Source of the DNA: Bacilli bacterium
Lineage (GTDB): Bacteria > Bacillota_I > Bacilli_A > ML615J-28 > CAG-313
NCBI GenBank assembly: GCA_017937305.1
Contig: JAGBDV010000020.1
Coordinates: forward strand, 160,576 to 224,575
DNA length: 64,000 nt
Direction: 5' to 3'
In this document: in pieces, positions 1 to 64,000 of the stretch
How the letters are laid out: every line of letters begins with the position of its first letter
Numbering within the stretch: the stretch's first letter is position 1
Position numbers and translations under genes: made by a program
Notes under the pieces: model-generated
Database searches by the model: none
Told to the model about the DNA's origin: nothing
The model's input: the letters and a program-made list of their open reading frames with translations, nothing else

Positions 1-2
1 TC

Positions 3-1424
3 GAAGATGAAGAAGAACTTATCTTAAGACGTGATATTCATGCTACAGGGAAATCAACATTTAGAGTAAATGGAATAACTGTAACACTTGCACAAGTAGA
101 AAGTTTATGTGAAGATTTACTTGATATTCACATTCAAAATGATACTTTAAGACTTTTTAATCCAAAAAATTATTTATCATTTATAGATGATACAGAAACT
201 AATTTATTATTATTAGAGTATAAAAAACTTTTATCTGACTATCAAACAGTCTTAACTGAATATAAAAAATTACTTAAATCAAAAGATGAAAGTGATCAAA
301 ATTTAGATTATATTAAATTTCAATTAAATGAAATTGCTAGTGCTAATTTAATTATTGGTGAAGAAGAAGAATTATTAGATGAATTAAAAGTATTAAATAA
401 TTTTGAAAATATTTATCAAAATTTACAAAATATAAAAGTATTATTAAATGAAAATAATATAAGTGATAATTTATATGAAGTTTTAGATAGTTTAAAGAAA
501 CTAAAATTAATGAAACCATCATATTTACAATTCTTTAATGATATTGAAAGTGCATATTATGTTATTGAAGAATTAAATTCTTTTATAAAAACAGAACTTG
601 GTAGTTTAGAGTATGATGAAGATCGTTTAAATGAAATTAATGAACGCTTAACTATAATTACTAGACTTAGAAGAAAATATAAATTAGATGTTGAAGGTAT
701 TTTAGAATTAAAAGAACAATTAGAAAAACAAATAGATAGTGTAGATAATTTTGAATTTTTTGAAAAAGAATTAAAAACTAAAGTATTAAATGCATATGAA
801 AATCTTAAAAACTGTTCAATTAAGTTATCTAATACTAGATATGCTAAAGCATCTAGTTTAAAAAATAATATTTTATCGACTTTAAAAGAATTAATGCTAG
901 ATAAAGTTAGATTAGAATTTGTATTCAATAAAGTTAATTATGATAATTTCTTAGATTCATCATGTTTTAAGAAAGATGGTGTAGATAGCTGTGATATTTT
1001 AATTTCTTTTAATGTTGGTGAAGATTTAAAACCTCTTGCAAAAGTTGCATCTGGTGGTGAAATGTCTAGAGTAATGCTTGCGTTAAAATCTCATTTATTT
1101 ATTAACAAAAAATTATCAACTGTTATTTTTGATGAAATTGATACTGGTATGAGTGGAATTGTGGCTGAAGGAGTTGCTAATAAACTAAAAGAAATGAGTA
1201 AAACAATGCAAGTCTTTTCGATAACTCACTTACCTATTGTTGCATCAACTGCAAATCAACATTTATTTGTTAAAAAGAATGTAATTGATGATTCTACTTT
1301 TACAAATGTAGTTGAACTTTCATATGATGAAAGAGTTGAAGCGTTAGCTGAGATGATTTCTCCTAATGATTCAACTGGTAAAGCAAAAGAAGTTGCAATG
1401 TTAATGCTTGAAAAAAATAAATAA
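3..1424 (+). CDS. recN: DNA repair protein RecN, C-terminal part (5' end outside window)
   Basis: The frame is open from nt 3, with no stop before the ORF-track start at 510. The translation begins EDEEELILRRDIHATGKSTFRVNGITV. A long coiled-coil is followed by an SMC-type signature and Walker B (ASGGEMSRVMLALK, VIFDEIDTGMSG). Conserved recN-spoIVB-spo0A synteny supports the call. Confidence 0.9.
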   Translation, partial: EDEEELILRRDIHATGKSTFRVNGITVTLAQVESLCEDLLDIHIQNDTLRLFNPKNYLSFIDDTETNLLLLEYKKLLSDYQTVLTEYKKLLKSKDESDQNLDYIKFQLNEIASANLIIGEEEELLDELKVLNNFENIYQNLQNIKVLLNENNISDNLYEVLDSLKKLKLMKPSYLQFFNDIESAYYVIEELNSFIKTELGSLEYDEDRLNEINERLTIITRLRRKYKLDVEGILELKEQLEKQIDSVDNFEFFEKELKTKVLNAYENLKNCSIKLSNTRYAKASSLKNNILSTLKELMLDKVRLEFVFNKVNYDNFLDSSCFKKDGVDSCDILISFNVGEDLKPLAKVASGGEMSRVMLALKSHLFINKKLSTVIFDEIDTGMSGIVAEGVANKLKEMSKTMQVFSITHLPIVASTANQHLFVKKNVIDDSTFTNVVELSYDERVEALAEMISPNDSTGKAKEVAMLMLEKNK

Positions 1425-1515
1425 AATAAAAAAATGTAATAATCTTGTATCCATTTAATACAATGATTATTACATTTTTATTTTGTAAATAATAATAATT
1501 GAAAGGAGGAATAAA

Positions 1516-2499
1516 ATGAAAAAAATATTATTTTTTATCATATTCTTGTGTTTTAGTTTAACAATAAGTATCAACATTAAAGCAAATAATGATATTTATG
1601 TTATACCAGGTGGAGAATCAATTGGTCTAAAAATAGAAACTGGAGTTGAAATAGTTGGAAAATATTCAGTTTCTACTAATAATGGTAAAAAGAATCCTTG
1701 GCAAAAAAGTAATATTGAAATTGGAGACTATATAGAAAAAGTAAATGATTATAATGTAGAAAATAATGAATCGCTACTTAAAATATTAAAACAAATAGAT
1801 GAAAGTTCATGTATTTTGACAATAAAAAGAAATAATAAACTAATTAAAACAAATATTGATATTGTCAAAACTAATTCTAATGAACCATCAATAGGCTTAT
1901 ATGTAAAAGATAAAATGTTAGGTATAGGTACTTTATCATTTGTCTATGATAATAAATTTGCATCACTTGGCCATGGAATTTATGAAAATAATGAATTAAT
2001 AAATATTAACAATGGAGATTTAACTTATTCTAATGTAGTAAGTATAAAAAAAGCAACACTTAATCAATCTGGTGAAAAACGTGCAACTTTAGTACAAAAT
2101 AAAATAGGTGAAATTAAAACCATTAAAGATTCTGGAGTCTATGGTGTAATAAGTCAAAAAATAAATAAAAACAAAGTAAAAATTGCTGATATCGAAGATG
2201 TTAAATGTGACGATGCAGTAATATATACTGTTATTAATGGTAATAAAGTAGAAACATTTGATATAGAAATTATTGAAACAAAATATCAAAATAGTATTAA
2301 TTCTAAAGGTATAAAAATTAAAGTAACAGATTCTTTACTATTAAATGAAACTGGTGGAATAATACAAGGTATGAGTGGAAGTCCGATAATTCAAAATGGT
2401 GAATTAGTAGGCGTTGTATCACATGTAACACTAGATAATCCAATGATAGGATATGCTGTTTATGCTAAATGGATGTATGAAGATTTAATTAATTATTAA
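1516..2499 (+). CDS. spoIVB: SpoIVB peptidase (S55 serine protease with PDZ domain)
   Basis: It has an N-terminal signal/TM segment, a PDZ-like region, an SLGHGI His motif and a GMSGSPI Ser motif. AGGAGG lies upstream. It sits between recN and spo0A, as in Bacillus and Clostridium. Confidence 0.85.
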   Translation: MKKILFFIIFLCFSLTISINIKANNDIYVIPGGESIGLKIETGVEIVGKYSVSTNNGKKNPWQKSNIEIGDYIEKVNDYNVENNESLLKILKQIDESSCILTIKRNNKLIKTNIDIVKTNSNEPSIGLYVKDKMLGIGTLSFVYDNKFASLGHGIYENNELININNGDLTYSNVVSIKKATLNQSGEKRATLVQNKIGEIKTIKDSGVYGVISQKINKNKVKIADIEDVKCDDAVIYTVINGNKVETFDIEIIETKYQNSINSKGIKIKVTDSLLLNETGGIIQGMSGSPIIQNGELVGVVSHVTLDNPMIGYAVYAKWMYEDLINY

Positions 2500-2550
2500 T
2501 ATTATAAATTAGAATTTACCTATTTATGCATAAGACATTAAATATTCTAA

Positions 2551-2578
2551 TAATTGACAAATTTTGTCAATTATTTTT
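2551..2578 (+). terminator. 23-bp perfect palindrome TAATTGACAAATTTTGTCAATTA followed by a T-run; a weak AT-rich intrinsic terminator of spoIVB and/or an operator with two inverted 0A-box-like half sites
   Basis: 11-nt arms surround one central base, and TTTTT follows directly. Each arm contains TTTGTCAAT, which resembles the 0A box TTTGTCGAA. Confidence 0.35.
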
Positions 2579-2608
2579 CAAGTGTCTTTTAAAAAATATG
2601 CGTTTAAA

Positions 2609-2638
2609 TTGCTTAAAAAAGTTGAATTATGGTATTAT
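2609..2638 (+). promoter_or_regulatory. Candidate sigma-A-type promoter of spo0A (TTGCTT, 18-nt spacer, TGgTATTAT extended -10)
   Basis: Motifs were read directly about 30 nt upstream of the GGGGGA RBS and the ATG at 2668. Confidence 0.3.
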
Positions 2639-2667
2639 ATAAAGGCATTTGAAAGGGGGATATTGTA

Positions 2668-3453
2668 ATGCAAAATATAAAATTGTTAATCGCAGAAGAA
2701 AATGAAAATAATCAGTCGCTAATTACTGATTATTTACAACATGAAGGGTATTTTAATGTTATTGGGAGATATGATGATGAATCAAAAATTTTAAACACAT
2801 TAAAAGTAGTTCAAATTGATATCTTAATTATTAATCTATTTAAATCTAAATTTGATGGGGTAAAGATCATTGAACAACTTAGATATAATGATTCTGAATA
2901 TTTAGTTCCTAAAAGAATAGTTGCAGTTACACATTTTGTTAGTAACTATGTAAATGCTAAATTAAATGATTTGAATGTTGACTATTTAGCTGTTGAACCA
3001 GTCCAACTAGAAAGTTTTAGCAATATTTTAAAAGAAATGGCACTTTCATCTGATGATGTAATTGATAATAATTATGATCCTAATTTAGATGGGGAAATTA
3101 CAGATATTCTTCATGAAGTTGGAGTTCCAGCGCATATAAAAGGGTATTTATATTTAAGAGAAGCAATTACAATGGTATATCATAATTTAGATATTCTAGG
3201 ATCGATTACTAAAGTATTATATCCAGATGTGGCTAAAAAGTTTAATACAACTTCGTCTAGAGTAGAACGTGCGATTAGACACGCAATAGAAATTGCATGG
3301 GTAAGAGGTAATGTCGAAGCAATTAGTGAAATATTTAGTTATACTATTAGTTATAATAAATCAAAACCTACTAATTCAGAGTTTATTGCAATGATTGCAG
3401 ATCGCTTACGTCTTAATCATAGTAAAGAAAAAAGAATTAGATATATTGCATAA
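2668..3453 (+). CDS. spo0A: Spo0A-family transcription factor with a degenerate (pseudo-)receiver domain
   Basis: The C-terminal half is nearly identical to the canonical Spo0A effector domain ([71 protein letters not shown]). The N-terminal receiver aligns with Spo0A but carries EE for DD, N for the phospho-acceptor D, and E for the conserved K. Confidence 0.9.
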
Positions 3454-3487
3454 AAAAACAGACAGTTTAACTGTCTGTTTTTTATTT
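3454..3487. terminator. Bidirectional intrinsic terminator between spo0A and the convergent small gene
   Basis: AAAAAACAGACAG-TTTAA-CTGTCTGTTTTTT forms a GC-containing stem flanked by an A-run and a T-run. Confidence 0.75.
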
Positions 3488-3489
3488 TT

Positions 3490-3684
3490 TTAAAGTTGCA
3501 TTAAAACTAATACTAAAGCAATAATAGCACTTCCACCAAGAAGAAGAGCTAATAAAGTAATAATGATTTTTCCACCTAATGTGCTTTGTGGAGCTTTAGT
3601 AACTACATATTCAGTAGATCCATCAGCACGTTTTGTAGTTTTAAGTAGTGGAGTTTTCTTTTGTTTCTTTTCTTTTTTACTCAT
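3490..3684 (-). CDS. Small tail-anchored membrane protein (64 aa), function unknown
   Basis: It has a Lys-rich N-terminus and a single C-terminal TM helix (IIITLLALLLGGSAIIALVLVLM). An AGAGGT RBS-like sequence lies upstream and a terminator downstream. Confidence 0.5.
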   Translation of the reverse strand: MSKKEKKQKKTPLLKTTKRADGSTEYVVTKAPQSTLGGKIIITLLALLLGGSAIIALVLVLMQL

Positions 3685-3817
3685 TTTATATACCTCTATA
3701 GATTGTTAATTCAATATGCAATTATTATAGCATATATTAACAAAAAATGAAAGTAAAATAATCATTAATTTTTTTACGTATAAATAAATACTAATTTTAA
3801 ACAAAAAATGAAAAATA

Positions 3818-3826
3818 TGGTATAAT
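3818..3826 (+). promoter_or_regulatory. Extended -10 element TGgTATAAT upstream of murI
   Basis: Motif read directly about 20 nt upstream of the RBS AGAGGTG. Confidence 0.4.
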
Positions 3827-3846
3827 AGATAGAAAGAGGTGATTAT

Positions 3847-4614
3847 ATGAAAAAATCATATATAGCAGTGTTTGATTCAGGTGTAGGAGGACTACATATT
3901 TTAGAATCACTAGCAAAAGAATATAAAAACGAAAACTTTATCTATCTTGCAGATGAAGATTTTTTTCCATATGGAGTTAAAACTAAAGAGCAATTAGAAA
4001 ATAGATTAACTTTAATTGCTAATAAGCTTAGTGAAATGGATGTTAAAGCTATTGTTATTGCATGTAATACAGCTTCTGCTAATTCACATCACTTAAAAGA
4101 ATTTATTAAAATTCCGATTATTGAAATAATTACAGCTACTGCAAATTATGCAAAAACAGTTACTTTAAATAATAAAATAGGTGTTTGGGCAACTAACGCA
4201 ACAATTAGTTCTAATAAATACCAAGAAGCATTAAGTGATGTTGTATGCTACGCGGTTAAAGCTAGTGATTTGGTTGAATTAATTGAAAATAATTTATTAA
4301 ATGAAACGATTCCATTTGTAAATAAACATTTAGAGGAAATTAAAGATGCTGATTCACTAATTTTAGGTTGTACACATTTTCCTTTATTAAGTGAAATTAT
4401 TAAAGAAATTAATCCTTCATTGTTACAAATTAGTTCTAACATTCCTGTAAATGTTGCAGTTAAAAAATTACTTGATGAATTAGATTTACATAATGATTCA
4501 AATGATTTACAAATAATTAAGTTATACACTACTAAAATTTCAGGGGAATTAAAAGATAAAGCAAGACGTTTTAATATAACTTTTAATAGTGTAGATTATT
4601 TAGAAATAAAGTAG
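3847..4614 (+). CDS. murI: Glutamate racemase
   Basis: VFDSGVGGL, ACNTAS and GCTHFP motifs are present, including both catalytic Cys motifs. Confidence 0.9.
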   Translation: MKKSYIAVFDSGVGGLHILESLAKEYKNENFIYLADEDFFPYGVKTKEQLENRLTLIANKLSEMDVKAIVIACNTASANSHHLKEFIKIPIIEIITATANYAKTVTLNNKIGVWATNATISSNKYQEALSDVVCYAVKASDLVELIENNLLNETIPFVNKHLEEIKDADSLILGCTHFPLLSEIIKEINPSLLQISSNIPVNVAVKKLLDELDLHNDSNDLQIIKLYTTKISGELKDKARRFNITFNSVDYLEIK

Positions 4615-4620
4615 GATATT

Positions 4621-6177
4621 ATGTTATTAACTGTTGAAAACTTAAATTTAACGTTTGATAAAAAAAGATTATTTAAAGATGCATCATTTAGAATCTTAAA
4701 TGGTGAAAAAATAGGGGTTGTTGGTAGTAATGGAGTAGGAAAAACTACCTTAATTAATGTTTTATGTGGAAAAATTATTGCAGATAGTGGTAATATTGAA
4801 TTTGATAAAAAAATTAAAGTTGGTTATTTAGATCAATATATGAATGTTGATAAAAGCTTAACTATTGATGAATATTTAAAACTTGCGTTTAAACATTTAT
4901 ATCAAAAAGAAGTTGAAATGAATAGCTTACTTGATGAAATTAAAAATACTAATGATCAAATTCTTATTGACCGTAATGTAAGACTTACAACTTCAATAAG
5001 AGAAGAATTAGAAACAAATGAATTTTATGCATTAAATTCTAAAATTGTAAGAATAGCATCTGGACTTGGTATTAATAATTTTGGGATGAATACACCACTT
5101 AAAAATTTATCTGGTGGACAAAAAGTTAAAGTAATATTAGCTAAATTATTATTAGAAAAACCTGATTTACTAATTCTTGATGAACCTACTAACTTTTTAG
5201 ATACTGTTCATGTTGATTGGTTAGTAAAATATTTAAAAGAATATAAAGGAAATTTTTTAATCGTATCTCATAATCAAGAATTTTTAGATGATGTTGTTAA
5301 TGTAATATTAGAAATTGAATTTGGTAAAATTACTAAATTTAAAGGCAATTATCAAACATATTTGGTTAAAAAAGCCCAAATGATGGAAAACTATGAAAAA
5401 GCTTATGCAGCACAACAACGTGAAATTAAAACATTAGAAACCTATATTCAAAAAAATAAAGTAAAAACTTCAACTGCCCGTCAAGCTAAAAGTAGGGAAA
5501 AAATGCTTGGACGAATTGACGTGATGGATGCACCTAAAAGTGGTGATATTAGATTAAATTTACATTTTAATTATGCTCCTATTGCATCGCATAAGTTTTT
5601 AGAAGTTACTAATTTAGAAATAGGATATACATCAAGTTTACTTCCACCGGTTTCTTTTACTATTAAAAGTGGAACTAGACTTGCGATAACAGGTTTTAAT
5701 GGAATAGGTAAATCTACTTTATTAAAAACTTTAATAGGTGAACTAACACCAATTTGTGGTAGCTATAAGTTTGTAGATAATGTTAAGATTGCATATTTTG
5801 AACAAGAACATAATTTTGATAATTTTAATATTAGTGCTTTAGAAGAAATTCATAACTTATATCCTCAAATGGAACATAAAGATATAAGAAGTTTACTTGC
5901 AAGATGTGGACTGCGTGGCGATATGGTTCTTCAACCAATTAAAACATTATCAGGTGGAGAACAATCAAAACTTAAGCTTTGCAAAGTTATGATGATAAAG
6001 TCTAATATATTAATTCTAGATGAACCTACAAACCATCTAGATGTTAATGCAAAAAATGACTTATTAGATGCTTTAAAAAAATATCAAGGCACAATTATTT
6101 TTGTATCACATGAAAGAGAATTTATTGAAAAACTAGCTACAGAAGTATATAGTTTTGAAGATTTATTATTATCATAA
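4621..6177 (+). CDS. ABC-F family ATPase (two ABC domains, no TM domain)
   Basis: Two Walker A motifs (GSNGVGKTT, GFNGIGKST), two LSGG signatures (LSGGQKV, LSGGEQS), two Walker B motifs (LILDEPTN, LILDEPTN) and a charged inter-domain linker. The subfamily cannot be assigned by eye. Confidence 0.85.
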   Translation: MLLTVENLNLTFDKKRLFKDASFRILNGEKIGVVGSNGVGKTTLINVLCGKIIADSGNIEFDKKIKVGYLDQYMNVDKSLTIDEYLKLAFKHLYQKEVEMNSLLDEIKNTNDQILIDRNVRLTTSIREELETNEFYALNSKIVRIASGLGINNFGMNTPLKNLSGGQKVKVILAKLLLEKPDLLILDEPTNFLDTVHVDWLVKYLKEYKGNFLIVSHNQEFLDDVVNVILEIEFGKITKFKGNYQTYLVKKAQMMENYEKAYAAQQREIKTLETYIQKNKVKTSTARQAKSREKMLGRIDVMDAPKSGDIRLNLHFNYAPIASHKFLEVTNLEIGYTSSLLPPVSFTIKSGTRLAITGFNGIGKSTLLKTLIGELTPICGSYKFVDNVKIAYFEQEHNFDNFNISALEEIHNLYPQMEHKDIRSLLARCGLRGDMVLQPIKTLSGGEQSKLKLCKVMMIKSNILILDEPTNHLDVNAKNDLLDALKKYQGTIIFVSHEREFIEKLATEVYSFEDLLLS

Positions 6178-6213
6178 AAAAATTATAAAAAAGAATAAAA
6201 AAATTAGTTTTTT

Positions 6214-6222
6214 TGATATAAT
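6214..6222 (+). promoter_or_regulatory. Extended -10 element TGaTATAAT upstream of polC
   Basis: Motif read directly upstream of the AAGGAG RBS. Confidence 0.4.
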
Positions 6223-6257
6223 TATAGAAGAAAAAATAAAAGAAGGAGTAGTACGCA

Positions 6258-9200
6258 ATGACTAAAAATGAACGTTTTTTAAATATGTTAAAAATAATGA
6301 ATTTTGAAGTAACAGATGATATCGCATCAGGTGTGGTTGTTGGTTATAAGTTATTAGAAGATAACAAAACATGGCGTGTTACTCTTGAATTTGATAATTT
6401 ATTAACAGTTGAACGCGTTAATAGTTTAACAAGTGGTATTAAACAATATTTAGTTGATGAAATTGGTGCTTTAGAATGCAAATTTACAATAAATTATCGT
6501 AATAATGTTTTAGAAGGACTTAATAGTTCAATAATTTGTGATTATTTTGAAGAAGCAATTAAAGTTTTATCCACTGTAAAAAGAGAAATTACAATTGTTA
6601 AAAAATATTCTTATGAATTTGTTGCAGATGAAATTACTATTAGTGTAGGTACTGATGTTGAAAAATCTGTTGTTGAAGCCTTATGTAAACTAATTAAAAA
6701 ATATTTTAACAATTATGGTTTAAGTGAGATTAAATTTAATGTTGAAATAGGGCTAGAAAAAGCTGATTTCAAAGCAGAACATGAAAAACAATTACAAATT
6801 TTAGAAAATCATAATGTTGCAGTAGGGCTTGAAAATTATAAACGTATTCAACTAGATGCACAAACTAATAAAACAGATACTACTTTTACAGGATACTATA
6901 AAAATAAACCTTTAGAAGTTTTAATTGAGGATATTCCACTTACTAGTATTGAAGTACAAGAATTTAGTCAAATTAATGGTACTACAAAAGTAACAGTTAA
7001 TGGGGTATTAGTAAAAGGTGAAACTAAACACTTAAAGAGTAAAAAGACTGGAAAAGAATTACATTTATATACTGGAGTAATCACTAATTATAAAGATTCA
7101 GTTTCATTTAAACGATTCTATAAAGAAGAAGATACTGAAATTTTTGAAAAAGAATTAAAGCCTGGCAAAAATATTGAACTTACTGGTTCTATTGAATGGG
7201 ATGATTATGCAAAATCTGTAGTAATCATGTGTAACAGTCTTATAATTAAAGGTGTTGATTCGTACCGTGTGCGATTTGATGGGCAACCTGAAAAACGAGT
7301 TGAATTACATGCTCATACTAAGATGAGTGTTTTAGATAGTATTTTAAATGTTGGTGAATATGTAGAACAAGCAAGTAGATATGGGCATAGTGCTGTTGCA
7401 GTAACAGATCATGAAAACTGTCATGTATTCCCAGATTTCTTTAAGGCTTGTAAGAAAAATAATATTAAGCCTATTGCAGGTCTTGAAGCAAATTATATTG
7501 ATATTGATGATATTAAAATTGCTTTAACAAATGAAGATATTAATCTTAATGATGCTACTTTTGTAGTGTTTGATATTGAAACTACTGGTTTTTGTATTAA
7601 TTTCAATGAAATTATTGAAATTGGTGGTGTAAAAATTAAAAATGGAATGATTATTGATAGTTTTTCTGAGTTTGTTAAACCTAATAAACGTATTACTGAA
7701 TATATTACTAATTTAACTGATATTTCTAATGATACTGTATTTGATGCTTTAACTATTGATGATGTATTACCTGAATTTAAGAAGTTTATAGAAGGATGCG
7801 TATTAGTTGCTCATAATGCAAAATTTGATACTGATTATATTTATGCTAATATGAAAAAACTTGGTATTTTTGAACATGAATATCCATGTATCGATACGAT
7901 TATTATTGCAAGAAGCATATACCCTGAACGTGGACTTAAGAGGTTTAATCTAGGTGCTGTTGCGAAATTCTTAAAAGTTGAAATTGAACAACAACATAGA
8001 GCTATTCACGACGCTAAAACAACTACTAATGTATTTATGAAAATGTTAGGAGATATTGCAGAACTTGGAATTACTAATTACAAAGATTTAAATAAATTAG
8101 TAGATCCAAATCAAATTTATAAACATGTCATCCCTACACATATTAATATGCTTGTTAAGACACATGCAGGGCTTAAAAATTTATATAAAATTATTTCTGA
8201 TTCCCATACTAATCATTTTTGGCGTAATGCAAGAGTTGTAAGAAGTGTTTTAGAACAATATAGAGAAGGCTTATTAATTGGTAGTGGCTGTGTAAATGGT
8301 GAGGTTTTTAGAGCAGCTTTAGAAAAAACTGAAGATATTCTACGTGAAAGAATTAGAAAATATGATTATATTGAGATTCAACCACCATCAAGTTATATGT
8401 TTTTATTTGAAAAAACTGCAGATCTTGGCGCAAAAGAATATATTTTAGATACGATTAAATTATTAATTAGAGTAGCTAAAGAAGAAGGTAAAATTGTTGT
8501 TGCAACAGGCGATGTCCATGAGCTTATTCCTGAGGATTCAGAATTTAGAAAAATCTATTTATCAGTAGCTAGACCTAATGGTGGTGGACCTCACGAACTT
8601 GCTAGTTATGATTCAACAATTGATATGCACTTTAGAACAACTACGGAAATGTTAAATGAATTTAAATTCTTAGGAACTGATTTAGCATATGAAATAGTTG
8701 TTACTAATACTAATTTAATTAACAATATGATTGAATCATATGATCTATTTCCAAAACAACTATTTGTTCCTCGTGATGATTTCAGAGCTGAATATGGTGT
8801 TCCTTCAATGAAACAAGCTATCTATGATATTTGTGATCAAACTGCTCATGAAAAATATGGTCCTAATATCCCTGTTTACGTAAAGGAAAGACTTGACAGA
8901 GAATTAAAAGCCATCATTGGTCATGGATATTTCTCAGTATATTATATTTCACATTTACTTGTAAAAGATTCAAATGAAAATGGTTATGTAGTAGGAAGTC
9001 GTGGTTCTGTAGGTAGTAGTTTTGCAGCTACAATGATGAAAATCACAGAAGTTAATCCACTAACGCCTCACTATGTATGTCCTCATTGTTATTTTAATGC
9101 TTTTAAATTTACAGAAGAGGAAAAACAAAAATATGGACAAACTAACATACCTTCTCATATCGAAGAAGCGTTAAATAGCGTAAGTAATGGTTTTGATTTA

Positions 9201-10787
9201 CCAAATTATGATTGTCCTATTTGTGGTCATAAAATGAATCGCGATGGAATGAGTATTGCTTTTGAAACATTCTTAGGTTTTACTGGTGAAAAAGTTCCTG
9301 ATATTGACCTTAACTTCTCTGGCGAATACCAAGGACAAGCACATTTATTTGCCCAAAAAATGTTTGGCAAAGATTATGCTTTTAGAGCAGGTACATGTTC
9401 TACTGTCATGGATAAAACTGCATTTGCTTATGTAAGAGATTATTATAATGATAAAGGTATTGTTAAACGTCAAAGTGAAATTGATAGACTTGCTTCATTT
9501 ATTGCGGGATCTAAACGTACTACTGGACAACATCCTGGTGGTATTGTTGTAGTTCCCGATAATATTGAAATTTATGATGTTACTCCTATTCAATTTCCAC
9601 CTGTATCAGATAAAGATGACTTAACACAAATGCAATGGCGTACATCACACTTTGATTATCATAGTTTTGAAGATAATTTATTAAAACTTGATATTTTAGG
9701 TCATGATGACCCAACACTTATTAAAAAATTAATAGAATATGTTCAAGCTAGACCTGATGAATTCCCATTTGATACTGTAGAAGGTATTCCATTTATTGAT
9801 GAAGATGTTATTTCTTTATTTAGTTCTAAAGAAGCCTTAAAAATTAAAGGTGATGACTTAGATACTTTATCTAGTGGAACAATTGGTATGCCAGAATTTG
9901 GAACAAGATTTGTTAGAGGAATGCTTGAAACAATTAAACCAAACAGTTATAACGATATTATTAAAGTATCAGGTTTATCACATGGTACAGACGTATGGGC
10001 AGGAAATGCAGAATCTTTAGTTAAAGGATTAATTGATGGATTCCCTAAAGTTGAATTTAAAGATGTAATCGGATGTCGTGACGATATTATGATTTATTTA
10101 ATTGCTAAAGGAGTTCCTGCTGCTGATGCATTTAAAATAATGGAATCAGTAAGAAAAGGTCGAGGAATTACTAAAGATCAAGAAAACTTAATGATTCAAA
10201 ATAATGTACCTGATTGGTTTGTTTGGACATGTAAAAAGATTAAATATCTATTCCCTAAAGCTCACGCAACAGCATATGTTATTATGGCTTTACGAATAGG
10301 TTGGTTTAAAGTTCATCGTCCGATTTATTATTATGCAGTATATTTCTCAGTTCGAGCTAAAGAATATGATGCTGAAATATTTGCACTTGGTAAAAATGCA
10401 ATTAGAAATAAAATTCAAGAAATTGAAAAGAAAATTCAAAATCATGATGTAACTAATAAAGAAGAAAATTTATTAGATGAACTTCGTATTGCTTTAGAAA
10501 TGGTTCTAAGAGGTTATACATTTAAACAAATTGATATTAATAAGTCTCTTGCAACAGACTTTGTAATTTCAGATGACAGAATGTCTTTATATCTTCCATT
10601 TGTAACTATTCCTTCACTAGGTGAAGCTGTAGCTAAATCAATTGTAGAAGCTAGAGAAATTAGACCATTCTCATCTAAGAAAGATGTTGAAAGAAGAACT
10701 TCAATTAATAAAACTCAATTTGCAAAATTACAGTTATTAGGTGTATTTGATGAATTACCTGATGATGATGAAAATACATTATTTTAA
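6258..10787 (+). CDS. polC: DNA polymerase III PolC-type (Gram-positive replicative polymerase)
   Basis: It is 1509 aa with a PHP motif (ELHAHTKMS) and an inserted DEDDh exonuclease (FVVFDIETTG, HNAKFD, HRAIHDA). Zn-finger Cys pairs (CPHC, CPICGH) and polymerase core motifs (PDIDLNF, GHDD) are also present. Confidence 0.97.
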   Translation: MTKNERFLNMLKIMNFEVTDDIASGVVVGYKLLEDNKTWRVTLEFDNLLTVERVNSLTSGIKQYLVDEIGALECKFTINYRNNVLEGLNSSIICDYFEEAIKVLSTVKREITIVKKYSYEFVADEITISVGTDVEKSVVEALCKLIKKYFNNYGLSEIKFNVEIGLEKADFKAEHEKQLQILENHNVAVGLENYKRIQLDAQTNKTDTTFTGYYKNKPLEVLIEDIPLTSIEVQEFSQINGTTKVTVNGVLVKGETKHLKSKKTGKELHLYTGVITNYKDSVSFKRFYKEEDTEIFEKELKPGKNIELTGSIEWDDYAKSVVIMCNSLIIKGVDSYRVRFDGQPEKRVELHAHTKMSVLDSILNVGEYVEQASRYGHSAVAVTDHENCHVFPDFFKACKKNNIKPIAGLEANYIDIDDIKIALTNEDINLNDATFVVFDIETTGFCINFNEIIEIGGVKIKNGMIIDSFSEFVKPNKRITEYITNLTDISNDTVFDALTIDDVLPEFKKFIEGCVLVAHNAKFDTDYIYANMKKLGIFEHEYPCIDTIIIARSIYPERGLKRFNLGAVAKFLKVEIEQQHRAIHDAKTTTNVFMKMLGDIAELGITNYKDLNKLVDPNQIYKHVIPTHINMLVKTHAGLKNLYKIISDSHTNHFWRNARVVRSVLEQYREGLLIGSGCVNGEVFRAALEKTEDILRERIRKYDYIEIQPPSSYMFLFEKTADLGAKEYILDTIKLLIRVAKEEGKIVVATGDVHELIPEDSEFRKIYLSVARPNGGGPHELASYDSTIDMHFRTTTEMLNEFKFLGTDLAYEIVVTNTNLINNMIESYDLFPKQLFVPRDDFRAEYGVPSMKQAIYDICDQTAHEKYGPNIPVYVKERLDRELKAIIGHGYFSVYYISHLLVKDSNENGYVVGSRGSVGSSFAATMMKITEVNPLTPHYVCPHCYFNAFKFTEEEKQKYGQTNIPSHIEEALNSVSNGFDLPNYDCPICGHKMNRDGMSIAFETFLGFTGEKVPDIDLNFSGEYQGQAHLFAQKMFGKDYAFRAGTCSTVMDKTAFAYVRDYYNDKGIVKRQSEIDRLASFIAGSKRTTGQHPGGIVVVPDNIEIYDVTPIQFPPVSDKDDLTQMQWRTSHFDYHSFEDNLLKLDILGHDDPTLIKKLIEYVQARPDEFPFDTVEGIPFIDEDVISLFSSKEALKIKGDDLDTLSSGTIGMPEFGTRFVRGMLETIKPNSYNDIIKVSGLSHGTDVWAGNAESLVKGLIDGFPKVEFKDVIGCRDDIMIYLIAKGVPAADAFKIMESVRKGRGITKDQENLMIQNNVPDWFVWTCKKIKYLFPKAHATAYVIMALRIGWFKVHRPIYYYAVYFSVRAKEYDAEIFALGKNAIRNKIQEIEKKIQNHDVTNKEENLLDELRIALEMVLRGYTFKQIDINKSLATDFVISDDRMSLYLPFVTIPSLGEAVAKSIVEAREIRPFSSKKDVERRTSINKTQFAKLQLLGVFDELPDDDENTLF

Positions 10788-10802
10788 TAGGGGGAAAAAT
10801 TT

Positions 10803-11564
10803 ATGAGAACTTCAAATATAGTTTTTAGAAAACTAAGAAGAATGGAAGGATATACTTACGATACAGCAACAATATCTGGTGTAAGTATTAAAAGTACAAT
10901 TTTATTATTAATAACACTTGTATCTGCTTGCTTATCAATTATTTTTCTTAGTGCTTTAAGCATGCAATCAATGCTGCTTTATGCTTTAGCAACTATTGCA
11001 ACTGTTGTATTACAATTAATTATTGTATTTAAACCAGCAACAGCAAAAAATTTATCTATTCCTTACGCAATATGTGAAGGTTTAATTATCGGTGTAATAT
11101 GTGATTTAATGGAGTTAGCACTTCCTGGTGAGGGATTTGCATTAGCTGGTGGAGCTTTAATGATTACAATTGGAATTGTACTTGCCGCATGCATATTATA
11201 TTCTCATGCAGGACTTAGAGCTAAATCTGGGTTTATTAAATTCTTTATAATTTTACTACTAGGCTTTTCGATCGCATCAGCATTTTTCTCGCTAACTGCT
11301 TTAATTATAAGATTAACAACGGGTATTAGTTTATGGTCTATCTACTTGGGATCATCATTATCTATTGCTGTTTCTTTTATTATGGTAGTTGTTGCATCAA
11401 TTTATGTATTTATAACTATTCAACAAACTAATGAAATTGTTAATCAAGGTATTGATAAAAACTATGAATGGTATGCTGCATTTGGTATTGCAATAACTGT
11501 TATTTGGTTATTCTTAGAAATATTAGAATTATTATTAAAAATAGCTGCTAAAAGAGATGACTAA
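10803..11564 (+). CDS. Polytopic membrane protein, Bax-inhibitor-1-like (BaxI_1-type) candidate
   Basis: The MRTSN.VF N-terminus is typical of that family and is followed by about 7 hydrophobic helices. The assignment rests on memory of the family pattern only. Confidence 0.5.
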   Translation: MRTSNIVFRKLRRMEGYTYDTATISGVSIKSTILLLITLVSACLSIIFLSALSMQSMLLYALATIATVVLQLIIVFKPATAKNLSIPYAICEGLIIGVICDLMELALPGEGFALAGGALMITIGIVLAACILYSHAGLRAKSGFIKFFIILLLGFSIASAFFSLTALIIRLTTGISLWSIYLGSSLSIAVSFIMVVVASIYVFITIQQTNEIVNQGIDKNYEWYAAFGIAITVIWLFLEILELLLKIAAKRDD

Positions 11565-11649
11565 ATTTGAAATGAGTAAAACTATTGTTTTACTCATTTT
11601 TTATATTTTATTCTTTTATGCATAAACTATTAGTAAGAGGTATTTTTAT

Positions 11650-12675
11650 ATGAAACTTAGTATTAATAGTCTAATTAAAATTTTATTAATTATTTTAATC
11701 GCAATAAGCTTTTTATATTTATTTAATTATGTTTCATCTTTTATTTTTTCATTGCTTGGAATATTAGTTCCTTTTTTAATTGCGTTTACTGTTAGTTTTA
11801 TTGTAGATCCTTGGGTAAAATATTTAGAAAAGAAGAAGATTAATCATAAATTATCAGTTTTAATTATAATTTTGTTTTTAATAAGTATAATTATCTTATT
11901 TGGTGTATTCTTAGTTCCGTTAATTAATAAAGAACTTAGTTTTTTTATTGATAATTTCCCTGTATTAATTGATAAAATTAATGACTTATTTAATAATATA
12001 AAGTTCTTTAATAAAATAGGTCTGAATTTTAAAACAATAGTCAGTTTTTTAATTAATTCTAATGGTAATATAATAGATAAAATAATTAAATTTGTCACAG
12101 CGATTTTTTCCTCATTTATCCCAACTATTACAACTCCTATTTTAATAATCTATTTTATTGTTTATTATGAAAAAATAGAAAATTTAATTAAAAGATTAGT
12201 TGATAAAAATAGTGGTAAATACTTAATACTTAAAAACATTAAAGATTCAATGCATACGTATTTTAAATCATATTTAATTATCACTGTTTTATTAAGCTTT
12301 TTTAGTAGTATTGCGTTTATGTTACTTGAAATTGATTATTTCTTGATATGGGGAATTATAATTGGTATAACAAATATTATTCCATATGTTGGACCATATA
12401 TTGGAGGAGGTATAGTTGGGCTATTTGTGCTTACTACAAATCCAGAATTACTTATTTATGTTATAATAATTATAGTATGTTTACAGGTAATTGAAAGTAA
12501 TTTTTTGACTCCAAAAATTCAAGGTGAAGCATTAGAAATTAATCCGATTTTAGTTGTTTTTTCTGTGACATTTTTTGGTAAAATACTAGGAATTATTGGT
12601 ATGATTATTGCGGTTCCAATTGTAAGAATTATCCAAATAATTATAAAAGTGAAATTTTTTAACAAAAAAAGATAA
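11650..12675 (+). CDS. AI-2E family transporter (PerM/UPF0118)
   Basis: It has eight or so TM segments and the characteristic IPYVGPYIGG motif followed by ESNFLTPKI. Confidence 0.8.
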   Translation: MKLSINSLIKILLIILIAISFLYLFNYVSSFIFSLLGILVPFLIAFTVSFIVDPWVKYLEKKKINHKLSVLIIILFLISIIILFGVFLVPLINKELSFFIDNFPVLIDKINDLFNNIKFFNKIGLNFKTIVSFLINSNGNIIDKIIKFVTAIFSSFIPTITTPILIIYFIVYYEKIENLIKRLVDKNSGKYLILKNIKDSMHTYFKSYLIITVLLSFFSSIAFMLLEIDYFLIWGIIIGITNIIPYVGPYIGGGIVGLFVLTTNPELLIYVIIIIVCLQVIESNFLTPKIQGEALEINPILVVFSVTFFGKILGIIGMIIAVPIVRIIQIIIKVKFFNKKR

Positions 12676-12681
12676 AATCAG

Positions 12682-12710
12682 TTTACAAAAAATATGAAAT
12701 GTGATATAAT
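12682..12710 (+). promoter_or_regulatory. Strong sigma-A-type promoter (TTTACA, 17-nt spacer, TGaTATAAT) for the paralogous membrane/coiled-coil gene pair
   Basis: Read directly. The spacer is 17 nt with a TG extension, and the element lies about 70 nt upstream of the RBS AAAGGAG. Confidence 0.5.
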
Positions 12711-12778
12711 ATAGTCATAAAATATGTGTATAAAAACCAACAAAAAATTATATGCTGATGGCAAAAGGAGAGAAAATT

Positions 12779-14467
12779 ATGTTAACAAAAGCAAACAAAG
12801 TAGTAATGTATATCCTTAGTATTGTTACTATTATACTTGGACTTGTTACAGCGATCCCATTTAGAACATTACCGTTCGCAAGCAATTGCCCTAATATTTT
12901 AAATGTGGAATTCTATGTTAAGTTCTTAGTTATTCCGGTATATGCATTAGGAGCTTGTGTTTTTCCAAATATCGTAAAATATAAACAAATTAAAAACAGA
13001 TTAGAAAGAAGCAAAGTAGCTAATATTCTTAGTTATTTACCAATTTTAGTTGTAATTATTGGTCAATTAATTTTATTAGTTCACACTTTAACTTTCAAAT
13101 ACTATCCAATGTCAGCTGGTGCTCATGCAGTATTACTAGCTATTTGTGTATGTTATTTAGTATTTATGATTTGCGTATTATTCGCTGTTAATAAGATTAC
13201 AGTAAGCTTATCTAGAAAATCAAATCGCATTTTTGATGTTATTGTTGGGGCATCATTAGTTATTTTTATTTTATTATCTTGGAGAATTTTAGATGCTTAT
13301 GCTGCAAGCTACGGTCTTGAAGAAGGTTATATTTATGGCCAATCTAACGTAGACCCATATTTATTCTTCTTATACATCATTTTATTATTTGTTACTGTAT
13401 TCTATCTAAAAGGTATTTTCAAAACAATTAAAGCTAATGAAACATTAGTTTATTCACAAGTTCTTACTAATGGTCAAATTGATGAAATCATTTGTGAAGA
13501 ATATAATCATGCTTATAATGATATTCTACAAGAATTTGAAGAATTCTTTGCAGAAGAATTATTAGAAGATACTGAAGAAGTAGAAGAACAAGCTGAAGAA
13601 GCAGAAGAACCTGCTGAAGAAGCACTTCAAGAAGTTGAAGAACCTGCTGAAGAAGCAGCTCAAGAAGTAGAAGAACCTGCTGAAGAGGTAGCTCAAGAAG
13701 TAGAAGAACCTGCTGAAGAAGCAGCTCAAGAAGAACAAGCTGAAGACTTATCAGAAATTAAAGTTGAATCATTAGAAGACTTAAATGAATTAAATGAATT
13801 ACTTGTTCAAACTGATACTAAGAATGATGAAAAAGTAGCTGAACAAGCTGAAAACATTAAAAACCAAATTGAAGAAGAAAAGAATGCTCTTGTAAATGAA
13901 AGAGCTGAATTAGAAGCTTATCGTGCTGCTGCTCAAGCTGAACTTGCTGCTTTACAAGCTCAACTTGACGAAATTGAAGAAGCTCAAGATGAAGTAGTTG
14001 AAGAAGCACCTGTTCAAAAGAAGAAAGTATTCAAACCTACATTTGAACAAGTTGTTGCATTCGCTAAATCTTTACAAGAAGAAGATTGGAAAGTTACTGA
14101 AAATATTAAAGAAGAAACAGGTACTGGTACAATTAAATTCTCTAAAGGTAAAGTTCAATTCTTAATTCTTCAAAGTACAAGTAGTGATTACCGTATTACT
14201 TTCTTAGCTACAGAAAAGAAATGGTCTACAATTTTAACTGGTGTTAAGGGCGTTTCTATTCCTAAAAATGCTAAAGGTAACAAGTGGTTAAAATATGTTA
14301 ACAAAGGTATCGGTGAAACTTCTGTTATCAAATCATTCATTAGAGAATCTGTTAAGGGTGCTAATGAAGAAATTGCTAATATTTTAAAAGCAAAAGAAGA
14401 AGAAAAACAACGTCGTGCTGAAGCTAAGAAATTAGCTAAACAACAAGCACAAGAAGAAAATAAATAG
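12779..14467 (+). CDS. Membrane-anchored acidic coiled-coil protein, paralog 1 (6 predicted TM, EEPAEE repeats, coiled coil, shared C-terminal domain); function unknown
   Basis: The ORF-track start is 12752, but the ATG at 12779 follows the RBS AAAGGAGAG. About 6 hydrophobic helices are followed by the EEPAEEA.QEV x4 repeat and then A/E/Q-rich heptads. A globular region follows (FEQVVAFAKSL, KFSKGKVQFLILQSTSSDYRITFLA) and then a K/E-rich tail. Confidence 0.8.
   Translation: MLTKANKVVMYILSIVTIILGLVTAIPFRTLPFASNCPNILNVEFYVKFLVIPVYALGACVFPNIVKYKQIKNRLERSKVANILSYLPILVVIIGQLILLVHTLTFKYYPMSAGAHAVLLAICVCYLVFMICVLFAVNKITVSLSRKSNRIFDVIVGASLVIFILLSWRILDAYAASYGLEEGYIYGQSNVDPYLFFLYIILLFVTVFYLKGIFKTIKANETLVYSQVLTNGQIDEIICEEYNHAYNDILQEFEEFFAEELLEDTEEVEEQAEEAEEPAEEALQEVEEPAEEAAQEVEEPAEEVAQEVEEPAEEAAQEEQAEDLSEIKVESLEDLNELNELLVQTDTKNDEKVAEQAENIKNQIEEEKNALVNERAELEAYRAAAQAELAALQAQLDEIEEAQDEVVEEAPVQKKKVFKPTFEQVVAFAKSLQEEDWKVTENIKEETGTGTIKFSKGKVQFLILQSTSSDYRITFLATEKKWSTILTGVKGVSIPKNAKGNKWLKYVNKGIGETSVIKSFIRESVKGANEEIANILKAKEEEKQRRAEAKKLAKQQAQEENK
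13604..13735 (+). repeat. In-frame 33-bp tandem repeat, about 4 copies, encoding EEPAEEA(L/A/V)QEV
   Basis: The unit GAAGAACCTGCTGAAGAAGCA.CTCAAGAAGT. begins at 13604, 13637, 13670 and 13703, with only a few substitutions between copies. Confidence 0.85.
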
Positions 14468-14483
14468 AAAGGACTAGCAAAAT

Positions 14484-16313
14484 ATGTTATTAGAACGTGA
14501 TCGTAAGTTATTTCATCTTTTTGCAGTAATTTCTATTGCATTAAGTTTATTAGTTTGTATCCCTTACTCATTAGCTAAGGTTACATTATTTGAAATTATT
14601 GTTAAATACATGGTTATTCCATGTGCAATTGGTGTATTTACTTTTATTTGTTGGTCTGGTAAATATCGTAGCTATCGTCCAGCTGTAAAATTTACTACTA
14701 TTGTTACTTATACACCATTATTCTCATATACTGCTGCAATTTTATTTAATACATTACTATTATTAGTAAGAAATACTTCTGTTTATTCTCAACTTAAGTA
14801 CAACTTATTAATTATGGGATTAGCTGCAGTTTTAGTACTTATTATTGCATTAGCTCATGTTTATAGTAAATTTGTAATTAAGTTTTCTAAAAATGAAGCT
14901 TTAATCGCTGATTGTATTTTTGCAGTATTAGCACTTGCTTATACAATTGGTGGTGCATCAATTGCATTTGATTATCGTGCAATAGGTGGATTAGAATTTA
15001 AATCTGTTTTATACATTTTAATTCCTTTAATTCTAGGTGCTGCTGCTGCTTGGTTACATGTTTTAATCATTAACAATGCAAATGAACAAAAACAAGAATA
15101 TGTAGTTAAGAGCCGTCAAGAATTATATCAATTATGGGAAGAAAATTGTTTAACAGCTAAAAAGATTTATGAAGCTGCAAGAGAAAATATTTTAGAATCT
15201 TTATTAAACTACAATTTAGAAGAGTTAGGATTTGAAGAAGTTGAAGCAGTTGAAGAACCTGTTGAGGAAGTTATCGTAGAAAAAGATCCTGAACTAGAAA
15301 ATAAAGTAAATGAATTAGAAGCTGAAAAAGAAGCATTAGTAGGTCAAAATAATGAATTAAATGAACAAAATCAATCATTAGAAGAAAGAATTAATGCTTT
15401 AGAAGAACAAAATAAAGCTTTAAAAGAACAATTAGATGAAGTATTAGCAGTTATTGCTACATCTAAAGATATGATTGTAGATACACTTCAAAAGTGTGCT
15501 GATAATGATGCAGATTTAATTATGGATTCATTACAACATTCATTAGATGTTATTAAATCTGAACGTGAAGCTGTTGCTGAAAGTCGTCAAAAACTAGTTG
15601 CAGAAATTGAAGCTCAAAAAGCTGAAATTCAAGCTAAACTTGATGCACATGCTGAAAAAGTTGCTCTTGAAGAAAAAGCTAAAGCTGAAGCTTTAGAAAA
15701 AGCTCGTCTTGATGCTGAACGTCGTGCTAAAGAAGCTGAAGAACGTGCAAAAGAAAAGAAACCGATTGAACCTGACTTTGCTAAAGTTGTTGAATTTGCA
15801 GTTAGCGTAGGTAAAGATCGTGATGACGTTGAATTATCAGTTAATGATAAGCAAACAATGTACAAATTCTTACATGATGGTACTGCATTTATTGCTCTTC
15901 AAAAGACTAATAATGATTACCGTATTTCATTCCTTGCTAAAACTGAAGCAATGCGTGAACTTTTATATCAATATAATGGTGTTATTAGTTTTGATAAAGT
16001 TGTTGAATTTGAAAAAGCTAAATATTCTATTCAACTATTAAAAGCTGTTTATAAAGGTGATGAATCATTAGCCATTGAAGTAGTACAAGAATTATTAACT
16101 AATTCACTTGCTGTATTACTTGAAGCTGAAGAATTAGAAGCTCAAGCAATCGCTAAAGAACAAGCTGCTAAAGAACGTGCTAAACTTGCTGAACAAGCAT
16201 TAAGAGAAAAAGAAAGAGCTTTAGCTAAAGAAGAAGCTAAACGTCAAAAAGAATTACAAAAAGCTCAAGAAGAAGCAGAAAAACAACAAGCTGCTCCTGA
16301 AGAAGCTGCATAA
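14484..16313 (+). CDS. Membrane-anchored coiled-coil protein, paralog 2 (6 predicted TM, long coiled coil, shared C-terminal domain); function unknown
   Basis: Same architecture as the upstream gene. Its C-terminal globular region (FAKVVEFAVSV, KFLHDGTAFIALQKTNNDYRISFLA) aligns with paralog 1. The RBS is GAAAGGA. Confidence 0.8.
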   Translation: MLLERDRKLFHLFAVISIALSLLVCIPYSLAKVTLFEIIVKYMVIPCAIGVFTFICWSGKYRSYRPAVKFTTIVTYTPLFSYTAAILFNTLLLLVRNTSVYSQLKYNLLIMGLAAVLVLIIALAHVYSKFVIKFSKNEALIADCIFAVLALAYTIGGASIAFDYRAIGGLEFKSVLYILIPLILGAAAAWLHVLIINNANEQKQEYVVKSRQELYQLWEENCLTAKKIYEAARENILESLLNYNLEELGFEEVEAVEEPVEEVIVEKDPELENKVNELEAEKEALVGQNNELNEQNQSLEERINALEEQNKALKEQLDEVLAVIATSKDMIVDTLQKCADNDADLIMDSLQHSLDVIKSEREAVAESRQKLVAEIEAQKAEIQAKLDAHAEKVALEEKAKAEALEKARLDAERRAKEAEERAKEKKPIEPDFAKVVEFAVSVGKDRDDVELSVNDKQTMYKFLHDGTAFIALQKTNNDYRISFLAKTEAMRELLYQYNGVISFDKVVEFEKAKYSIQLLKAVYKGDESLAIEVVQELLTNSLAVLLEAEELEAQAIAKEQAAKERAKLAEQALREKERALAKEEAKRQKELQKAQEEAEKQQAAPEEAA

Positions 16314-16320
16314 TAAAAAT

Positions 16321-16541
16321 TGTTGATAGAAGATAAGTAAATATATTTAATTATTTATAGAGAAAAGCTGGTCGGTGAAAAGCTAATAATTGGTATATTG
16401 AAGCTCCTTCTGTAGATGGGACTAATCCTCTCCGCTTGAAGCGTTAAAACTAAAACTGAGCGTATAAAGTTATCTTTATAAACTAGGATGGTACCGCGAA
16501 TTCATGTTCGTTCCTAATAATATTAGGGACGAACTTTTTTT
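16321..16541 (+). promoter_or_regulatory. T-box leader (tRNA-Ala sensing riboswitch) of alaS
   Basis: There is an AGAGA stem I element. A GCT candidate specifier lies at 16403-16405 in the context TTGAAGCTCC. The conserved T-box sequence AGGATGGTACCGCG lies at about 16485-16498. The terminator hairpin GTTCGTTCCTA/TAGGGACGAAC plus T7 spans 16507-16541. Confidence 0.85.
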
Positions 16542-16556
16542 ATGAAAGGACAAATT

Positions 16557-19262
16557 ATGAAAAAATTAAAAGGCTATGAAATAAGACAATTATGGCTTGA
16601 TTTCTTTAAATCTAAAGGACATGCTGTAATTCCAAGTGCTCCACTTGTACCCCATGATGATCCAACTTTGCTTTGGATTAATGCTGGTGTTGCACCACTA
16701 AAAAAATACTTTGATGGTCGTGAAAAACCAACAAATCCTCGTATGTGTAATGCACAAAAATCTATTCGTACTAATGATATAGATAATGTTGGTAGAACAT
16801 CTCGTCACCATACATTCTTTGAAATGCTTGGAAACTTTTCAATTGGTGATTATTTTAGAGACGAAGTTATTCCTTGGGCAACTGAACTTTTATTTGATGA
16901 AAAATGGTTTGGATTTCCTAAAGAAAAGATTTATATTACGTATTACCCTGATGATACAGAAACATTTAATAGATGGATTGAAAATGGTGTAGATAAAACT
17001 CATTTAATTGCTCTTCCTGGAAACTTCTGGGAAATTGGTGAAGGACCATGTGGACCTGATACTGAAATTTTCTTTGACCGTGGTGAAAAATATGATCCAG
17101 AAAATCTTGGAATTAAAATGTTAGAAGAAGATATGGATAATGAACGTTATATTGAAATTTGGAATATTGTACTTAGTCAATTTAACTCTGTTACTAATCT
17201 TTCAAGAGATGAATATCCAGAACTTCCTAGCAAAAATATAGATACAGGTTCAGGATTAGAACGTCTAGCATGTATTTTCCAAGAAACTGAAACTAACTAT
17301 GAAACTGACCTTTTCTTACCTTTAATTAACTTTGTAGAAGATTATACAGGTATTAAATATGAAGGTGAAAATAAAATGGCATTTAGAGTAATTGCTGATC
17401 ATGTAAGAAGTGTAAGCTTTGCAGTAGCTGATGGTGCAATTATATCTAATGAAGGTCGTGGGTATGTTTTAAGAAGAATATTACGTCGTGCAGTTAGATA
17501 TGGAAAACGCCTTGGTATCAATGAACCATTCTTATACAAAATGGTATCTATAGTTGTTGAAAATATGAAACAATTCTATTCATATTTAACTGAAAAACAA
17601 GCTATTATCGAAAAAATCATTAAAACTGAAGAAGAAAACTTCTTAAGAACATTAGAAACTGGTGAAAAGAAACTAAACGATATTATTAATTCTAATAAGA
17701 AAAAAAGCATTGATACTATTAGTGGTAAAGATGCATTCTTATTATATGATACATTTGGCTTCCCAATTGAACTTACTGAAGAAATATCTAATGAAGCTTC
17801 ATTTAAAGTTGACATTGAAGGTTTTAAAAATGAACTTAATGCTCAAAAGATGCGTGCTCGTGCTGCTAGAAGCGATATGCAATCAATGAATACGCAAAAT
17901 GAAGCGTATTTAAACTTTACTAAAGAAAGTTCCTTTGTAGGTTATGATAATTTAGAAGTTTCTGCAAAAGTAATCGGTTTATTTAATAATAATACTTTAG
18001 TTGATAAAGCTTCTGGCTCTACTGTTATTGTATTTGATAAAACTCCATTCTATGCAGAAATGGGTGGTCAAGTAGGTGATGAAGGTGATGTTGTTTTTAA
18101 TGGTGAAACATTTAAAGTATTAAATACATTTAAACTTCCAAATGGCCAACATGCGCATTTAGTAAATCTTTTAGAAACTGTTTTAAAGAATGATGATGAA
18201 GTATTATTAAAAGTAAATGAAGAATTTAGAAATAATGTATGTTCTAATCACTCTGCAACTCATCTTTTAAATGAAAGTTTACGAAAAGTATTAGGTTCTC
18301 ATGTTGTTCAACAAGGATCACTTGTTACCGATGACCGTTTAAGATTTGACTTTAACCATTATAATAATTTATCTAATGAAGAAATATTAAATATTGAATC
18401 GTTAGTAAATGAACAAATTAATAATTCTTTAGATGTAAAAACACTTGAATTATCAAAAGAAGATGCAATTAAAACTGGCGCACAAGCTGCTTTTGGTGAG
18501 AAATATGGTGATACTGTAAGAGTAGTAGACATGGGCTTTTCTAAAGAATTATGCGGTGGTACACATGTTAAAAATACTAAAGAAATTGTAAAATTTGCAG
18601 TAGTATCGATTGAATCAAAAGGTTCTGGAATATTTAGAATTGAAGCTTTAACAAAAGATAAAGTTTTAAATTCAATGAGTGAACATTTGAGCTTAATAAA
18701 AGATGAAATTACAATTTTAATTTCTAAAGCAAAAGAAATTGTTAATAAAGCCTGTGAAGATGAATTTAAACTTGAAATGCCTAAATTTAATATTCCAGTA
18801 ATTCTTGGTAGTTATCAAGATATTATTAACTACAGAGTTGCACTTGAAGATGCAAGAAGACTTGTTAAAGAATTAGAAAAAACATATGATAATATGTTTA
18901 GAAGTAAGAATTCATCATCTTATAAAGCATATTTGGATGAAGTAGAAGTTATTAATGGTATAAGTGTACTTGTTAAACGTGTTGATAATGTTAATATTGA
19001 TGTATTAAAAGATATTATTGATAAAGTTTCTGCAGAACTTGGAAAAAGTGTTGTTTTCTTTGCTGATGTAATGGATGGTGGAAAAATCATTTTTGTTGCA
19101 AAAGCTAAAGAAAATGCAGCAAACTGTGGTATGCTAGTTAAAAATGCAGCAATTATCACTGGTGGTAATGGTGGAGGAAGACCTGATTTTGCTCAAGCAG
19201 GTGGAAAAGATGCATCTAAAGTTGATGAAGCTTTAAAAGCAGTGAAGGATGCAATTAAATAA
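16557..19262 (+). CDS. alaS: Alanine--tRNA ligase
   Basis: AlaRS motifs are present (FFKSKGH, RTSRHHTFFEMLGNFS, HSATHLL editing domain, C-terminal DHHA1 GGGRPDFAQAGG). The ORF-track ATG at 16542 directly abuts the terminator T-run. The ATG at 16557 follows the RBS AAAGGA and gives the usual MKKL..EIRQ.. N-terminus. Confidence 0.95.
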   Translation: MKKLKGYEIRQLWLDFFKSKGHAVIPSAPLVPHDDPTLLWINAGVAPLKKYFDGREKPTNPRMCNAQKSIRTNDIDNVGRTSRHHTFFEMLGNFSIGDYFRDEVIPWATELLFDEKWFGFPKEKIYITYYPDDTETFNRWIENGVDKTHLIALPGNFWEIGEGPCGPDTEIFFDRGEKYDPENLGIKMLEEDMDNERYIEIWNIVLSQFNSVTNLSRDEYPELPSKNIDTGSGLERLACIFQETETNYETDLFLPLINFVEDYTGIKYEGENKMAFRVIADHVRSVSFAVADGAIISNEGRGYVLRRILRRAVRYGKRLGINEPFLYKMVSIVVENMKQFYSYLTEKQAIIEKIIKTEEENFLRTLETGEKKLNDIINSNKKKSIDTISGKDAFLLYDTFGFPIELTEEISNEASFKVDIEGFKNELNAQKMRARAARSDMQSMNTQNEAYLNFTKESSFVGYDNLEVSAKVIGLFNNNTLVDKASGSTVIVFDKTPFYAEMGGQVGDEGDVVFNGETFKVLNTFKLPNGQHAHLVNLLETVLKNDDEVLLKVNEEFRNNVCSNHSATHLLNESLRKVLGSHVVQQGSLVTDDRLRFDFNHYNNLSNEEILNIESLVNEQINNSLDVKTLELSKEDAIKTGAQAAFGEKYGDTVRVVDMGFSKELCGGTHVKNTKEIVKFAVVSIESKGSGIFRIEALTKDKVLNSMSEHLSLIKDEITILISKAKEIVNKACEDEFKLEMPKFNIPVILGSYQDIINYRVALEDARRLVKELEKTYDNMFRSKNSSSYKAYLDEVEVINGISVLVKRVDNVNIDVLKDIIDKVSAELGKSVVFFADVMDGGKIIFVAKAKENAANCGMLVKNAAIITGGNGGGRPDFAQAGGKDASKVDEALKAVKDAIK

Positions 19263-19678
19263 TGAGATATATTGGACTAGATCTTGGTAATAGAACTTGT
19301 GGTCTTGCAATAAGTGACCCGCTTGGAATGATAGCTACATCTTTATATACAGTAAGATTCTTTGAAAAAGATTTAAATACGGCTTTAGAAGAAGTTGTAA
19401 AAGTAATTAATGAAAAAAAAGCGGAAAAAATTGTAATGGGTTATCCACTTAATATGAATGGAACGCTTGGACCACAATCGGAATATGTTTTAGAATTCAA
19501 AAAGATGTTAGAAAAAGCGACTAATTTAGAAGTAATTCTTTATGATGAAAGACTTACAACTATTGAAGTTCAAAAAGTAATGATATCTGCTGATGTAAGC
19601 AGAAACAAAAGAAAAAAGGTGGTTGATACTTTAGCTGCAACGCTAATATTACAATCATATTTAGATAGTATAAGATAA
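19262..19678 (+). CDS. ruvX: Putative pre-16S rRNA nuclease / Holliday junction resolvase-like YqgF
   Basis: It starts IGLDLGNRTCGLAISD and is 138 aa. It overlaps the alaS stop by 1 nt, matching the alaS-yrrK arrangement of Bacillus. Confidence 0.9.
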   Translation: MRYIGLDLGNRTCGLAISDPLGMIATSLYTVRFFEKDLNTALEEVVKVINEKKAEKIVMGYPLNMNGTLGPQSEYVLEFKKMLEKATNLEVILYDERLTTIEVQKVMISADVSRNKRKKVVDTLAATLILQSYLDSIR

Positions 19679-19692
19679 AGGAGAAAATAAAA

Positions 19693-19989
19693 ATGGAACA
19701 AAATGAAAACAAAATTATTATTGTTGATGAACAAGGTAGAGAAAGAGTTTGTGAAATCTTATTTACTTATCAACACCCAGAAACAGAAAAAAACTATGTA
19801 GTTTTATATCCAATCGATGAACTTGATTCAGATGATGAAGAAATGGATTTATTCGCATATTCATTCATTGAAAATGAAGATGGTGATGGTGAATTATTTA
19901 CACTTGAAACTGATGAAGAATATGATATGATTAATGAAGTAATTGATCAATTTTATGAAGATCAATTAGAAGGTGCAGACGAAGAATAA
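19693..19989 (+). CDS. DUF1292-family small acidic protein (YrzB-like)
   Basis: The pattern IVDEQGRERVCEILFTY...KNYVVLYP with an acidic tail fits the family. Its position after ruvX matches Bacillus. Confidence 0.65.
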   Translation: MEQNENKIIIVDEQGRERVCEILFTYQHPETEKNYVVLYPIDELDSDDEEMDLFAYSFIENEDGDGELFTLETDEEYDMINEVIDQFYEDQLEGADEE

Positions 19990-20213
19990 TGCTTAAAGGC
20001 TTTGTTTCTTCAATTTCATCTGATGGAGAAGTAACAACAGCTGTTATTGTATTAGAAAATCAAAGTACTTATATTGTACCAATTGAAATGTTACCAAGAA
20101 ATATTGAAATTGATGATTTTGTAATTATTGATAATGGTGTAGTTTCGATTGACCCTGAGACAGATGATAAAAAAGAATTATTAAGAAGTGTTCTTGAAAA
20201 CATATTAAAATAA
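19989..20213 (+). CDS. Small conserved hypothetical protein (possibly DUF3006-like)
   Basis: It is 74 aa and translationally coupled to the upstream gene (stop/start overlap). The pattern ...AVIVLEN...I.P...LP....DDFVII recalls DUF3006, but the assignment is weak. Confidence 0.4.
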   Translation: MLKGFVSSISSDGEVTTAVIVLENQSTYIVPIEMLPRNIEIDDFVIIDNGVVSIDPETDDKKELLRSVLENILK

Positions 20214-20239
20214 GCTGGTTAAAATAAAATAACCAGCTT
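20212..20239 (+). terminator. Intrinsic terminator-like hairpin ending the alaS-ruvX operon
   Basis: AAGCTGGTT-loop-AACCAGCTT, immediately after the stop codon. Confidence 0.6.
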
Positions 20240-20258
20240 CTATTATTTAAAAAAATAA

Positions 20259-20285
20259 AACCGGTTCAAATGAACCGGTTATTTT
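20259..20285 (-). terminator. Intrinsic terminator of the convergent mrp-like gene
   Basis: CCGGTTC-AAAT-GAACCGG is flanked by an A-run (+ strand) and therefore a T-run on the - strand. Confidence 0.65.
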
Positions 20286-21291
20286 ATATTTCGTTTGATT
20301 TAAAAATAATAAATTCAGCAATATCATCATAGATTTTTCCATTTTCTTCATCTATTTCATATACATCTTGATGATATTTTGGACGATTAATTGGAAGTTC
20401 TGCAATAAGTTCAGTATCTAAACTTTTAGCTACTTTAGATCCTCCGCCTTTACCAAAAATATATTCTTTATCCTTATTTACTGGATTAATATAATAAGAC
20501 ATATTTTCGATTACACCTAAGATGTCGTGACCTAAAGTTTTTACTGCGAAACCTGCTTTTACTGCAACATGTGATGCAGAAACGTTTGGTGTAGTAACAA
20601 TAATCATTTTAGTTTGAGGAACGATATTTTTAACATCAAGTACAATATCACCTGTTCCAGGAGGGAAATCGATAATTACATATTCAGTATCACTATGCCA
20701 TTTGATATCGTAGAAGAAGTGAGATAACATACTATTTAACATACTTCCACGCCAAATTACAGGTTGTCCTGGATCTGTAAAAAATTCTGTTGAAATAACT
20801 TCAATTCCGTCTTTTTCAATTGGAATTATTTTTTTATCTTCATTATATTCAGGTGTTTGATGGGGAATTTCTAAAATTGTAGGTAAACTTGAACCATAAA
20901 TGTCTGCATCGATCATTCCTACACGAATTCCTTTTTTGCTTAAACGATATGCGATATTTGCTGCAACATTACTTTTACCAACCCCACCTTTACCGCTGAT
21001 AATACCGATAAATTTAATATCTTTTTTAGTAATACTGTTGTAAATTTTTGATTCTTCAAGTTGTAATCTTAAACCAGTAAAACCACAATCAATTTTTACA
21101 ACTCTTGCGATTTGACGGCGAATTGTTTTTTCGTTTTCATCACCTAATTTTCCGATTGAGACAATTAAAGTAACTACATCTTTTTCATCATCATAACCGA
21201 TATGTTTAATTCCATAAGTTTCTTTTAAAGTTTTTCCAACTGTTGGATCTGTTATTTGCTCTAGCAGTTGTTTTAATTCATCCATTGTCAT
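20284..21291 (-). CDS. Mrp/ApbC/NBP35-family Fe-S cluster carrier ATPase
   Basis: Deviant Walker A ISGKGGVGKSNVAANIA, an N-terminal DUF59-like region, and the conserved DFPPGTGD motif. Confidence 0.85.
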   Translation of the reverse strand: MTMDELKQLLEQITDPTVGKTLKETYGIKHIGYDDEKDVVTLIVSIGKLGDENEKTIRRQIARVVKIDCGFTGLRLQLEESKIYNSITKKDIKFIGIISGKGGVGKSNVAANIAYRLSKKGIRVGMIDADIYGSSLPTILEIPHQTPEYNEDKKIIPIEKDGIEVISTEFFTDPGQPVIWRGSMLNSMLSHFFYDIKWHSDTEYVIIDFPPGTGDIVLDVKNIVPQTKMIIVTTPNVSASHVAVKAGFAVKTLGHDILGVIENMSYYINPVNKDKEYIFGKGGGSKVAKSLDTELIAELPINRPKYHQDVYEIDEENGKIYDDIAEFIIFKSNEI

Positions 21292-21294
21292 AGG

Positions 21295-22443
21295 TTAGTC
21301 CTTTCTAATTGGTAGTTGATATTCTTTGATTAATAATGAATTATCATTTGTTAAAAGAGAATATAACTTCGTTGCATTTAACTCAATTTCTAATATATTA
21401 TAACATATTGAGTCATTTTTTAATTCTTTAACACTTGAAAATATTTGATTTTTTATTGTTTTATCTAAAGTATTAATATATTTTAATCCTTTAGAATTAG
21501 TTCCTAGAAGTCTTAAATATTTTTCTTCATGATAAAATTCATCAATGTTTAAAGTCATATAAAGAAAAGTTCTGTTAATTCTAGATTTAGAATAACGTTT
21601 ATTACTTAAACTAGAAATTAATTCTAAATAACTTGATGATTGATTAAAATTATTTAAAATATAATTAATAATTCCTTCATTATTAATAGTATTACTATAA
21701 TTAGATTTAACTAAACATAAATAGTTAATAATGGTTAATAGATTATTATATGCAAAGTTTAAATCTATTAATTTTTGATTAAATGGTAGATATTTAGCAT
21801 AATCCAAATTATAAATTCTTGCATTTCTAATTGCTTTAGCTGAAACAATATTTGAATCTAAGCTTTCATCATCATAACTATTTGTGCGTTTAATTAAAGA
21901 CATTTTGATATGGGGATATTTACTATTTATGGTTTTATAATATTGATAAGCAAGAGTAAAATTTGGTTGATTAAATAACTTAATTAAATGCTCATCAACA
22001 TTAAAATTTTCTAAAGTATCTATGAAAGTTTGTTTATAAGATTTAAATTTTTTTAAATTTTCTTTAAATTGAAGATTAAACTCATTAGTTGATTCTAGTG
22101 AATAGAAATATTTTAAATTATTAATATCTTCATTTTCGCAACCGCAAATAATATGATTTACACCAATTTCATTAAGTATAGAAATTGCGTTAGCAGCAAA
22201 ATAATCACTGCTTTGGGTAGATAAAATAAAAGGAAATTCAAGTACTAAATCAACTCCTGCTTCTAATAAAGCATTAGCCTTATCAAATTTATTTATTACA
22301 GATATTTCACCACGCATTGTAAAAGAAGTAGATGTTACTGCAATAATTAAATCTGGTTGATGAATTCTTTTTATTTCATTGATAAAATACATATGCCCAT
22401 TGTGAAATGGGTTTGTTTCAATTATAATTCCAACAATATTCAT
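21295..22443 (-). CDS. tmcAL: tRNA(Met) cytidine acetate ligase TmcAL (YlbM/UPF0348 nucleotidyltransferase)
   Basis: The N-terminus IVGIIIETNPFHNGHMYFI matches the YlbM HxGH nucleotidyltransferase motif. Length is 382 aa. Confidence 0.75.
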   Translation of the reverse strand: MNIVGIIIETNPFHNGHMYFINEIKRIHQPDLIIAVTSTSFTMRGEISVINKFDKANALLEAGVDLVLEFPFILSTQSSDYFAANAISILNEIGVNHIICGCENEDINNLKYFYSLESTNEFNLQFKENLKKFKSYKQTFIDTLENFNVDEHLIKLFNQPNFTLAYQYYKTINSKYPHIKMSLIKRTNSYDDESLDSNIVSAKAIRNARIYNLDYAKYLPFNQKLIDLNFAYNNLLTIINYLCLVKSNYSNTINNEGIINYILNNFNQSSSYLELISSLSNKRYSKSRINRTFLYMTLNIDEFYHEEKYLRLLGTNSKGLKYINTLDKTIKNQIFSSVKELKNDSICYNILEIELNATKLYSLLTNDNSLLIKEYQLPIRKD

Positions 22444-22533
22444 AAATAAACCTTCTTTACTCTTTAATTATTATACCAAAATTCGTGTGTTTTTGCAAAT
22501 AAAGAATGTTATAATTACATTGAGGTAAGAAAT

Positions 22534-22848
22534 ATGATAGTAAATAAAACACTTATTGAAATTGAAAATATGATTAAAATGAAAAGAAGTTTTATTTTAT
22601 GTACTTATTATATTGATACTTATAGTAACTTTTACACAGCTATGCTAAATAAAGAATTAAAAAAAGTTTTTATTGATATATTTTACATAGGAGTTGAAGA
22701 CTTTTTAAAAATATGTAATCTCAATAAAAGAATTTTTCCAATTTTTTGTATATTTGCAGATGGAAAGATAGTGTGGAAAAAATGTGGATTTATTAGTTTT
22801 TCTGAGATATCTAATGAATTTACGAAAAAATTAGTCCTTTTTTCATAA
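22534..22848 (+). CDS. Hypothetical protein (104 aa)
   Basis: ORF with a GAGGTAAG RBS and a terminator downstream. No motif was recognised. Confidence 0.4.
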   Translation: MIVNKTLIEIENMIKMKRSFILCTYYIDTYSNFYTAMLNKELKKVFIDIFYIGVEDFLKICNLNKRIFPIFCIFADGKIVWKKCGFISFSEISNEFTKKLVLFS

Positions 22849-22874
22849 TTTGAATTTTTTATATCCTAAAAAAA

Positions 22875-22910
22875 GAGTAATTTGTAAAAAGCAAATTATT
22901 CTTTTTTTTT
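22875..22910 (+). terminator. Intrinsic terminator
   Basis: GAGTAATTTG-TAAAAAG-CAAATTATTC is followed by T9. Confidence 0.7.
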
Positions 22911-22933
22911 AATTATATAAGTGAGGTGAAAAA

Positions 22934-23344
22934 ATGAAAAATGGTTTTACATTAATTGAGGTTTTAGTTACAACAGTAATAATCGGAATCTTTATTGTTA
23001 TTTGTATCCCTTGTTTAAATAGTATGAACAAATATTTTAATAATATTAATATCACCCAAATAAAAGTTTTAAATAAGATTAATTTTTATTCTAAAATTGA
23101 TGCTGTAAATGAACAAACAAATATAATTTATTATTCAATCGAAGATGAATTAAAAATTTTTATAAATGAACATAAGATTAAAATTTCAGAAGAAAATTAT
23201 TTATATTTTGATAATATAAATTATGATATCACAGTTGAAGATATACAAATTAAAAAAGAATATATTTTAATTAATATTGTTATTAATGATAAAGAACAAT
23301 GTATAATTCTTAAGGGGGAAGTATATGAGATTAGTTCAAGCTAA
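22934..23344 (+). CDS. Type IV pilin-like protein (prepilin-type N-terminal cleavage/methylation domain)
   Basis: MKNG|FTLIEVLVTTVIIGIFIV shows the G/FTLIE class III signal with Glu at +5. The RBS is GTGAGGTG. Confidence 0.8.
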   Translation: MKNGFTLIEVLVTTVIIGIFIVICIPCLNSMNKYFNNINITQIKVLNKINFYSKIDAVNEQTNIIYYSIEDELKIFINEHKIKISEENYLYFDNINYDITVEDIQIKKEYILINIVINDKEQCIILKGEVYEISSS

Positions 23345-24119
23345 AATTTTTAATGTAAATAGATGCTATTACGTAATAGTGGAAAGAATCAAATTAACTG
23401 ATAAATCTAAGATATTAGAATTTGAATATACAAAAAAGTTAGATAATAAAATTGAAGTTCAATATTATTTAACTAACATTTTAAATACAAAAGAACTAAG
23501 AAAAAATAAAATATTTATTAATTATATAAGCAATGATGTACTTATCGAAACAATAAATCAAAACAAAGAAAATAAAGAAGATTTTCATAAACAATTAAAC
23601 AACTTATATCCTAATTATAAACAAGACTATGAATTATTAACAGGTGAAATTAAGTATAATTCAAAAAACAAAAAGAAGGTTTGTGCTTTAGTTAAAAATG
23701 AAGTAATTAGTGAAATTAAAACACTTTTATCATTGGTTGGTAAAAAAAGAGTTTATTATGGGGTAGATTCATTGTTGTTGCAGCAATTAATAAATAAAAA
23801 TTCTGTTATGTTTAATAAAAAATATTTAGTATTAATTCAGAAAAATTTCAATTATTATCGCTTTTATCAAATTTTAAATGGGAAAATTATAAATTATATT
23901 GTTTTAGATAGTGAATCTAATGATTTTAATGACATTTATAAAAGTATCATTAAATTAATTGATAGTAAGGTTGATGAAGTGATTGTAGATGCTGAATATA
24001 ACGTTTATATTGAATTAGTAGATAAATTATTTAATGTTAATGTTGTTTTAATAGATTATATAGAAAGAATTAATCATATTGATGAAAGAAAGATAGTGTA
24101 TGGAAAAAAGACGATATAA
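23325..24119 (+). CDS. Pilus-cluster protein of unknown function (possibly a PilM-like assembly protein)
   Basis: It has a good RBS (AGGGGGAAG) and is embedded between pilin genes with overlapping stops and starts. It has no pilin signal. The PilM-like guess rests only on position and size. Confidence 0.45.
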   Translation: MRLVQAKIFNVNRCYYVIVERIKLTDKSKILEFEYTKKLDNKIEVQYYLTNILNTKELRKNKIFINYISNDVLIETINQNKENKEDFHKQLNNLYPNYKQDYELLTGEIKYNSKNKKKVCALVKNEVISEIKTLLSLVGKKRVYYGVDSLLLQQLINKNSVMFNKKYLVLIQKNFNYYRFYQILNGKIINYIVLDSESNDFNDIYKSIIKLIDSKVDEVIVDAEYNVYIELVDKLFNVNVVLIDYIERINHIDERKIVYGKKTI

Positions 24120-24477
24120 AAAAGGTATAACCTTAATTGAAGTAATTATTGCAGTAACTTTATTTAGTATAATCTTTTTATCGAATTTCTTTATAACTAC
24201 TAAGTTATTTGAAATGACGAAAGATAATGAAGAGTTGCTGGAACAATCTTTATTTTTAGAACAATGTTATGATTTATTTACTGTAGATCCGATAAACTTT
24301 AAAGCTAATCTAAGCGATGCTTATGGAGGCTCTTGGGAAAATGAAATTTATTCACCAATTATTTATTATGGTATTAAAATTAAACATTATGAAACAGAAG
24401 AATTTATTCATATTTTCATTTTAAATGATGATGAGGTAAAAGAAGAATGGGTAAGAAAAAAGGTAACACTATTATAA
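24100..24477 (+). CDS. Minor pilin-like protein (prepilin-type N-terminus)
   Basis: MEKRRYKKG|ITLIEVIIAVTLFSIIFL is a class III signal with Glu +5. Confidence 0.75.
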   Translation: MEKRRYKKGITLIEVIIAVTLFSIIFLSNFFITTKLFEMTKDNEELLEQSLFLEQCYDLFTVDPINFKANLSDAYGGSWENEIYSPIIYYGIKIKHYETEEFIHIFILNDDEVKEEWVRKKVTLL

Positions 24478-24758
24478 TTATGTTGATTTTTGTTTTTTTA
24501 ATTAGTTCATTTATTGGTTGTTTTATAATTTTTAATAATTCAATAACAAAAAAAGTAGATAAAATGATTGAAAAAAATGAAAAAATTAGGAAATTAGAAC
24601 TATCTGCATATGAATATTATTTATCTGATTGGGAAGCAAATGATAAATTTTACATTGAAGATCAAATTATTATTTATAGATTAGATGAAAATATTAGATT
24701 TTATATTTATGAAGAAAATGGAACTATTAATATAAGGAGGCTATTTGAAAATGAATAA
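24447..24758 (+). CDS. Pilus-cluster small membrane-anchored protein (ComGG/PilX-like candidate, no Glu+5)
   Basis: MGKKKGNTIIIMLIFVFLISSFIG gives one N-terminal TM. A GAGGT RBS is present. It overlaps both neighbouring genes. Confidence 0.5.
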   Translation: MGKKKGNTIIIMLIFVFLISSFIGCFIIFNNSITKKVDKMIEKNEKIRKLELSAYEYYLSDWEANDKFYIEDQIIIYRLDENIRFYIYEENGTINIRRLFENE

Positions 24759-25953
24759 ATATTATTATGTTGCAAGATCACCTACTGGAAAAAAAGAAAA
24801 AGGTTATTTACAAGTTGAAAATGAAAATGCATTAATCGATATTATGCTAAAACATAATTATCGATTAATTAAATATCATATTGCGAAAAAGAAAAAACCA
24901 TTATTTTCATTTTTATCCGTTAATAAAAATGATTTGCTTAGCTTTTGTGAAAATGTAAATATGATGTTAAGGGCTGGATTAACATTGAAAGAAGCAATTC
25001 ATTTATGTCAAGATGTAACTAATAAAGAATACTTTAAGAAAATATTGGTAGAAATTGAAAAAGAACTATCAAAAGGTAAGTCGTTATCAAGCATAATTAA
25101 CAATTACCCTGAGGTTTTTCCGATCTTTTTTAGGACAATGATTAATTTAGCTGAAATAAGTGGTAATTTAAAAACAATTTTTGAACATTTAATTAAATAC
25201 TATCGTTTTGATATAAGCATTAGGAAGAAAACTTTAAACTCGTTATTTTATCCTAGTTTACTATTTGTTTTATGTTTTGTTGTAATTATTGTTATGTCTA
25301 CTGTTATTGTTCCTTCGTTTATAAAGATATTTAACGAAATGAATGTTGAACTTCCTTTAATAACTAGAATAATCATTTTTTTATCAGAAATTGTTTCTAA
25401 GTACTATGTTTTAGGTTTTATTATTTTAATATCATTAGGGGTTTTTGCATACTTTTTTTCTAAAACAACTAAAGGGAAAAAGTTTATTGATAAGTTAAAA
25501 ATAAAACTAATAATTATAAAACAGTTTTCAAAAATATCATTAACAAGTAGATTTTGCAGAAGCTTAAAGATATTAATTGATAGTGGAATTCCGATAGTTT
25601 CTAGTATGGATATTTGCTCATCACTTTTAGGAAATTTATATTTAAAAGAAAAATTTATCTTTGCAGTTGATGAAATTAAAAGAGGAGCAAATATTTCAGA
25701 AGCTTTATTTTCTACGAATTTTTTTCCAACATTAGTTACTGAGACTATATTTATTAGTGAAAAAACTGCAAATTTAAGCTATAGTTTAGAAATTCTAAGT
25801 AATATTTATGAAGAAGAACTACAGCACAAAATTCAAAAGTTAACAACAATTATTGAACCAGCACTAATTCTATTTATTGCGTTAATAGTAGTAATTTTAA
25901 TTATCGCAATATTTATTCCTTTATTCTCGATGTTAAATAATATAGGAGCTTAA
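24745..25953 (+). CDS. pilC: Type IV pilus platform protein PilC / GspF family
   Basis: Two GspF-type repeats with 3 TM segments, about 400 aa. The start is TTG 24745 or ATG 24751, after AAGGAGG. Confidence 0.85.
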   Translation: MKMNKYYYVARSPTGKKEKGYLQVENENALIDIMLKHNYRLIKYHIAKKKKPLFSFLSVNKNDLLSFCENVNMMLRAGLTLKEAIHLCQDVTNKEYFKKILVEIEKELSKGKSLSSIINNYPEVFPIFFRTMINLAEISGNLKTIFEHLIKYYRFDISIRKKTLNSLFYPSLLFVLCFVVIIVMSTVIVPSFIKIFNEMNVELPLITRIIIFLSEIVSKYYVLGFIILISLGVFAYFFSKTTKGKKFIDKLKIKLIIIKQFSKISLTSRFCRSLKILIDSGIPIVSSMDICSSLLGNLYLKEKFIFAVDEIKRGANISEALFSTNFFPTLVTETIFISEKTANLSYSLEILSNIYEEELQHKIQKLTTIIEPALILFIALIVVILIIAIFIPLFSMLNNIGA

Positions 25954-25954
25954 T

Positions 25955-27460
25955 ATGAAATCGTTAAATGTAAACTTTAAAGATTTAAAATCTGACCAAT
26001 CTTGTTTAAAAATACTTCCTTTAGAATTTGTTAATAAATATAATTGCATCATTTATTGTAATTATGATAATGGTAAAGTAGTATTAGTAAATGATAATTT
26101 TGATTATTATAATCTAAATAAACTATCATTTTTTATTAAAGAAGAATTATATATTTGTTATGTACATCATGAAGATTGGATTGAACTTACAAAAAATTTA
26201 AAAATTAATGATGATCGTAATCAAGCTATAAATAAATTCCAGATAAATTCTAATATTATTTCTCAAAGTTCTTTAAATGAAAACAATAAAGTGTTTTATA
26301 ATGCAGAAATTGAAAGTTCTCCAATAGTTAAAATAGTGGATTCCATAATTGAAGAAGCTATAAATTACAAAAGTAGTGATATTCATTTTGAACCATATGA
26401 ATCTTATGTTAAAGTCAGACTTAGAATTGATGGAAAACTTTTTGATAAATCTCCTCTCCCATTTGAAACTTTTAGTGAATTGTCTACAAGAATTAAAGTT
26501 TTAGCTAACTTAGATATTACAAAAAAATTTATTCCTCAAGATGGAAAAATGATTTTTAGCTATGAAGGTAAAGATTATGATATAAGAGTTTCTATTTTAC
26601 CTTGTGCATATGGAGAACGAATTGCTCTTAGAATATTAGATTTACATAATAATATTTTAAGATTGAATGATTTGAATTTTTCAAATAAAGCAATGGAAAA
26701 TATTAATCGAATTTTAGGATTTTCTTCTGGATTAGTTTTAGTTGTTGGACCAACTGGAAGTGGAAAATCAACAACATTACATGCATTTTTAGAAAAAAAT
26801 TTAGAAAGAAATGAAAATATTATAACGGTAGAAGATCCTGTTGAGTATACAATTGAAGGTATTACTCAAGTTCAAATTAATGAAGAAGCTGGTCTTGATT
26901 TTGCAACATGTTTAAGGACGATTTTAAGACAAGATCCTAATATTATTATGATAGGGGAAATTAGAGATTTAGAAACAGCTAAAATAGCATGTAGGTCTTC
27001 AATTACAGGACATCTTGTTTATTCTACACTTCATACTAACACATCTGTGGGAGTAATAAATAGATTAAAAGATATGAATATAGAACCATATTTATTAGTA
27101 GATGCTTTACGTGCTATAATTTCTCAAAGATTAGTTAGATGCTTATGTAATAGATGTAAGAAAAAAGTTAAAATTAATTCTTATGAAGCAAAAGCGTTGG
27201 ATGTAGATGAAGACATTTATATTTATAAACCAGTAGGTTGTGGCTACTGCAATAATACTGGATATAGTGGTAGATGTGGAGTTTATGAAGTAATAATACT
27301 AGATGAAGATTTTAGAAAATTAATTACTGAAAATTCTACATCAGCAAAGTTTTGGAATTTAATTAAGAAAAAGAAAATAGAAAGAATATTTGACAACGGG
27401 AAGTTATTAGTATTAAATGGAATAACTTCTCTAGAAGAAATTCAATCAGTATTAAATTAG
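25955..27460 (+). CDS. pilB: Type IV pilus assembly ATPase PilB / GspE family
   Basis: N-terminal GspE_N-like domain, Walker A VVGPTGSGKSTT, Asp box, Walker B IIMIGEIRD, His box, and a tetracysteine motif (CNRC ... CGYC). Confidence 0.9.
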   Translation: MKSLNVNFKDLKSDQSCLKILPLEFVNKYNCIIYCNYDNGKVVLVNDNFDYYNLNKLSFFIKEELYICYVHHEDWIELTKNLKINDDRNQAINKFQINSNIISQSSLNENNKVFYNAEIESSPIVKIVDSIIEEAINYKSSDIHFEPYESYVKVRLRIDGKLFDKSPLPFETFSELSTRIKVLANLDITKKFIPQDGKMIFSYEGKDYDIRVSILPCAYGERIALRILDLHNNILRLNDLNFSNKAMENINRILGFSSGLVLVVGPTGSGKSTTLHAFLEKNLERNENIITVEDPVEYTIEGITQVQINEEAGLDFATCLRTILRQDPNIIMIGEIRDLETAKIACRSSITGHLVYSTLHTNTSVGVINRLKDMNIEPYLLVDALRAIISQRLVRCLCNRCKKKVKINSYEAKALDVDEDIYIYKPVGCGYCNNTGYSGRCGVYEVIILDEDFRKLITENSTSAKFWNLIKKKKIERIFDNGKLLVLNGITSLEEIQSVLN

Positions 27461-27470
27461 GAGGAAAATT

Positions 27471-27893
27471 GTGAAAAAGAAAATGAAAAAAGGGTTTACC
27501 CTAGTTGAAATGTTAGTTGTTGTTGTTATTATTGGAATTTTAAGTACTGTTTTATACTCAAGTTATAAACGATATGTTAATTCTACTAAGAGTACAGTTG
27601 CACGTGCAGAATTAATGACGATTGTTCAATGTTTTGAAACGGCAATGGTTGATAATTCTAGAACAGGATATAAAGATGGGGATATAAATCCAGAATCTTT
27701 TACTACTTTTGATGAATTATTTGAACTTGATTTAGTTACAACATATAATTACATTTCAGAAATTAAATTACCATTAAGTGTAGAATTAAGTGTAACAGAT
27801 AAAGATATGCTTAAATACGTTGATACAAGTGATGGAGTAGAAGTAATTTATGATCCTGTACAAAGGTCAGTTGTATCAGTAATTATCTACTAA
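27471..27893 (+). CDS. Major pilin candidate (prepilin-type N-terminus)
   Basis: (V)KKKMKKG|FTLVEMLVVVVIIGILS is a class III signal with Glu +5. The strong RBS AGGAGGA precedes it, and the start is GTG 27471 or ATG 27483. It is the last gene of the cluster and is followed by a terminator. Confidence 0.8.
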   Translation: MKKKMKKGFTLVEMLVVVVIIGILSTVLYSSYKRYVNSTKSTVARAELMTIVQCFETAMVDNSRTGYKDGDINPESFTTFDELFELDLVTTYNYISEIKLPLSVELSVTDKDMLKYVDTSDGVEVIYDPVQRSVVSVIIY

Positions 27894-27898
27894 AAAAT

Positions 27899-27925
27899 AA
27901 AGGGTTAGACTTTGTCTAACCCTTT
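27899..27925. terminator. Bidirectional hairpin between the pilin gene and the convergent gene
   Basis: AAAGGGTTAGAC-TTT-GTCTAACCCTTT is a perfect 12-bp stem that overlaps the stop of the - strand gene. Confidence 0.7.
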
Positions 27926-28914
27926 ATTAAATTATAAATACTTAAAGCTGTTAAGGATTCAACAAAAATAATTTTTTTATGTAAATTAAAATACTCTTGC
28001 TTAGACTTAACAATATAAATATTTTCCAACGTTTTATAATTAATACTAGTACTATTTTTATTAAATAAAAAAGGTGGTAAAAAATGAGTAGAAAACTTCA
28101 CGATATCACTTGTTGTAATTCCGGATTCTACTCCGTAATAAACATTTGAGGTATATTTAATTATGTCATTTTCAAAACTAATATTACTATAACAGTTTTC
28201 TAAATTAGCATTAATTAAATATACATTTGCAAATTCTAAACTCTTTAAACCTGGGATTAAATACAATGTTCCTGCAAGATTTGCTTCAAATAAATTAAAA
28301 TATGGCTTACCAAGTCCTTTGGGGATATTATAAATAATTGTTTCTAAACTACCACTAATTGGTTGTTTGCTGTTGATTGCTTTATTAATTATTTTTTGCA
28401 TTAATTGTTTTGCTCTATGATCTACGATTGGTAATTTATCTTGTGTATATAGATTTATGTCATTAATTAATGTATCATAATTATTAATATTATCATAGAT
28501 ATTTTTTATTGAATTAATGTGAGTAAAAAATTTGATATTATAATTGTGGTTAAGAAATTCTTTTATTATTAACCCTATAATTGTAATTCCAATTATATTA
28601 TATTTAAGTAAATCAGCATTATTTATTGTTTTATTATATTTATTAAGATAATATAAATGATTTTCTTCAGGATTTATTATATCATTTTCTGATAATTCGT
28701 TATTTATATTTAATATTAAAGCGAAATTATTAAAAAAAGACTCATTCGCATTAATGAATTCGACAGTAATTTCTTTATAATCATTTAATAATGGTGTTAT
28801 AATTTTATAAAGATCAATGTTATGATCAATTTTAAGATTTCTTGTTGAAAATAATAATTTATTATTTGATAATTTTGTAATATCAATTTTAAAAGAAGAA
28901 TTTATAAATTGCAT
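27916..28914 (-). CDS. Highly divergent chorismate synthase-like protein (catalytic motifs apparently lost)
   Basis: Central and C-terminal blocks align with AroC ([44 protein letters not shown] vs [56 protein letters not shown] vs GLEGGMTTG). The N-terminal GESHG motif is absent, and RPGHADL appears as TINNADL. Confidence 0.5.
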   Translation of the reverse strand: [332 protein letters not shown]

Positions 28915-29000
28915 AAGTTGGTTCCTTTCATTATATTATAATTTATTTATATTGAAAAAAACGTCGAAATATGATAAAATTATCTTAAAAGAGGGAAAGT

Positions 29001-29885
29001 ATGAATAAAATAATTGTTGTAAATAAAGCTGCAGGTATGACTAGTCATGATGTAGTTAATAAAATAAGAAAAATATTTAATACGAAAAAAGTTGGGCATA
29101 CTGGTACACTTGATCCTGATGCAACAGGGGTATTAGTTGTATGTATTAACGATGCTACAAAATTAGTGCAATTTTTAGAAGCTGATTCTAAATGGTATAT
29201 TGCTGAGGTTTTAGTTGGAAGAAGTACCGATACTTTTGATAAATCAGGGAATACTATAAAAGAAGTTCCTGTTTTAAAGCTATCTAATGAGGAAGTGGAT
29301 GAATGTTTAAACACCTTTAAAGGAAAAATTTCTCAAATTCCTCCAATGTATTCTGCGATTAAAGTTAATGGAAAAAAATTATACGAGTATGCGAGAAATA
29401 ATCAAATTGTGGAAATTGAACCAAGAACTGTAGAAATTTTTGAAATAAGTAGAATAACTGATGTTATTAAAGATGGCGAATTTTATAAATTTCAAATTAA
29501 AGTTCATGTTTCTAAAGGTACTTATATTAGAAGTTTATGCGTTGCTATTTGCGATAAATTAGGGTACCCTGGTCTTATGAATAGCTTAATTAGAACAAAG
29601 ACTGGTGTATGGAATATAGAAGAAAGTTCGACAATCTTAGATATTGAACATGGTAATTTTAAATCATATTCAATGCTTGAAGCAGTTAAAAACCTACCTT
29701 CAATTGAAGAAGAAGATTGCGTTTATAAAGCTCTTCATGGTATGAAAATATCACCAAGCAAAATTTACGATATTTTATGTGAAAATCCTCAAAGAATTGC
29801 AATAAAACAAGATGATAAATTAATTGCAATTTATGATTTTGATAAAGAAATTAAAGGATATAGAGCGGTTAGAGTATGGAATTAA
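29001..29885 (+). CDS. truB: tRNA pseudouridine(55) synthase
   Basis: GHTGTLDP catalytic Asp motif, a PUA-less short form, and conserved truB-ribF-rpsO-pnp order. Confidence 0.92.
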   Translation: MNKIIVVNKAAGMTSHDVVNKIRKIFNTKKVGHTGTLDPDATGVLVVCINDATKLVQFLEADSKWYIAEVLVGRSTDTFDKSGNTIKEVPVLKLSNEEVDECLNTFKGKISQIPPMYSAIKVNGKKLYEYARNNQIVEIEPRTVEIFEISRITDVIKDGEFYKFQIKVHVSKGTYIRSLCVAICDKLGYPGLMNSLIRTKTGVWNIEESSTILDIEHGNFKSYSMLEAVKNLPSIEEEDCVYKALHGMKISPSKIYDILCENPQRIAIKQDDKLIAIYDFDKEIKGYRAVRVWN

Positions 29886-30808
29886 TTAAGTTTGAAGAAT
29901 ACATTAAAAAATATAATCACAAGATAGTTGCTACAATTGGTTCTTTTGATGGAATTCATCTTGGCCATCAAGAACTAATAAAAATGACTGTTGATAAAGC
30001 TAAAGAATTAAAAGTTTATTCTGCTGTAATTACTTTTGATCCTCATCCATTAAATGTTATTGCAAATAAAAATCATTCAACTATAACTTCACTTAGTGAG
30101 AAAGTTCAATTAATAAAAACATATGGTGTTGATTATTTAATATTAATAAATTTTGATGAAGCTTTTTCGAAAATATCAAAAATAGATTTTATTAATAATT
30201 ATTTAATAAAAATGAATGTTAGTAATTTAATTGTTGGAAGTGATTTTAAATTTGGTTATTGCGGAGAAGGCAAAGCTTATGAAATTAACATTTTAAGTAA
30301 AGGGGTTATCAATACTACAATTATTGATTTAATTAAATATAATGATATAAAGATTGGTAGCAGTAATATAATTAAATTATTAAATGAAGGAGCATTAGAA
30401 GAAGCTAATGCTTTATTAGGGTATTGTTATTCATTTGTTGGAAAAGTAATTAGAGGAAAACAAATTGGTAGGACTATGGGGTTTCCTACTGCAAATATAG
30501 ATAATGAAAATGTTAAAAAAATTTTAAAAACTGGAGTTTATGGTGTTAACGTTTATCTTGATAAAGATGTTTATGTTGGAATGATGAACATTGGCCATAA
30601 TCCAACATGTAACTTTCAAGAAAACATTTCTATTGAAATTAATCTTTTTGATCTAGATATTGATCTTTATGATAAATCATTAAAAATTGAGTGCTTTTGT
30701 TATGTAAGAGAAGAGAAAAAATTTAATAATGCTGATGAATTAATTGAAAGATTAAAAATAGATAAAGAAATTATTAGAAATAAAAACCTATTACTTGCAA
30801 AAAAATGA
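29876..30808 (+). CDS. ribF: Bifunctional riboflavin kinase / FMN adenylyltransferase
   Basis: GSFDGIHLGHQ nucleotidyltransferase motif and a GFPTANI riboflavin kinase motif. The gene ends in TGA. Confidence 0.9.
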   Translation: MELIKFEEYIKKYNHKIVATIGSFDGIHLGHQELIKMTVDKAKELKVYSAVITFDPHPLNVIANKNHSTITSLSEKVQLIKTYGVDYLILINFDEAFSKISKIDFINNYLIKMNVSNLIVGSDFKFGYCGEGKAYEINILSKGVINTTIIDLIKYNDIKIGSSNIIKLLNEGALEEANALLGYCYSFVGKVIRGKQIGRTMGFPTANIDNENVKKILKTGVYGVNVYLDKDVYVGMMNIGHNPTCNFQENISIEINLFDLDIDLYDKSLKIECFCYVREEKKFNNADELIERLKIDKEIIRNKNLLLAKK

Positions 30809-30927
30809 AAAAAGTAGTATAATATATACGACCTATACATGGTTTATCGATTCTTCCGACGATTTACATTGTATTGGTATATAATCGTAAATTAAATTTT
30901 ACGAAATTTTATAAGGAGGAAATAAAA

Positions 30928-31200
30928 ATGGCTTGTATTACAAAAGAAGAAAAAGCCGCAATTATTGCAAAATTTGCGCGTGCTGAAGGTGACACTGGTT
31001 CTACTGAAGTTCAAATTGCTATTTTAACTGCAGAAATCAACAAACTTAATGGCCACATGAAACAACATCCTCATGATTTCCACTCACACCGTGGATTAAT
31101 GAAGAAAATTGGTCATCGTCGTAACCTTTTAAACTATTTAAAAGCTAAAGATGTTCAAAGTTACCGTGAAGTTATTGCCAAATTAGGTTTAAGAAAATAA
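30928..31200 (+). CDS. rpsO: 30S ribosomal protein S15
   Basis: The ATG at 30928 follows AAGGAGGA. The product has the motifs [14 protein letters not shown] and HSHRGL.KKIGHRR. The ORF-track start at 30874 is an unsupported upstream extension. Confidence 0.93.
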
Positions 31201-31204
31201 GTCT

Positions 31205-31231
31205 AAAGGGCACTAAATGTGCCCTTTTAGT
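31205..31231 (+). terminator. Terminator/attenuator hairpin after rpsO
   Basis: AAAGGGCAC-TAAAT-GTGCCCTTT followed by T. Confidence 0.6.
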
Positions 31232-31295
31232 CTTATTAAAATGAGTAGGTAAAAAAATAATTAATTATATATAATATTTGAAAGGAAAAATAAAA

Positions 31296-33503
31296 ATGGA
31301 AAAACATGTTTTTGAATACGTTCAACGTGACAGAAAATTTGTTGTTGAAATTGGTGAACTTGCTAAACAAGCAAATGGTGCATGTTTAGTTAGATACAAT
31401 GATACAGCAGTATTAAGTTCTGCCGTTTGTAGTAATCAAGTAATGGCTACTGACTTTTTTCCACTTACAGTTTTATATCAAGAAAAATTATATGCTGGTG
31501 GTAAAATTCCTGGTGGCTTTTTAAAAAGAGAATCTCGTCCAACTGAACATGAAACATTAGTTTCTCGTTTAATTGATAGACCAATTAGACCATTATTCGC
31601 AGATGGTTATCGTAATGAGGTTCAAGTTATTAATATGGTTTTAAGTGCTGATCCAAATTGCTCTCCTGCAATGGCAGCTATGCTTGGTGCATCTTTATCA
31701 CTTGGTGTTTCTGATATTCCATTCCAAGGTCCAATTGCTGGTGTAGTTGTAGGTCGTATTAATGGTGAATATGTACTAAACCCTAGTGTAGATGAATTAG
31801 AAGCTTCTGATATTAATTTAACAGTAGCTGGTACAATTAAGGCTATCAATATGGTAGAAGCTGGTGCAAAACAAGTTTCTGAAGATGATATGCTTGGTGC
31901 ACTTGAATTTGCTCATGCAGAAATTAAAAAATTATGTGCATGGCAAATGGAAATTATTGAAGCTGTAGGGAAAACTAAACAAGTTCCTGACTTATTTACA
32001 ATCCCTGCTGAACTTGAAAATGCTATTCGTGAATATGCATTTGATGATTTAAAAGAAGCAATTTCTACTTATGACAAGTTAGAAAGAGAAGCAAATATTG
32101 AAGCTGTAAATGAAAAAACAAGAGTTCATTTTGATGAAATCTTTGCTAATGAAAGTTTAGAACCAACTGAACTTGCTGAAAAACAAACATATGTTAATAT
32201 GGTATTAGAACATATGTTAGCTGAAGAAGTTCGTCGTTTAATTACTGAAGATAAGATTCGTCCTGATGGAAGAGCTGTTGATGAAATTAGACCTCTTTCA
32301 TCACGTGTAGATTTATTTGAAAGAACTCATGGTTCTGCATTATTTACTCGTGGACAAACACAAAGCTGTTCAATTGTTACTCTTGGATCATTAACAGAAT
32401 TCCAAATCATTGATGGCTTAGGTGTTGAAGAAGGTAAGAGATTTATGCTTCACTACAACTTCCCTCAATTTGCAGTAGGTTCAACAGGTCGTTATGGTGC
32501 TCCAGGTCGCCGTGAAATTGGTCATGGTGCTTTAGGTGAAAGAGCAATTTTACAAGTAATTCCATCTGAAGATGAATTCCCTTATACAATTAGAGTTGTA
32601 TCTGAAATTTTAGAATCAAATGGTTCATCAAGCCAAGCTTCAATTTGTGCTGGTACTATGGCATTAATGGCTGCTGGTGTTCCAATTAAAGCTCCAGTTG
32701 CTGGTATTGCAATGGGGTTAATTAGTCAAGATGATGAATGTTCTAAATATACAATTCTTACAGATATTCAAGGTCTAGAAGATCACTATGGAGATATGGA
32801 CTTTAAAGTAGCTGGTACTAAAGATGGTATAACTGCTCTTCAAATGGATATTAAATGTAAAGGTATTACATTTGAAATCTTAAAAGAAGCTTTAGCACAA
32901 GCTAAAAAAGGTCGTATGCAAATTCTTGAACATATGATGTCAACTATTTCTGAAGTTCGACCAACTGTTTCTAAATATGCTCCTAAAGTTAAGATGATTA
33001 AGATTGATCCTGAAAAGATTCGTGAAGTTATCGGTAGTGGTGGTAAAAATATTCAAGACATTATTGAAAAATGTAATCAAGTTAAGATTGACATTGAACA
33101 AGATGGTAGAGTATTTGTTATGCATGCTGAACTTGAATGGATTGATAAGGCTGTTGAATTAATTGAAAATATTTGCCGTGAACCTGAACTTAATGCAATT
33201 TATCCTGCTAAAGTTATCAAAGTGCTAGAAATTGGTGCTGTAGTTGAAATTTGGCCAGGATGTGAAGGTTTAGTTCATATTAGTAATCTTGCATGGAGAA
33301 GAGTTGCTAAGGTTGAAGATGAAGTTAAAGAAGGCGATGAAATTGTTGTTAAACTAATTGAAGTAGGTCAAGGTGGAAAACTAAGATTCTCTAGAAAAGA
33401 CACAATGCCAAAACCTGAAAAATCTGAAAATGATCGTCCTAGAAAACCACGTCAACAAAAAGACGAAAAACCTGCTGAAGATGTAGAAAATAAAGAAGAA
33501 TAA
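31296..33503 (+). CDS. pnp: Polyribonucleotide nucleotidyltransferase (PNPase)
   Basis: Two RNase PH domains plus KH and S1 domains ([21 protein letters not shown]). The ATG at 31296 follows AAAGGA, and the ORF-track TTG at 31278 is unlikely to be the start. Confidence 0.95.
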
Positions 33504-33519
33504 TTTTATTTAATTAATA

Positions 33520-33882
33520 CGGAAAGATAATCGAGCACATTTTTATGTGTTAGGAAAGTCCATACTAGCACAATCTGCGATGATTGTAGTGTTTGCGCTT
33601 AACGAAAAAATAAGTTAAGGTACTATCCAATGGTTAGTAACGGCGAATGAAACCTAAGGCTTTTTGCTATGGTGTAGTTCTGAAAGTGCCACAGAGACGA
33701 TTTTCTTTTGGAAACAAAAGAGTGGAACGGGTAAACCCCACAAGCTAGCAACCCAAATTTTGGTAGGGGCATGATTTTAGGGAGAATTGAATCCACTAAA
33801 ATTACACTATTTAATAGTGAGATAAATGATTATCACTTCTTAATGAAGGACAGAATATGGCTTACAAAGTATTAATTATCAA
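33520..33882 (+). ncRNA. rnpB: RNase P RNA (bacterial, low-GC Gram-positive type)
   Basis: Conserved blocks are present: AGGAAAGTCCATACTAGCACA, AAAGTGCCACAGAGACGA, GGGTAAACCCCACAAG and GGACAGAATATGGCTTACA. A P1-like pairing joins GATAAT (33526-33531) with ATTATC (33875-33880). The ends are approximate. Confidence 0.88.
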
Positions 33883-33909
33883 AACCATGAGAACTCTCAT
33901 GGTTTTTTT
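33881..33909 (+). terminator. Intrinsic terminator after rnpB
   Basis: AAAACCATGAGA-ACT-CTCATGGTTTTTTT. Confidence 0.8.
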
Positions 33910-33930
33910 AATGAAATTTTAAAATTTATT

Positions 33931-33939
33931 TGGTATAAT
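33931..33939 (+). promoter_or_regulatory. Extended -10 element TGgTATAAT upstream of engB
   Basis: Read directly upstream of the RBS AGAGGT. Confidence 0.4.
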
Positions 33940-33958
33940 ATAAAAGAGGTAAAATAAT

Positions 33959-34540
33959 ATGGTAATTAAAAGTTCAGAATATGTAATTAGTTGTGTAAAA
34001 AAAGAACAATACCCAAATAAAGATAATCTTCCGGAATTTGTTTTTTTAGGAAGAAGTAATGTTGGTAAAAGTAGTTTTATAAATGCACTTACTAATCGTA
34101 AAAATTTAGCATATACATCAAGTAAACCTGGTAAAACTTTAACTCTTAATTTCTATTTTATTAATAAAGAATTTTATTTTGTTGATGTGCCAGGATATGG
34201 TTATGCACAACGTGAAATGAAACAACGTATGGATTTTGGAAAAATGATTGAAGAATATTTAGAAAAATCAGATAATTTAAAGAAATGTTTTTTAATAGTT
34301 GATTCAAGACATAATCCTACTGAAGATGATATTTTAATGTATAATTATTTAAAACATTTTGATATTGATGTAGTTGTTATCGCAACAAAATGTGATAAGC
34401 TTCCTAAAACTCATCAACAAAAACATTTTAAAAATGTTTGTGATGCTTTAGGAATTACTAAAGATGAAGCTGTATTGGTTTCTTCTGAAACTAAACAAGG
34501 CATTGATAAAGTACATGCAATCATAGAAGAATATTTATAG
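33959..34540 (+). CDS. engB: Ribosome biogenesis GTPase YsxC/EngB
   Basis: G1 GRSNVGKSS, G3 DVPGYG and G4 TKCDK motifs; 193 aa. Confidence 0.9.
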   Translation: MVIKSSEYVISCVKKEQYPNKDNLPEFVFLGRSNVGKSSFINALTNRKNLAYTSSKPGKTLTLNFYFINKEFYFVDVPGYGYAQREMKQRMDFGKMIEEYLEKSDNLKKCFLIVDSRHNPTEDDILMYNYLKHFDIDVVVIATKCDKLPKTHQQKHFKNVCDALGITKDEAVLVSSETKQGIDKVHAIIEEYL

Positions 34541-34632
34541 AATGGTAATAACAAATAATTCGTTTAGAATTATTGTTATTATCATTTTTTTTATTTTTAA
34601 TTCATAATATTTTATGATGGAGGAATGTAAAA

Positions 34633-35268
34633 ATGATATTAAATAAAACTTTTAAGCAATTAATTAAAATTAAAGATTTAGCTTACTTAAATGATCTTGG
34701 TTGTGAAGTAATTGAATATTATCCTAATAAACAATATTTAAATGGTAGAGTTTATGTAACAGGAGCCTATCATTCATCAAAGAATAATGAAGTAAAGCTA
34801 ATATCTGAAGATTTGGAATTTATGTTTGATTTAGAAAAAGAGGACTTTTATATTGACGATATTGAATGTATAAGTTTTGATTATAATGTTTTAGAAACTG
34901 AGGGTATTGAATTTTCATATGAAATTAAATTAGATGTAAATATTATAGAAGAATTTGATTTAAGAGAAGACGATTCATTAAATTTTGAAGAAACCCTTGA
35001 AACAATTAAAGAAGAAATTGGAAATATTGTAGAGGAAAAACTAAGTGATAAACTAGATGTAGTTGATGATAATTTACCCCAGAATGAAGAAATGTTTAGA
35101 TCACTAAATGATGATAATAAAACTATTAAAATAATTTATTTTAATGATGAAAAAGAATTATCTAAAATAGCTGAACAAAATAATGTTTCGATTGATTATT
35201 TATTTAAATGTAATAAGAATTATAACTTTAATGAAAATAAACGAGTGATTATACCTTATGGAAAATAG
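34633..35268 (+). CDS. SpoVID-like protein: N-terminal domain, acidic linker, C-terminal LysM domain
   Basis: The C-terminal 45 aa fit a LysM pattern (IIYFNDEKELSKIAEQNNVSIDYLFKCNKNYNFNENKRVIIP). The middle is acidic. A YsxE-like gene is adjacent, as with B. subtilis ysxE-spoVID. Confidence 0.5.
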   Translation: MILNKTFKQLIKIKDLAYLNDLGCEVIEYYPNKQYLNGRVYVTGAYHSSKNNEVKLISEDLEFMFDLEKEDFYIDDIECISFDYNVLETEGIEFSYEIKLDVNIIEEFDLREDDSLNFEETLETIKEEIGNIVEEKLSDKLDVVDDNLPQNEEMFRSLNDDNKTIKIIYFNDEKELSKIAEQNNVSIDYLFKCNKNYNFNENKRVIIPYGK

Positions 35269-36217
35269 AGTTAGACAATTATCTAATTCATTAATTGAAT
35301 ATTATGAGATACCTTTAGAATATATTAAAAAAATAACTAATAAAAGTTATCAATATAAGGATGAAACCTCTAAAGAATATTTTTTAAAGGTTTCTCCTTT
35401 TAATTCATCAGAAAAGTTTAAGTTTTTAGATAGTCTTGGTGTTGATAATATATTATATCCATACTTAAATAAAGATAATGAATATATTACAAAACAAAAA
35501 GGGGATTCTTTTTATTTGATGGATTATTATAAACATGTAAACTTAATCGATGAAGTTAAGGCTCAGAATATGATTAAAGAATTAAATAAGCTTCATCAAA
35601 GTACTATTATTAAAAGACAATTATCAACGAGACTTGCAAGACCTAAATTTGAAGAAATAACAAAAGAGCTTGATTATAAATTTAAAATATTAGAAAACTA
35701 TGTAAGAAGTGTTGAATTTGAAAATTTAAATGTGTTTTCAATGCCTATTCTTGGTAATTACCAATATATACTCGATGCGAAGAAAGAACTTATAATGTTA
35801 CAAAAAAGAATTATTAATTTTGTTAAGGCAAAAGAAAAAGTCGAATATGTTTATATACATAATCGACCTAGTTTAGATCATATTTTAAATGTAAAAGGAG
35901 TAAATTATTTAATAAGTATTGAAAATGGAAAAATTGGCATAAATAGTTTAGACCTTGCAAAATTCTATCTTGAAAATGAAGATTTAGAAATTGATTTTGA
36001 AGAATTAATTGTAAAAAATATATTTAATAACGATAGTAATTTTAATTATGATTATTTTAGATTTTTAATATTATATATTCTAATTAAGAAAATAATAATT
36101 TCTAATGAAAAGTATTTAACTGCACAAAGTTTTATTAATGTTTCTGAATCAATTAGAAAATATTTTAGTAGATTTTTAGATAATAATAAAAATATTAGTA
36201 ATCAAAATGAATCCTAA
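35258..36217 (+). CDS. CotS/YsxE-family spore-coat kinase-like protein
   Basis: The N-terminal lobe pattern (KSYQYKDETSKEYFLKV) and an IHNRPSLDHILN block correspond to the phosphotransferase-fold catalytic loop of CotS/YsxE proteins. It overlaps the upstream gene by 11 nt. Confidence 0.5.
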   Translation: MENRVRQLSNSLIEYYEIPLEYIKKITNKSYQYKDETSKEYFLKVSPFNSSEKFKFLDSLGVDNILYPYLNKDNEYITKQKGDSFYLMDYYKHVNLIDEVKAQNMIKELNKLHQSTIIKRQLSTRLARPKFEEITKELDYKFKILENYVRSVEFENLNVFSMPILGNYQYILDAKKELIMLQKRIINFVKAKEKVEYVYIHNRPSLDHILNVKGVNYLISIENGKIGINSLDLAKFYLENEDLEIDFEELIVKNIFNNDSNFNYDYFRFLILYILIKKIIISNEKYLTAQSFINVSESIRKYFSRFLDNNKNISNQNES

Positions 36218-36361
36218 AATAAAAAGAATAATTAAGTTAGTTGAACTAAACCAAAAGATTGTTAGAAATAATTGATAACAAAATAACCAAATAATAAATA
36301 TTCTTATTCTTGCAAATGCTTGTTTTAAATTTCTAATTAGATTAATAAGTTTTGATTTCAT
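36176..36361 (-). CDS. Possible small hydrophobic protein (61 aa) convergent with and overlapping the 3' end of the YsxE-like gene
   Basis: The ATG at 36361 is preceded by a GGTGA RBS-like sequence. The product has a basic amphipathic N-terminus and 2 hydrophobic helices. It could equally be a chance ORF in AT-rich DNA. Confidence 0.25.
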   Translation of the reverse strand: MKSKLINLIRNLKQAFARIRIFIIWLFCYQLFLTIFWFSSTNLIILFILGFILITNIFIII

Positions 36362-36463
36362 AAATATCACCAATATAATTATATGATTAATTAATTTTAA
36401 AAGCACTTTTTTAGTAAAAAAAATATATGTTTAGTAAAATATTACATAATGGAGGAAATAAAT

Positions 36464-37873
36464 ATGAAAGAATTTGATTTTATTACTAAAGAAAAAGCTT
36501 TAGAAATTCTTGAAATTGCTCTTTCTACTGGCGGTGATTTTGCTGAAGTATTTATGGAAAATGGTTCCAGCGAAGCATTTGAGATGACACTTGGTAAAGT
36601 TTCACAAATTAGTTACCGTAATGTTAGTGGAGCTGCTATTAGAATTATTAAAGGAAATACTGAAGTAAATACTTCTTTAACTGATTATTCTTATGAAAAT
36701 TTAAAGAATGCTGCAAAAGTCTTAGCTGAAAGTTTTGATGGTGTAAAAACTACTGATGTCTTAGAGTTTGTTTCAAAAGAAGTTGAAACTGTTTGTAATC
36801 CAACAAGAGTTTCATCTAGTGATGCAAGTGAAGAAATATTATTACTTACTAAAGCTTCAAGTGCTGCTATGAGTGCTCATGAAGAAATTAAGCAAGTTAT
36901 TTGTGGTTTAACTAGAAAATTACAAAACATTTTTGTTTTTGCAAGTGATGGTACATATCAAAAAGATTATCGTTGCAATATGAGATTATCAGTAAACTGT
37001 ATTGCAAGTGATGGAGTATCAATGCATTCAATAGGTAAGACAAGTGGTAAAGCTATTGGACTTGAACAATATGATACTGTTGATGTTGAAGAGTTTGCAC
37101 GCGGTGTAGCGCTTGATGCTGTTGAAATGTTACATGCTGACCCAATGGTGGGTGGTGAAATGCCTGTTGTTATTAACAATGGATTCGGTGGTGTTATTTT
37201 ACATGAAGCTTGTGTTCATGGTTTAGAAGCAACAAGTGTTGCTAAAGGAATGAGCGTATTCTGTGGTAAACTTGGCGAAAAGATTGCAAGTGATATTGTT
37301 AATGCTGTGGATGATGGTACTAACCTTAATGCTTGGGGTTCTATTAATGTTGATGATGAAGGAACTCCTTCAAAATGTAATGTTTTAATAGAAAATGGTA
37401 TCTTAAAATCATATTTAGTTGATAAACGTAACTCAAAAGTTATGAATCATCCTATCACTGGTAATAGTAGAAGAGAATCATATAAATACCAAACTACATC
37501 TAGAATGACTAATACTTATTTCTTAAATGGAAAGTCTACCTTTGATGAAATTATCGCTAATACAAAATATGGTCTTTTTGCAAAAGAAATGGGTGGTGGA
37601 AGCGTAAATCCTGCTACTGGTGAATTTAATTTTGCTGTAAATGTTGGCTATTTAATTGAAGATGGTAAAATTACTAAACCAGTTAAAGGGGCTACACTAG
37701 TTGGTTCTGGTCGCGATGTACTTCTTAGAATTGATATGATTGGTGATAACTTGTCATGTGGACATGGTATGTGTGGATCAATGAGTGGTAGTATTCCAAC
37801 TAACGTTGGTCAACCTACGATTAGAGTTTCATCTATGACTGTAGGTGGAAGTGGAAAAGGAGGTAACAAATAA
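36464..37873 (+). CDS. tldD: Metalloprotease TldD
   Basis: HEACVHGLE metal-binding motif, a conserved C-terminal GG-rich region, and the TldD-PmbA pair. The ATG at 36464 follows GGAGGA. Confidence 0.88.
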   Translation: MKEFDFITKEKALEILEIALSTGGDFAEVFMENGSSEAFEMTLGKVSQISYRNVSGAAIRIIKGNTEVNTSLTDYSYENLKNAAKVLAESFDGVKTTDVLEFVSKEVETVCNPTRVSSSDASEEILLLTKASSAAMSAHEEIKQVICGLTRKLQNIFVFASDGTYQKDYRCNMRLSVNCIASDGVSMHSIGKTSGKAIGLEQYDTVDVEEFARGVALDAVEMLHADPMVGGEMPVVINNGFGGVILHEACVHGLEATSVAKGMSVFCGKLGEKIASDIVNAVDDGTNLNAWGSINVDDEGTPSKCNVLIENGILKSYLVDKRNSKVMNHPITGNSRRESYKYQTTSRMTNTYFLNGKSTFDEIIANTKYGLFAKEMGGGSVNPATGEFNFAVNVGYLIEDGKITKPVKGATLVGSGRDVLLRIDMIGDNLSCGHGMCGSMSGSIPTNVGQPTIRVSSMTVGGSGKGGNK

Positions 37874-39198
37874 TGACTTATCAAGAAATAATTAATTTAG
37901 GACTTAAAAAAGGTATCTCTGAAATTGAACTTTACGCAAAGACTTCTACTGATAAAACTTTAAAAGTATTTAATGGAAATTTAGAATCTTATAACGCAAA
38001 AGAAATTTATTCTTTAAGCATTAGAGGTTTATACAACGATAAAATGGGTTATGCTTCATGTGAATCTTTAGATGAAAGTGTTATTAATGAAGCACTTGAT
38101 AAATTAATTACTTCATGTGGGCTATTAACAAGTACAGAAGTTGAAGAAATTTTTGGTGAAATTGTTGAATATGAAAAAATAGAAGAAGCTTTAAGTGATG
38201 CTTCAGAGTATCCACTTTCAGAAAAAATTGACCTTCTAAAGACTCTTGAAGCAGAAACTTTAAAAGCAGATCCAAGAATTGTTAAAATTGGGTACTGCCA
38301 ATATGTTGAAACTTTAGGAAAAGTTGAAATTATTAATTCTAAAGGCATTAATTTAGTAAGAAATTATTCATATGTTGTAGTAGTTTTAGGTGCTTTAGGT
38401 ATGCAAGATGGTTTAACTAATGTTGGTTATGCTCATCAAATTGAATTAAGCTTTAAAGATATTAACAAAGATAAACTTATCAAAGAAGTTGTTGAAAAAA
38501 CTTTATCAGGTCTTGGCGCTGGAAGTGTTGCAACAGGCGAATATCCAGTAATTTTAGATCAAGAAGTTGCAACTGATTTAGTTCAAGCATTCTCATCACT
38601 TTTCTCTGGTTATGCTGCAATGAAAAATATGACTATGCTTAATGGAAAAAAAGGGGAAAAAGTATTTGGTGAAAATATTACACTTGTTGATGATCCATTC
38701 TGCGAGTCTTCACTTATTAAAGTAGCATTTGATGATGAAGCATATCCTTGTAAAAAACGTAATGTTGTTGAAAATGGTGTCTTTACAGGATTCTATCATT
38801 CATTAAAAACTGCTAAATACTTTAATGAAACTCCAACTGGGAATGGCTTTAGAAATGGTAACCAAGTAATTCCAAGCCCGACTAACCTTTATATGTTACC
38901 AGGAGAATATTCTCAAGAACAACTATTTGATGGAATTAAAGAAGGTATTTTAGTTACTGATGTAGCAGGTCTACATGCAGGACTAAATGTTGTTGCAGGG
39001 ACTTTTAATCTTCAATCTAGTGGTTATATGATTAGAGATGGTAAAAAAGCAGAACCAATTACATTATTCGTAGTATCTGGTAATTTCTTTGATATGCTAA
39101 ATAATGTAGAAAAGATTGGTAATGATTTACCAGAAAAAATTAATGATGTTGCAATTCCTTCTCTTCTAGTTAAGGGATTAATGATTTCAGGTAAATAA
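37873..39198 (+). CDS. pmbA: Metalloprotease PmbA/TldE
   Basis: It belongs to the TldD/PmbA family, lacks the HExxxH-type motif, and is translationally coupled to tldD. Confidence 0.85.
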   Translation: MTYQEIINLGLKKGISEIELYAKTSTDKTLKVFNGNLESYNAKEIYSLSIRGLYNDKMGYASCESLDESVINEALDKLITSCGLLTSTEVEEIFGEIVEYEKIEEALSDASEYPLSEKIDLLKTLEAETLKADPRIVKIGYCQYVETLGKVEIINSKGINLVRNYSYVVVVLGALGMQDGLTNVGYAHQIELSFKDINKDKLIKEVVEKTLSGLGAGSVATGEYPVILDQEVATDLVQAFSSLFSGYAAMKNMTMLNGKKGEKVFGENITLVDDPFCESSLIKVAFDDEAYPCKKRNVVENGVFTGFYHSLKTAKYFNETPTGNGFRNGNQVIPSPTNLYMLPGEYSQEQLFDGIKEGILVTDVAGLHAGLNVVAGTFNLQSSGYMIRDGKKAEPITLFVVSGNFFDMLNNVEKIGNDLPEKINDVAIPSLLVKGLMISGK

Positions 39199-39205
39199 TA
39201 AAATT

Positions 39206-39236
39206 AGATTGCTATTAACTTAGCAATCTTTTTATT
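39206..39236 (+). terminator. Intrinsic terminator after pmbA
   Basis: AGATTGCTA-TTAAC-TTAGCAATCT followed by TTTTTATTTT. Confidence 0.8.
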
Positions 39237-39271
39237 TTATAAGTAATTTTATACTATTTTTATGTAAAATA

Positions 39272-39280
39272 TGGTATAAT
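39272..39280 (+). promoter_or_regulatory. Extended -10 element TGgTATAAT upstream of proS
   Basis: Read directly. No T-box fits in the roughly 110-nt leader. Confidence 0.4.
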
Positions 39281-39308
39281 ATGTTTGAAATTAAGGAGAT
39301 GTATTATT

Positions 39309-41018
39309 ATGAAAGCAAGTAGAATGTTAATCGCAACATTAAAAGAAGCTCCACAAGAAGCAATTATTTCTAGTCATATTTTACTTATTCGTGCAGGTAT
39401 GATTAGAAAATTAGTTTCTGGTGTTTATAATTATTTACCACTAGGACTTAGAACTTTACAAAAAATCGAAAATATTATTCGTGAAGAAATGGATAAAGCA
39501 GGTTCATTAGAAATTTTATCATCAGCTATTCAACCTAAAGAATTATGGGAAGAATCTGGCCGTTGGCAAAAATATGGTCCTGAACTTATGCGTTTTAAAG
39601 ATCGTCATGAAAGAGAATTTTGTTTAGGTCCAACTCATGAAGAAATTTTTACTGATTTAGTTCGTACTGAAATTAAATCTAGAAAAAGTCTTCCACTTTC
39701 TTTATATCAAATTCAAACTAAGTATCGTGATGAACTTCGTCCTCGTTTTGGTTTAATGAGAGGAAGAGAATTTATTATGAAAGATGCTTACTCATTTGAT
39801 TTAGATCAAAAAGGTTTAGATGAATCATATAAAATTATGTATGACACATATTGTAGAATTTTTGATCGCCTTGGTATTGATTATAAAATAGTGCTTGCAG
39901 ATACAGGTGCTATTGGTGGTACTGGGTCTCATCAATTCATGGCAATTAGTGATGTAGGTGAAAGTAACATTGTTTACTGTAACTGTGGTTATGCAGCTGA
40001 TGAAGAAAAAGCTGAAAGTATGCCTGAATCATTTAACAATGATGAAGAGTTAAAAGAAGTTGAAAAAGTAAATACTCCTAAGATGAAAACTATCGAAGAA
40101 GTATCAAACTTCTTAAATGTTTCACCTAAAAAGATTGTTAAATCTTTAGTATACCGTGATTATGCAAACGACAAATTTGTAGTAGTACTAGTTCGTGGCG
40201 ATAGAGAAGTTAATGAAATTAAAGTAATTAATCATTTAGGTATTGCAGAACATGAAATTGCTCTTGCATCTTATGATGATATAAAGTCTATTGGATCTGT
40301 TGAAGGCTTTGTTGGCCCAGTGGGACTTTCTAATATCGAAATCTTAGTTGATGAAGAAGTTACAATGATGAAAAACTTTGTAGTAGGTGCTAATGAATTT
40401 GATTATCACTTAGTTAATGTAAACTATGGTCGTGACTTTACTGGTACAGTTAAGATGTTTAGAGCTGCTGCATCTGGTGATAAATGTCCAGTATGTGGTC
40501 TTCCACTTGAACTTGAACGTGGTATTGAAGTTGGTCAAATCTTTAAACTAGGTACTAAGTATTCTGCTAGTATGGATTGCACATACACTGATGAAGCAGG
40601 TAAAAATGTTCCAATGGTTATGGGATGCTATGGAATTGGTGTAACTAGAACATTATCTAGTATTATTGAACAACACCATGATGACTTTGGTATTAAATGG
40701 CCACTTAATGTTGCTCCATATCATGCAGTAGTAGTTCCAATTAACTATAAAGATGAAACTATGAAAGCTGGCGCTGAAAAGATTTATCAACAACTTTTAA
40801 ATGCTGGGGTTGAAGTTATCTTAGATGATAGAGATGCTAAACCAGGATTTAAATTTAAAGACTGGGAATTAATTGGTATTCCATATATCATTACTGTAGG
40901 ACGCCTTGCTGGTGATGAAATTTGTGAATTTAAAGAAAGAAGCACAATGGAAAAAGTGGAAATGCCATTTAATGAGGCTATTTCAACTGTAGTAGAAGCT
41001 TTAAAAAATATTAAATAA
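39309..41018 (+). CDS. proS: Proline--tRNA ligase (bacterial type with INS editing domain)
   Basis: Class II motifs (FRDE.RPRFGLMRGREF, GCYGIGVTR) are present. The ATG at 39309 follows AAGGAG, and the ORF-track TTG at 39285 is unlikely to be the start. Confidence 0.95.
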   Translation: MKASRMLIATLKEAPQEAIISSHILLIRAGMIRKLVSGVYNYLPLGLRTLQKIENIIREEMDKAGSLEILSSAIQPKELWEESGRWQKYGPELMRFKDRHEREFCLGPTHEEIFTDLVRTEIKSRKSLPLSLYQIQTKYRDELRPRFGLMRGREFIMKDAYSFDLDQKGLDESYKIMYDTYCRIFDRLGIDYKIVLADTGAIGGTGSHQFMAISDVGESNIVYCNCGYAADEEKAESMPESFNNDEELKEVEKVNTPKMKTIEEVSNFLNVSPKKIVKSLVYRDYANDKFVVVLVRGDREVNEIKVINHLGIAEHEIALASYDDIKSIGSVEGFVGPVGLSNIEILVDEEVTMMKNFVVGANEFDYHLVNVNYGRDFTGTVKMFRAAASGDKCPVCGLPLELERGIEVGQIFKLGTKYSASMDCTYTDEAGKNVPMVMGCYGIGVTRTLSSIIEQHHDDFGIKWPLNVAPYHAVVVPINYKDETMKAGAEKIYQQLLNAGVEVILDDRDAKPGFKFKDWELIGIPYIITVGRLAGDEICEFKERSTMEKVEMPFNEAISTVVEALKNIK

Positions 41019-41026
41019 TAAATAAA

Positions 41027-41058
41027 AATGGTAGAATTAAATAATTCTACCATTTTTT
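41027..41058. terminator. Bidirectional terminator between proS and the convergent gene
   Basis: AATGGTAGAATTA-AA-TAATTCTACCATT is flanked by A- and T-runs. It overlaps the last codons of the - strand gene. Confidence 0.75.
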
Positions 41059-41580
41059 TGTTTGTTCATAAGGTGATTCAAATATTTTAGTATTACCAAG
41101 ACCAATAAGTCTTGTTCCATAAACATCTGTATATGGAGTTACAAAGACTATTTCACATTCATTGATATATTTTACAATTTTTTTAGGATTAGGATTTGCA
41201 ATAACAAGTTTGATTTCGTTTGTTTTAGTTTCTAGATTCATGAACTCTGAAATATCTTTTAGCATTTTTTTATAAGGTTGAGCTTTACCAGGGGTATTAC
41301 CTGCTCCATATTTAATTTCCCATGTGACTTTATTATTAATTTGGATTTCAGCGTATTCTGGAATCTTAATAAGTTTTACTAAAAATGTAATTTCATCATT
41401 TTTAATAATTTGATTAATAACACCGTCATCATGTTCTATTATTTCATAACCTAGTTCTTTAATTTTATTATAAAATGATTCTTCAATAGTTGTTTTATTT
41501 TTTTCTGATTTTGCGAAAATAAATACTAAAACAGCAAGTGCTATTAAAACTAATATAATTGTAATGATAATATCTTCCAT
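41047..41580 (-). CDS. Membrane-anchored hypothetical protein (177 aa)
   Basis: An N-terminal TM helix (IIITIILVLIALAVLVFIF) is followed by a soluble domain with no recognised motif. The RBS is AGAGGT. Confidence 0.55.
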   Translation of the reverse strand: MEDIIITIILVLIALAVLVFIFAKSEKNKTTIEESFYNKIKELGYEIIEHDDGVINQIIKNDEITFLVKLIKIPEYAEIQINNKVTWEIKYGAGNTPGKAQPYKKMLKDISEFMNLETKTNEIKLVIANPNPKKIVKYINECEIVFVTPYTDVYGTRLIGLGNTKIFESPYEQTKKW

Positions 41581-41679
41581 AAATTTTATACCTCTATTTT
41601 TATTATATCATTAATTTACTTATTTATAAAGTAATAAACAATTATTGATACTTATTCATATGATATATTGGGTGATAAA

Positions 41680-41991
41680 ATGATTATAATTATAGGTACT
41701 TTTGATAATAGAATGAAAGAATTTATTAAAAGTCATAAGTTTCATAATAAAGTTGTAATAGCATATAAAATATGTAATATTAAACATATAAAAGATTCAT
41801 GTGAAGTAATTATTCCATTTGGTTATATTATGGATAATGATTTAATTAGTAATACTTATATTCAACTTTATGAACTACTATTAACTTTAAACGTTAAAAA
41901 AATTTATTATTACAATGATTGCAATATCAATAGACTAAAAACCATTGCTGATGAATTTAATGTAGAAGTTATAAAAAAATATAATGAATAA
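41680..41991 (+). CDS. Hypothetical protein (about 103 aa)
   Basis: ORF with a GGTGA RBS before the ATG at 41680 (the ORF track uses TTG 41668). No motif was recognised. Confidence 0.4.
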   Translation: MIIIIGTFDNRMKEFIKSHKFHNKVVIAYKICNIKHIKDSCEVIIPFGYIMDNDLISNTYIQLYELLLTLNVKKIYYYNDCNINRLKTIADEFNVEVIKKYNE

Positions 41992-42052
41992 TTTAAAATT
42001 ATTGCAAAATTCTAATATTTAGTGTATAATAAATAAAAAAGAGGTTTTAGTT

Positions 42053-42310
42053 ATGGATATGATTATTTCAATTGTAATATTAGTACTACTTTGCTTTATT
42101 TTTTATAGAGAAATTAAAAGTGATAAAGAAGTAGATTTATTTATTAATATAGTAATTTCTGGTGTTTGTATTGGTACACCACTTGTTACATTTTTATTAG
42201 ATGGATTTAAAGCAAATTATATCGCTCATTACATTTATATTGGTGTAATAATAGTAGCTGTTATTTTTACAATTTATTATTTAACTAAATATTTTAAAGC
42301 TAAAAAGTAA
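42053..42310 (+). CDS. Small membrane protein (85 aa, 3 hydrophobic helices)
   Basis: GAGGT RBS and a hydrophobic profile. Confidence 0.45.
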   Translation: MDMIISIVILVLLCFIFYREIKSDKEVDLFINIVISGVCIGTPLVTFLLDGFKANYIAHYIYIGVIIVAVIFTIYYLTKYFKAKK

Positions 42311-42351
42311 AAGATTAATTCTTTAACTTTTTTTATAGAAAGGTAGACAAC

Positions 42352-44181
42352 ATGATTCCTTCAAAAAAAGAATTATTAGAAAGACAAAAAAAGATTAGAA
42401 ATTTTTCTATCATTGCTCATATTGACCATGGTAAAAGTACTTTAGCAGATAGAATATTAGAATCTACTAAAACTTTAGAAACTAGGGAAATGAAAGAACA
42501 AATCTTAGATTCAATGGATTTAGAACGCGAACGTGGGATTACTATTAAACTTAATTCAATTGAACTTGAATATACTGCAGATGATGGAGAAACTTATATT
42601 CTTCATTTAATTGACACTCCAGGACATGTCGATTTTACTTATGAAGTATCTCGTAGCCTTGCAGCATGTGAAGGTGCAGTTTTAGTTGTTGATGCTGCTC
42701 AAGGTATTGAGGCACAAACACTTGCTAATGTGTATTTAGCTCTTGAAAATGATTTAGAGATTCTTCCGATGATTAACAAAATTGATTTACCCTCTGCTGA
42801 TCCAGATAAAGTAAAACAAGAAATTGAAGATGTTATTGGACTTGATGCAAGTGAAGCTGTACTTGGTTCTGCAAAAGAAGGTATTGGTATTCATGAATTA
42901 TTAGAACAAATAATTGAAAAAGTGCCAGCTCCAGTAGGTGATCCAACGGGTGAAGTTCAAGCATTAATTTTTGACTCTTATTATGATCCATATCGTGGAG
43001 TTATTCCACTAATTAGAGTAGTATCTGGTACAATTAAAAAAGGTGATCACATTAAGACTTTTAATAGTGATCAAGTATATGAAGTTATTGAACTAGGTGT
43101 TACTACACCTAAAGAAAAGAAAAAAGATTTTTTATCAGCAGGTGATGTTGGCTGGCTTGCCGGTAGTATAAAAGATATTTTAACCGTTCAAGTTGGGGAT
43201 ACTATGACTACTTTAGAAAATGAAAGTAAAGAGTCTTTACCAGGCTATAGAAAAATGAATTCAATGGTTTTCTGTGGTATTTATCCTTTAGAAACTAATA
43301 AATATGATGAATTAAAAGATGCACTTGGAAAATTAAAATTAAATGATGCAGCACTTGTGTTTGAACCTGAAACTTCACAAGCGCTTGGCTTTGGTTTTAG
43401 AACAGGCTTTTTAGGACTTCTTCATATGGATGTAATTCAAGAACGTATTGAACGTGAATTTAAAATTCCTTTAATCGCAACAGCACCAAGTGTAGAATAC
43501 CATGTTTATTTAACAAATGGTTCAATGATTAAGATTGATAATCCCAATGATTTACCAGAGTTAACGCTTGTTAAAAGAATCGAAGAGCCTTATGTTCATG
43601 CTAATTTAATGATGCCTAAAGAATATATAGGTTCTATTATGGAAATATGTCAAAATAGACGTGGTACTTATGTATCAATGAGTTATATTGATGATAACCG
43701 TGTATCACTTTATTATGATTTACCACTTTCGGAAATTGTTTATGATTTCTTTGATAAGATTAAGTCTACTTCACGTGGTTATGCATCATTTGACTATGAA
43801 CTTGCAGATTATAGAGAAAGTAATCTTGTAAAACTTGATATTTTATTAAATGGTGAAAAAGTCGATGCATTAAGTATTATTGTTCATAAAGATTTTGCAT
43901 ACGGACGTGGTCGTCAACTTGTTAAAAAACTTCGTGGATTAATTCCTCGTCAATTATTCGAAGTTCCAATTCAAGCTGCTGTTAATACAAAAATTATTGC
44001 ACGTGAAACTTTATCTGCATTAAGAAAAGATGTTATCGCAAAATGTTATGGTGGTGACATTTCTAGAAAACGTAAACTTTTAGAAAAACAAAAAGAAGGA
44101 AAGAAGAGAATGAAACAAGTAGGTAGTGTTGAAGTACCTCAAGAAGCATTCCTTGCAATATTAAAATTAGATGATGAATAA
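42352..44181 (+). CDS. lepA: Elongation factor 4
   Basis: [29 protein letters not shown] and the LepA-specific C-terminal domain. Confidence 0.96.
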
Positions 44182-45310
44182 AAAATTAGGCTTATATATT
44201 CACATTCCTTTTTGTAATAATGTATGTCCATATTGTGATTTTAACAAGATGGTCGCAAGTGATGATTTAAAAGAAAAATATATCAAAGCCTTAATTAAAG
44301 AATCAAAGATTAAAAACATTTCTAAATATGATTTATCCACGTTATATATTGGGGGAGGCACTCCATCAAGTCTTAAGATGGATCTTTTAGAAATGCTTTT
44401 TTCTTCTTTAAATGAGGTAATAAACTTAGAAAAATTAGAAGAGTTTACTTTTGAATGTAATCCAGAAGATATCCACAAGGATTTATTAAATTTATTAAAA
44501 AAATATCATGTGAGTAGACTTTCGATTGGAATTCAAACTTTAAACAAAAATTTACAAAAAGAAATAAAAAGAGTTTTTGATGAAGAAAAGTTATCCACAG
44601 TGGTTAAATTATTAAATGAATGTGGTTTTACTAATTATAGTTTTGATTTAATGTATGGGTTTGTTAAGCAAACTACTTTAGATATCAAATTAGATATTGA
44701 TAAATTAGTTAGTTATAATCCTACCCATATTTCAATTTATTCACTTATTGTAGAAGATCATACTATTTTTGGTAAATTAAAACAAGATGGTTTAGTGTTA
44801 GAGGCAAGTGATGATTTACAAGCTAATCAGTATTTATTTATAATTGATTATTTAGAAAAACTAGGATATTATCAATATGAAACAAGTAATTTTGCAAAAC
44901 CAGGTTATAAATCAAAGCATAATTTAATTTATTGGAATCATGAAGATTATTTATGCCTAGGCACTGGGGCTAGTTCATTTATTGATGATGTAAGAAGTGT
45001 AACAACAACTCGTATTCATGAGTATATTGATAGTTTAAAAAATAATAAATTACCTTTTGTTGAATCTGAACTTTTAGATTTTGAAGATTTAACTGATGAA
45101 TTTGTGATGATGGCGTTAAGAAAAAATGAAGGTGTGGATATCGAATTATTTGAAGAATTATTTGGTGTGGATATCTTTGAATATTATCCTAATATAAATT
45201 ATTTATTAGATAATAATATAATTGAACAACGTGGAAAATTCTTAGCAATTAAAAAAGAATTTAGATATGTTGCTAATTCAGTAATTGTAAAATTTATATC
45301 GGATTTTTAG
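44171..45310 (+). CDS. hemW: Radical SAM heme chaperone HemW (HemN-like, oxygen-independent coproporphyrinogen oxidase family)
   Basis: [10 protein letters not shown] radical-SAM cluster motif and conserved lepA-hemW order. Confidence 0.88.
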
Positions 45311-45320
45311 GTGAATATAA

Positions 45321-46217
45321 ATGGAAGATTTAATTTTAGAATATCGTAATTATTTAGTTTCAGAAAAAATGCGCAGTAGTAATACAGTTAATTCATATGT
45401 AAGTGATTTAGAAAACTATTGCTACTTCTTAACTAATAATTTGTTAATAGAAAATGTGAAAGATATAGAAGCAGAACATATTAAAAAATATTTAAGCTAT
45501 ATTAAAGGCTTAGGTTATTCTGCATCATCAATATCAAGAGCTTTAAGTAGCATTAAGAGTTTTCACAAATATTTACTTGTAGAAGAGGTTTGTGTTAATA
45601 ATCCTGCATCGAGTATTGTAAGCCCTAAAAAACCTAAGAAACTTCCTGCAGTTTTAAGTGTTGATGAAGTAATGCTTTTACTTAATAGTTTAAATAATGA
45701 AACACCAATAAGTTCAAGAAACCAAGTAATGGTTGAATTAATTTATGCGTGTGGACTTCGTGTATCTGAACTTGTTGATTTAAAACTTGGAGATCTACGT
45801 ATGACTTCTAAAATGATTTCAACACGTGGTAAAGGTAGTAAAGAGCGACTTATTCCAGTAAATGATTATTGTTTAAAATTATTAAGAGAATATATTATTA
45901 ATGACCGTCCTAAACTTGCAAAAACAGTGGATCCAGGATTTGTGTTTTTAAATGCTCAAGGTGGGCATTATTCTAGACAAAGTTTCTTTTTATTCTTAAA
46001 AGATAAATGTAAAGAGGTTGGGATTACTAAAGAAATTTCCCCGCATACACTTCGTCACTCTTTTGCAACACATCTATTAGAAGCTGGAACTGACCTTCGT
46101 ATTATTCAAGAATTACTTGGTCATGAATCAATTAGTACTACACAAATTTATACACATATAAATAATAAAACAATTAAAAATGTTTATGATAAAGCTCATC
46201 CAAGAGGAGGAAAATAA
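45321..46217 (+). CDS. xerD: Tyrosine recombinase XerD
   Basis: R...HxxR...H...Y catalytic residues are present (ACGLRVSEL, HTLRHSFATHLL, LGHESISTTQIYTH). The xerD(ripX)-deoB(drm) synteny matches B. subtilis. A dif site lies 2.7 kb downstream. Confidence 0.88.
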   Translation: MEDLILEYRNYLVSEKMRSSNTVNSYVSDLENYCYFLTNNLLIENVKDIEAEHIKKYLSYIKGLGYSASSISRALSSIKSFHKYLLVEEVCVNNPASSIVSPKKPKKLPAVLSVDEVMLLLNSLNNETPISSRNQVMVELIYACGLRVSELVDLKLGDLRMTSKMISTRGKGSKERLIPVNDYCLKLLREYIINDRPKLAKTVDPGFVFLNAQGGHYSRQSFFLFLKDKCKEVGITKEISPHTLRHSFATHLLEAGTDLRIIQELLGHESISTTQIYTHINNKTIKNVYDKAHPRGGK

Positions 46218-46218
46218 A

Positions 46219-47400
46219 ATGTTATATAAAAGAATATTTGTTATAGTAACTGATTCAATGGGAATTGGTGAAGCGAAAGACGCATCAAAATATAATGATT
46301 TAGGATCTAATACTTTTGGTCACATTGCAGACCTATCTTTAAATTTCAACGTTCCAACGCTTGAATGGCTAGGAATTGGAAATATTTGTAAAAATACAAA
46401 AATACCCCCTAAAAAAGCCCCAAATGGTGTTGTAGCACGTATGCATGAGTTAAGTGTAGGAAAAGATACATTAACTGGACATTTTGAAATTATGGGTTTA
46501 AATGTACTAACACCTTATCCATCTTTTACTGATACTGGATTTCCAGATGAACTTATCAAGATGTTAGAAGACTTTAGCAGAAGGAAAGTAATTGGTAATA
46601 TTTCTGCAAGTGGTACCGAAATTATTAAAGACTTAGGAGAAAAGCAACTAGAAACTGGTGCTTTAATTGTTTATACATCAGCTGATTCAGTACTTCAAAT
46701 TGCTGCAAATGAAGAAATAATCCCACTAGAAGAACTTTATAAAATTTGTGAATATGCAAGGCGCATTACAATAGAAAATAAAGACTGGCAAGTAGGTAGA
46801 ATTATTGCACGTCCATTTGTAGGTAAAACTAAAGATACATTTAAACGTACAACAAATCGTCATGACTATGCACTTGATCCATTTGATGAAACAGTACTTG
46901 ATGCATTAAAAAATGAAAACTATGATGTAATAGCAGTTGGTAAAATTAATGATATTTTTAACGGAAAAGGTGTCACTAAAGCAATCCGTACTGTATCTAA
47001 TCATGATGGCATGGAAAAAACTATTTCCTTATTAGATGAAGACTTTACAGGACTATGCTTTACAAACCTTGTTGATTTTGATGCACTTTATGGACATCGT
47101 AGAGATTTAGAAGGTTATAAACTAGCTATTGAAGAATTTGATCAAGATTTAAAATCTTTTATAGATAAAATGAATGATGATGATTTAGTAATTGTTGTAG
47201 CAGATCATGGTAATGATCCTGTTCACCATGGAACCGATCATACAAGAGAAATAGTTCCATTTATTGCGTATAGTAAAAAACTAACTGGTAAAGTACTTGC
47301 TGATTTTGATACATTTGCATATGTTGGTGCAACAATCGCTGATAACTTTAATGTTAAATCACCTAAAATTGGTAAAAGTATTTTAAAGGAACTAAAGTAA
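46219..47400 (+). CDS. deoB: Phosphopentomutase
   Basis: VTDSMGIGEA and ADHGNDP metal-binding motifs. The ATG at 46219 follows AGGAGGAAAA, and the ORF-track start at 46180 lies inside xerD. Confidence 0.93.
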   Translation: MLYKRIFVIVTDSMGIGEAKDASKYNDLGSNTFGHIADLSLNFNVPTLEWLGIGNICKNTKIPPKKAPNGVVARMHELSVGKDTLTGHFEIMGLNVLTPYPSFTDTGFPDELIKMLEDFSRRKVIGNISASGTEIIKDLGEKQLETGALIVYTSADSVLQIAANEEIIPLEELYKICEYARRITIENKDWQVGRIIARPFVGKTKDTFKRTTNRHDYALDPFDETVLDALKNENYDVIAVGKINDIFNGKGVTKAIRTVSNHDGMEKTISLLDEDFTGLCFTNLVDFDALYGHRRDLEGYKLAIEEFDQDLKSFIDKMNDDDLVIVVADHGNDPVHHGTDHTREIVPFIAYSKKLTGKVLADFDTFAYVGATIADNFNVKSPKIGKSILKELK

Positions 47401-47401
47401 A

Positions 47402-48301
47402 ATGGAAAGTGTTATAATTAAAAGTTATAAAGAAGGCTATCCTAATGTTTATGGTTTTAAAACATCTTGTGATAACCCTAAATCTGTAATTTTATTTGTC
47501 CATGGTATGGCAGAACATATTGAAAGATATAAAGATATCGCAAACTATCTTTCAACAAAGGGGTTTATTTGCTATGGATTTGATTTAATTGGACATGGTA
47601 AATCAGTTTTTGAAAATGAAAGAGTTGGAATTGTTAAAGCTGATGACTTTTTTGAAGCTGAAATTGAATGTATCAAACATATTTATGACTTTATAAAAAA
47701 AGAACATCAAGATTTAGAAATAAATCTATTTGCTCATTCAATGGGATCAATGATTTCACAATGTTATATTGAGAAGTATCCTATAGACTTTTCTAAAGTA
47801 ATCTTATCTGGAACTGATATTGGATCACTAAAATATAAACTAATGTCAAAAATCGCAAAAGGAATGATAAAAAAACATGGTTTATACTATTATTCTGATT
47901 TAATTCAAAAACTATCTCTTGATGCATTTGACAAACCATTTGATAAAAAACTAGGTTGGTTATCTATAAATGAACAAAATATTATTGATTATCTAAATGA
48001 TCCTTTATGTAATGAAAGATACCCAATTGGATATTTTTATAGTTTAGCTATTAACTTATATGAAGCAGCTAAACCAAAAAATATTAAAAACATTAAAGCA
48101 AAGAAAATCTTACTTTTAACTGGTGAAAAAGATCCAGTTACAAACTTTTCAAAATCAACGAAGAAGCTTAATAAGAAATATATAAATCAAGGTGTTAATA
48201 GTTCAATCTTAATTTTACCTAATCTTCGTCATGAAACCTTCCATGAAGACGATGAAATTAATAAAAGAGTTTACAAAGAGATTGAAGAGTTCTATAATTA
48301 A
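47402..48301 (+). CDS. Alpha/beta hydrolase (lysophospholipase / monoacylglycerol lipase-like)
   Basis: HGMAEH oxyanion region, the nucleophile elbow AHSMGS, and a C-terminal D...H. Confidence 0.75.
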   Translation: MESVIIKSYKEGYPNVYGFKTSCDNPKSVILFVHGMAEHIERYKDIANYLSTKGFICYGFDLIGHGKSVFENERVGIVKADDFFEAEIECIKHIYDFIKKEHQDLEINLFAHSMGSMISQCYIEKYPIDFSKVILSGTDIGSLKYKLMSKIAKGMIKKHGLYYYSDLIQKLSLDAFDKPFDKKLGWLSINEQNIIDYLNDPLCNERYPIGYFYSLAINLYEAAKPKNIKNIKAKKILLLTGEKDPVTNFSKSTKKLNKKYINQGVNSSILILPNLRHETFHEDDEINKRVYKEIEEFYN

Positions 48302-48308
48302 TAATTAA

Positions 48309-48335
48309 CTGTCTAATAAATTTAGACAGTTTTTT
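48309..48335 (+). terminator. Intrinsic terminator ending the last + strand operon
   Basis: CTGTCTAA-TAAAT-TTAGACAG followed by T6. Confidence 0.8.
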
Positions 48336-48340
48336 ACTTT

Positions 48341-48860
48341 AAAGGTTTTCCACATCCTTTTTAATAAACGATGAAAATTAAAAGATGAATATTTATCCAC
48401 TTGATGCTTTGTAGAAAGGTTTAAAAGTTTTCCACACCTATAAATATTTAACTAATTCATTAGTTATCAACTATTCTCTATATGAGATGATGTAACATTA
48501 AAAGATGTATAAACATTTGTTAGATGTTTATAAATGTGTTAAAAAAGTTTTCAACATCCTTTATATAAAAAGATGAGAAATAAAAAGATGAATAAATATT
48601 AATTGAAGTTTTTTAAATTGACTGATCTATAATTTTATAGGTCAGTTTTTTTATTGTAATAAAGCTTTATATGAGAAGTTAAAAATAAAATAATGAATAA
48701 TTATTCATTTCGATTTTTGATGTGAATTGTAGCATTCTGTAAGAGGATGAAATTTTAAAACATGAATAATTAACTTTTCAACATTTGTTGATTATTTTAG
48801 ATTAATTATTCACTGCTTATTAACAATTAAAAAGAATGAATAACCACTTATAAACATAAT
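48341..48860 (+). repeat. Array of degenerate direct repeats on the left flank of dif; units contain GTTTTC(C/A)ACA(T/C)C and AAAAGATGAATAAATA-type motifs
   Basis: Units begin at about 48341, 48421 and 48541, and the first and third are identical at most of about 56 positions. Further decayed copies lie at about 48668, 48737 and 48827. There is no ORF of 60 aa or more in any frame. Confidence 0.6.
48621..48652 (+). terminator. Terminator-like hairpin plus T-run inside the ORF-free region
   Basis: ACTGATCTATAA-TTT-TTATAGGTCAGT (one G-U pair) followed by T7. It suggests a short rightward transcript ends here. Confidence 0.45.
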
Positions 48861-48914
48861 TATTAACATTTAAATAAATATAAAATTATTTAGGTTTTAC
48901 TTATCTTTTTTATT

Positions 48915-48952
<38 letters not shown>

Positions 48953-49223
48953 TATATTTGTAGAGGTATTTGGCTATTTAATGATATAATAATTAAAAAA
49001 TGAATCGTTCTTTCGACTAATTCACCTATTACTGTTGATATTAAACTATGTCATTTTAAAAATGATGACATAGTTTCTTAAGTTCTTGTTTCGACGAATA
49101 AATATTAATTTATCAACATTCTTCTTTAGTAATCAACTACCTTATTAATAGGTTTTCCTCGTTTTATCCACTTATGATAATAAAAAAAGCCCTGTTTCCA
49201 GAGCTTGAAATATATTTATTTGA

Positions 49224-49448
49224 ATAATTAATCATTTATTTTCTTATAATAAGGTTACTAAATATCTTATTATCTATTATTAATTACTTATTCGATCTAT
49301 TTCTTGATTATTATATTCTACTTCCTTACAATTGAATTGCTAACTTTATATGTAATTAAATTATTTAAATGAATTTTATATCCCTTCTCTGAGATGATGA
49401 AATATTATTTTATTGATAATTAATCGTTTATTTTATTAAATAAGGCTT
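49224..49448 (+). repeat. Pair of ~33-bp direct repeats about 190 bp apart on the right flank of dif
   Basis: 49224-49256 ATAATTAATCATTTATTTTCTTATAATAAGGTT is matched by 49416-49448 ATAATTAATCGTTTATTTTATTAAATAAGGCTT. Confidence 0.55.
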
Positions 49449-49606
49449 TTATAAGCTTGTTTTAATGAGTTTATTATTAATATTAATAATTTAATATCTA
49501 ATTATAAGTTTTAAAATAAGTGGTTATTTTGTCTTTATTTAATCAGATGATAATTATTTTTTATAATAAATAATTACTTCTGTTCTTCTTTTACATAAGA
49601 TATAAT

Positions 49607-49641
49607 AAAAAACCTCGAAAACAGCGATTTTTCGAGGTTTT
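49607..49641 (-). terminator. Intrinsic (bidirectional-looking) terminator of the first - strand operon
   Basis: AACCTCGAAAA-CAGCGA-TTTTCGAGGTT flanked by an A-run and a T-run. Confidence 0.8.
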
Positions 49642-49729
49642 AGTTATTATTATTAATTAATCAAAAATGATATTAAAGTTTAAAAATAGGTAGTTTTTAA
49701 AGCTTAATTTACAAAATAAAACTATTTTA

Positions 49730-50560
49730 TTAAAGCTTATTTACTAAATTTAAACCTAGTTTTTCTGCAAGTTCATATGCTTTTAATGTTTCATCATCAT
49801 GAATATGCATTGGATCATGTGCATCATCATTAACCATTACTAAAACTTTAGTTTCAGCACATAATTTAAAGAACTCAATATTTGGATAAGCCCAAGAATG
49901 AATTTCCTTCTTCTTATTTTCACTATTTGGAAGTGTAATATAACGATATGATTTTTCACAGTTTCTTATACCATTTGCGTTAATCTCTAATATAACATTA
50001 TTGTTTATAGCAGCTTCAATGATTCTTTTTGTAACATTTACACATTCATCGTCCCAGAAAGGGTAACCCCAGTTAAAAATATCAGGGTGCGCAAAGATTT
50101 TAAAATATCCAGTATTTAAAGCTTCAACAACAGTATTACAATAAATTTCTAACATCTCACTAGAAAGTTGAGAATAAATGGATAAATATTTACCTTCATA
50201 TTTAAAATAATGCTGACCAAGAATCATATAATCTAATTTTTCGGTAAGTTGTGGATAAAATTCTTTAAATTCATCAAAATATTCAATTTCTACAGCACTA
50301 TGAACATTAATTGTGCCTTGATATTTTTGCTTAGCCTTTTCTAAATCTGGTAAATAGATGTTTATAAAATCATCCATATTCATTCTTTTTGAATAAATTA
50401 GTTTTTCTAACTCTTTTGTAAACGGACAATGATCAGAAATACCAATATCTGTATATCCAAGTTCGATAGCACGGTTTATATAGTCATCTATAGTTCCTAT
50501 AGCGTGTCTACAAAGGTATGTATGAGTATGATAATTAGTCTGTATTTTCATCTTCTGCAA
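49730..50560 (-). CDS. PHP-family histidinol-phosphatase-like hydrolase (HisJ/HisK family)
   Basis: N-terminal NYHTHTYLCRHA and further His/Asp metal ligands (DHCPF, FAHPD, NDDAHD). Confidence 0.8.
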   Translation of the reverse strand: MQKMKIQTNYHTHTYLCRHAIGTIDDYINRAIELGYTDIGISDHCPFTKELEKLIYSKRMNMDDFINIYLPDLEKAKQKYQGTINVHSAVEIEYFDEFKEFYPQLTEKLDYMILGQHYFKYEGKYLSIYSQLSSEMLEIYCNTVVEALNTGYFKIFAHPDIFNWGYPFWDDECVNVTKRIIEAAINNNVILEINANGIRNCEKSYRYITLPNSENKKKEIHSWAYPNIEFFKLCAETKVLVMVNDDAHDPMHIHDDETLKAYELAEKLGLNLVNKL

Positions 50561-51587
50561 CTCCTAATACATATTCTTTTTTGTTTGGATTATATAATTT
50601 TTGCCATTTTGCACTACGACCTGTGCCTAAGGGAATAATATAATTCATATCATGTAATTTTTTTAATGTTCTCATAATAGTTGAAGGGCTAACACTAGGA
50701 TTTAGTCTTGCAACATCTTCTTTTGAGAATAAATCAGGTAGTAAGTGTAATATTGATTCTTCAATTATATCACTTTTATGTGCAGTTTTACTAACCTTTT
50801 TAGTTTCAATTTCTTTTAATTCATTAAAACTATTATTAATTAATGACAATGTATATTTTACAAACTCATAAAAGAATATTGTTCCTTGATCATAATTAAT
50901 ACTACCTTTGCTAATTAAGCTAAAAGCTTGTTCTTTATTTTCAAAAAACATTTTAAAGAAACTAACATAATTAAAACTCACAATTCCACATTTAAGTAGT
51001 AAATAATAATAAGTTAAGATTAGTGCAAGCTCATTATATTCAGAATAAGGTTTAATATTATACATTTCCATTATTAAAATTGACGATAAAATGATTGGTT
51101 CATATAATTTTTGTTCAATCGCTGAATCATAATCGTCTAATATCTTATTAAATTTATAACGAACGCTTTTATTTTTAGCTCCTTGAATTGTAAAATCATG
51201 ACTATTTATCTTTACAATAGGACCATAAATACGTTTTAACATATCTAAAATATCAATACTGTTAATTGGACGCTTAAATTCTATTGCATTAGATCTAATC
51301 GATATTAACATTCTTTTAATGGCTGCAACCATATTTTCTTCTTTTGTTTTAGGAGTATAATCTTTAGTAATTATTAAACGTTGACGTTCAAAACTTACCC
51401 TTAAACCTAAATATTTAACAATTTCAAATGTATCTTCTTCTAATGAGTTATTATAATTAATTAAATAATCATCTTTATAGATACTACTATACATTTCGGA
51501 TTTACCAATTGTTTTATATAATGATAAAAGTTCAAGTAGTAAATCACCAGGAATTTGGTAATTTTTCAAATAATCAAAATTATTCAT
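50535..51587 (-). CDS. Fic-fold protein with degenerate active-site motif and a C-terminal winged-helix domain
   Basis: The helical core aligns with the Fic pattern, but the HPFx(D/E)GN(G/K)R position reads KPYSEYNEL. The C-terminus (VSPSTIMRTLKKLHDMNYIIPLGTGRSAKW) is wHTH-like. It overlaps the downstream PHP gene by 26 nt. Confidence 0.5.
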   Translation of the reverse strand: MNNFDYLKNYQIPGDLLLELLSLYKTIGKSEMYSSIYKDDYLINYNNSLEEDTFEIVKYLGLRVSFERQRLIITKDYTPKTKEENMVAAIKRMLISIRSNAIEFKRPINSIDILDMLKRIYGPIVKINSHDFTIQGAKNKSVRYKFNKILDDYDSAIEQKLYEPIILSSILIMEMYNIKPYSEYNELALILTYYYLLLKCGIVSFNYVSFFKMFFENKEQAFSLISKGSINYDQGTIFFYEFVKYTLSLINNSFNELKEIETKKVSKTAHKSDIIEESILHLLPDLFSKEDVARLNPSVSPSTIMRTLKKLHDMNYIIPLGTGRSAKWQKLYNPNKKEYVLGVAEDENTD

Positions 51588-51588
51588 A

Positions 51589-52512
51589 TTATCTATCTCT
51601 CAAAAATGGTAATTTTTTATATAAATAAGGTACAAGTACTATTGCAAGAACAGCAATCATACTATGAGTAATTAAATTAGAAAAATTTAATAAAAATTGA
51701 TTATTTAACACTACATCCAAATGATTAATTACATGAGCACCTAAGTAAATGATAATCATCAATACTAAACCAAATAAATATCTAATGATATTAACTTTTC
51801 TAGATTTTGCAATTTCAAAATTAACATATTTTTCTTCTAAAAATAACCCTAGTAGACAACCAAATAAAATTCCCATGCCTTTATAGAAGTCTTTTCCCAT
51901 ATTAGGAATAAATAAAAATGGAATTAAACATATTGTAGTAATGATAAAGACATGATATTTTTTATGATAGAACTTATCAATGATTGTACCAAAGATAATT
52001 GTAGATATAATACCTATACTTGTTCCAACAACTACATCGCCTGGAAAATGAACTCCTAAATAAAGTCTTGATGTTGGAACAATAATTAACATAAAGATAC
52101 TACAAATAATTACCCAGTTCTTCTTAAAATATCTAATAATACTACTATATAAAGTACCTGAATTTTGACTATGACCACTAGGAAATGAAGTGCCTGATGC
52201 TCCATCAGATAAAGATGTACCATCTAATTTTCTTAAATATTCACGTCCTTCATATTGAAATGGACGAAGTGACTGAAACATTCCTTTTAATATACCATTT
52301 AAATTGATACCTAAAATAGAAATATATGCAATTTTAATCCCTTTTTCTTTATTTATACACCAATAAACTATTGTCATTAAGATTAAAATTCCAATACTAC
52401 CACCTATTTGTGATATAAAATAAAAGAAATAATCAAAAAACTTCAAATCAATTTTATTAAACCAATCTAAAATATCCCATTCAAAATTAAATCTCATAAT
52501 TTCTAAAAACAT
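51589..52512 (-). CDS. PAP2-family membrane phosphatase
   Basis: The three PAP2 motifs are present: KGMFQSLRP, PSGHS and SRLYLGVHFPGDV. There is additional C-terminal TM extension. Confidence 0.82.
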   Translation of the reverse strand: MFLEIMRFNFEWDILDWFNKIDLKFFDYFFYFISQIGGSIGILILMTIVYWCINKEKGIKIAYISILGINLNGILKGMFQSLRPFQYEGREYLRKLDGTSLSDGASGTSFPSGHSQNSGTLYSSIIRYFKKNWVIICSIFMLIIVPTSRLYLGVHFPGDVVVGTSIGIISTIIFGTIIDKFYHKKYHVFIITTICLIPFLFIPNMGKDFYKGMGILFGCLLGLFLEEKYVNFEIAKSRKVNIIRYLFGLVLMIIIYLGAHVINHLDVVLNNQFLLNFSNLITHSMIAVLAIVLVPYLYKKLPFLRDR

Positions 52513-52515
52513 TTG

Positions 52516-53268
52516 TTACTCCTTATGTTTTGTAATATTTTTTGATTGTTTTGCAAGAGCGTATAAAGTTTTAACATCATGAATACTTAAAACTTCAACT
52601 TCTCCTTCTTTTAGATTTTGAATTGTAAGATGGCCAAATCTAACTCTCGTTAATTTCTTAACTTCATGATCTATTGCTTTAAACATTTCTTTAACTTGAT
52701 GATAGTTGCCTTCTGTAATAATAATTCTAACTAAGCTAGAACCATGTTCACGATCTAATGATTCAATAGTTACAACTGCAGGTAATGTCTTTTTACCATT
52801 AATTATTACACCTTCTGTTAATTTCTTAATATCAGTAAGTGTCATTATACCTTTTACACGTGCTAAATATTCTTTTTCTATTCCACTTTTAGGCCCTACC
52901 AAAGCATTCATAAACTCTCCATCATTAGTAAGAATTAAAACACCTTTTGTATCGTAATCAAGTCTACCAACACTATAAATTCTTTCTTTTTTTAAGTTTT
53001 CAGGTAAGATATCAAGAATTGTTTTTCTTCCTCGATCATCACTTGATGTACAAACTACACCACGTGGTTTATTTATTACATAGTATTTTTTAGCCTCTTT
53101 TTCTATTATTTTACCATTTACTTCAATAACATCATCATATGATACTTTAGTACCAAGAATAGTAATCACTTCACCATTAACCTTAACTTTTCCTTCAAGA
53201 ATTAATTCTTCAGCTTTTCTTCTACTACAAATACCACATTCTGCGATTCTTTTTTGTAATCTTTCCAT
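52516..53268 (-). CDS. rluB: 23S rRNA pseudouridine synthase RluB/RsuA family
   Basis: N-terminal S4 domain (RLQKRIAECGICSRRKAEELI) and the catalytic GRLDYDTKG motif. Confidence 0.88.
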   Translation of the reverse strand: MERLQKRIAECGICSRRKAEELILEGKVKVNGEVITILGTKVSYDDVIEVNGKIIEKEAKKYYVINKPRGVVCTSSDDRGRKTILDILPENLKKERIYSVGRLDYDTKGVLILTNDGEFMNALVGPKSGIEKEYLARVKGIMTLTDIKKLTEGVIINGKKTLPAVVTIESLDREHGSSLVRIIITEGNYHQVKEMFKAIDHEVKKLTRVRFGHLTIQNLKEGEVEVLSIHDVKTLYALAKQSKNITKHKE

Positions 53269-53372
53269 ATTGCTGTCCTTTATTTTATAAATATTCTAGA
53301 TTAATTATACTAAAAATTTAAGTTTTTTTCAAGTAATTAATTAGTAATGATAAATTACTATAAACCAATTAA

Positions 53373-53436
53373 CCCTTCTCTAAGCGTTCGAATGTAAAAA
53401 AGATGAGTAAATATCTACTCATCTTCTTAAAAATGA
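53373..53436. repeat. Intergenic element copy A of a dispersed family (CCCTTCTC-TAAGCGTTCGAATG-AAAAAAGATGAGTAAATA-...CTTCTTAAAAATGA); its core also forms the terminator of the upstream - strand gene
   Basis: It aligns by eye with copies at 56064, 54853, 62457 and 63740. The internal hairpin AAGATGAGTA/TACTCATCTT (53400-53425), with a T-run on the - strand, acts as a terminator. Confidence 0.5.
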
Positions 53437-53471
53437 TAAATTATTCTTGAAGTAGTGCTTCTAAAACATTT

Positions 53472-53951
53472 TTATAAATCTTTTTTCGTAATATTTAATG
53501 CATCTTTATTTGCTTCAAATAATTCCATCAATTCATCACCAAAGACATAGATTTCTTTTCTCCATGGATGTCCTAATAATCCATAGCTAAAGTCTTTAGC
53601 GATAAAAAAATAATAATCTCCATTTGGATAATATGATGGAAAGTATACATTACAATTTCGTGTTTCATCATGCCATTGTTTAATAAAATTGTTATATTCA
53701 TGTGGATTAAAAATAAAACAATCATGATGCCAATCTAGTGCATAAATATCTTCATTAGATATTTTTTTAAATAATTCATTTACTAAATTTTCTTGTTCTT
53801 CTGTCCAAAATGAATTAAATTTAAAACACTTTACTTTAATTTTGAATTTAAATGGAACTGAATCTATATTAATACTAGGATAAAACTTAAAGTCATTGTA
53901 TATTTTATCCCAAATCTCTTTATCTAGATCATCTTCTATTATTTTTACCAT
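53472..53951 (-). CDS. Hypothetical cytoplasmic protein (159 aa)
   Basis: ORF with a GGAGAAAAA RBS and a terminator downstream. No motif was confidently recognised. Confidence 0.55.
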   Translation of the reverse strand: MVKIIEDDLDKEIWDKIYNDFKFYPSINIDSVPFKFKIKVKCFKFNSFWTEEQENLVNELFKKISNEDIYALDWHHDCFIFNPHEYNNFIKQWHDETRNCNVYFPSYYPNGDYYFFIAKDFSYGLLGHPWRKEIYVFGDELMELFEANKDALNITKKDL

Positions 53952-53992
53952 ATTATATTTTTCTCCTTTAAATTAGTTTATAAATGTATTAA

Positions 53993-54757
53993 TTAAATGG
54001 TCCATTTTTTAAAATCATCAACAATATAATCTGCATCAATTGCCATATCACCTTGTGGTGAAATATTAGATTTAACATAATAAGTAGAAAAACCTACAGA
54101 TTTAGCACCAAAAATATCTGATATTGAATCATTTCCAATAAATAAGGTACTTGATGGATTAATGGAATATTTAGTTAATAAGATATCAAAAAAGCGTTTA
54201 TCAGGCTTTTTAGTTTTATAATCTGATGAAATTAAAATACCATCAAAGTATTTAGTAATATCTAAAGCATTCATTTCATACTCTGTAAAAATACGTTGAG
54301 CATTAGATAAAAGATAAATTTCTTTACCTTCTTCTTTTAGTTTTCTTAACATATTAACAGTTCCATCATATAGTTTTAGATACTTAGTTGTTAAGATACG
54401 GAATAGTTGTCCTGTATTTACTGCAAGACTAGTATCTACTTTTATCCCTTTTCTTAAATATAACTCAAGAAACACTTCAGTAAGCTCTATTTCGGGTGAT
54501 GCTTCATGAGAATATTTTGGATCTTGTTCTAATGTAGATTTTAAATTCGCCTCTTTGTTTTTTATAATTTCTTTATAACTTAATTTTAATTCTTCTTTTG
54601 TATAATTTGCTTTATAATATCCATAAAATAAAGACAGCTTTTCCCATACATCAATATTTTCTTCATCAGTATTAATATCTACTAATGTCCCATATAAATC
54701 AAAAACATATGTTTTATAATTTAGTGGTAATAATGCAGTTTCAGATGTTTTAATCAT
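53993..54757 (-). CDS. HAD-superfamily hydrolase (subfamily IA-like)
   Basis: Motif I FDLYGTLVD, motif II LSN, and motifs III/IV K...GNDSISD. Confidence 0.78.
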   Translation of the reverse strand: MIKTSETALLPLNYKTYVFDLYGTLVDINTDEENIDVWEKLSLFYGYYKANYTKEELKLSYKEIIKNKEANLKSTLEQDPKYSHEASPEIELTEVFLELYLRKGIKVDTSLAVNTGQLFRILTTKYLKLYDGTVNMLRKLKEEGKEIYLLSNAQRIFTEYEMNALDITKYFDGILISSDYKTKKPDKRFFDILLTKYSINPSSTLFIGNDSISDIFGAKSVGFSTYYVKSNISPQGDMAIDADYIVDDFKKWTI

Positions 54758-54852
54758 TTGATAACTCCTTTTTGATTTTTATAACAATATTATAACACTT
54801 TTTTTAAATTTAACAAATCTTTTTAAATAGTAATTTATATTTTGCACATTTC

Positions 54853-54917
54853 TAAGCGGTTGAAACAAAAAAAAGCGACTAATTATTTATTTAAAGTTTT
54901 TAAAAAGAGGGTAAAAA
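54853..54917. repeat. Intergenic element copy C (partial) of the dispersed family
   Basis: It has the left arm TAAGCGGTTGAAAC and the distal TTTTTAAAAAGAGGGTAAAAA tail, but no right arm. Confidence 0.35.
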
Positions 54918-54993
54918 TGATAGAGTATAAACTTTATCAATATGTACTTCATAAGCTTATCTTTATATTTTTATTATTTTCTTTTTTTTCATA

Positions 54994-55488
54994 TCATAAA
55001 ATAAAAAAAATAAAAAACAAACTTACTAATAAAAATGTAATTATATCTGTTAAAACACCAACTTTTAATGCATATTTATAATTTTTTATTTTAACACATG
55101 AAAAATACAATGTAACAATATAAAAAGTTGTATCACTACATCCTTGAATGATTGAAGATAAAATACTTATATTACTATCAATACCAAAAGTTTTAAAAAC
55201 TTTTAACATCATTACAAGTGCACTAGATGATGATATCGGCTTTAAAAAGGCTTGAATTATGATTTCTATAGGAATACTTATAAATTTTACATATTCATTA
55301 AAAAGTTCAATAATTCCACTATTTGTAAATACTTCTACTGCAAAAACTAAAGCAAGTAAATTAGGAAAAATATCAAGTAATATTTTAAAATTACTACTTA
55401 CTCCTTCTTTAAAAGATTCATAACAATTCACCTTTTTAATCATTCCATAAAGGATAATAAAGGAAATATAAATAACGATTACGATCAT
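54994..55488 (-). CDS. spmB: Spore maturation protein B (nucleoside-recognition/Gate domain membrane protein)
   Basis: Hydrophobic, 164 aa, and overlaps spmA by 4 nt. It is the third gene of the classical dacB-spmA-spmB arrangement. Confidence 0.75.
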   Translation of the reverse strand: MIVIVIYISFIILYGMIKKVNCYESFKEGVSSNFKILLDIFPNLLALVFAVEVFTNSGIIELFNEYVKFISIPIEIIIQAFLKPISSSSALVMMLKVFKTFGIDSNISILSSIIQGCSDTTFYIVTLYFSCVKIKNYKYALKVGVLTDIITFLLVSLFFIFFIL

Positions 55489-56060
55489 ACTTTACTTCTT
55501 CTATAAAAGATACGGTCTAATGCTATCGCAAGAAAAGTAGAAATTGATGTTGCAATAATCATCATTAAAATTACATTCATATTAGTGCTTCCACCATTTA
55601 ATTTTCTTAAACTAATAATTGTAGTTGGAATTAACGTTAAACTACTACAGTTTATCGCAATAAATGTAAGCATACTTCTATTTGGAATCCCATTTTTTGT
55701 ATCTTTTGCCATTTCTTTAAAAGCTGCAATGCCCATTGGTGTAGCAGCAGCACCAAGTCCTAACATATTTGCAACCATATTTGAACAAATTAATTCATAA
55801 GCCTTACTTTCAAAGTCAAGTTCTGGGTAAATCTTTCTTAAAGGCTTTTTTAAAAAATTACTAAATCTTTTTACCATCCCGGAATCAATTGCAATTTGAA
55901 AAAGACCACCCCAAAATAAAATTAAGATGCCTGTTTGAAAAAATATTTCAAATGCCTTTGTGCTTGAGTCAATCATAATATTTCCAAGATTATTTATCTT
56001 TCCTGTTATTAAACTAATAAATATTCCTATAATTAATAACCAACACCAAATCTTATTCAT
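55485..56060 (-). CDS. spmA: Spore maturation protein A
   Basis: Gate-domain membrane protein of 191 aa, directly downstream of dacB. The RBS is AAAGGAGGG. Confidence 0.75.
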   Translation of the reverse strand: MNKIWCWLLIIGIFISLITGKINNLGNIMIDSSTKAFEIFFQTGILILFWGGLFQIAIDSGMVKRFSNFLKKPLRKIYPELDFESKAYELICSNMVANMLGLGAAATPMGIAAFKEMAKDTKNGIPNRSMLTFIAINCSSLTLIPTTIISLRKLNGGSTNMNVILMMIIATSISTFLAIALDRIFYRRSKV

Positions 56061-56063
56061 AAA

Positions 56064-56125
56064 CCCTCCTTTAATCGTTTGAAATAAAAAAAGATGAATA
56101 AATACCTTCTCAACTTCTTAAAAAC
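56064..56125. repeat. Intergenic element copy B; it fills the whole dacB-spmA spacer
   Basis: CCCTCCTT-TAATCGTTTGAAAT-AAAAAAAGATGAATAAATA-CCTTCTCAACTTCTTAAAAACG. The left end doubles as the spmA RBS and the right end overlaps the dacB stop. Confidence 0.45.
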
Positions 56126-56972
56126 GTCTTCTAATTTGACTAAAACCATAACTACTTAGTCTTTTATGTAAATCCCAATCACTATATGCATCAAGACTAA
56201 CTACAACTAGTTGATTAAATTTATCTTCAAATCCAGTAATTAAAGTTCTTCCTGCTTTTTTTGTATAACCTGTTTTACCACCTAGACAGTTAGGCTCACT
56301 ATGTACTAATCGATGTTTATTCTTGAAGTTTAATACTTTATATTCTAAATTTACACTTTTATAAGTTTTAGTTTTGAATACTTCTTTAAAAAAATCAATC
56401 TTATAACATGCAGAATATAGAATTGCTAAATCATAAGCAGTTGTATAATTATTTGTAATTCCGTCTAATCCATGTGGATTTTCAAAATTAGAATCTTTCA
56501 TTCCAATTGTTTTAGAAATCTCATTCATTAAAATGATAAAATCATTTAATTCACCACTATATTTATACGCAAGAGCAAGTGCTGCATCATTACCACTACA
56601 AAGGAGTAAGCCATATATTAAATCTTTAACACTAATAACATCTCCTACTTCTAAATAAATCTTTGATCCTTCTACATTAATCATGTCATGAGTAATTACA
56701 ACAAAATCATTTAAATCATAATACTTATAAGCTACATATGCTGTTAAAACTTTTGTTAAGGATGCAGGTAACATTTTTCTATATGCATCGTTTTCATATA
56801 ATACTTCATTATTATATAAATCAAGTACAATTGATGATTTTGATGTATCATTTAGAGTAACAGTATTCACCATTTGATCAGAATTAGTTTTAGGAACTAA
56901 TAAGCCAATCATTACTATTATTATAATAATTAAAAACATACCAATAAATTTAAATTTCACAAACATCACCAT
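56118..56972 (-). CDS. dacB: D-alanyl-D-alanine carboxypeptidase (S11, DacB-like sporulation PBP)
   Basis: SxxK (PASLTK), SxN (CSGND) and KTG (GKTGYT) motifs plus an N-terminal TM anchor. The spmAB genes lie downstream. Confidence 0.85.
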   Translation of the reverse strand: MVMFVKFKFIGMFLIIIIIVMIGLLVPKTNSDQMVNTVTLNDTSKSSIVLDLYNNEVLYENDAYRKMLPASLTKVLTAYVAYKYYDLNDFVVITHDMINVEGSKIYLEVGDVISVKDLIYGLLLCSGNDAALALAYKYSGELNDFIILMNEISKTIGMKDSNFENPHGLDGITNNYTTAYDLAILYSACYKIDFFKEVFKTKTYKSVNLEYKVLNFKNKHRLVHSEPNCLGGKTGYTKKAGRTLITGFEDKFNQLVVVSLDAYSDWDLHKRLSSYGFSQIRRRF

Positions 56973-57030
56973 TTAATAATATGAATAAATATTTTAAAAA
57001 ATACCTCTATTAAATATTAAGTTTAAAGAA

Positions 57031-57059
57031 AAAAAGATGAGTTTTTACTCATCTTTTTT
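57031..57059 (-). terminator. Intrinsic terminator of miaA (bidirectional shape)
   Basis: AAAAAGATGAGT-TTTT-ACTCATCTTTTTT. Confidence 0.8.
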
Positions 57060-57061
57060 GA

Positions 57062-57961
57062 TTATTCTTTCAAAAATTTATCTATTAAACTATAAACTTC
57101 ATCTACAGTATTATTGAAATTATTAACATCTATTAAAACTTCAGTAACATATTCTTTATTTCTAAACCATGTAAGTTGACGTTTAGCATAATTTCTTGAA
57201 TATTGTTTGATTTTATCAATTGCTTCTTCTTTAGTAGAATTTCCATCAAAATAGTCAAATAGTTCTTTATATCCTATTGCAGCTTTTGCAGTTAGTCCTA
57301 GTTTATTAGGATAAAAACTTTTTACTTCTTCAAGTAGTCCTTCTTCTAACATTTGATCTACTCGTTTATTAATGCGGTTATATAAAACTTCGCGATCATC
57401 ATTTAAAACGATAACAAGTGCATCATATAACATTTCTTTCTTTTTAGTTCCCTTTTGTTCATTATTTAAAGCTATTTCTAAAGCTCTTAAAACTCTTTTT
57501 CTGTTATTTGGGTGAATTTCATTATATGATACATTATCTAGATCTTTTAATAATAAATGTAATTCTTCATTTGATAAATTTTTATATTTTTCTTCAAATG
57601 AATGATCTCTAGTTTTACCATCAAATGTGTAATTGCATATAACACTTTCTAAATAAAGGCCACTTCCTCCAACAATTAAAGGAATGATATTTTTAGATTT
57701 AAATTCAGATATTTTATCTCTTACAATTCTTTGATAATCAGCTACACTAAAGTTTTCTAATGGATCAAGATAATCTATTAAATGATGTTTAATCTTTGAT
57801 AATTCATCTTTTGATGGCTTTGCAGTACCGATATCCATACCTTTATATATTTGATATGCATCACCATTAATAATTTCAGTTTTTAATCGTTCAGCAATTA
57901 ATAATGAACATTTTGTTTTTCCAACCGCTGTAGGACCAGTGATTATTACAACTTTATCCAT
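57062..57961 (-). CDS. miaA: tRNA dimethylallyltransferase
   Basis: P-loop ITGPTAVGKT and GGSGLY motifs, with the conserved mutS-mutL-miaA order. Confidence 0.93.
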   Translation of the reverse strand: MDKVVIITGPTAVGKTKCSLLIAERLKTEIINGDAYQIYKGMDIGTAKPSKDELSKIKHHLIDYLDPLENFSVADYQRIVRDKISEFKSKNIIPLIVGGSGLYLESVICNYTFDGKTRDHSFEEKYKNLSNEELHLLLKDLDNVSYNEIHPNNRKRVLRALEIALNNEQKGTKKKEMLYDALVIVLNDDREVLYNRINKRVDQMLEEGLLEEVKSFYPNKLGLTAKAAIGYKELFDYFDGNSTKEEAIDKIKQYSRNYAKRQLTWFRNKEYVTEVLIDVNNFNNTVDEVYSLIDKFLKE

Positions 57962-59805
57962 TAGATTACCCTCTTAAACATTTTTTCAATTTCATATGTT
58001 GAAATTTTTACAAGTGTAGGACGCCCATGTGGACAAGTGTAAGGCATTTCACATTTTTTAAGGTTATTAATAAGTTCTTTTACTTCAGAATCTAAAATAA
58101 AAGTATTTGCTTTAATAGACTTTTTACACGAAAGTTTTTTAGCTAAACTTTCATACATAATGCTTTTTGAAACATTTTGATTATTAATAAGATGATTAAT
58201 AATATCAGAAATGAATTCTATTTCAAAGTTTTTAGGAATCCATAAAGGGATTTCTCTTATAATTATCGTTGTTCCACCAAATGGTTCAAATTTAATACCA
58301 AGTTTACTTATTTCCTGTTCTTTTTCGTTAATTAATGGAATTTCAGAAACACTAAATTCTAATTTAATTGGAATTAAAAGTTCAATTGATTTATTAGATT
58401 CTTGTTTAAATGAATCTCTAATTTTTTCATACATACATCTTTCCATAGCAGCATGTTGATCAACTAGATATAAATCATTTCCTCCATCAAATAAAAGATA
58501 CGTTTTGTGATATTGACCAATATAAGTTAATGTATCAAAAATAGATTCTTCAAATTCAACTTTTTGAACTTCTACTTTAGCTTCTGCATCTATAGTAAAA
58601 TCTAAATCATCATCATCTTTGTCATCATCTTCATCATCAAAATCATCAAAATCTAGATCTGTATTATCTTCATCAAACTCATCCCACAGCGTTTCAATGG
58701 ATTCTTCCTTGATATTTTTTGGTTCATCTTCTTTAATCAAGGTTACATAAGGATTTTCTAATTGATCGTGAGTTTCTATTTTAATATCTTTTTCTTTTGC
58801 TTCATAAACTAAAGATGTTTGATATAAACATTTACCAATTGTTGATGTAATCATTTCTCTTAAAATTAGTTCATCAGTAAATCTAATTTCAAGTTTTGTA
58901 GGATGGACATTTACATCTATTAGTGAAGGATCACACTTTATTTCAAGTAATGTAATAGGATATTTTCCTACAGGAATGATTGACTTATAAGCATCTGTTA
59001 CTGCAAATAAAATATTTAAGTTTCTAATAATACGATTATTAATTACAATATTAATGTAGTTTTTATTAGAACGATATACATTATTTGTCGTAGTATATCC
59101 ATTAATATGATATAAGTCGTTTTTATTTTCAAATTTAATTAAATTTTTTGCAACATCAAGTCCATATGTTTGTCCCATTAAAGATATTAAATTGTTAGTT
59201 CCATCGGTTTGATAAACAACTTTATTATTATTAATTAATGTAAATGAAATATTGGGATTTGCAAGAGCAATACGGTTAATAAGGGTTGTAATATGTGATA
59301 ATTCAACACTTTCAGTACTTAGGTGTTTTAGTCTTGCAGGAGTATTAAAAAATAGATTTTCAACCTCTACTTTAGTTCCAATTGGCATTGGAGTTATGCC
59401 TTCATCTATTAGTTCACTCGATTTATATTGATAAAAATACCCATTAACACCATCAGTACAAGATGAAATACGCATTTTAGAAACACTTTGAATTGAAGGA
59501 AGTGCTTCACCCCTAAACCCTAGTGTTGCAATATTAAATAAATCACTAGATGTTTTAATTTTGGAAGTTGCATGAGGTTTTATTGCAACAGGAATTTGAT
59601 CTTTAGTCATTCCAAAACCGTTATCTAAGACGGTGATTTTTTTTATACCACTATTTAAAAGTTCAATTCTGATATTTGAAGATTCAGCATCAATTGCATT
59701 TTCTACAAGCTCTTTTACAACACTTGCAGGACGTTCAACAACTTCACCTGCAGATATTAAATTAGCAATTTCTTTAGATAATTCATTAATTGTAGGTAGA
59801 CTCAT
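57961..59805 (-). CDS. mutL: DNA mismatch repair protein MutL (endonuclease-type)
   Basis: GHKL ATPase motifs (VVKELVENAIDA, DNGFGM), the C-terminal endonuclease motif DQHAAMERCMYE, and the CPHGRP motif. Confidence 0.95.
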   Translation of the reverse strand: MSLPTINELSKEIANLISAGEVVERPASVVKELVENAIDAESSNIRIELLNSGIKKITVLDNGFGMTKDQIPVAIKPHATSKIKTSSDLFNIATLGFRGEALPSIQSVSKMRISSCTDGVNGYFYQYKSSELIDEGITPMPIGTKVEVENLFFNTPARLKHLSTESVELSHITTLINRIALANPNISFTLINNNKVVYQTDGTNNLISLMGQTYGLDVAKNLIKFENKNDLYHINGYTTTNNVYRSNKNYINIVINNRIIRNLNILFAVTDAYKSIIPVGKYPITLLEIKCDPSLIDVNVHPTKLEIRFTDELILREMITSTIGKCLYQTSLVYEAKEKDIKIETHDQLENPYVTLIKEDEPKNIKEESIETLWDEFDEDNTDLDFDDFDDEDDDKDDDDLDFTIDAEAKVEVQKVEFEESIFDTLTYIGQYHKTYLLFDGGNDLYLVDQHAAMERCMYEKIRDSFKQESNKSIELLIPIKLEFSVSEIPLINEKEQEISKLGIKFEPFGGTTIIIREIPLWIPKNFEIEFISDIINHLINNQNVSKSIMYESLAKKLSCKKSIKANTFILDSEVKELINNLKKCEMPYTCPHGRPTLVKISTYEIEKMFKRVI

Positions 59806-62384
59806 TAATTATCTGCCTCCTTCTTCCATTTATTAAGTAACATTAATGCATCAATTGGTCTTAAACTATCGACATCTAAATCTTCTAATTCTGATAAAAT
59901 AGCTTTTTGTTTAGGATCAAGTTCAGAAATAATTATTGGTTCAGTATAATTATTTTTAGACAATAGTTCTGCATCATAATTATTTTTACTTTCTAGTTTA
60001 TTTAGAATATCTTTTGCACGTAGTGTTACTTTTAAAGGTATTTTAGCTAAACTTGCAACATTTATACCATAACTTTGAAGCGTTGCACCAGGAAGTACTT
60101 TATGTAAGAAAATAAGTTCTCCAGTTTCATTAAAATTATCGGCATTTGCTTCTACATGGACATTTCTTAAGAAAGGTAGACTTTTATCTAAACTTGTTAG
60201 CTCATGATAATGAGTTGAAAAGAAAGTTTTTGCACCAATTGTATCATGAATATATTCTAAAATTGCTTGTGCAAGAGCCATACCATCAAATGTTGCAGTA
60301 CCACGGCCTACTTCATCAAGAACAATTAAACTTCTTTCCGTTGCGTTAGTAAGTGCATCATTAACTTCTAGCATTTCAGTCATAAATGTAGATTCACCAC
60401 TTGCAATATCATCACTTGAACCAATTCTTGTAAAGATTTGATCAAAAATTGGAAGCGTGCAACTCTTACAAGGAACATATGAACCCATTTGAGCCATTAT
60501 TGCAATAATCGCATTTTGTCGCATAAAAGTACTTTTACCACTCATATTAGGACCGGTAATTACTAAAATCTTTTCATCATTATATAAAGTTAAATCATTT
60601 GGAATAAACTCTTTTTCTGATACTACTTCAATAACAGGATGACGACCATCTTTTATTAATAGTTCATTATATCTAGAAAATGATGGTCTTACATAATTAT
60701 TTTCTTTTGATACAATACTTAAACTAATTAACATATCGATATGTGAAATTATATTAGCTAATTTTTGAATTTCATGCGTTTGTTCTTTACATTTATTTCT
60801 TAAGTTGTTAAATAATTCAATTTCAAGACTAAGCGCAAGTTCAGCACTTCTTAAAATTAGAGCTTCACGTTCTTTTAATTCTTCTGTAATATAACGTTCA
60901 GAATTAGCTGTAGTTTGTTTACGAATATAACCAAACTCATCTTTTACTAGTGGAAGGTAAGATTTAGTTACTTCAATATAATAACCAAATACTCTATTAT
61001 AACCAACTTTTAATCCCTTAATTCCTGTACGTTCACGTTCTCTTTGTTCTAAGTTAAGTAAGAACTCTTTATTTGTAGATTCAACGTTACGAATCTTATC
61101 TAGTTCAGCACTATAACCATCTTTAATTACTCCACCATCTTTTAATAGATATGGAGCATCTTCTCTGATGGCATTATCTAATTCGTCATGTAATTCATTA
61201 AATAAAGTAACTGCTTCACTAAATTTAGCACTTTCTACGCCTTTTAATTCTTTTAATTTAAGTTTAACAGAAGGTAAAACACCGATTGATTTTTTTAGTT
61301 GTAATAAATCTTTTGGACTAGGTGCACCAAAACTAATACGACCAACAATACGTTCTAAATCATAAATTTCAGTAAGTAATTTTTTTAGTTCTTCAGTAAC
61401 AATATAGTTTTTATGAAGTTCACCAATAAAATCAAGTCTTGAATTAATTTTATTTAAATCAACAAGTGGGAATAAAATACTTTTCTTTAAATATCTTGAT
61501 CCCATTGCTGTAGAACATTTGTCTAAAATAGCAAATAAATTGTTTTTAAAGCGATTACCATGAAGACTTTCTACAAGTTCTAAGTTTCTAACCGCATTAT
61601 TATCAAGTCTTAAATACTCTTTATTATCATAATAAACAAACTCTTTTAAATGCACTAAAACTCTCTTTTGAGTTTTAATAATATATGATAATAATCTTTT
61701 TGCAGAAAACTCTAAAGATGTATTTAAATTAGCTGTTAAGCCATTTAAATAACCATCAACAGTTAAATCTTCATTAATTGAAAGTAATATACCATAAATT
61801 TTAGTAAGAGAATTTTTTATACTATTATTTAGATTACTTGGAACTACTAATTCTTTAATACCAAGTTTATTGATTTCACTTATTACTAAATCAATATTAT
61901 TTGGAAAACTTGTAATTAAAGCATCACCAGTAGATAAATCAATATAGCTAAGAATATACCCAGCTTCGTATTTATCTAAACAACCAATATAGTTATTACT
62001 TTTATCAGATAAGTAAGATTCATCAATATTTGTACCAGGAGTAATAATACGGATAACATCACGATGTACAATCTTCTTTCCACCTGGTTCTTCTAGTTGT
62101 TCTACAATTGCAACTTTATACCCTTTTTGACTTAACTTTTCAATATATGAATTTACTGCATGATGAGGAACACCACACATTGGCACTCGGTCATTTTCTA
62201 CCCCAGCATCTCGCCCTGTTAAAACGATCTCAAGTTCTCTACTTGCAACAATTGCATCATTAAAAAACATCTCATAAAAATCCCCTAGTCTAAAGAATAC
62301 TAAAGCATCTTTATATTGTTCTTTAATTTCTAAATATTGTCTCATCATTGGAGTATATTTACTTTTATCAATATTTTCGTACAT
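59805..62384 (-). CDS. mutS: DNA mismatch repair protein MutS
   Basis: N-terminal mismatch-binding GDFYE(MF), Walker A GPNMSGKST, and STF(MT)EM and DE(VG)RGT motifs. Confidence 0.96.
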   Translation of the reverse strand: MYENIDKSKYTPMMRQYLEIKEQYKDALVFFRLGDFYEMFFNDAIVASRELEIVLTGRDAGVENDRVPMCGVPHHAVNSYIEKLSQKGYKVAIVEQLEEPGGKKIVHRDVIRIITPGTNIDESYLSDKSNNYIGCLDKYEAGYILSYIDLSTGDALITSFPNNIDLVISEINKLGIKELVVPSNLNNSIKNSLTKIYGILLSINEDLTVDGYLNGLTANLNTSLEFSAKRLLSYIIKTQKRVLVHLKEFVYYDNKEYLRLDNNAVRNLELVESLHGNRFKNNLFAILDKCSTAMGSRYLKKSILFPLVDLNKINSRLDFIGELHKNYIVTEELKKLLTEIYDLERIVGRISFGAPSPKDLLQLKKSIGVLPSVKLKLKELKGVESAKFSEAVTLFNELHDELDNAIREDAPYLLKDGGVIKDGYSAELDKIRNVESTNKEFLLNLEQRERERTGIKGLKVGYNRVFGYYIEVTKSYLPLVKDEFGYIRKQTTANSERYITEELKEREALILRSAELALSLEIELFNNLRNKCKEQTHEIQKLANIISHIDMLISLSIVSKENNYVRPSFSRYNELLIKDGRHPVIEVVSEKEFIPNDLTLYNDEKILVITGPNMSGKSTFMRQNAIIAIMAQMGSYVPCKSCTLPIFDQIFTRIGSSDDIASGESTFMTEMLEVNDALTNATERSLIVLDEVGRGTATFDGMALAQAILEYIHDTIGAKTFFSTHYHELTSLDKSLPFLRNVHVEANADNFNETGELIFLHKVLPGATLQSYGINVASLAKIPLKVTLRAKDILNKLESKNNYDAELLSKNNYTEPIIISELDPKQKAILSELEDLDVDSLRPIDALMLLNKWKKEADN

Positions 62385-62456
62385 AATATTTCCTCATTTT
62401 TATAGTTTTGTAATTATTATATCATAATTTGTGATTTTAATCAAATAATTGTCAAG

Positions 62457-62513
62457 TTTTTAGCGTTTGAGATGATTAATTACCCATATTTTTAAACTCA
62501 ACCGCTTAAAAAA
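62457..62513. repeat. Intergenic palindromic element copy D
   Basis: The degenerate left arm TTTTAGCGTTTGAG, a 25-nt spacer, and the right arm CTCAACCGCTTAAAAAA. The right part (62489-62512) is identical to 63774-63797. Confidence 0.6.
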
Positions 62514-62526
62514 GGGTATAAAAAAA

Positions 62527-62546
62527 GGCCCAAAAATTGGACCTAT
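62527..62546 (-). terminator. Terminator of the Sel1-like gene
   Basis: On the - strand, AGGTCCAATTTTTGGGCCT is followed by T7 (one mismatch in the stem). Confidence 0.55.
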
Positions 62547-62549
62547 AAA

Positions 62550-63659
62550 TTACTTTTTATTTAAATTATAAAAATTTAAAACTTTAATTGATAATTCATC
62601 ATTTAGTTTTGCATACTTTTCAACAAGCTTTAACGCAACATTAAATCTTGTAGCTTCTTTTGTTACATATGAAGAATCATACTCATCGACAATATTTTCT
62701 TCATATTCATAAGCTATTAGACCTGAATGTCCATTTTCTTTCCACGCAAAATATCCGCCTAAAAATAAAACGCATTTTTCATAATTATTATTTTCAATCA
62801 GATTATTATCAATAATTAATTTTGTTGCTTCAAGTTGTGTTAATGCTAAAAACTTTCTTCTTCTAGTATAGGATTCATCTTTTTGTTCATCTACATCATA
62901 GTCCCAAAATCCTGCATAGGTAATTAATTCTTCGATAGCTTGTTTTTTATATTCAGTATCTAATAGTAAGATATTAAAAATATAAGCTGATTCAATATAA
63001 TTTTCAAATATTAATTCTTCAAAATTAGGAAATTTATTTATTCCAAATCCTAATTCAAAAAATCTTTTTAAATCATATTTAGAATGACCTAATAAATAAT
63101 GAATGTAAGCTTTTTCTAAATCTATTTCTATACCCATACCAAATTCATAACGTTCACCTAAAATAATATTTAATTCTTTTAGATTAAATAATTCATCTGT
63201 TTTTAATACTTTATTAATATAATTATTGGCAACATTATATTGTTCTAACTTAAGATAAATTCTAATTAATAATAAATGATTTAAAGTAGTATCATTAGTA
63301 GTTAATTCCTCAATTATCTTTTCGATTGAAACGATGCTTACAGTGAATGTTTTATAATCATTAATGGCCCCTTTAATATATTCCCATCGCATTTTTATAT
63401 AGCTTGCATTAAATTTTTCATTTTTTGAGATAATAAAACTTTCTTTTACCGTTTCTAAAGTATAATCGTAATTAAAGCCACTTTTACCTGCATTAGCATA
63501 TTTAGTATAATCATATTCAACAAGATATGTCCCATTATTTAAATCAGTACAAGAAATATTAACAGGGAAATCGTAAGATGCATGATTTATTTTTCCATTA
63601 ATGAATACATATAGTTGATGTTCTTTATAAGTATAATAATTTATTTTAAGTACTTTCAT
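62550..63659 (-). CDS. Hypothetical protein with Sel1/TPR-like helical repeat(s), 369 aa
   Basis: The segment LGERYEFGMGIEIDLEKAYIHYLLG fits a Sel1 repeat. The gene has its own promoter and terminator and is bracketed by 24-bp perfect direct repeats. Confidence 0.6.
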   Translation of the reverse strand: MKVLKINYYTYKEHQLYVFINGKINHASYDFPVNISCTDLNNGTYLVEYDYTKYANAGKSGFNYDYTLETVKESFIISKNEKFNASYIKMRWEYIKGAINDYKTFTVSIVSIEKIIEELTTNDTTLNHLLLIRIYLKLEQYNVANNYINKVLKTDELFNLKELNIILGERYEFGMGIEIDLEKAYIHYLLGHSKYDLKRFFELGFGINKFPNFEELIFENYIESAYIFNILLLDTEYKKQAIEELITYAGFWDYDVDEQKDESYTRRRKFLALTQLEATKLIIDNNLIENNNYEKCVLFLGGYFAWKENGHSGLIAYEYEENIVDEYDSSYVTKEATRFNVALKLVEKYAKLNDELSIKVLNFYNLNKK

Positions 63660-63689
63660 TTATTACTCCTAAATTATATTCATATTTTT

Positions 63690-63718
63690 ATTTTACATTA
63701 ATTATTTTTTCATGTCAA
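63690..63718 (-). promoter_or_regulatory. Sigma-A-type promoter of the Sel1-like gene (TTGACA, 17-nt spacer, TAAAAT on the - strand)
   Basis: Read directly: TGTCAA at 63713-63718 and ATTTTA at 63690-63695 on the + strand. Confidence 0.5.
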
Positions 63719-63739
63719 TTAATTAATATAATATAGAAC

Positions 63740-63797
63740 TTTTTTAAGCGGTTAAGATAAATAATTTATCAACTTTTTAAACTCAACCGCTTAAAAA
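63740..63797. repeat. Intergenic palindromic element copy E (best preserved)
   Basis: TTTTTTAAGCGGTTAAG, a 25-nt spacer, then CTCAACCGCTTAAAAA. The arms pair over 13 perfect bp (TTTTTAAGCGGTT/AACCGCTTAAAAA). Confidence 0.65.
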
Positions 63798-63813
63798 TGA
63801 GTTATAAAAAAGA

Positions 63814-63832
63814 CTTAATCAATCTGATTAAG
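63814..63832 (-). terminator. Terminator hairpin of the partial membrane-protein gene
   Basis: CTTAATCA-ATC-TGATTAAG with a T-run on the - strand (AAAAAA at 63806-63811 on +). It overlaps the stop codon. Confidence 0.55.
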
Positions 63833-63998
63833 CCATACGTTTTTTAAACATATAAATAACTTTACTTAAAGCTATACTAATAACTGAATTTACAACCAAT
63901 TCAATTAAGAAATTAATTGTCATTGCACCAATAATAATTTTAAATAAATTATCTTGATTATTAAAGAATGCCCAAAAGAAAGTTAAAAAGAATAGTGT
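63828..63998 (-). CDS. 3' end of a membrane protein gene (partial; continues beyond the window)
   Basis: The - strand frame is open from the window edge: ...TLFFLTFFWAFFNNQDNLFKIIIGAMTINFLIELVVNSVISIALSKVIYMFKKRMA, then a stop. It is hydrophobic and followed by a terminator. Confidence 0.4.
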   Translation of the reverse strand, partial: TLFFLTFFWAFFNNQDNLFKIIIGAMTINFLIELVVNSVISIALSKVIYMFKKRMA

Positions 63999-64000
63999 AT

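Follow-up and report, generated by a model that had tools for sequence, protein, structure and literature searches.

A syntenic spo0A orthologue with an aspartate-less receiver domain in a clade of uncultured gut Bacilli

The spo0A locus and its surroundings

The stretch of DNA that we analyze (64 kb, referred to as the window throughout) belongs to an uncultured clade of animal-gut Bacilli with low-GC, very AT-rich genomes, related to Erysipelotrichales and to Acholeplasma-like orders. On its forward strand, positions 2668..3453 (stop codon included) hold an open reading frame of 261 aa which an earlier inspection of the letters alone (the sequence-only reading) had taken for Spo0A, and both profile searches and gene order bear out this identity. 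The protein scores 245.4 bits against TIGR02875 (spore_0_A), a full-length equivalog model with a curated cut-off of 200, and it matches the Pfam effector-domain model Spo0A_C (PF08769) over the full length of the model with E = 2e-43. The gene follows recN and spoIVB, which is the orthologous position of spo0A, and the longer order nusB-xseAB-dxs-recN-spoIVB-spo0A-small ORF is common to members of the clade and to a sister lineage whose Spo0A is canonical. The gene is thus a syntenic spo0A orthologue and not an obvious paralogue. It is preceded by an RBS (GAAAGGGGG, 2651-2659) and followed, directly 3' of the stop codon, by an intrinsic-terminator-like hairpin on the same strand (3453..3483).

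The other sporulation genes that the sequence-only reading had listed in the window fared unequally. Directly 5' of spo0A lies an intact spoIVB gene (1516..2499, forward strand), as had been proposed; it encodes a sporulation signalling serine peptidase (Peptidase_S55) that scores 291 bits against TIGR02860 and has an intact catalytic motif, GMSGSP, and across clade members its pN of 0.16-0.33 compares with a pS of 0.54-0.58. The dacB-spmAB assignment is plausible: there is a dacB-like gene, with two Gate-domain ORFs at the position of spmA and spmB. The ysxE-like gene is a weak match (59 bits), as is a ytvI-like gene (84 bits), and the gene named as SpoVID-like (34633..35268) matches no family at all. 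Among the scanned ORFs of the window we find no candidate for a histidine kinase, Spo0F, Spo0B or Spo0E.

Upstream of spo0A, a palindrome (ATTGACAAATTTTGTCAAT, 2553..2571) consists of two halves that each resemble a 0A box, the heptamer differing by one mismatch, and at the aligned position relatives carry exact TTCGACA, TTTGACA or TGTCGAA boxes. Counting 0A-box-like heptamers in the upstream regions of orthologous spo0A genes, we observe 11 against 0.32 expected, an enrichment of about 35-fold which none of 2000 shuffles reaches (0/2000 with 11), a comparison that overstates independence because the upstream regions are related sequences. In the spo0A promoter of the window the 0A boxes are all one-mismatch versions and their pattern is not significant on its own. 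Over the window as a whole, exact TGTCGAA occurs 3 times where 3.7 are expected and so shows no enrichment, nor do tandem 0A boxes. Between the palindrome and the RBS, a promoter-like element can be read from the sequence on the forward strand (2609..2638), with TTGCTT, an 18-nt spacer and the extended -10 TGg-TATTAT, and it is conserved in the alignment. A consensus scan does not return this element because its -35 hexamer is weak, and it is with low confidence that we name it as the candidate promoter of spo0A.

An intact effector domain behind an altered receiver

Like canonical Spo0A of B. subtilis, G. stearothermophilus and C. difficile, the protein has a two-domain architecture, with a receiver fold in front of the effector and the gene located after spoIVB. 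The effector domain (Spo0A_C, DNA-binding and transcription-activation; residues 138-252, 3079..3423, forward strand) is delimited by Pfam, PDB alignment and Foldseek. The claim that it is almost unchanged, including the recognition-helix region, stands: identity to the solved C-domains 1fc3 and 1lq1 is 72-76%, and the model superimposes on 1lq1 with a TM of 0.96 and an rmsd of 1.0 A. Within the clade the domain is nearly invariant, with dN/dS of 0.015-0.09 in the main group and values as high as about 0.25 when this is compared with the group of L001 (RUG293), a deep member of the clade; since synonymous sites are saturated, omega is only bounded and these values behave like upper bounds.

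The receiver is a different matter. In both reviews and experimental papers, endospore formation is taken to be switched on universally by phosphorylation of Spo0A at D56. In a phmmer search of the PDB, residues 1-123 align with the B. subtilis Spo0A receiver 9phz, ungapped around the active site, and profile and structural alignments agree that the residue under the phospho-acceptor D56 is Asn (N56, codon AAT, 2833..2835), placed in the AlphaFold2 model at the C-terminal end of strand beta3. The Lys that is conserved where beta5 ends is gone as well, with E110 (GAA, 2995..2997) under K108 in the HMM alignment, and the acidic pair D10-D11 is occupied by E10-E11 (GAA GAA, 2695..2700). The conserved Thr at the end of beta4 is retained as T88 (ACA, 2929..2931), which is T86 in B. 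subtilis numbering. In the loop between beta3 and alpha3, K59-S60-K61 (2842..2850) replace the invariant M59-P60-H61, and A87 of canonical Spo0A is His; all of these codons lie on the forward strand. The rigorous profile alignment thus finds the D56, K108 and D10-D11 substitutions as the sequence-only reading had described them, together with the retained Thr. A register shift that would place another acceptor Asp at this position was considered and ruled out: the alignment to 9phz is ungapped, beta3 of the model spans residues 52-56, and no alternative Asp is available in the strand or the loop because there is none between D51 and D63, both of which are also present in canonical Spo0A.

How unusual this combination is can be seen from control orthologues taken from Bacillales, Paenibacillaceae and Clostridia loci, in which D10, D11, D56, T/S86 and K108 are found in 77 of 77 scored sequences, a uniformity that puts the triple change far beyond chance. 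One part of the earlier description is to be read with care. The two Glu residues do sit at the positions of D10 and D11, as was claimed, but a Glu-Glu pair alone is no evidence that the acidic pair has been lost: its acidic character is kept, and it is not diagnostic by itself because Spo0A of Thomasclavelia cocleata combines the same pair with D56. The weight of these positions in canonical Spo0A is illustrated by C. difficile, where D10A, D11A, D56A, M59A, H61A, K108A and A87S each lower sporulation (for M59A and H61A see bioRxiv 10.1101/2022.02.07.479450).

Despite these replacements, the receiver (residues 1-126, 2668..3045, forward strand) is predicted to keep its fold. The structural model has the (beta-alpha)5 arrangement, with a pLDDT of around 85-90, strands at residues 4-9 (beta1), 29-35 (beta2), 52-56 (beta3), 83-88 (beta4) and 106-109 (beta5), and helices at 18-26 (alpha1), 38-47 (alpha2), 64-73 (alpha3), 93-101 (alpha4) and 114-126 (alpha5); in Foldseek it matches the Spo0A receivers 1qmp and 5wq0 with a TM of 0.84-0.88 and an rmsd of about 2 A. 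At the level of sequence the domain has moved further, scoring 27.3 bits against Pfam Response_reg (PF00072), which is under the gathering score of 30.2, and a precomputed PF00072 match is absent from most clade members. Within the clade, pN for the receiver is 0.20-0.35 and pS is 0.50-0.79, and there are no frameshifts. The ratio of receiver to effector protein distances (REC/CTD) in the clade matches the one in the sister lineage, where D56 is kept, and this implies that the receiver is no more relaxed here than there. By these sequence measures the receiver is under purifying selection, and the suggestion that the locus does not reflect simple decay holds up for this domain.

The aspartate-less receiver among relatives

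The sequence-only reading had left it to a survey of relatives to show whether the loss of D56 is clade-wide, and we find that it is: an NJ tree unites all sequences that lack the Lys (21 non-redundant) in one group, and the same state recurs in dozens of diverged relatives. What replaces these residues is not fixed. Position 56 is S, N, T, C, E or D in the clade, with Ser in 62%, and position 108 is E, L, Y, Q, A or F; in the loci that we read, codon 56 is AAT, TCT/TCA, ACT, GAA or GAT and codon 108 is GAA, CTT/TTA, TAT or GCA. The residues that flank these drifting sites are conserved (V55, L57 and F58 at 90% or more, P109 at 100%). Free drift at 56 and 108 amid conserved flanks implies that the function of the site has been lost and that no new chemistry has taken its place. 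Other positions are newly conserved in the clade, namely K59 (0.90), K61 (0.95) and F62 (1.00). The best-conserved elements of the receiver are strand beta5 (0.94) and helix alpha4 (0.81), alpha4-beta5 being its most conserved part.

The sister lineage (P0040-P0120, consisting of MAGs labelled 'Bacilli bacterium', 'Acholeplasmataceae bacterium' and 'Tenericutes bacterium') provides the closest comparison. Its spo0A occupies the same locus, and its protein, like Spo0A of Thomasclavelia cocleata, shares with the clade a very similar effector, a fast-evolving receiver and Glu at position 10. In contrast to the clade, D56 is kept in both (100%), and in the sister lineage K108 is also kept (100%) and the K59/K61 pair is absent.

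Receivers of this kind are known from other regulators. HP1043, RitR, GlnR and the BldM/WhiI-type regulators belong to the aspartate-less (ALR) or atypical response regulators. ALR domains are a recognized class defined by a receiver fold without a phosphorylatable Asp, ChxR being one example (PMC4395418), and the protein studied here has both of these properties. As in ChxR, the fold is kept, the acceptor and pocket residues are replaced and the output domain is intact; the activity of ALR regulators is presumed to be independent of phosphorylation, as we propose that it may be here. The clade differs in that the residue at the acceptor position is unfixed, and in that Glu, which is the commonest replacement among ALRs generally (26%; PMC4395418), is rare. 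In the ALR literature that we searched, no member of the class is a Spo0A or a controller of endospore formation.

Control of Spo0A activity

How could a Spo0A with such a receiver be controlled? Because the receiver lacks the Asp and the Lys that phosphorylation needs, the sporulation switch of this clade probably works differently from the phospho-Spo0A scheme. The explanation that we favor, at somewhat better than even confidence, is that this spo0A is functional and independent of phosphorylation, with control exerted by its abundance, by autoregulation and/or by a partner. The effector domain is predicted to keep binding 0A boxes. The receiver would keep its CheY-like fold and, with acceptor Asp, Lys and M-P-H loop all missing, would have lost phosphoryl acceptance; it may now be a structural or dimerization module, or a partner-binding one, that works independently of phosphorylation. 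The fixed K59 and K61 could neutralize the leftover acidic pocket of E10 and E11, standing in for Mg2+ and phosphate. Activity would then depend not on a kinase or phosphorelay but on the amount of protein, which an autoregulated promoter bearing 0A-like boxes would determine, and/or on a putative protein partner. That phosphorylation is absent, that activity is constitutive or under a partner's control, what K59 and K61 do and that the gene regulates itself are all points that we infer rather than observe; the sequence-only reading had likewise argued for a different control logic, and those parts of its argument that sequence can test have held.

A joint reading puts these elements together, and here we are more tentative, holding it to be possible and on balance doubtful. 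Endospore formation would start without His-Asp phosphotransfer, from a Spo0A that is locked through its pocket: the K59/K61 pair, together with E10/E11, would hold the protein in an active-like, dimer-competent state. The decision to sporulate would then rest on the abundance of Spo0A, via the autoregulatory promoter, or on the binding of a protein or ligand to the conserved alpha4-beta5 region.

The strongest rival, which we still consider unlikely, is that the gene is a relic or has been repurposed: sporulation would be lost or waning in these bacteria, Spo0A would serve as a general regulator of the transition state or stationary phase or would be on its way out, and the phospho-chemistry of the receiver would have decayed because no kinase input is left. 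The group to which the host lineage belongs has indeed been described as losing sporulation genes reductively, with reduced gene sets and repeated losses in the orders RFN20, ML615J-28 and RF39 (PMC10868615). The deepest branch of the clade (L001/L094) points the same way, as spo0A there follows recN directly, spoIVB is absent from its usual place and the effector domain is more diverged, and so do the weak ysxE-like and ytvI-like matches and the Gate-domain ORFs of the window. However, spoIVB is intact and constrained in the host species and in relatives near to it, the effector domain hardly varies, and the receiver retains its length, its fold and a pN below pS and has gained newly conserved residues, where simple decay predicts otherwise. 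The rival speaks to the protein's output and is compatible with a phosphorylation-independent mechanism.

Covalent control of another kind is a further alternative, and Ser/Thr phosphorylation is known for some atypical response regulators: the Ser, Thr or Cys found at position 56 in relatives could be modified, a Hanks-type kinase could act on a site such as T88, or E10/E11 could carry an acyl-phosphate. The prevalence of Ser at position 56, with Thr or Cys in others, and the presence of the T88 Thr in 100% of the clade speak for it. Nevertheless, we judge it improbable: the host protein has Asn at 56 and others have Glu or Asp, so that no single modifiable chemistry is conserved at this position, T86 is also conserved in canonical Spo0A, which means that retention of the Thr is not specific to the clade, and no kinase gene is seen within the 64-kb window. 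Less probable again is that we are looking at a degenerate additional copy, such as a dominant-negative or anti-activator form, with a canonical spo0A elsewhere in the genome carrying out the actual function. The weighing of this alternative draws on the 64 kb of the window and on the 600 rows listed from a genome-collection scan, mostly Bacillaceae and Paenibacillaceae, with L001 as the one deep clade member among them. The gene occupies the ancestral locus directly after spoIVB, in the same order as in the D56-bearing sister lineage and in Bacillus-type genomes, it passes the equivalog model, and no other Spo0A-type domain found is as conserved as its effector; in homologue searches, sequences that have both D56 and K108 reach at most 61% identity to the protein, and the one that was located sits at the same locus in another lineage. 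Finally, a sequencing error behind N56 and E110 is ruled out because an identical protein is found on at least 24 contigs from separate studies, samples and pipelines, and any other artefact of assembly or binning, or a pseudogene, can be set aside given an open frame with RBS and terminator and the same state in dozens of diverged relatives.

A functional Spo0A that acts without phosphorylation, the explanation that we prefer, has a partial precedent in the laboratory. Spo0A-Sad67, an allele whose receiver carries an in-frame deletion, is constitutively active and illustrates that changes in the receiver can activate Spo0A without the phosphorelay (PMC4689505). It differs in being an engineered or selected B. 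subtilis deletion, whereas the receiver of the clade is full length, natural and lineage-wide. Searching the literature, we came across no description of a Spo0A that is aspartate-less, atypical or independent of phosphorylation, and a natural orthologue that is selectively maintained yet lacks the acceptor would be the first exception to the universal switch. It would show how two-component signalling can be disconnected from a master regulator of development and would give structural studies of the active state a naturally occurring 'constitutive' Spo0A scaffold. It would also bear on the control or loss of sporulation in abundant, uncultured gut Bacilli that are related to Mollicutes, and would be a caution for MAG surveys, in which the annotation 'spo0A present = sporulator' overlooks the state of the receiver.

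The clade is not alone in this respect, as D56 has also been lost independently in other uncultured lineages. The joint reading may extend to at least two or three of these and, if it is the true one, the repeated loss of D56 would mean that genome-reduced gut Bacilli can do without the kinase input deemed universal for sporulation. A search with the receiver alone against 1.84 billion representatives returns 324 matches at E <= 1e-3, a scarcity that shows how strongly this domain has diverged, and further D56-less Spo0A-like proteins surfaced in it.

Substitutions in the receiver active site

The focal spo0A gene (2668..3453, + strand) is an ORF of 261 aa with a strong ribosome-binding site upstream (GAAAGGGGG, 2651-2659) and a terminator-like hairpin on its 3' side (3453-3483). 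Its product matches Pfam Spo0A_C along the entire model (E = 2e-43) and scores 245 bits on the NCBIfam equivalog TIGR02875, where the cut-off is 200; the N-terminal half scores 27.3 bits against Pfam Response_reg, under the gathering score of 30.2. A sequence-only reading had described a nearly unchanged effector (Spo0A_C) domain joined to a receiver that has lost its phospho-acceptor Asp, the aspartates of its acidic pair and the conserved Lys and retained its conserved Thr, and our alignments bear this out. Using phmmer against the PDB, we find focal residues 1-123 aligned to the B. subtilis Spo0A receiver (9phz), gap-free around the active site, with E10-E11 opposite D10-D11, N56 opposite D56, K59-S60-K61 opposite M59-P60-H61, T88 opposite T86 and E110 opposite K108 (B. 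subtilis numbering is used below for relatives). The columns of a MAFFT alignment of 120 homologues agree. A register shift is excluded: there is no further Asp between D51 and D63, both of which also occur in canonical Spo0A. In control Spo0A from 77 loci (Bacillaceae, Paenibacillaceae, Brevibacillus, Peptostreptococcaceae and others), D10, D11, D56, T/S86 and K108 are present in 77 of 77, and the focal substitutions are confirmed as real, neither chance nor error.

Modelling of the receiver leads to the same place. In an AlphaFold2 model built from 71 homologues, with a mean pLDDT of 83.7, the receiver is predicted to adopt a regular (beta-alpha)5 fold whose strand beta3 spans residues 52-56, and therefore N56 sits exactly at the acceptor-Asp site. 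The fold is retained: in Foldseek superpositions the modelled receiver reaches TM 0.84-0.88 (rmsd about 2 A) against the Spo0A receivers 1qmp and 5wq0, and the intact effector reaches TM 0.96 (rmsd 1.0 A) against 1lq1. Searching 1.84 billion representative proteins with the receiver alone returned only 324 matches at E <= 1e-3, which places this receiver far from ordinary ones.

Aspartate-less receivers (ALRs) are a recognised class (PMC4395418), to which the focal receiver belongs by sequence and structure. By sequence and locus the whole protein is classed as a Spo0A, one that would lack the mechanistic hallmark of the family, activation at D56. Because it falls in both classes and the searchable literature yielded no Spo0A described as lacking the acceptor Asp, we rate it an ALR-type variant of Spo0A, unreported as far as we have searched. 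Papers on sporulation in MAGs and in the related orders score spo0A simply as present or absent.

Spread across Spo0A relatives

Is the D-to-N change, as that reading had asked, clade-wide? Loss of the acceptor does span the clade, and the residue at position 56 varies within it. In every homologue listed down to about 63% identity (P0001-P0039) the Lys is missing, as is D56 with a single exception; homologues no more than 61% identical keep D56, T86 and K108. Deeper still is the variant in the rumen MAG RUG293, a GTDB representative genome (locus L001), which is 53% identical and has T56 and L108; its relatives P0159-P0161 have S56 with A or F at 108. All Lys-less sequences form one clade in a neighbour-joining tree, which carries no bootstrap values; one member, P0037, still has D56.

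Residue frequencies were taken from 21 clade sequences remaining after redundancy removal at 90% identity. Position 56 is S in 62%, with N, T, C, E or D in the rest, and position 108 is E in 52%, with L, Y, Q, A or F in the rest; T86 is 100% conserved, and V55, L57, F58, F62, D63, G64, Y104 and P109 are each at 90-100%. Loci read as DNA have AAT, TCT/TCA, ACT, GAA or GAT at codon 56 and GAA, CTT/TTA, TAT or GCA at codon 108. Clade-wide, the acceptor, the Lys and the M-P-H loop have been lost and the sites once used for catalysis have drifted: positions 56 and 108, invariant in the controls, are here the most variable sites within conserved motifs, the pattern expected if phosphotransfer chemistry was abandoned and not swapped for one new chemistry.

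The sister lineage (P0040-P0120; locus L092 10001-10786) has D56, T86 and K108 each at about 100% and Glu at position 10 in 94%. Position 11, the Mg2+-binding Asp in 77/77 controls, is freely variable in it (N, S, K, T, D, E or A), as is the M-P-H loop, and therefore the active site was already atypical by the time the Asp and Lys disappeared. Beyond the clade, N56 and L86 occur together with a retained K108 in P0173 and P0177, of which P0173 lies at a canonical recN-spoIVB-spo0A locus (L093 8206-8988); P0207 has N56 and L108, P0222 has V56 and I108, and both contain Spo0A_C motifs. From these sequences, D56 loss seems to have occurred several times in uncultured lineages, independently outside the clade.

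Proposed function without the acceptor and its alternatives

Within the clade the receiver shows pN of 0.20-0.35 against pS of 0.50-0.79, and its ratios of 0.13-0.36 behave like upper bounds because synonymous sites are saturated. Effector ratios are 0.015-0.09 in the main group and reach about 0.25 against the L001 group; both domains are under purifying selection. When effector divergence is matched, the receiver changes at about the same rate as in the D56-keeping sister lineage, both exceeding Bacillales and Clostridia. K59 (0.90), K61 (0.95) and F62 (1.00) in the beta3-alpha3 loop are newly conserved in the clade. By element, conservation is highest in strand beta5 (0.94) and helix alpha4 (0.81) and lowest in helix alpha1 (0.52), which contacts phosphodonors in canonical regulators. 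As judged from pN below pS and the newly conserved residues, the receiver is not decaying, and an intact spoIVB agrees with the earlier view that the pathway does not look simply decayed.

We consider a functional Spo0A with an aspartate-less receiver most likely. Phosphorylation would be absent, and the receiver would serve as a dimerisation module, constitutive or partner-controlled; K59 and K61 may neutralise E10 and E11, replacing Mg2+ and phosphate. Activity might then be set by abundance or autoregulation, or by a putative partner. Among the ORFs scanned in the 64-kb window, none encodes a histidine kinase or phosphorelay protein. A constitutively active B. subtilis Spo0A is known as the sad67 laboratory allele (PMC4689505). 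In C. difficile Spo0A, D10A, D11A, D56A, M59A, H61A, A87S and K108A each lower sporulation, and D56A abolishes phosphorylation (bioRxiv 10.1101/2022.02.07.479450); a canonical Spo0A without compensating changes presumably could not tolerate the focal combination. While the finding itself is real and clade-wide, its functional meaning is what we infer.

Overall, alignment between the spoIVB-spo0A spacers of clade members is poor; they share a promoter-like element, further upstream of which lie 0A-box-like heptamers (TTCGACA, TTTGACA, TGTCGAA), often paired about 10 bp apart. The nine orthologous spacers compared, from eight clade members plus one sister locus and totalling 1,474 bp, hold 11 against 0.32 expected, with 0/2000 shuffles as high, a statistic that overstates independence because the spacers are related sequences. 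The window's own boxes are one-mismatch versions in the palindrome ATTGACAAATTTTGTCAAT (2553-2571), and the window as a whole shows no 0A-box enrichment. The pattern is suggestive of spo0A autoregulation in the clade and hints at it faintly for the focal genome.

Alternatively, Spo0A could be a relic or repurposed regulator in a lineage losing sporulation, a reading that we find unlikely, and one that concerns output and is compatible with phosphorylation independence. It draws on the reductive trend in related uncultured orders (PMC10868615) and on the deepest clade branch, the RUG293 group, where spo0A comes directly after recN, about 215 bp away (L094 8112-10783, L001 83-1906), and spoIVB, absent between them, may have moved or been lost; L094 still has exact TGTCGAA and TTCGACA boxes upstream of spo0A. 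Against it stand the constraint on both Spo0A domains and the window's spoIVB (1516..2499), which is intact with its GMSGSP motif, scores 291 bits on TIGR02860 and has pN below pS across clade members. A different covalent modification of Spo0A is more doubtful still, as position 56 offers no conserved modifiable residue.

That the gene is a degenerate paralogue beside a canonical copy is the least probable of these, for synteny speaks against it. The gene order nusB-xseA-xseB-dxs-recN-spoIVB-spo0A, continuing with a small convergent ORF and after it murI, an ABC-F gene and polC, recurs in clade loci L085, L086 and L087 (81%, 66% and 63% identical) and in L092 of the D56-keeping sister lineage, which identifies the locus, on gene order, as the ancestral one and the focal gene as the positional orthologue. 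An artefact is excluded; contigs carrying the identical protein number at least 24 and come from independent samples.

Other features of the window

The small convergent ORF (3490..3684, -) encodes 64 aa with a Lys-rich N-terminus and one hydrophobic C-terminal helix and has no family match; an ORF of 60-71 aa occupies the equivalent position in every related locus, sister lineage included. Of the further sporulation genes that had been proposed, spoIVB holds, and dacB-spmAB is plausible, with a dacB-like carboxypeptidase gene (56118..56972, -) and, after it, a pair of Gate-domain ORFs where spmA and spmB would lie; the ysxE-like match (35258..36217) is weak, like that of a ytvI-like ORF (11650..12675). 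The supposed SpoVID-like gene is probably the ORF at 34633..35268 (+), between ysxC (engB) and the ysxE-like gene, which has no credible family match. Nor do 50535..51587, 62550..63659 and 41047..41580 (all -); these four ORFs span 177-369 aa. Two adjacent large ORFs (12752..14467 and 14484..16313, +; 571 and 609 aa) have no Pfam match and no credible NCBIfam match.

The window also has two RNA elements ordinary for Bacillota, a T-box leader (16314..16518, +) ahead of alaS (16542..19262) and, at 33524..33865 (+), an RNase P class B RNA. In a chorismate-synthase-like ORF (27916..28914, -) the match to the aroC model begins at residue 107 and scores 93 bits against a cut-off of 212, so the ORF may be a degenerate or divergent copy. 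A type IV pilus- or competence-pseudopilus-like cluster (22534..27893, +) contains three ORFs with N-terminal methylation motifs, genes for a T2SSF platform protein and a T2SSE ATPase, and several small unmatched ORFs.

Follow-up and report, generated by a model that had tools for sequence, protein, structure and literature searches.

Paralogous six-helix membrane proteins with stalk-borne YjbR-like heads form a lineage-restricted pair in uncultured Bacilli

We describe two adjacent genes in a 64,000-nucleotide stretch of DNA from a Bacilli genome (the window). Their products, type 1 and type 2, are paralogues of ancient origin in a small, lineage-restricted and undescribed protein family. Both proteins are built from the same parts in the same order: six transmembrane (TM) helices are followed by an amphipathic helix that is conserved, then by a stalk that is acidic or coiled coil, and finally by a globular head of ~115 amino acids and a tail rich in K, E and A. 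Our best guess, to which we give a probability of about 0.4, is that the pair forms a heteromeric membrane anchor, which would carry a head that binds polyanions at the end of a stalk whose length varies. The features of the locus are collected in Table 1.

Table 1. Coordinates, within the window, of the gene pair, its parts and its signals
Feature	Coordinates	Strand	Basis or remark
Sigma-A-type promoter TTTACA-N17-TATAAT with TG extension	12682..12710	+	11/12 matches
Ribosome-binding site AAAGGAG	12764..12770	+	8 nt upstream of gene 1 ATG
Gene 1 (type 1), 562 aa	12779..14467	+	ORF as in the initial annotation; 76 homologues; type-1 clade of TM-domain tree
Gene 1 six-helix membrane domain, residues 1-215	12779..13423	+	Hydropathy, positive-inside count, AlphaFold
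Conserved juxtamembrane helix, gene 1 residues 231-261, EEYNHAYNDILQEFEEFF	13469..13561	+	Family alignment and AlphaFold model
33-bp tandem repeat, in frame, 4.6 copies, encoding EEPAEEAxQEV	13583..13733	+	88% matches
Gene 1 coiled-coil segment, residues ~351-410	13829..14008	+	Our own heptad scan; rough
Gene 1 YjbR-like head, residues ~416-530	14024..14368	+	AlphaFold, Foldseek, BLASTP
Gene 1 K/E/A-rich helical tail ending -EENK	14369..14464	+	Sequence; last helix of the head model continues into the tail
16-nt intergenic spacer with ribosome-binding site AAAGGA	14468..14483	+	Between gene 1 and gene 2
Gene 2 (type 2), 609 aa	14484..16313	+	85 homologues; type-2 clade of TM-domain tree
Gene 2 six-helix membrane domain, residues 1-200	14484..15083	+	Hydropathy
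Gene 2 leucine-zipper coiled coil, residues ~268-333	15285..15482	+	Sequence and heptad scan
Gene 2 divergent YjbR-like head, residues ~425-545	15756..16118	+	Family head alignment, BLASTP
Gene 2 K/E/A-rich tail ending -PEEAA	16119..16310	+	Sequence
alaS T-box leader	16314..16518	+	105.1 bits (gathering score 93)

The two reading frames are exactly as the initial annotation gave them. An in-frame ATG at 12752 is an alternative start for gene 1, giving 571 amino acids, and we favour the start at 12779 because of its ribosome-binding site and because the MLTK... beginning is common to homologues. The near-consensus promoter with a TG extension that had been proposed is the top-scoring site of the region in a promoter scan. 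The alaS T-box leader begins immediately 3′ of the stop codon of gene 2, with a terminator at 16506-16534. The pair is flanked by an AI-2E transporter gene and by alaS, an arrangement that also holds for a relative with only 30% identity in the type-1 TM domain. Elsewhere in the window there are spo0A and spoIVB genes, from which it follows that the organism forms spores.

An architecture that could not be matched to a named family had been reported for these proteins, and this description holds. The two are true paralogues (BLASTP 2e-10, 28% identity across 276 residues) and no Pfam or NCBIfam model covers them; searches of these libraries with the complete proteins returned nothing beyond coiled-coil noise under the thresholds (ZapB, IcmG, RsfA and AuxB). 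The ZapB match of gene 2 scores 17.6 bits, under the Pfam cut-off of 31.5, covers the leucine zipper only and reflects nothing other than the coiled coil. Twenty relatives that are long or unusual were scanned with Pfam for informative fusions, which gave YjbR and zinc ribbons only. A PADLOC search of the pair for anti-phage defence systems had no match, a search of the PHROGs phage proteins gave weak low-complexity or coiled-coil matches only (E>=5.6e-4), and a literature search found no published account of this architecture.

The family is small, with 137 clusters among 1.84 billion proteins. A phylogenetic profile, which had been suggested as a check, places it in one order of uncultured Bacilli, where it is carried by 50 of 106 genomes and is nearly always an adjacent type-1/type-2 pair. 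Outside the order there is a single marginal match among 399 scored genomes of the class. Exactly two matches are found in 36 of the 41 positive genomes of the window's own taxonomic family, and wherever both matches are listed they share contig and strand and are ~1-2 kb apart, type 1 being upstream. A locus search with gene 2 recovered three metagenome-assembled genomes, labelled Erysipelotrichaceae or Bacilli bacterium. In a tree of the TM domains, type 1 and type 2 form two clades with 99/98 support. The pair is not obligatory, since one genome of 97% completeness (G057) has a single copy, and the family is not essential, since about half of the genomes of the order are without it.

Some relatives have lost parts. 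Many are ~270-340 amino acids long and consist of the membrane domain and an acidic tail only. In the pairs that we examined such a headless copy adjoins a head-bearing partner: a headless type 1 of 328 amino acids accompanies a type 2 of 1111 (G047), another of 276 accompanies a type 2 of 511 (G056), and in L020 a headless type-1-like gene of 342 amino acids overlaps the start of P0269. In a further relative, P0199, a single chain combines two TM modules with one head. We infer that the two proteins act together as a heteromer, probably via their membrane domains, their zippers or both, because they are adjacent in the same order almost without exception, because both clades are old, because one relative fuses two membrane modules with a single head and because in several lineages the head of one partner has been lost.

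Both proteins had been predicted to begin with about six TM helices, which agrees with the six hydrophobic segments per protein found by Kyte-Doolittle analysis. Those of gene 1 lie at residues ~8-26, 45-65, 83-101, 117-135, 153-171 and 195-213, and the AlphaFold model of its residues 1-262 (pLDDT 87.3) has six long TM helices followed by a helix at 231-261. In gene 1 there are 12 K or R residues in the N-terminus and loops 2-3 and 4-5, compared with 2 in the remaining loops. This bias implies an N-in/C-in topology, which would place the heads in the cytoplasm. The initial annotation had allowed that the TM predictions might be wrong; a low-complexity protein that carries a signal peptide and is secreted or sits at the surface is ruled out by the six hydrophobic helices, the strong positive-inside pattern and the lack of a cleavable N-terminus.

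The membrane domains of gene 1 and gene 2 are 19% identical, and that of gene 2 scores 272 bits against the family membrane-domain profile in a six-frame search. This domain is the best-conserved part of the proteins, and many distant homologues align to the first ~46% of gene 1 only. In the family alignment three charged residues show little or no variation: E44 and K48 in TM2 and D153 in TM5. The short helix that had been noted after the membrane domain is likewise kept throughout the family, with Y242 and A245 almost invariant. A Foldseek search of the PDB with the gene 1 membrane-domain model found no true match; the top entries are GPCRs and adiponectin receptors with TM-scores of 0.16-0.29 and E>=0.15. 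Searches of Pfam and of PDB sequences with the membrane-domain profile and its members gave scattered single matches and no consistent family. The six-helix domain is a new family without a detectable fold relative.

The stalks are very acidic and partly coiled coil, and their length changes through tandem repeats. The long coiled coil that had been described is borne out for the gene 2 zipper, where there is an L at almost each seventh residue, and for a shorter segment of gene 1. It does not extend to the ~95 residues before the gene 1 segment, which are a proline-containing acidic repeat. The gene 1 linker that contains the EEPAEEAxQEV repeat has a net charge of -52, and its length (141-165 amino acids) and repeat copy number differ between close homologues. 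Across the family the stalk ranges from ~140 to >500 residues.

A resemblance between the C-terminal globular domains and the YjbR/MmcQ fold had been offered as a guess, and this has proved a good one. The AlphaFold model of the gene 1 head (pLDDT 87.6) has the element order H-E-E-E-E-H-E-H. Foldseek places YjbR-type structures at ranks 1 (2fki, probability 1.00, TM-score 0.57/0.61), 2 (3h9x), 4 (2a1v) and 7 (2kfp) among PDB entries. The probabilities are 0.99-1.00 for the first three and 0.91 for 2kfp, with TM-scores of 0.54-0.61 and modest E-values, from 1e-3 (2fki) up to 0.3 (2kfp). By this model and its PDB matches, the heads have the YjbR/MmcQ ‘double-wing’ fold. Against a viral structure library the gene 1 head matches small proteins of Bacillus phage G and one that is Alc-like, none of them decisive; one 215-aa viral match has a TM-score of 0.54.

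Both window heads are too divergent for the Pfam YjbR model: PF04237 (gathering threshold 30.1 bits) has no match to either protein at E<=1, nor in a six-frame search of the window's own genome, and a search of PDB sequences with a head profile gave nothing significant. Two relatives with the same membrane domain do exceed the PF04237 cut-off, P0165 with 46.0 bits and P0051 with 34.1, and 4 of 20 individual family heads match YjbR (best E 3.5e-5). The two P0165 heads are matched in BLASTP by the gene 1 head (1e-15 and 1e-13) and by the gene 2 head (6e-14 and 1e-9). By transitivity via P0165, the window heads are YjbR/MmcQ homologues. This does not assign them to a characterised family, because YjbR is without an experimentally established function (PMC7641849). 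Its members are predicted DNA binders, and the literature holds no experimental demonstration of DNA binding by any of them (PMC7641849, PMC3424535).

The two heads align with each other, as had been claimed, and share the motif DYRI(T/S)FLA. They differ in charge: the gene 1 head is basic (net +11, pI 9.9, residues 413-527) and the gene 2 head, which carries an insertion and is without the PKxxKGxxW loop, is acidic (net -4, pI 5.0, residues 424-546). In other pairs the sole heads have net charges of +13, +9 and +7. Every pair examined retains at least one strongly basic head, in the window that of gene 1. One strongly basic head per pair appears to be the selected unit, gene 2's head having become acidic. 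The extreme C-terminal tips are also conserved clade by clade: -AA-COOH recurs throughout the type-2 clade and -N[KN] within the type-1 clade.

The codon choice had been thought to resemble that of well-expressed genes, and gene 2 ranks 13th among 1004 ORFs on an expression-linked codon axis, at the level of EF-Tu. This axis comes from a principal-component analysis of RSCU anchored on tuf, which replaced a ribosomal-protein reference set since the genome assembly is 72% complete and the L2 gene is missing. PPDK, PFOR, EF-Ts, RpoB, EF-Tu, RRF, PGK, L1, EF-G and S2 lie at its extreme. CGT makes up 77% of the Arg codons in gene 2, 74% in tuf and 27% genome-wide. With codon bias as a proxy for abundance, this argues for proteins that are probably abundant and structural rather than a rare regulator. 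The near-consensus promoter points to abundance as well.

How might such a pair work? In our preferred reading it would be a membrane-anchored tether in which the stalk sets the distance of the head from the membrane. The head may bind a polyanion (DNA or RNA), as the DNA-binding surface predicted for YjbR and T4 MotA suggests by analogy, and the tether would then link the nucleoid or RNA to the membrane. A more specific version, which we regard as rather doubtful, is an abundant heteromeric (6+6 TM) membrane-to-nucleoid or membrane-to-RNA tether of a previously unseen kind, confined to one order of uncultured gut Bacilli, in which each complex would grip nucleic acid with a single basic YjbR-type head. 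How far this head reaches from the membrane would evolve as the stalk gains and loses tandem repeats. Alternatively, the ligand of the basic head could be acidic lipids, a partner protein or even the acidic stalk.

It is also conceivable, if somewhat unlikely, that the proteins are a membrane-anchored scaffold or cytoskeletal element for division, shape or sporulation. The coiled coils would then form a sub-membrane lattice, and the heads and C-terminal tips would make protein-protein contacts rather than bind nucleic acid. The coiled coils themselves, including a leucine zipper of seven heptads, the high-expression codon usage, the clade-specific tips and the spore-forming organism all suit this reading, as does the near-absence from the order of EzrA, whose profile PF06160 exceeds its cut-off in 1 of 106 genomes and has no match in the window's own genome. 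However, a scaffold does not predict that one strongly basic head is retained per pair, and we see no sequence or fold link to known division or shape proteins, ZapB falling well below its cut-off. Nor is the presence of the pair tracked by the absence of EzrA: we considered the pair as an EzrA replacement and found no signal, EzrA being missing with or without it. Taken as a whole, the evidence suits a scaffold or cytoskeletal role and a polyanion or nucleoid tether equally well.

A membrane-bound one-component signal transducer, with six helices sensing a membrane or extracellular cue and a head acting as a sequence-specific transcription factor, seems improbable to us. It would explain why a polytopic membrane domain is joined to a putative cytoplasmic DNA-binding domain, and the conserved charged residues in TM2 and TM5 and the likeness of the YjbR fold to the domain with which the transcription factor T4 MotA binds DNA (PMC7641849) speak for it. 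However, a regulator would not usually have EF-Tu-level codon bias and a near-consensus promoter, Pfam finds no helix-turn-helix or receiver domain, and the wide range of stalk lengths is hard to square with precise signal transmission. Less probable again is that the six-helix domain is the functional unit, as a channel, a transporter or in lipid handling, with stalk, head and tail as a regulatory or localising appendage. This fits the strong conservation of the membrane domain, the polar residues conserved inside its helices and the many short relatives that lack a head, but in the pairs that we examined these headless copies sit beside head-bearing partners, and no fold or sequence likeness to a transporter or channel was found (best TM-score 0.29).

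YjbR/MmcQ domains are widespread, their structures have been solved and the prediction that they bind DNA is long-standing. If the 6+6 TM tether is true, it would be the first functional context for this domain. The fixed context of membrane, stalk, one basic copy per pair and apparent abundance makes the DNA-binding prediction directly testable. If a link between nucleic acid and membrane is true, it would point to a lineage-specific organisation of chromosome or RNA in gut Firmicutes with small genomes (1.4-2 Mb) and no cultured model. If the pair is a scaffold, its genes are still among the most codon-optimised of the genome for which no function is known.

The closest known relatives of the heads are the YjbR/MmcQ proteins (PF04237, formerly DUF419), which have the same alpha-beta4-alpha-beta-alpha fold; the best PDB matches are E. 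coli YjbR (2FKI), P. syringae PSPTO_3016 (3H9X and 2KFP) and D. radiodurans DR2400 (2A1V). Known members are either small and soluble or fused to EVE, TerB, GNAT or nuclease domains (PMC7641849), whereas the window heads end a long stalk on a six-helix membrane anchor. YjbR is treated as structurally and electrostatically similar to the C-terminal ‘double-wing’ domain of T4 MotA (PMC7641849, PMC3424535). The gene 1 head is strongly basic, as expected for a DNA binder, and none of its sequence or fold matches could be named as MotA, which is a soluble phage transcription activator, unlike the membrane-anchored pair. ToxR and CadC combine one TM helix with an external sensor domain, whereas the pair has six TM helices and short external loops, and no wHTH of the ToxR/CadC type or other DNA-binding Pfam domain was found in the window proteins. 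In EzrA as in the pair, long cytoplasmic coiled coils follow a membrane anchor, and both are probably abundant. EzrA has one TM helix and an arch of spectrin-like repeats, in place of the six TM helices and globular head seen here. The comparison with Noc and RacA-DivIVA of B. subtilis is functional only, no homology of the pair to Noc or RacA having been found or expected. Noc combines a ParB-type domain with an amphipathic helix and RacA combines a helix-turn-helix with a partner protein, and the pair, as we propose it, would follow the same logic of coupling a DNA-binding module to the membrane.

The two adjacent genes, gene 1 (type 1) and gene 2 (type 2), encode paralogous proteins with a shared layout, in which a six-helix membrane domain and a juxtamembrane helix are followed by an acidic stalk, a globular head of about 115 residues and a K/E/A-rich helical tail. 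Searches of the full-length proteins against Pfam and NCBIfam returned only coiled-coil noise. A model of the gene 1 head was derived from an alignment of 20 family heads (pLDDT 87.6, element order H-E-E-E-E-H-E-H). Its top match in the PDB is E. coli YjbR (2fki; probability 1.00, TM-score 0.57/0.61), and the other leading matches are P. syringae PSPTO_3016 (3h9x, 2kfp) and D. radiodurans DR2400 (2a1v); all of these belong to the YjbR/MmcQ family of Pfam, PF04237. The heads from the window have diverged too far to be recognised by the Pfam model and fall short of its cut-off of 30.1 bits. Two relatives that carry the same membrane domain, P0165 and P0051, score 46.0 and 34.1 bits, and both window heads align with the heads of P0165 at 1e-9 to 1e-15. 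Predicted fold and transitive sequence homology place the head in the YjbR/MmcQ superfamily, just as the initial annotation had guessed.

For the membrane domain no such relatives were found. By hydropathy, each of the two proteins has six membrane helices. In gene 1, the N-terminus and loops 2-3 and 4-5 contain 12 lysines and arginines, compared with 2 in the other loops, which places the N- and C-terminal ends both in the cytoplasm. A confident AlphaFold model of gene 1 residues 1-262 (pLDDT 87.3, pTM 0.81), based on an alignment of 30 diverse relatives, has six long helices and then a conserved helix at 231-261. The residues P27, F28, E44, K48, P53, K67, Y86, P88, D153, Y242 and A245 are invariant or nearly so in both paralogue types. 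Foldseek found no real fold relative of the domain (top TM-score 0.29), and sequence profiles gave no consistent match in Pfam or the PDB. This membrane domain is new.

The stalk, which starts after the conserved juxtamembrane helix, is very acidic, with a net charge of -52 across 157 residues in gene 1. There it begins with a proline-containing repeat, EEPAEEAxQEV. By our own heptad scan, which sets only rough boundaries, the coiled-coil-like part of gene 1 is limited to residues ~351-410, and in gene 2 a leucine zipper occupies residues ~268-333, with another conserved helical block after it. The linker of close gene 1 homologues measures 141-165 residues, with 0-4 repeat units; homologues at 96-98% identity have 2-4 copies and protein lengths of 540-563 aa. 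Across the relatives, stalks range from about 140 to >500 residues of repeats. To judge from these comparisons, stalk length is free to vary. Each clade has its own C-terminal tip, -AA in most proteins of type 2 and -NK or -NN in many of type 1, a pattern that suggests a putative recognition tip or degron. The type-2 ending is reminiscent of ssrA-like ClpXP degrons.

Proteins of this kind are rare. Out of 1.84 billion representative proteins, the membrane-domain profile picks up just 137 clusters. Searches of whole genomes place the family in 50 of the 106 species of the window's order, and beyond the order a class-wide sample of 399 scored genomes contributed a single marginal match (8.3e-6). 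Of the 41 genomes that are positive within the taxonomic family of the window, 36 contain exactly two matches, and where both copies are listed they share a contig and a strand, about 1-2 kb apart, with type 1 upstream. The window's own genome has no further copy of either the membrane domain or the head. In a maximum-likelihood tree, the 108 membrane domains included fall into a type 1 and a type 2 clade (99/98 support each), so the duplication is older than all known members. The slot is also kept in a relative that has just 30% identity in the type-1 membrane domain; there the order is polC, gap, the AI-2E transporter, type 1, type 2, alaS, ruvX and DUF1292. Other contexts occur as well: P0251 adjoins a gene for a diadenylate cyclase and lacks a type-2 neighbour.

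Both reading frames lie exactly where the initial annotation had put them (see table). A longer reading of gene 1 from an ATG at 12752 is possible; the start listed in the table is favoured by the ribosome-binding site AAAGGAG (12764-12770) and by the MLTK start common to the homologues. The spacer between the two genes is 16 nt long and includes AAAGGA. The T-box leader of alaS opens at the first base past the gene 2 stop codon, and between the two no terminator was found, so the transcripts of the pair must run into the T-box. The conditional terminator of this leader may end the operon of the pair too. The Rfam match also contains TTGATA-N17-TTTAAT, at about 16324-16352, which may be a separate promoter. 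Immediately 5' of the pair (10803-12675) are two genes, one for a polytopic membrane protein of 253 aa and the other for a protein of 341 aa resembling AI-2E-family transporters; the AI-2E gene has the same position in the relative locus L001. In B. subtilis an AI-2E gene, yrrI, likewise adjoins alaS, so the pair looks inserted into an older gene order.

Features of the pair and of the alaS leader, with positions in the window
Feature	Position	Strand	Details
Promoter	12682-12710		TTTACA-N17-TATAAT with TG extension; score 11/12, best site of the region
Gene 1 (P0001)	12779-14467	+	ORF, 562 aa
Tandem repeat in gene 1	13583-13733		33 bp, in frame, 4.6 copies, 88% matches; encodes EEPAEEAxQEV
Type-1 tip, gene 1	14450-14464		-EENK; often -N[KN]-COOH (relatives P0149-P0224)
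Gene 2 (P0002)	14484-16313	+	ORF, 609 aa
Type-2 tip, gene 2	16296-16310		-PEEAA; mostly -[EK]AA-COOH (relatives P0149-P0224)
alaS T-box leader	16314 onward		Rfam match, 105 bits
Conditional terminator of the T-box	16506-16534		

The G+C content of the window is low, about 26-30%. The assembly it comes from measures 1.43 Mb and is 72% complete; this fits the lack of any PF00181 match, i.e. of the ribosomal protein L2 gene, and the assembly probably lacks the main ribosomal protein cluster.

Codon usage was compared across 1004 ORFs by principal-component analysis, the first axis of which takes up 19% of the variance. At its extreme are PPDK, PFOR, EF-Ts, RpoB, EF-Tu, PEP carboxykinase, RRF, PGK, RpoC, L1, EF-G and S2. 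Gene 2 ranks 13th of the 1004; the percentile is 8.5 for gene 1 and 17 for alaS. Arginine is encoded by CGT in 77% of cases in gene 2, 74% in tuf and 27% genome-wide, and the bias is seen in the membrane part of gene 2 too. On codon choice, both genes look highly expressed.

In the metagenome protein P0199 (734 aa) a single chain carries two consecutive six-helix modules, at residues ~1-235 and ~245-450, and behind them one YjbR-like head, which scores 20.8 bits on PF04237. This fusion suggests that two membrane modules act as one unit. In several lineages the type-1 protein is headless while its type-2 partner still has a head. In a sister genus (genome G047; locus L021, G047:C3:29000-35500) type 1 is shortened to 328 aa, with a zinc ribbon at its end, and in type 2, which has expanded to 1111 aa, the head is preceded by ~550 residues of nearly identical repeats of the HQAEVARLEE... 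type and followed by KEKLAKQKAAEKEKE repeats. In another genome, G056, a headless type 1 of 276 aa accompanies a type 2 of 511 aa, and at the locus L020 the headless gene encodes 342 aa and runs into the start of its partner. The conservation of the pair, the fusion and the loss of type-1 heads beside head-bearing type-2 proteins indicate that the two proteins probably act together. The sole heads have net charges of +13, +9 and +7 and pI values of 9.5-9.9. The gene 1 head is similar (net +11, pI 9.9); that of gene 2 is net -4 with a pI of 5.0, carries an insertion and lacks the PKxxKGxxW loop. What is retained thus appears to be one basic head per pair.

We regard the anatomy as established and infer the function. 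The reading that we favour, with a probability of roughly 0.4, is a heteromeric membrane anchor whose cytoplasmic YjbR head, borne on a stalk that varies in length, would bind a polyanion. Such a head on such an anchor would form a tether between membrane and nucleic acid. YjbR has a 'double-wing' fold like that of the DNA-binding domain of phage T4 MotA, and its DNA binding is a prediction only (PMC7641849; PMC3424535).

The scaffold or cytoskeletal role proposed in the initial annotation is a serious rival, as it explains the coiled coils, the predicted abundance and the conserved C-terminal tips, but it offers no explanation for the constant retention of one basic head and we consider it rather unlikely. 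EzrA (PF06160) is essentially absent from the window's order: a search in which the B. subtilis and Lactococcus controls were positive found one genome of 106 above the cut-off. That the pair is a classical membrane-bound transcription regulator is improbable, given the high predicted abundance and the free stalk length. We rate lowest a transport or channel role of the membrane domain.

In the literature searched we found no account of YjbR on a polytopic membrane anchor; the domain is known from soluble proteins and from fusions to EVE, TerB, GNAT or nucleases (PMC7641849). What is new here is the setting in which a small known domain occurs, a paired and membrane-tethered architecture, so far undescribed, with a new membrane domain.

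Follow-up and report, generated by a model that had tools for sequence, protein, structure and literature searches.

The 64,000-nt stretch of DNA analyzed here (the window) contains a replication terminus, as seen from converging genes and a change of sign in the GC skew at 48 to 50 kb. Located at this switch is a perfect Firmicute-type dif site whose 28 bp match the Bacillota consensus, with two 11-bp arms and a 6-bp center, and whose position, at the maximum of the cumulative skew among convergent genes, is not that of an origin. The site is single copy, no other being found within 8 mismatches across the 64 kb. Thirty-one metagenome contigs carry the identical 28-mer, in every case where genes converge and the skew switches, and the skew switch at dif was also seen in at least 20 related loci (designated L plus a number in this work). 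The arms were assigned by homology to the dif sites of Escherichia coli and Bacillus subtilis, and we take the arm facing the repeat array described below to be of the XerD type. A XerD gene (TIGR02225 equivalog; 339.1 bits versus a cutoff of 329.6) is encoded at 45321-46217, 2.7 kb from dif; the window contains no XerC gene. Immediately next to dif, the TTTACTT word and the T-tract showed no variation in nine lineages whose PHP proteins are 46 to 100% identical. An alpha/beta-hydrolase gene (47402-48301) lies upstream of the array and the PHP gene on the other side of dif. A conserved 350-amino-acid ORF beside the PHP gene matched no Pfam or NCBIfam family, only its C-terminal half being Fido-like; considered as a nearby-encoded candidate binding protein, it was rejected as no obvious DNA binder.

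The initial annotation described a degenerate array of direct repeats with same-strand DnaA-box-like 9-mers at 48341-48860, immediately left of dif. This description was essentially right, down to the 9-mers listed, all of which are present, and the repeat array beside dif is real but decaying (Table 1). Units U1 and U3 are identical at 45 of 52 positions, with a local alignment score of 34.5 compared to 11.2 ± 1.9 for 2,000 dinucleotide shuffles, none of which reached it (z of ~12). U3, reported as 48541-48598, was correctly recognized, its string being shifted by some 2 nt. What had been placed near 48421 as a third copy proved to be a 17-nt head, the full third copy being U2 farther to the right, which aligns with U1 and U3 with local scores of 20 and 26.5, respectively. 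Two of the predicted relics, U4 and U5, were recovered by profile search. All unit copies keep one orientation on both sides of dif. Within U1 there is a 14-nt tandem (GATGAAAATTAAAA/GATGAATATTTATC). Read on the opposite strand, the U1 head gives a Shine-Dalgarno (SD) sequence followed by ATG TGG AAA ACC TTT (ORF 48305-48400), and some outer boxes can be read as relics of opposite-strand gene starts (SD plus ATG TGG/TTG AAA).

TABLE 1 Features of the intergenic region around dif, in window coordinates
Feature	Position	Strand	Description
Hydrolase terminator	48307-48336	+	Intrinsic terminator of the upstream gene, found by terminator scan; left limit of the array
Unit U1	48343-48401	+	Repeat proper 48343-48396; box TTTTCCACA at head (48346-48354) and TTATCCACT at end (48393-48401)
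Head-only partial copy	48420-48436	+	TTTAAAAGTTTTCCACA; 17 nt, 16/17 identical to 48338-48354; box TTTTCCACA at 48428-48436
Unit U2	48462-48513	+	Full third copy; box TTATCAACT at 48464-48472; conserved in L116
Weak promoter-like stretch	48517-48545	+	TTGTTA-17-TGTTAAAAA; extended -10; absent from the consensus-scan list
Unit U3	48545-48599	+	Box TTTTCAACA at 48548-48556
Orphan intrinsic terminator	48620-48655	+	12-bp stem (hairpin 48620-48647) plus T-run; second plus-strand stop before dif
Relic unit U4	48667-48719	+	nhmmer E = 2e-4; perfect 14-bp palindrome TGAATAATTATTCA at 48694-48707
Relic unit U5	48734-48788	+	nhmmer E = 2e-8; box TTTTCAACA at 48775-48783; aligned with L094 and L116
Inner box cluster	48806-48868	+	TTATTCACT at 48806, TTATTAACA at 48817, TTATAAACA at 48848, TTATTAACA at 48860
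T-tract flank	48893-48914	+	GGTTTTACTTATCTTTTTTATT; conserved 22-mer abutting the XerD arm of dif
dif core site	48915-48942	-	ACTTCCTATAATATATATTATGTTAACC; ACTTCCTATAA-TATATA-TTATGTTAACC
Inverted repeat	49043-49076		AAACTATGTCATTTT/ATGATGACATAGTTT; 101 to 134 nt beyond the XerC arm
Right-hand same-strand boxes	49110-49172	+	TTATCAACA at 49110, TTATCCACT at 49164
Orphan terminator	49187-49206	-	Fused to R1; second stop for transcription from the PHP side
Repeat copy R1	49191-49244	As left-hand units	Found by profile search; fused to the minus-strand terminator
Repeat copy R2	49383-49435	+	Duplicate of R1 with decayed hairpin; 80% identity to 49206-49246; nhmmer E = 4e-6

A search of relatives showed that the repeats recur in related loci but that the unit is not unique to the array. 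Its profile also matched four other intergenic sites in the window (53374-53428, 54849-54901, 56065-56118, and 62468-62515) and, with both strands represented, loci L090, L091, L094, L116, L105, L106, and L124 (nhmmer E values of 1e-3 to 1e-8). In L090, L091, L094, and L116 the copies are at syntenic junctions, with varying orientation to the genes. All known copies lie within ~15 kb of dif, and those away from it form a 10-bp-stem hairpin with other spacing (AAGATGAGTA..TACTCATCTT). Like REP/BIME, BOX, RUP, and Correia-type repeats, the ~55-nt unit is built around a palindrome and occupies several intergenic sites in either orientation, and like BIMEs it also forms a local cluster, but its sequence family is unrelated to any of these.

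The outer array is also labile. The distance from the hydrolase gene to dif is ~320 nt in L114, ~370 nt in L128, 614 nt in the window, and 835 nt in L130. Searching genome contigs with the hydrolase returned a single close relative, L010 (hydrolase 93% identical), the other 79 loci being distant, paralog-level matches; three of these 79 contained dif by chance. In L010, unrelated DNA follows the hydrolase terminator, the hairpin of which is kept there and in the strain variant L002 despite diverged downstream DNA. The left border of the array is occupied by other DNA in both L010 and L116, gene content to the left of the array varies between close relatives, and the variable DNA starts ~570 nt from dif. 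L116 does not share the U1 head, and in L002 the U3 box has lost its invariant A7 (A-to-G at the 7th position). The outer array (48341-48800) is lineage specific and consists of local duplications from a ~55-nt hairpin-bearing dispersed repeat. It would have grown by local duplication of a repeat segment comprising the hairpin or palindrome and the CCCTTCTC..GATGAAAT head.

Dispersal of the unit in either orientation, variation of the outer array in length and content among relatives, and the differing DNA at its left border all favor a reading as neutral debris, in which decaying REP/MITE-like repeats accumulate in a gene-free terminus, the outer boxes are passengers, and only dif, perhaps with its immediate flank, matters. 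The same is suggested by the L002 differences, which are as frequent in the boxes (4/90) as in the rest of the array (13/522). We regard this as a real possibility, if on balance an unlikely one.

The 1.43-kb intergenic region has five 9-mers within one mismatch of the DnaA box TTATCCACA, every one on the plus strand, corresponding to 3.5 per kb versus 0.35 to 0.6 per kb elsewhere in the window. The relaxed motif TT[AT]TN[CA]AC[ACT] occurs 12 times on the plus strand compared to 1.3 ± 1.1 in Markov-1 simulations, although these counts are not independent events because several of the boxes lie within the duplicated unit. DnaA-box-like 9-mers of the region are ~9-fold enriched, and nearly all are on the plus strand. 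Repeats and 9-mers no more frequent than in shuffled DNA had been proposed as grounds for dismissing the array; both are above chance, none of the 2,000 dinucleotide shuffles or of the 2,000 Markov-1 simulations having attained the respective observed value. To the right of dif, TTATCCAC is unchanged in the window, L094, and L090, and comparable plus-strand boxes are found at +185 to +197 in L130, L105, and L124.

It is at the inner end of the array that boxes are shared across lineages. At least 12 of 20 lineages have a close-set, same-strand box pair at 45 to 77 nt from the XerD arm of dif, within flanks that are otherwise unalignable. Its counterpart in the window is formed by the boxes at 48848 and 48860, whose starts precede dif by 67 and 55 nt. 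The claim of a DnaA-box-type array by dif thus stands mainly on two boxes that had not been listed, the position of which is conserved across lineages, whereas the outer units that had been emphasized belong to a labile, dispersed repeat. Among 15 lineage representatives, 18 plus-strand boxes (≤1 mismatch) start between -80 and -44 versus 0.13 expected and a single one on the other strand, a comparison for which P values are optimistic because the sampled lineages share ancestry, the zone was picked after looking, and most loci were recruited via an identical dif. The histogram of box positions peaks in the -60 and -50 bins only, and box starts group at -47, -57, -67, and -77 even though the spacers are unalignable. 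An unbiased scan of all 9-mers from -100 to -30 returned TTATCCACA as the most shared word (12/20 lineages), the control zones yielding only A/T low-complexity words. The pattern is also found where dif is not identical (L047, L083, and L084), and syntenic relatives keep it at PHP identities as low as 46%. The box position matrix reads T T A T [C/T/A] [C/A] A C A, with A at position 3 in 25 of 30 boxes and the main variation at positions 5 and 6; the former corresponds to the N of the classical TT(A/T)TNCACA consensus, while C or A at position 6 departs from it. The window's own two proximal boxes are degenerate, each with C6 changed to A and 2 mismatches, and are spaced 12 nt apart, starting at -67/-55 rather than -57/-47. 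Two lineage groups with the same dif are devoid of boxes, namely, the L104 group and L102/L123, where dif is crowded by genes, and the Acholeplasmataceae locus L134 has only a weak box.

Over 48500-48950 the window and L116 are 88 to 96% identical, compared to 66 to 70% in neutral-looking intergenic stretches and 79 to 87% at third codon positions. Differences between the two are also fewer in boxes (2/81) than outside (53/467; Fisher P = 0.009). Neutral debris would be expected neither to be better conserved than third codon positions or neighboring spacer nor to have its boxes spared, and the distant relative L114 retains the motif order box-GATGA..-AAAAGATGAATAA-box. The debris reading also leaves unexplained a box pair at a fixed offset and on one strand across unalignable flanks. 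The repeats, the enrichment of boxes and their bias to one strand, their position across lineages, and the constraint are direct observations; from these we infer that long-term selection acts on the inner end of the array, i.e., the direct box pair before the XerD arm.

We tentatively favor an explanation in which the box pair serves XerCD/dif as an accessory or regulatory site of the DnaA type, with repeat debris and back-up terminators as padding. With the same reserve, the 48341-48860 stretch would represent the outer, lineage-specific part of the noncoding flank of dif. DnaA, or a protein of the same DNA specificity, would bind the direct box pair cooperatively; the T-tract spacer would be bendable, and across it the bound protein could contact or position XerD (and FtsK) at dif. 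In this way the site would link the replication initiator to the resolution of chromosome dimers or to the state of the terminus. Weaker boxes may be contributed by the outer copies, with their 9-mers always on the strand reading toward dif; these copies and the orphan terminators at 48620 (+) and 49206 (-) may jointly keep convergent transcription out of dif. That the bound protein is DnaA or DnaA-like and that it influences Xer recombination are predictions from sequence. Against this explanation stand the XerD-side location of the pair, known Xer accessory regions being on the XerC side; the degenerate proximal boxes of the window; the lineages with no or weak boxes; the outer boxes readable as gene-start relics; and the lability of the distal boxes, exemplified by the U1 box missing in L116 and the U3 box altered in L002.

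The initial annotation knew of no described element with this arrangement, and our search of the accessible literature agrees, having found none, nor any report of DnaA boxes phased to dif. To our knowledge, no DnaA-box cluster held at a set distance from another site has been reported. The closest parallels are the accessory sequences of the plasmid sites cer (ColE1; ArgR/PepA) and psi (pSC101; ArcA/PepA), ~180 bp in length, on the XerC side, and FtsK independent. These too are sites for host DNA-binding proteins with other main jobs, at a defined distance from the XerC/XerD core, the sites here being candidates. The present locus differs in that the dif is chromosomal and the motifs are on the XerD side (45 to 77 nt) and of the DnaA-box type, with a putative effect on Xer.

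The box pair also resembles the basal unwinding system (BUS) of oriC (PMC8287927) in having two same-orientation boxes 0 to 3 bp apart (L111, L117, L118, L084, and the window), the upstream box often being the better match and AT-rich DNA then following. Such tandem boxes read TTATAAACA-taa-TTATTAACA in the window, TTTTCCACA-t-TTATCCACA in L117, and TTTTCCACATTGTCCACA in L111. Unlike the BUS, the pair is neither at oriC nor beside dnaA, and the AT-rich target would be the dif center, 50 to 60 nt off and beyond the 16-nt spacer limit (PMC8287927). The DnaA-trio rule (.A.){3,} (PMC8287927) is trivially satisfied in 21% GC DNA, and the spacers have no conserved trio register. Another parallel is provided by XDS, the XerD-binding sites reported, in work citing Karaboja et al. 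2021, to unload SMC in the terminus region of B. subtilis; the likeness lies in additional candidate protein-binding sites around dif in Bacillota with a connection to XerD, and the difference in that XerD-arm-like half-sites are not enriched in our array. Only the inverted repeat at +101 to +134 has XerD-arm-like arms (GGTTAACATAT in L111 and L117).

The boxes could also form a terminus cluster that regulates DnaA independently of Xer, by titration or datA/DARS-like conversion, its doubling at the end of replication reporting a completed round. datA and DARS are non-origin DnaA-box sites of E. coli. Like these and the DnaA-box clusters (DBCs) of B. subtilis, the locus is an intergenic cluster of near-TTATCCACA 9-mers outside oriC; its box density is cluster-like (5 within one mismatch and 12 relaxed in 1.4 kb), and boxes near the terminus are conserved at the family level. 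B. subtilis has six DBCs outside oriC, and such clusters affect initiation; those shown to regulate it are described as origin proximal (PMC3245932). The present cluster, in contrast, is at the terminus and on one strand, with its conserved boxes locked in distance to dif. Titration requires no such fixed distance or orientation, and the two boxes of most lineages are too few to titrate much, so that we consider this regulatory role improbable.

About as improbable, in our view, is that the region encodes small RNAs, e.g., a plus-strand transcript at ~48555-48655, or serves purely in transcription insulation through tandem back-up terminators shielding dif. There are six terminator-like sites versus 0.1 expected, two of them orphans pointing at dif, one from each side. 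The plus-strand orphan corresponds to the hairpin from which transcription of part of the array had been suspected, now confirmed as 48620-48647 plus a T-run. Its stem has two differences in L116 (U-G/C-G swaps) that preserve pairing, by G-U wobble, in the plus-strand RNA only; the hairpin at 49187-49206 has compensatory changes in L094, L103, and L109. The weak promoter-like stretch is kept in L116 with a spacer 1 nt longer and could start a putative ~100-nt transcript ending at the 48620 terminator. Promoter-like sites, on the other hand, are not enriched (16 versus 15.2 expected), and an Rfam search of 48250-49780 (gathering thresholds; E up to 10) gave nothing relevant, the best match being a miRNA model below its cutoff. 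No small ORF of the region exceeds 31 amino acids and none is conserved, a 23-amino-acid ORF at 48505-48576 being frameshifted in L116 and L002. Neither RNA genes nor insulation would explain the box pair or its phasing to dif. A promoter was rejected as an explanation of the boxes or of the 22-mer flank, as neither strand offers an acceptable -35/-10 geometry. RNA structure was likewise rejected for the inverted repeat beyond dif. At least seven lineages have this repeat at an identical offset, and 80% of its cells pair compared to 31 to 40% with the partner slid. It is more likely a symmetric DNA site because RNAalifold predicts nothing and covariation does not exceed that of shuffles.

At cer, ArgR is known to assist Xer as an accessory factor, and the TGAATAATTATTCA-type palindromes might be ARG boxes aiding Xer synapsis in a cer/psi-like accessory region. 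TGAATWWWWATTCA occurs eight times within 2 mismatches in the intergenic region, compared to 1.65 ± 1.25 expected, and words of this type reach a density of 5.6 per kb versus 0.56 per kb elsewhere. The ARG-box core at 48694 is perfect (0 mismatches), and a copy with 1 mismatch lies at 49221, on the XerC side. The palindromes are part of the duplicated unit and therefore not independent, and in copies far from dif this element takes the form of a differently spaced 10-bp-stem hairpin. They lie 220 to 530 nt from dif, a distance that is not fixed and that the lineages do not share. We consider ArgR involvement very unlikely.

More doubtful still is the suggestion in the initial annotation of a scar left by Xer-exploiting integrative elements (IMEX), or the related one of decayed tandem dif copies. 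It would fit the differing gene content left of the array, and the U1 and U3 heads do resemble a dif-adjacent 21-mer (17/21). Against it, the window has no second dif-like site within 8 mismatches, the unit-to-dif-region alignments are marginal (reached by 22/500 and 26/500 shuffles), XerD-arm half-sites are not enriched, and the variable DNA does not begin at dif. As alignments barely above shuffles leave them unsupported, we rejected the units as decayed dif copies. A phage, plasmid, or viral origin was rejected as well, the 28-mer having no match in viral contigs and the region none in plasmid or phage collections, with no ORF above 31 amino acids in it. Equally doubtful, finally, is a fork trap, as also proposed initially, a KOPS-like translocase guide, or a MatP/matS-like terminus organizer: the terminus location and the concentration of oriented repeats and palindromes within ~15 kb of dif would suit them, but the units and boxes (12 relaxed, plus strand) do not change orientation across dif, where Ter sites and KOPS must invert, and the box has no replichore-wide skew (11 plus versus 18 minus on the left arm), the strongly strand-skewed word in a de novo skew analysis being GAAGAAG (51:1).

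Returning to the box pair as a candidate accessory site for XerCD/dif, a more far-reaching and frankly speculative version is that in this AT-rich, mostly uncultured clade of Bacilli (Acholeplasma/Anaeroplasma-like gut lineages) DnaA might be a dedicated partner of XerCD/dif. The phased XerD-side pair would load DnaA, and termination and dimer resolution would be physically coupled to licensing of the next initiation at a locus of ~250 bp, conjecturally made up of the box pair, the T-tract, dif, and the symmetric site ~100 nt beyond dif.

Should the boxes prove nonfunctional, the locus still documents a gene-free terminus gathering and eroding a small dispersed repeat, and it would caution that DnaA-box-like words can come from duplicated debris. 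The open questions on which the locus bears are how the end of one replication round is linked to the next and whether chromosomal dif needs more than XerCD and FtsK. If the favored explanation is true, a DnaA-type site at a fixed distance and orientation to dif would offer a concrete, mutable element for testing such a link, and chromosomal dif sites would be able to carry accessory sequences, so far a feature of plasmid sites.

The window derives from an uncultured bacterium of 26% GC; the closest genome records bearing a name are MAGs labeled "Bacilli bacterium." Exact copies of the flanking genes were found solely in gut-metagenome assemblies, and remoter homologues of the neighboring PHP-domain protein carry the names Anaeroplasma and Acholeplasmataceae. 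GC skew is positive until 48 kb and negative beyond 50 kb, and the genes converge at a 1428-nt gap containing dif (see the table). Judging from homology to the dif sites of E. coli and B. subtilis, we take the arm TTATGTTAACC to be the XerD arm; on the + strand it forms the left end of the site, placing the repeat array on the XerD side.

Features of the dif region and other window elements (window coordinates)
Feature	Position	Strand	Sequence
XerD equivalog gene	45321-46217		
Gap between convergent genes	48302-49729		
Repeat unit U1	48343-48396		
Third full repeat copy	48462-48513		
Repeat unit U3	48545-48599		
Intrinsic terminator	48620-48647	+	
Further array copies	48667-48719; 48734-48788		
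Conserved inner box	48848	+	TTATAAACA
Conserved inner box	48860	+	TTATTAACA
22-mer	48893-48914		GGTTTTACTTATCTTTTTTATT
dif, perfect Bacillota-type	48915-48942	-	ACTTCCTATAATATATATTATGTTAACC
Conserved block	48999-49017		AATGAATCGTTCTTTCGAC
Inverted repeat	49043-49076		
Repeat copies beyond dif	49191-49244; 49383-49435	as array	
PHP-domain gene	49730-50560		
350-aa ORF	50535-51587	-	
Off-dif repeat copies	53374-53428; 54849-54901; 56065-56118	+	
Off-dif repeat copy	62468-62515	-	
RNase P RNA class B	33524-33865		
T-box leader	16314-16518		

Synteny (XerD, phosphopentomutase, hydrolase, dif region, PHP) is kept down to 46% PHP identity (window 42352-50560; compared loci L128 and L130), the noncoding gap being long in every case (about 950 to 1430 nt); LepA and HemN-like genes lie upstream of XerD in the window. 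The conserved 350-aa ORF overlaps the PHP gene, and its product matches no family in Pfam or NCBIfam; over its C-terminal half, the product is similar to a Fido-domain protein (PDB 8uqu, E=3.7e-9). This ORF and PHP remain paired as far as Acholeplasmataceae, there downstream of topoisomerase IV-like genes (L134). The sole Rfam matches in the window at gathering threshold were a T-box leader and RNase P RNA class B, the latter fitting a Bacillota/Mollicutes-type organism. GAAGAAG, the word reported as Lactococcus KOPS, is the most strand-skewed heptamer in 1-48300 and 49730-64000 (51 leading copies, 1 lagging); with genes running in the direction of replication, much of this may be explicable as coding bias.

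All metagenome contigs with an identical dif were compared (31 loci from organisms of 23 to 36% GC), nearly all with dif where genes converge and GC skew switches sign. In window orientation, the majority of these loci have two DnaA-box-like 9-mers immediately left of dif, both invariably on the + strand, with starts at -47, -57, -67, and -77 nt despite spacers that are unalignable between groups. Among 15 lineage representatives, which share ancestry, 18 + strand boxes fell within -80 to -44, a zone set after inspection, versus 0.13 expected; one lay on the other strand, and there were almost none elsewhere within 300 nt of dif. A de novo scan of all + strand 9-mers from -100 to -30, independent of that zone, returned TTATCCACA as the 9-mer common to the largest number of lineages (12/20, most loci having been recruited via the identical dif), control zones giving A/T-rich words only; it occurs perfectly in the box zone of L105/L130, L109, and L117. 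The position matrix of 30 boxes reads T T A T [C/T/A] [C/A] A C A. Variation is chiefly at position 5, which is N in the classical TT(A/T)TNCACA, and at position 6, where C becomes A in the most AT-rich lineages in a departure from that consensus; position 3, the other variable consensus position, is A in 25 of the 30.

The arrangement is retained in syntenic relatives with PHP only 62% and 46% identical and is also found in three unrelated Bacilli MAGs whose dif differs slightly. An Acholeplasmataceae locus has a weak box only, and two lineage groups with identical dif have no boxes beside it. The window's inner pair, which is homologous to these boxes, was missing from those listed in the initial annotation. 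All loci are metagenome assemblies, prone to break within the dif-flanking region; the contigs of L005, L007, L008, L009, L010, L090, L091, L094, and L095, from this species and its relatives, end inside it, as would fit dispersed repeats there or heterogeneity among strains.

Between the box pair and dif, abutting the XerD arm, lies a 22-mer in which TTTACTT and the T-tract do not vary among 9 lineages with PHP proteins 46 to 100% identical, and which may provide a bend or docking surface. Past the XerC arm, an inverted repeat with 12- to 14-bp arms (consensus TAAACATAnTCA-N12-TGAnTATGTTTA) keeps the same distance in many lineages (+100 to +135 from dif in L116, L094, L128, L109, L111, L117, L118, and L115); its left arm in L111 and L117, GGTTAACATAT, is XerD-arm-like. 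Symmetry is conserved, with 80% of cells paired and covariation not above shuffles, which suggests a site for a dimeric protein and not an RNA. A block some 60 nt to the right of dif is conserved in L116 and L094; in its place, the L124, L105, and L109 lineages have another conserved block, ATGTTTAATTGTCGAAT.

The repeat array reported left of dif proved real, U1 and U3 matching at 45/52 positions (local score, 34.5 versus 11.2 ± 1.9 in 2000 dinucleotide shuffles). A full third copy also exists, although near 48421, where it had been placed, there is only a 17-nt head; a profile from the clearer copies recovers two further array copies and two same-strand copies beyond dif. Density and simulation bore out the + strand DnaA-box-like words: five boxes at ≤1 mismatch from TTATCCACA, 5/5 on the + strand (3.5 per kb versus 0.35 to 0.6 elsewhere), and 12 + strand matches to a relaxed pattern versus 1.3 ± 1.1 simulated. 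The suspected hairpin makes a good intrinsic terminator. Of the region's 6 terminator-like sites (versus 0.1 expected), two are orphans, at 48620 (+) and 49206 (-), that aim at dif from opposite sides.

The main alternative, which we consider somewhat less likely than our own proposal, takes the outer array to be neutral repeat debris. The unit is not confined to dif: its profile has further matches in the window and in relatives' intergenic junctions, on either strand relative to genes. Better-preserved copies comprise a head (CCCTTCTC..(G)ATGAAAT), an A-run, and a 10-bp-stem hairpin (AAGATGAGTA..TACTCATCTT) that is terminator-like on the opposite strand. Given this build and its occurrence at unrelated intergenic sites, the ~55-nt unit behaves like a small dispersed repeat, the array being a local cluster of decaying copies. 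Copies are present at the syntenic junctions of L090, L091, L094, and L116; those at 53374-62515 sit between minus-strand genes, and the 48 kb to the left of the array yielded none. On the gene-sense strand, off-dif copies read as a 10-bp-stem terminator, then ATTTCAAACG and CTTAGAGAAGGG. The U1 and U3 heads read on the opposite strand as SD plus ATG TGG/TTG AAA ACx TTT; thus, some outer "DnaA boxes" could be gene-start relics, not binding sites.

The outer array proved labile. In L010 (hydrolase 93% identical), DNA past the shared terminator is unrelated; L116 retains the array, without the U1 box and with a different gene at left. The outer border is a hot spot of gene-content change among close relatives: L010 has unique noncoding DNA downstream of the hydrolase terminator (2951-3267), and in L116 an unrelated 280-aa ORF replaces the hydrolase (oriented 3-842). 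The hydrolase and dif lie between about 320 nt (L114) and 835 nt (L130) apart, and in strain variant L002 mutations strike boxes just as often as the DNA around them, one change falling on the invariant A7 in the U3 box. Evidence of constraint comes from the L116 alignment (48365-50560; about 87% identity), in which identity reaches 88 to 96% at 48500-48950, versus 66 to 70% in two neighboring spacers and 79 to 87% at third codon positions of flanking genes; array differences affect 2/81 box positions versus 53/467 outside boxes (p=0.009). Both L116 changes in the 48620 stem keep pairing as G-U wobble in + strand RNA only, and the hairpin is therefore probably used as RNA. The debris reading may well be true of 48341-48800 even with a functional inner pair. 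Ranking after it, both unlikely and to the same degree as each other, are small RNAs or insulation and a DnaA-regulatory cluster independent of Xer.

The suggested fork trap was not supported, the boxes having the same orientation on both sides of dif without inversion there; KOPS likewise lacked support, with no inversion at dif and no replichore skew of boxes. The proposed scar of an Xer-exploiting integrative element (IMEX), or pseudo-dif, was also unsupported, given no second dif-like site within 8 mismatches in the 64 kb, a marginal likeness of the units to dif, variable DNA beginning about 570 nt from dif, and no matches to the locus in viral, plasmid, and phage collections. An XerD half-site array was unsupported. 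ARG-box-like 14-mers, as in a cer-like ArgR accessory region, are enriched, yet they are part of the repeat and not conserved in position.

The closest functional likeness is to the accessory sequences found at plasmid Xer sites, from which the dif locus differs in being chromosomal, on the XerD side, and of a different motif; it also has features in common with DnaA-box clusters and with the tandem boxes in the oriC unwinding system but is sited at the terminus, and it is not classed with any of the three. The initial annotation knew of no such element beside dif, and our literature search, incomplete in coverage and thus absence of evidence only, agrees in yielding no account of DnaA boxes in fixed phase with dif.

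Same-strand boxes lying close together (0 to 3 bp apart in many lineages), at a fixed distance from one dif arm and with an intervening T-tract, match the layout expected where an accessory protein binds next to a recombinase core, and the box motif points to DnaA. From this layout and motif we propose a DnaA-type site on the XerD side acting at dif, a reading that we hold tentatively because, while the sequence features are observed, we infer both binding and effect. Such binding would position or regulate XerD/FtsK at dif or, alternatively, report the terminus to the initiator, and the outer array would supply weaker boxes and back-up terminators.
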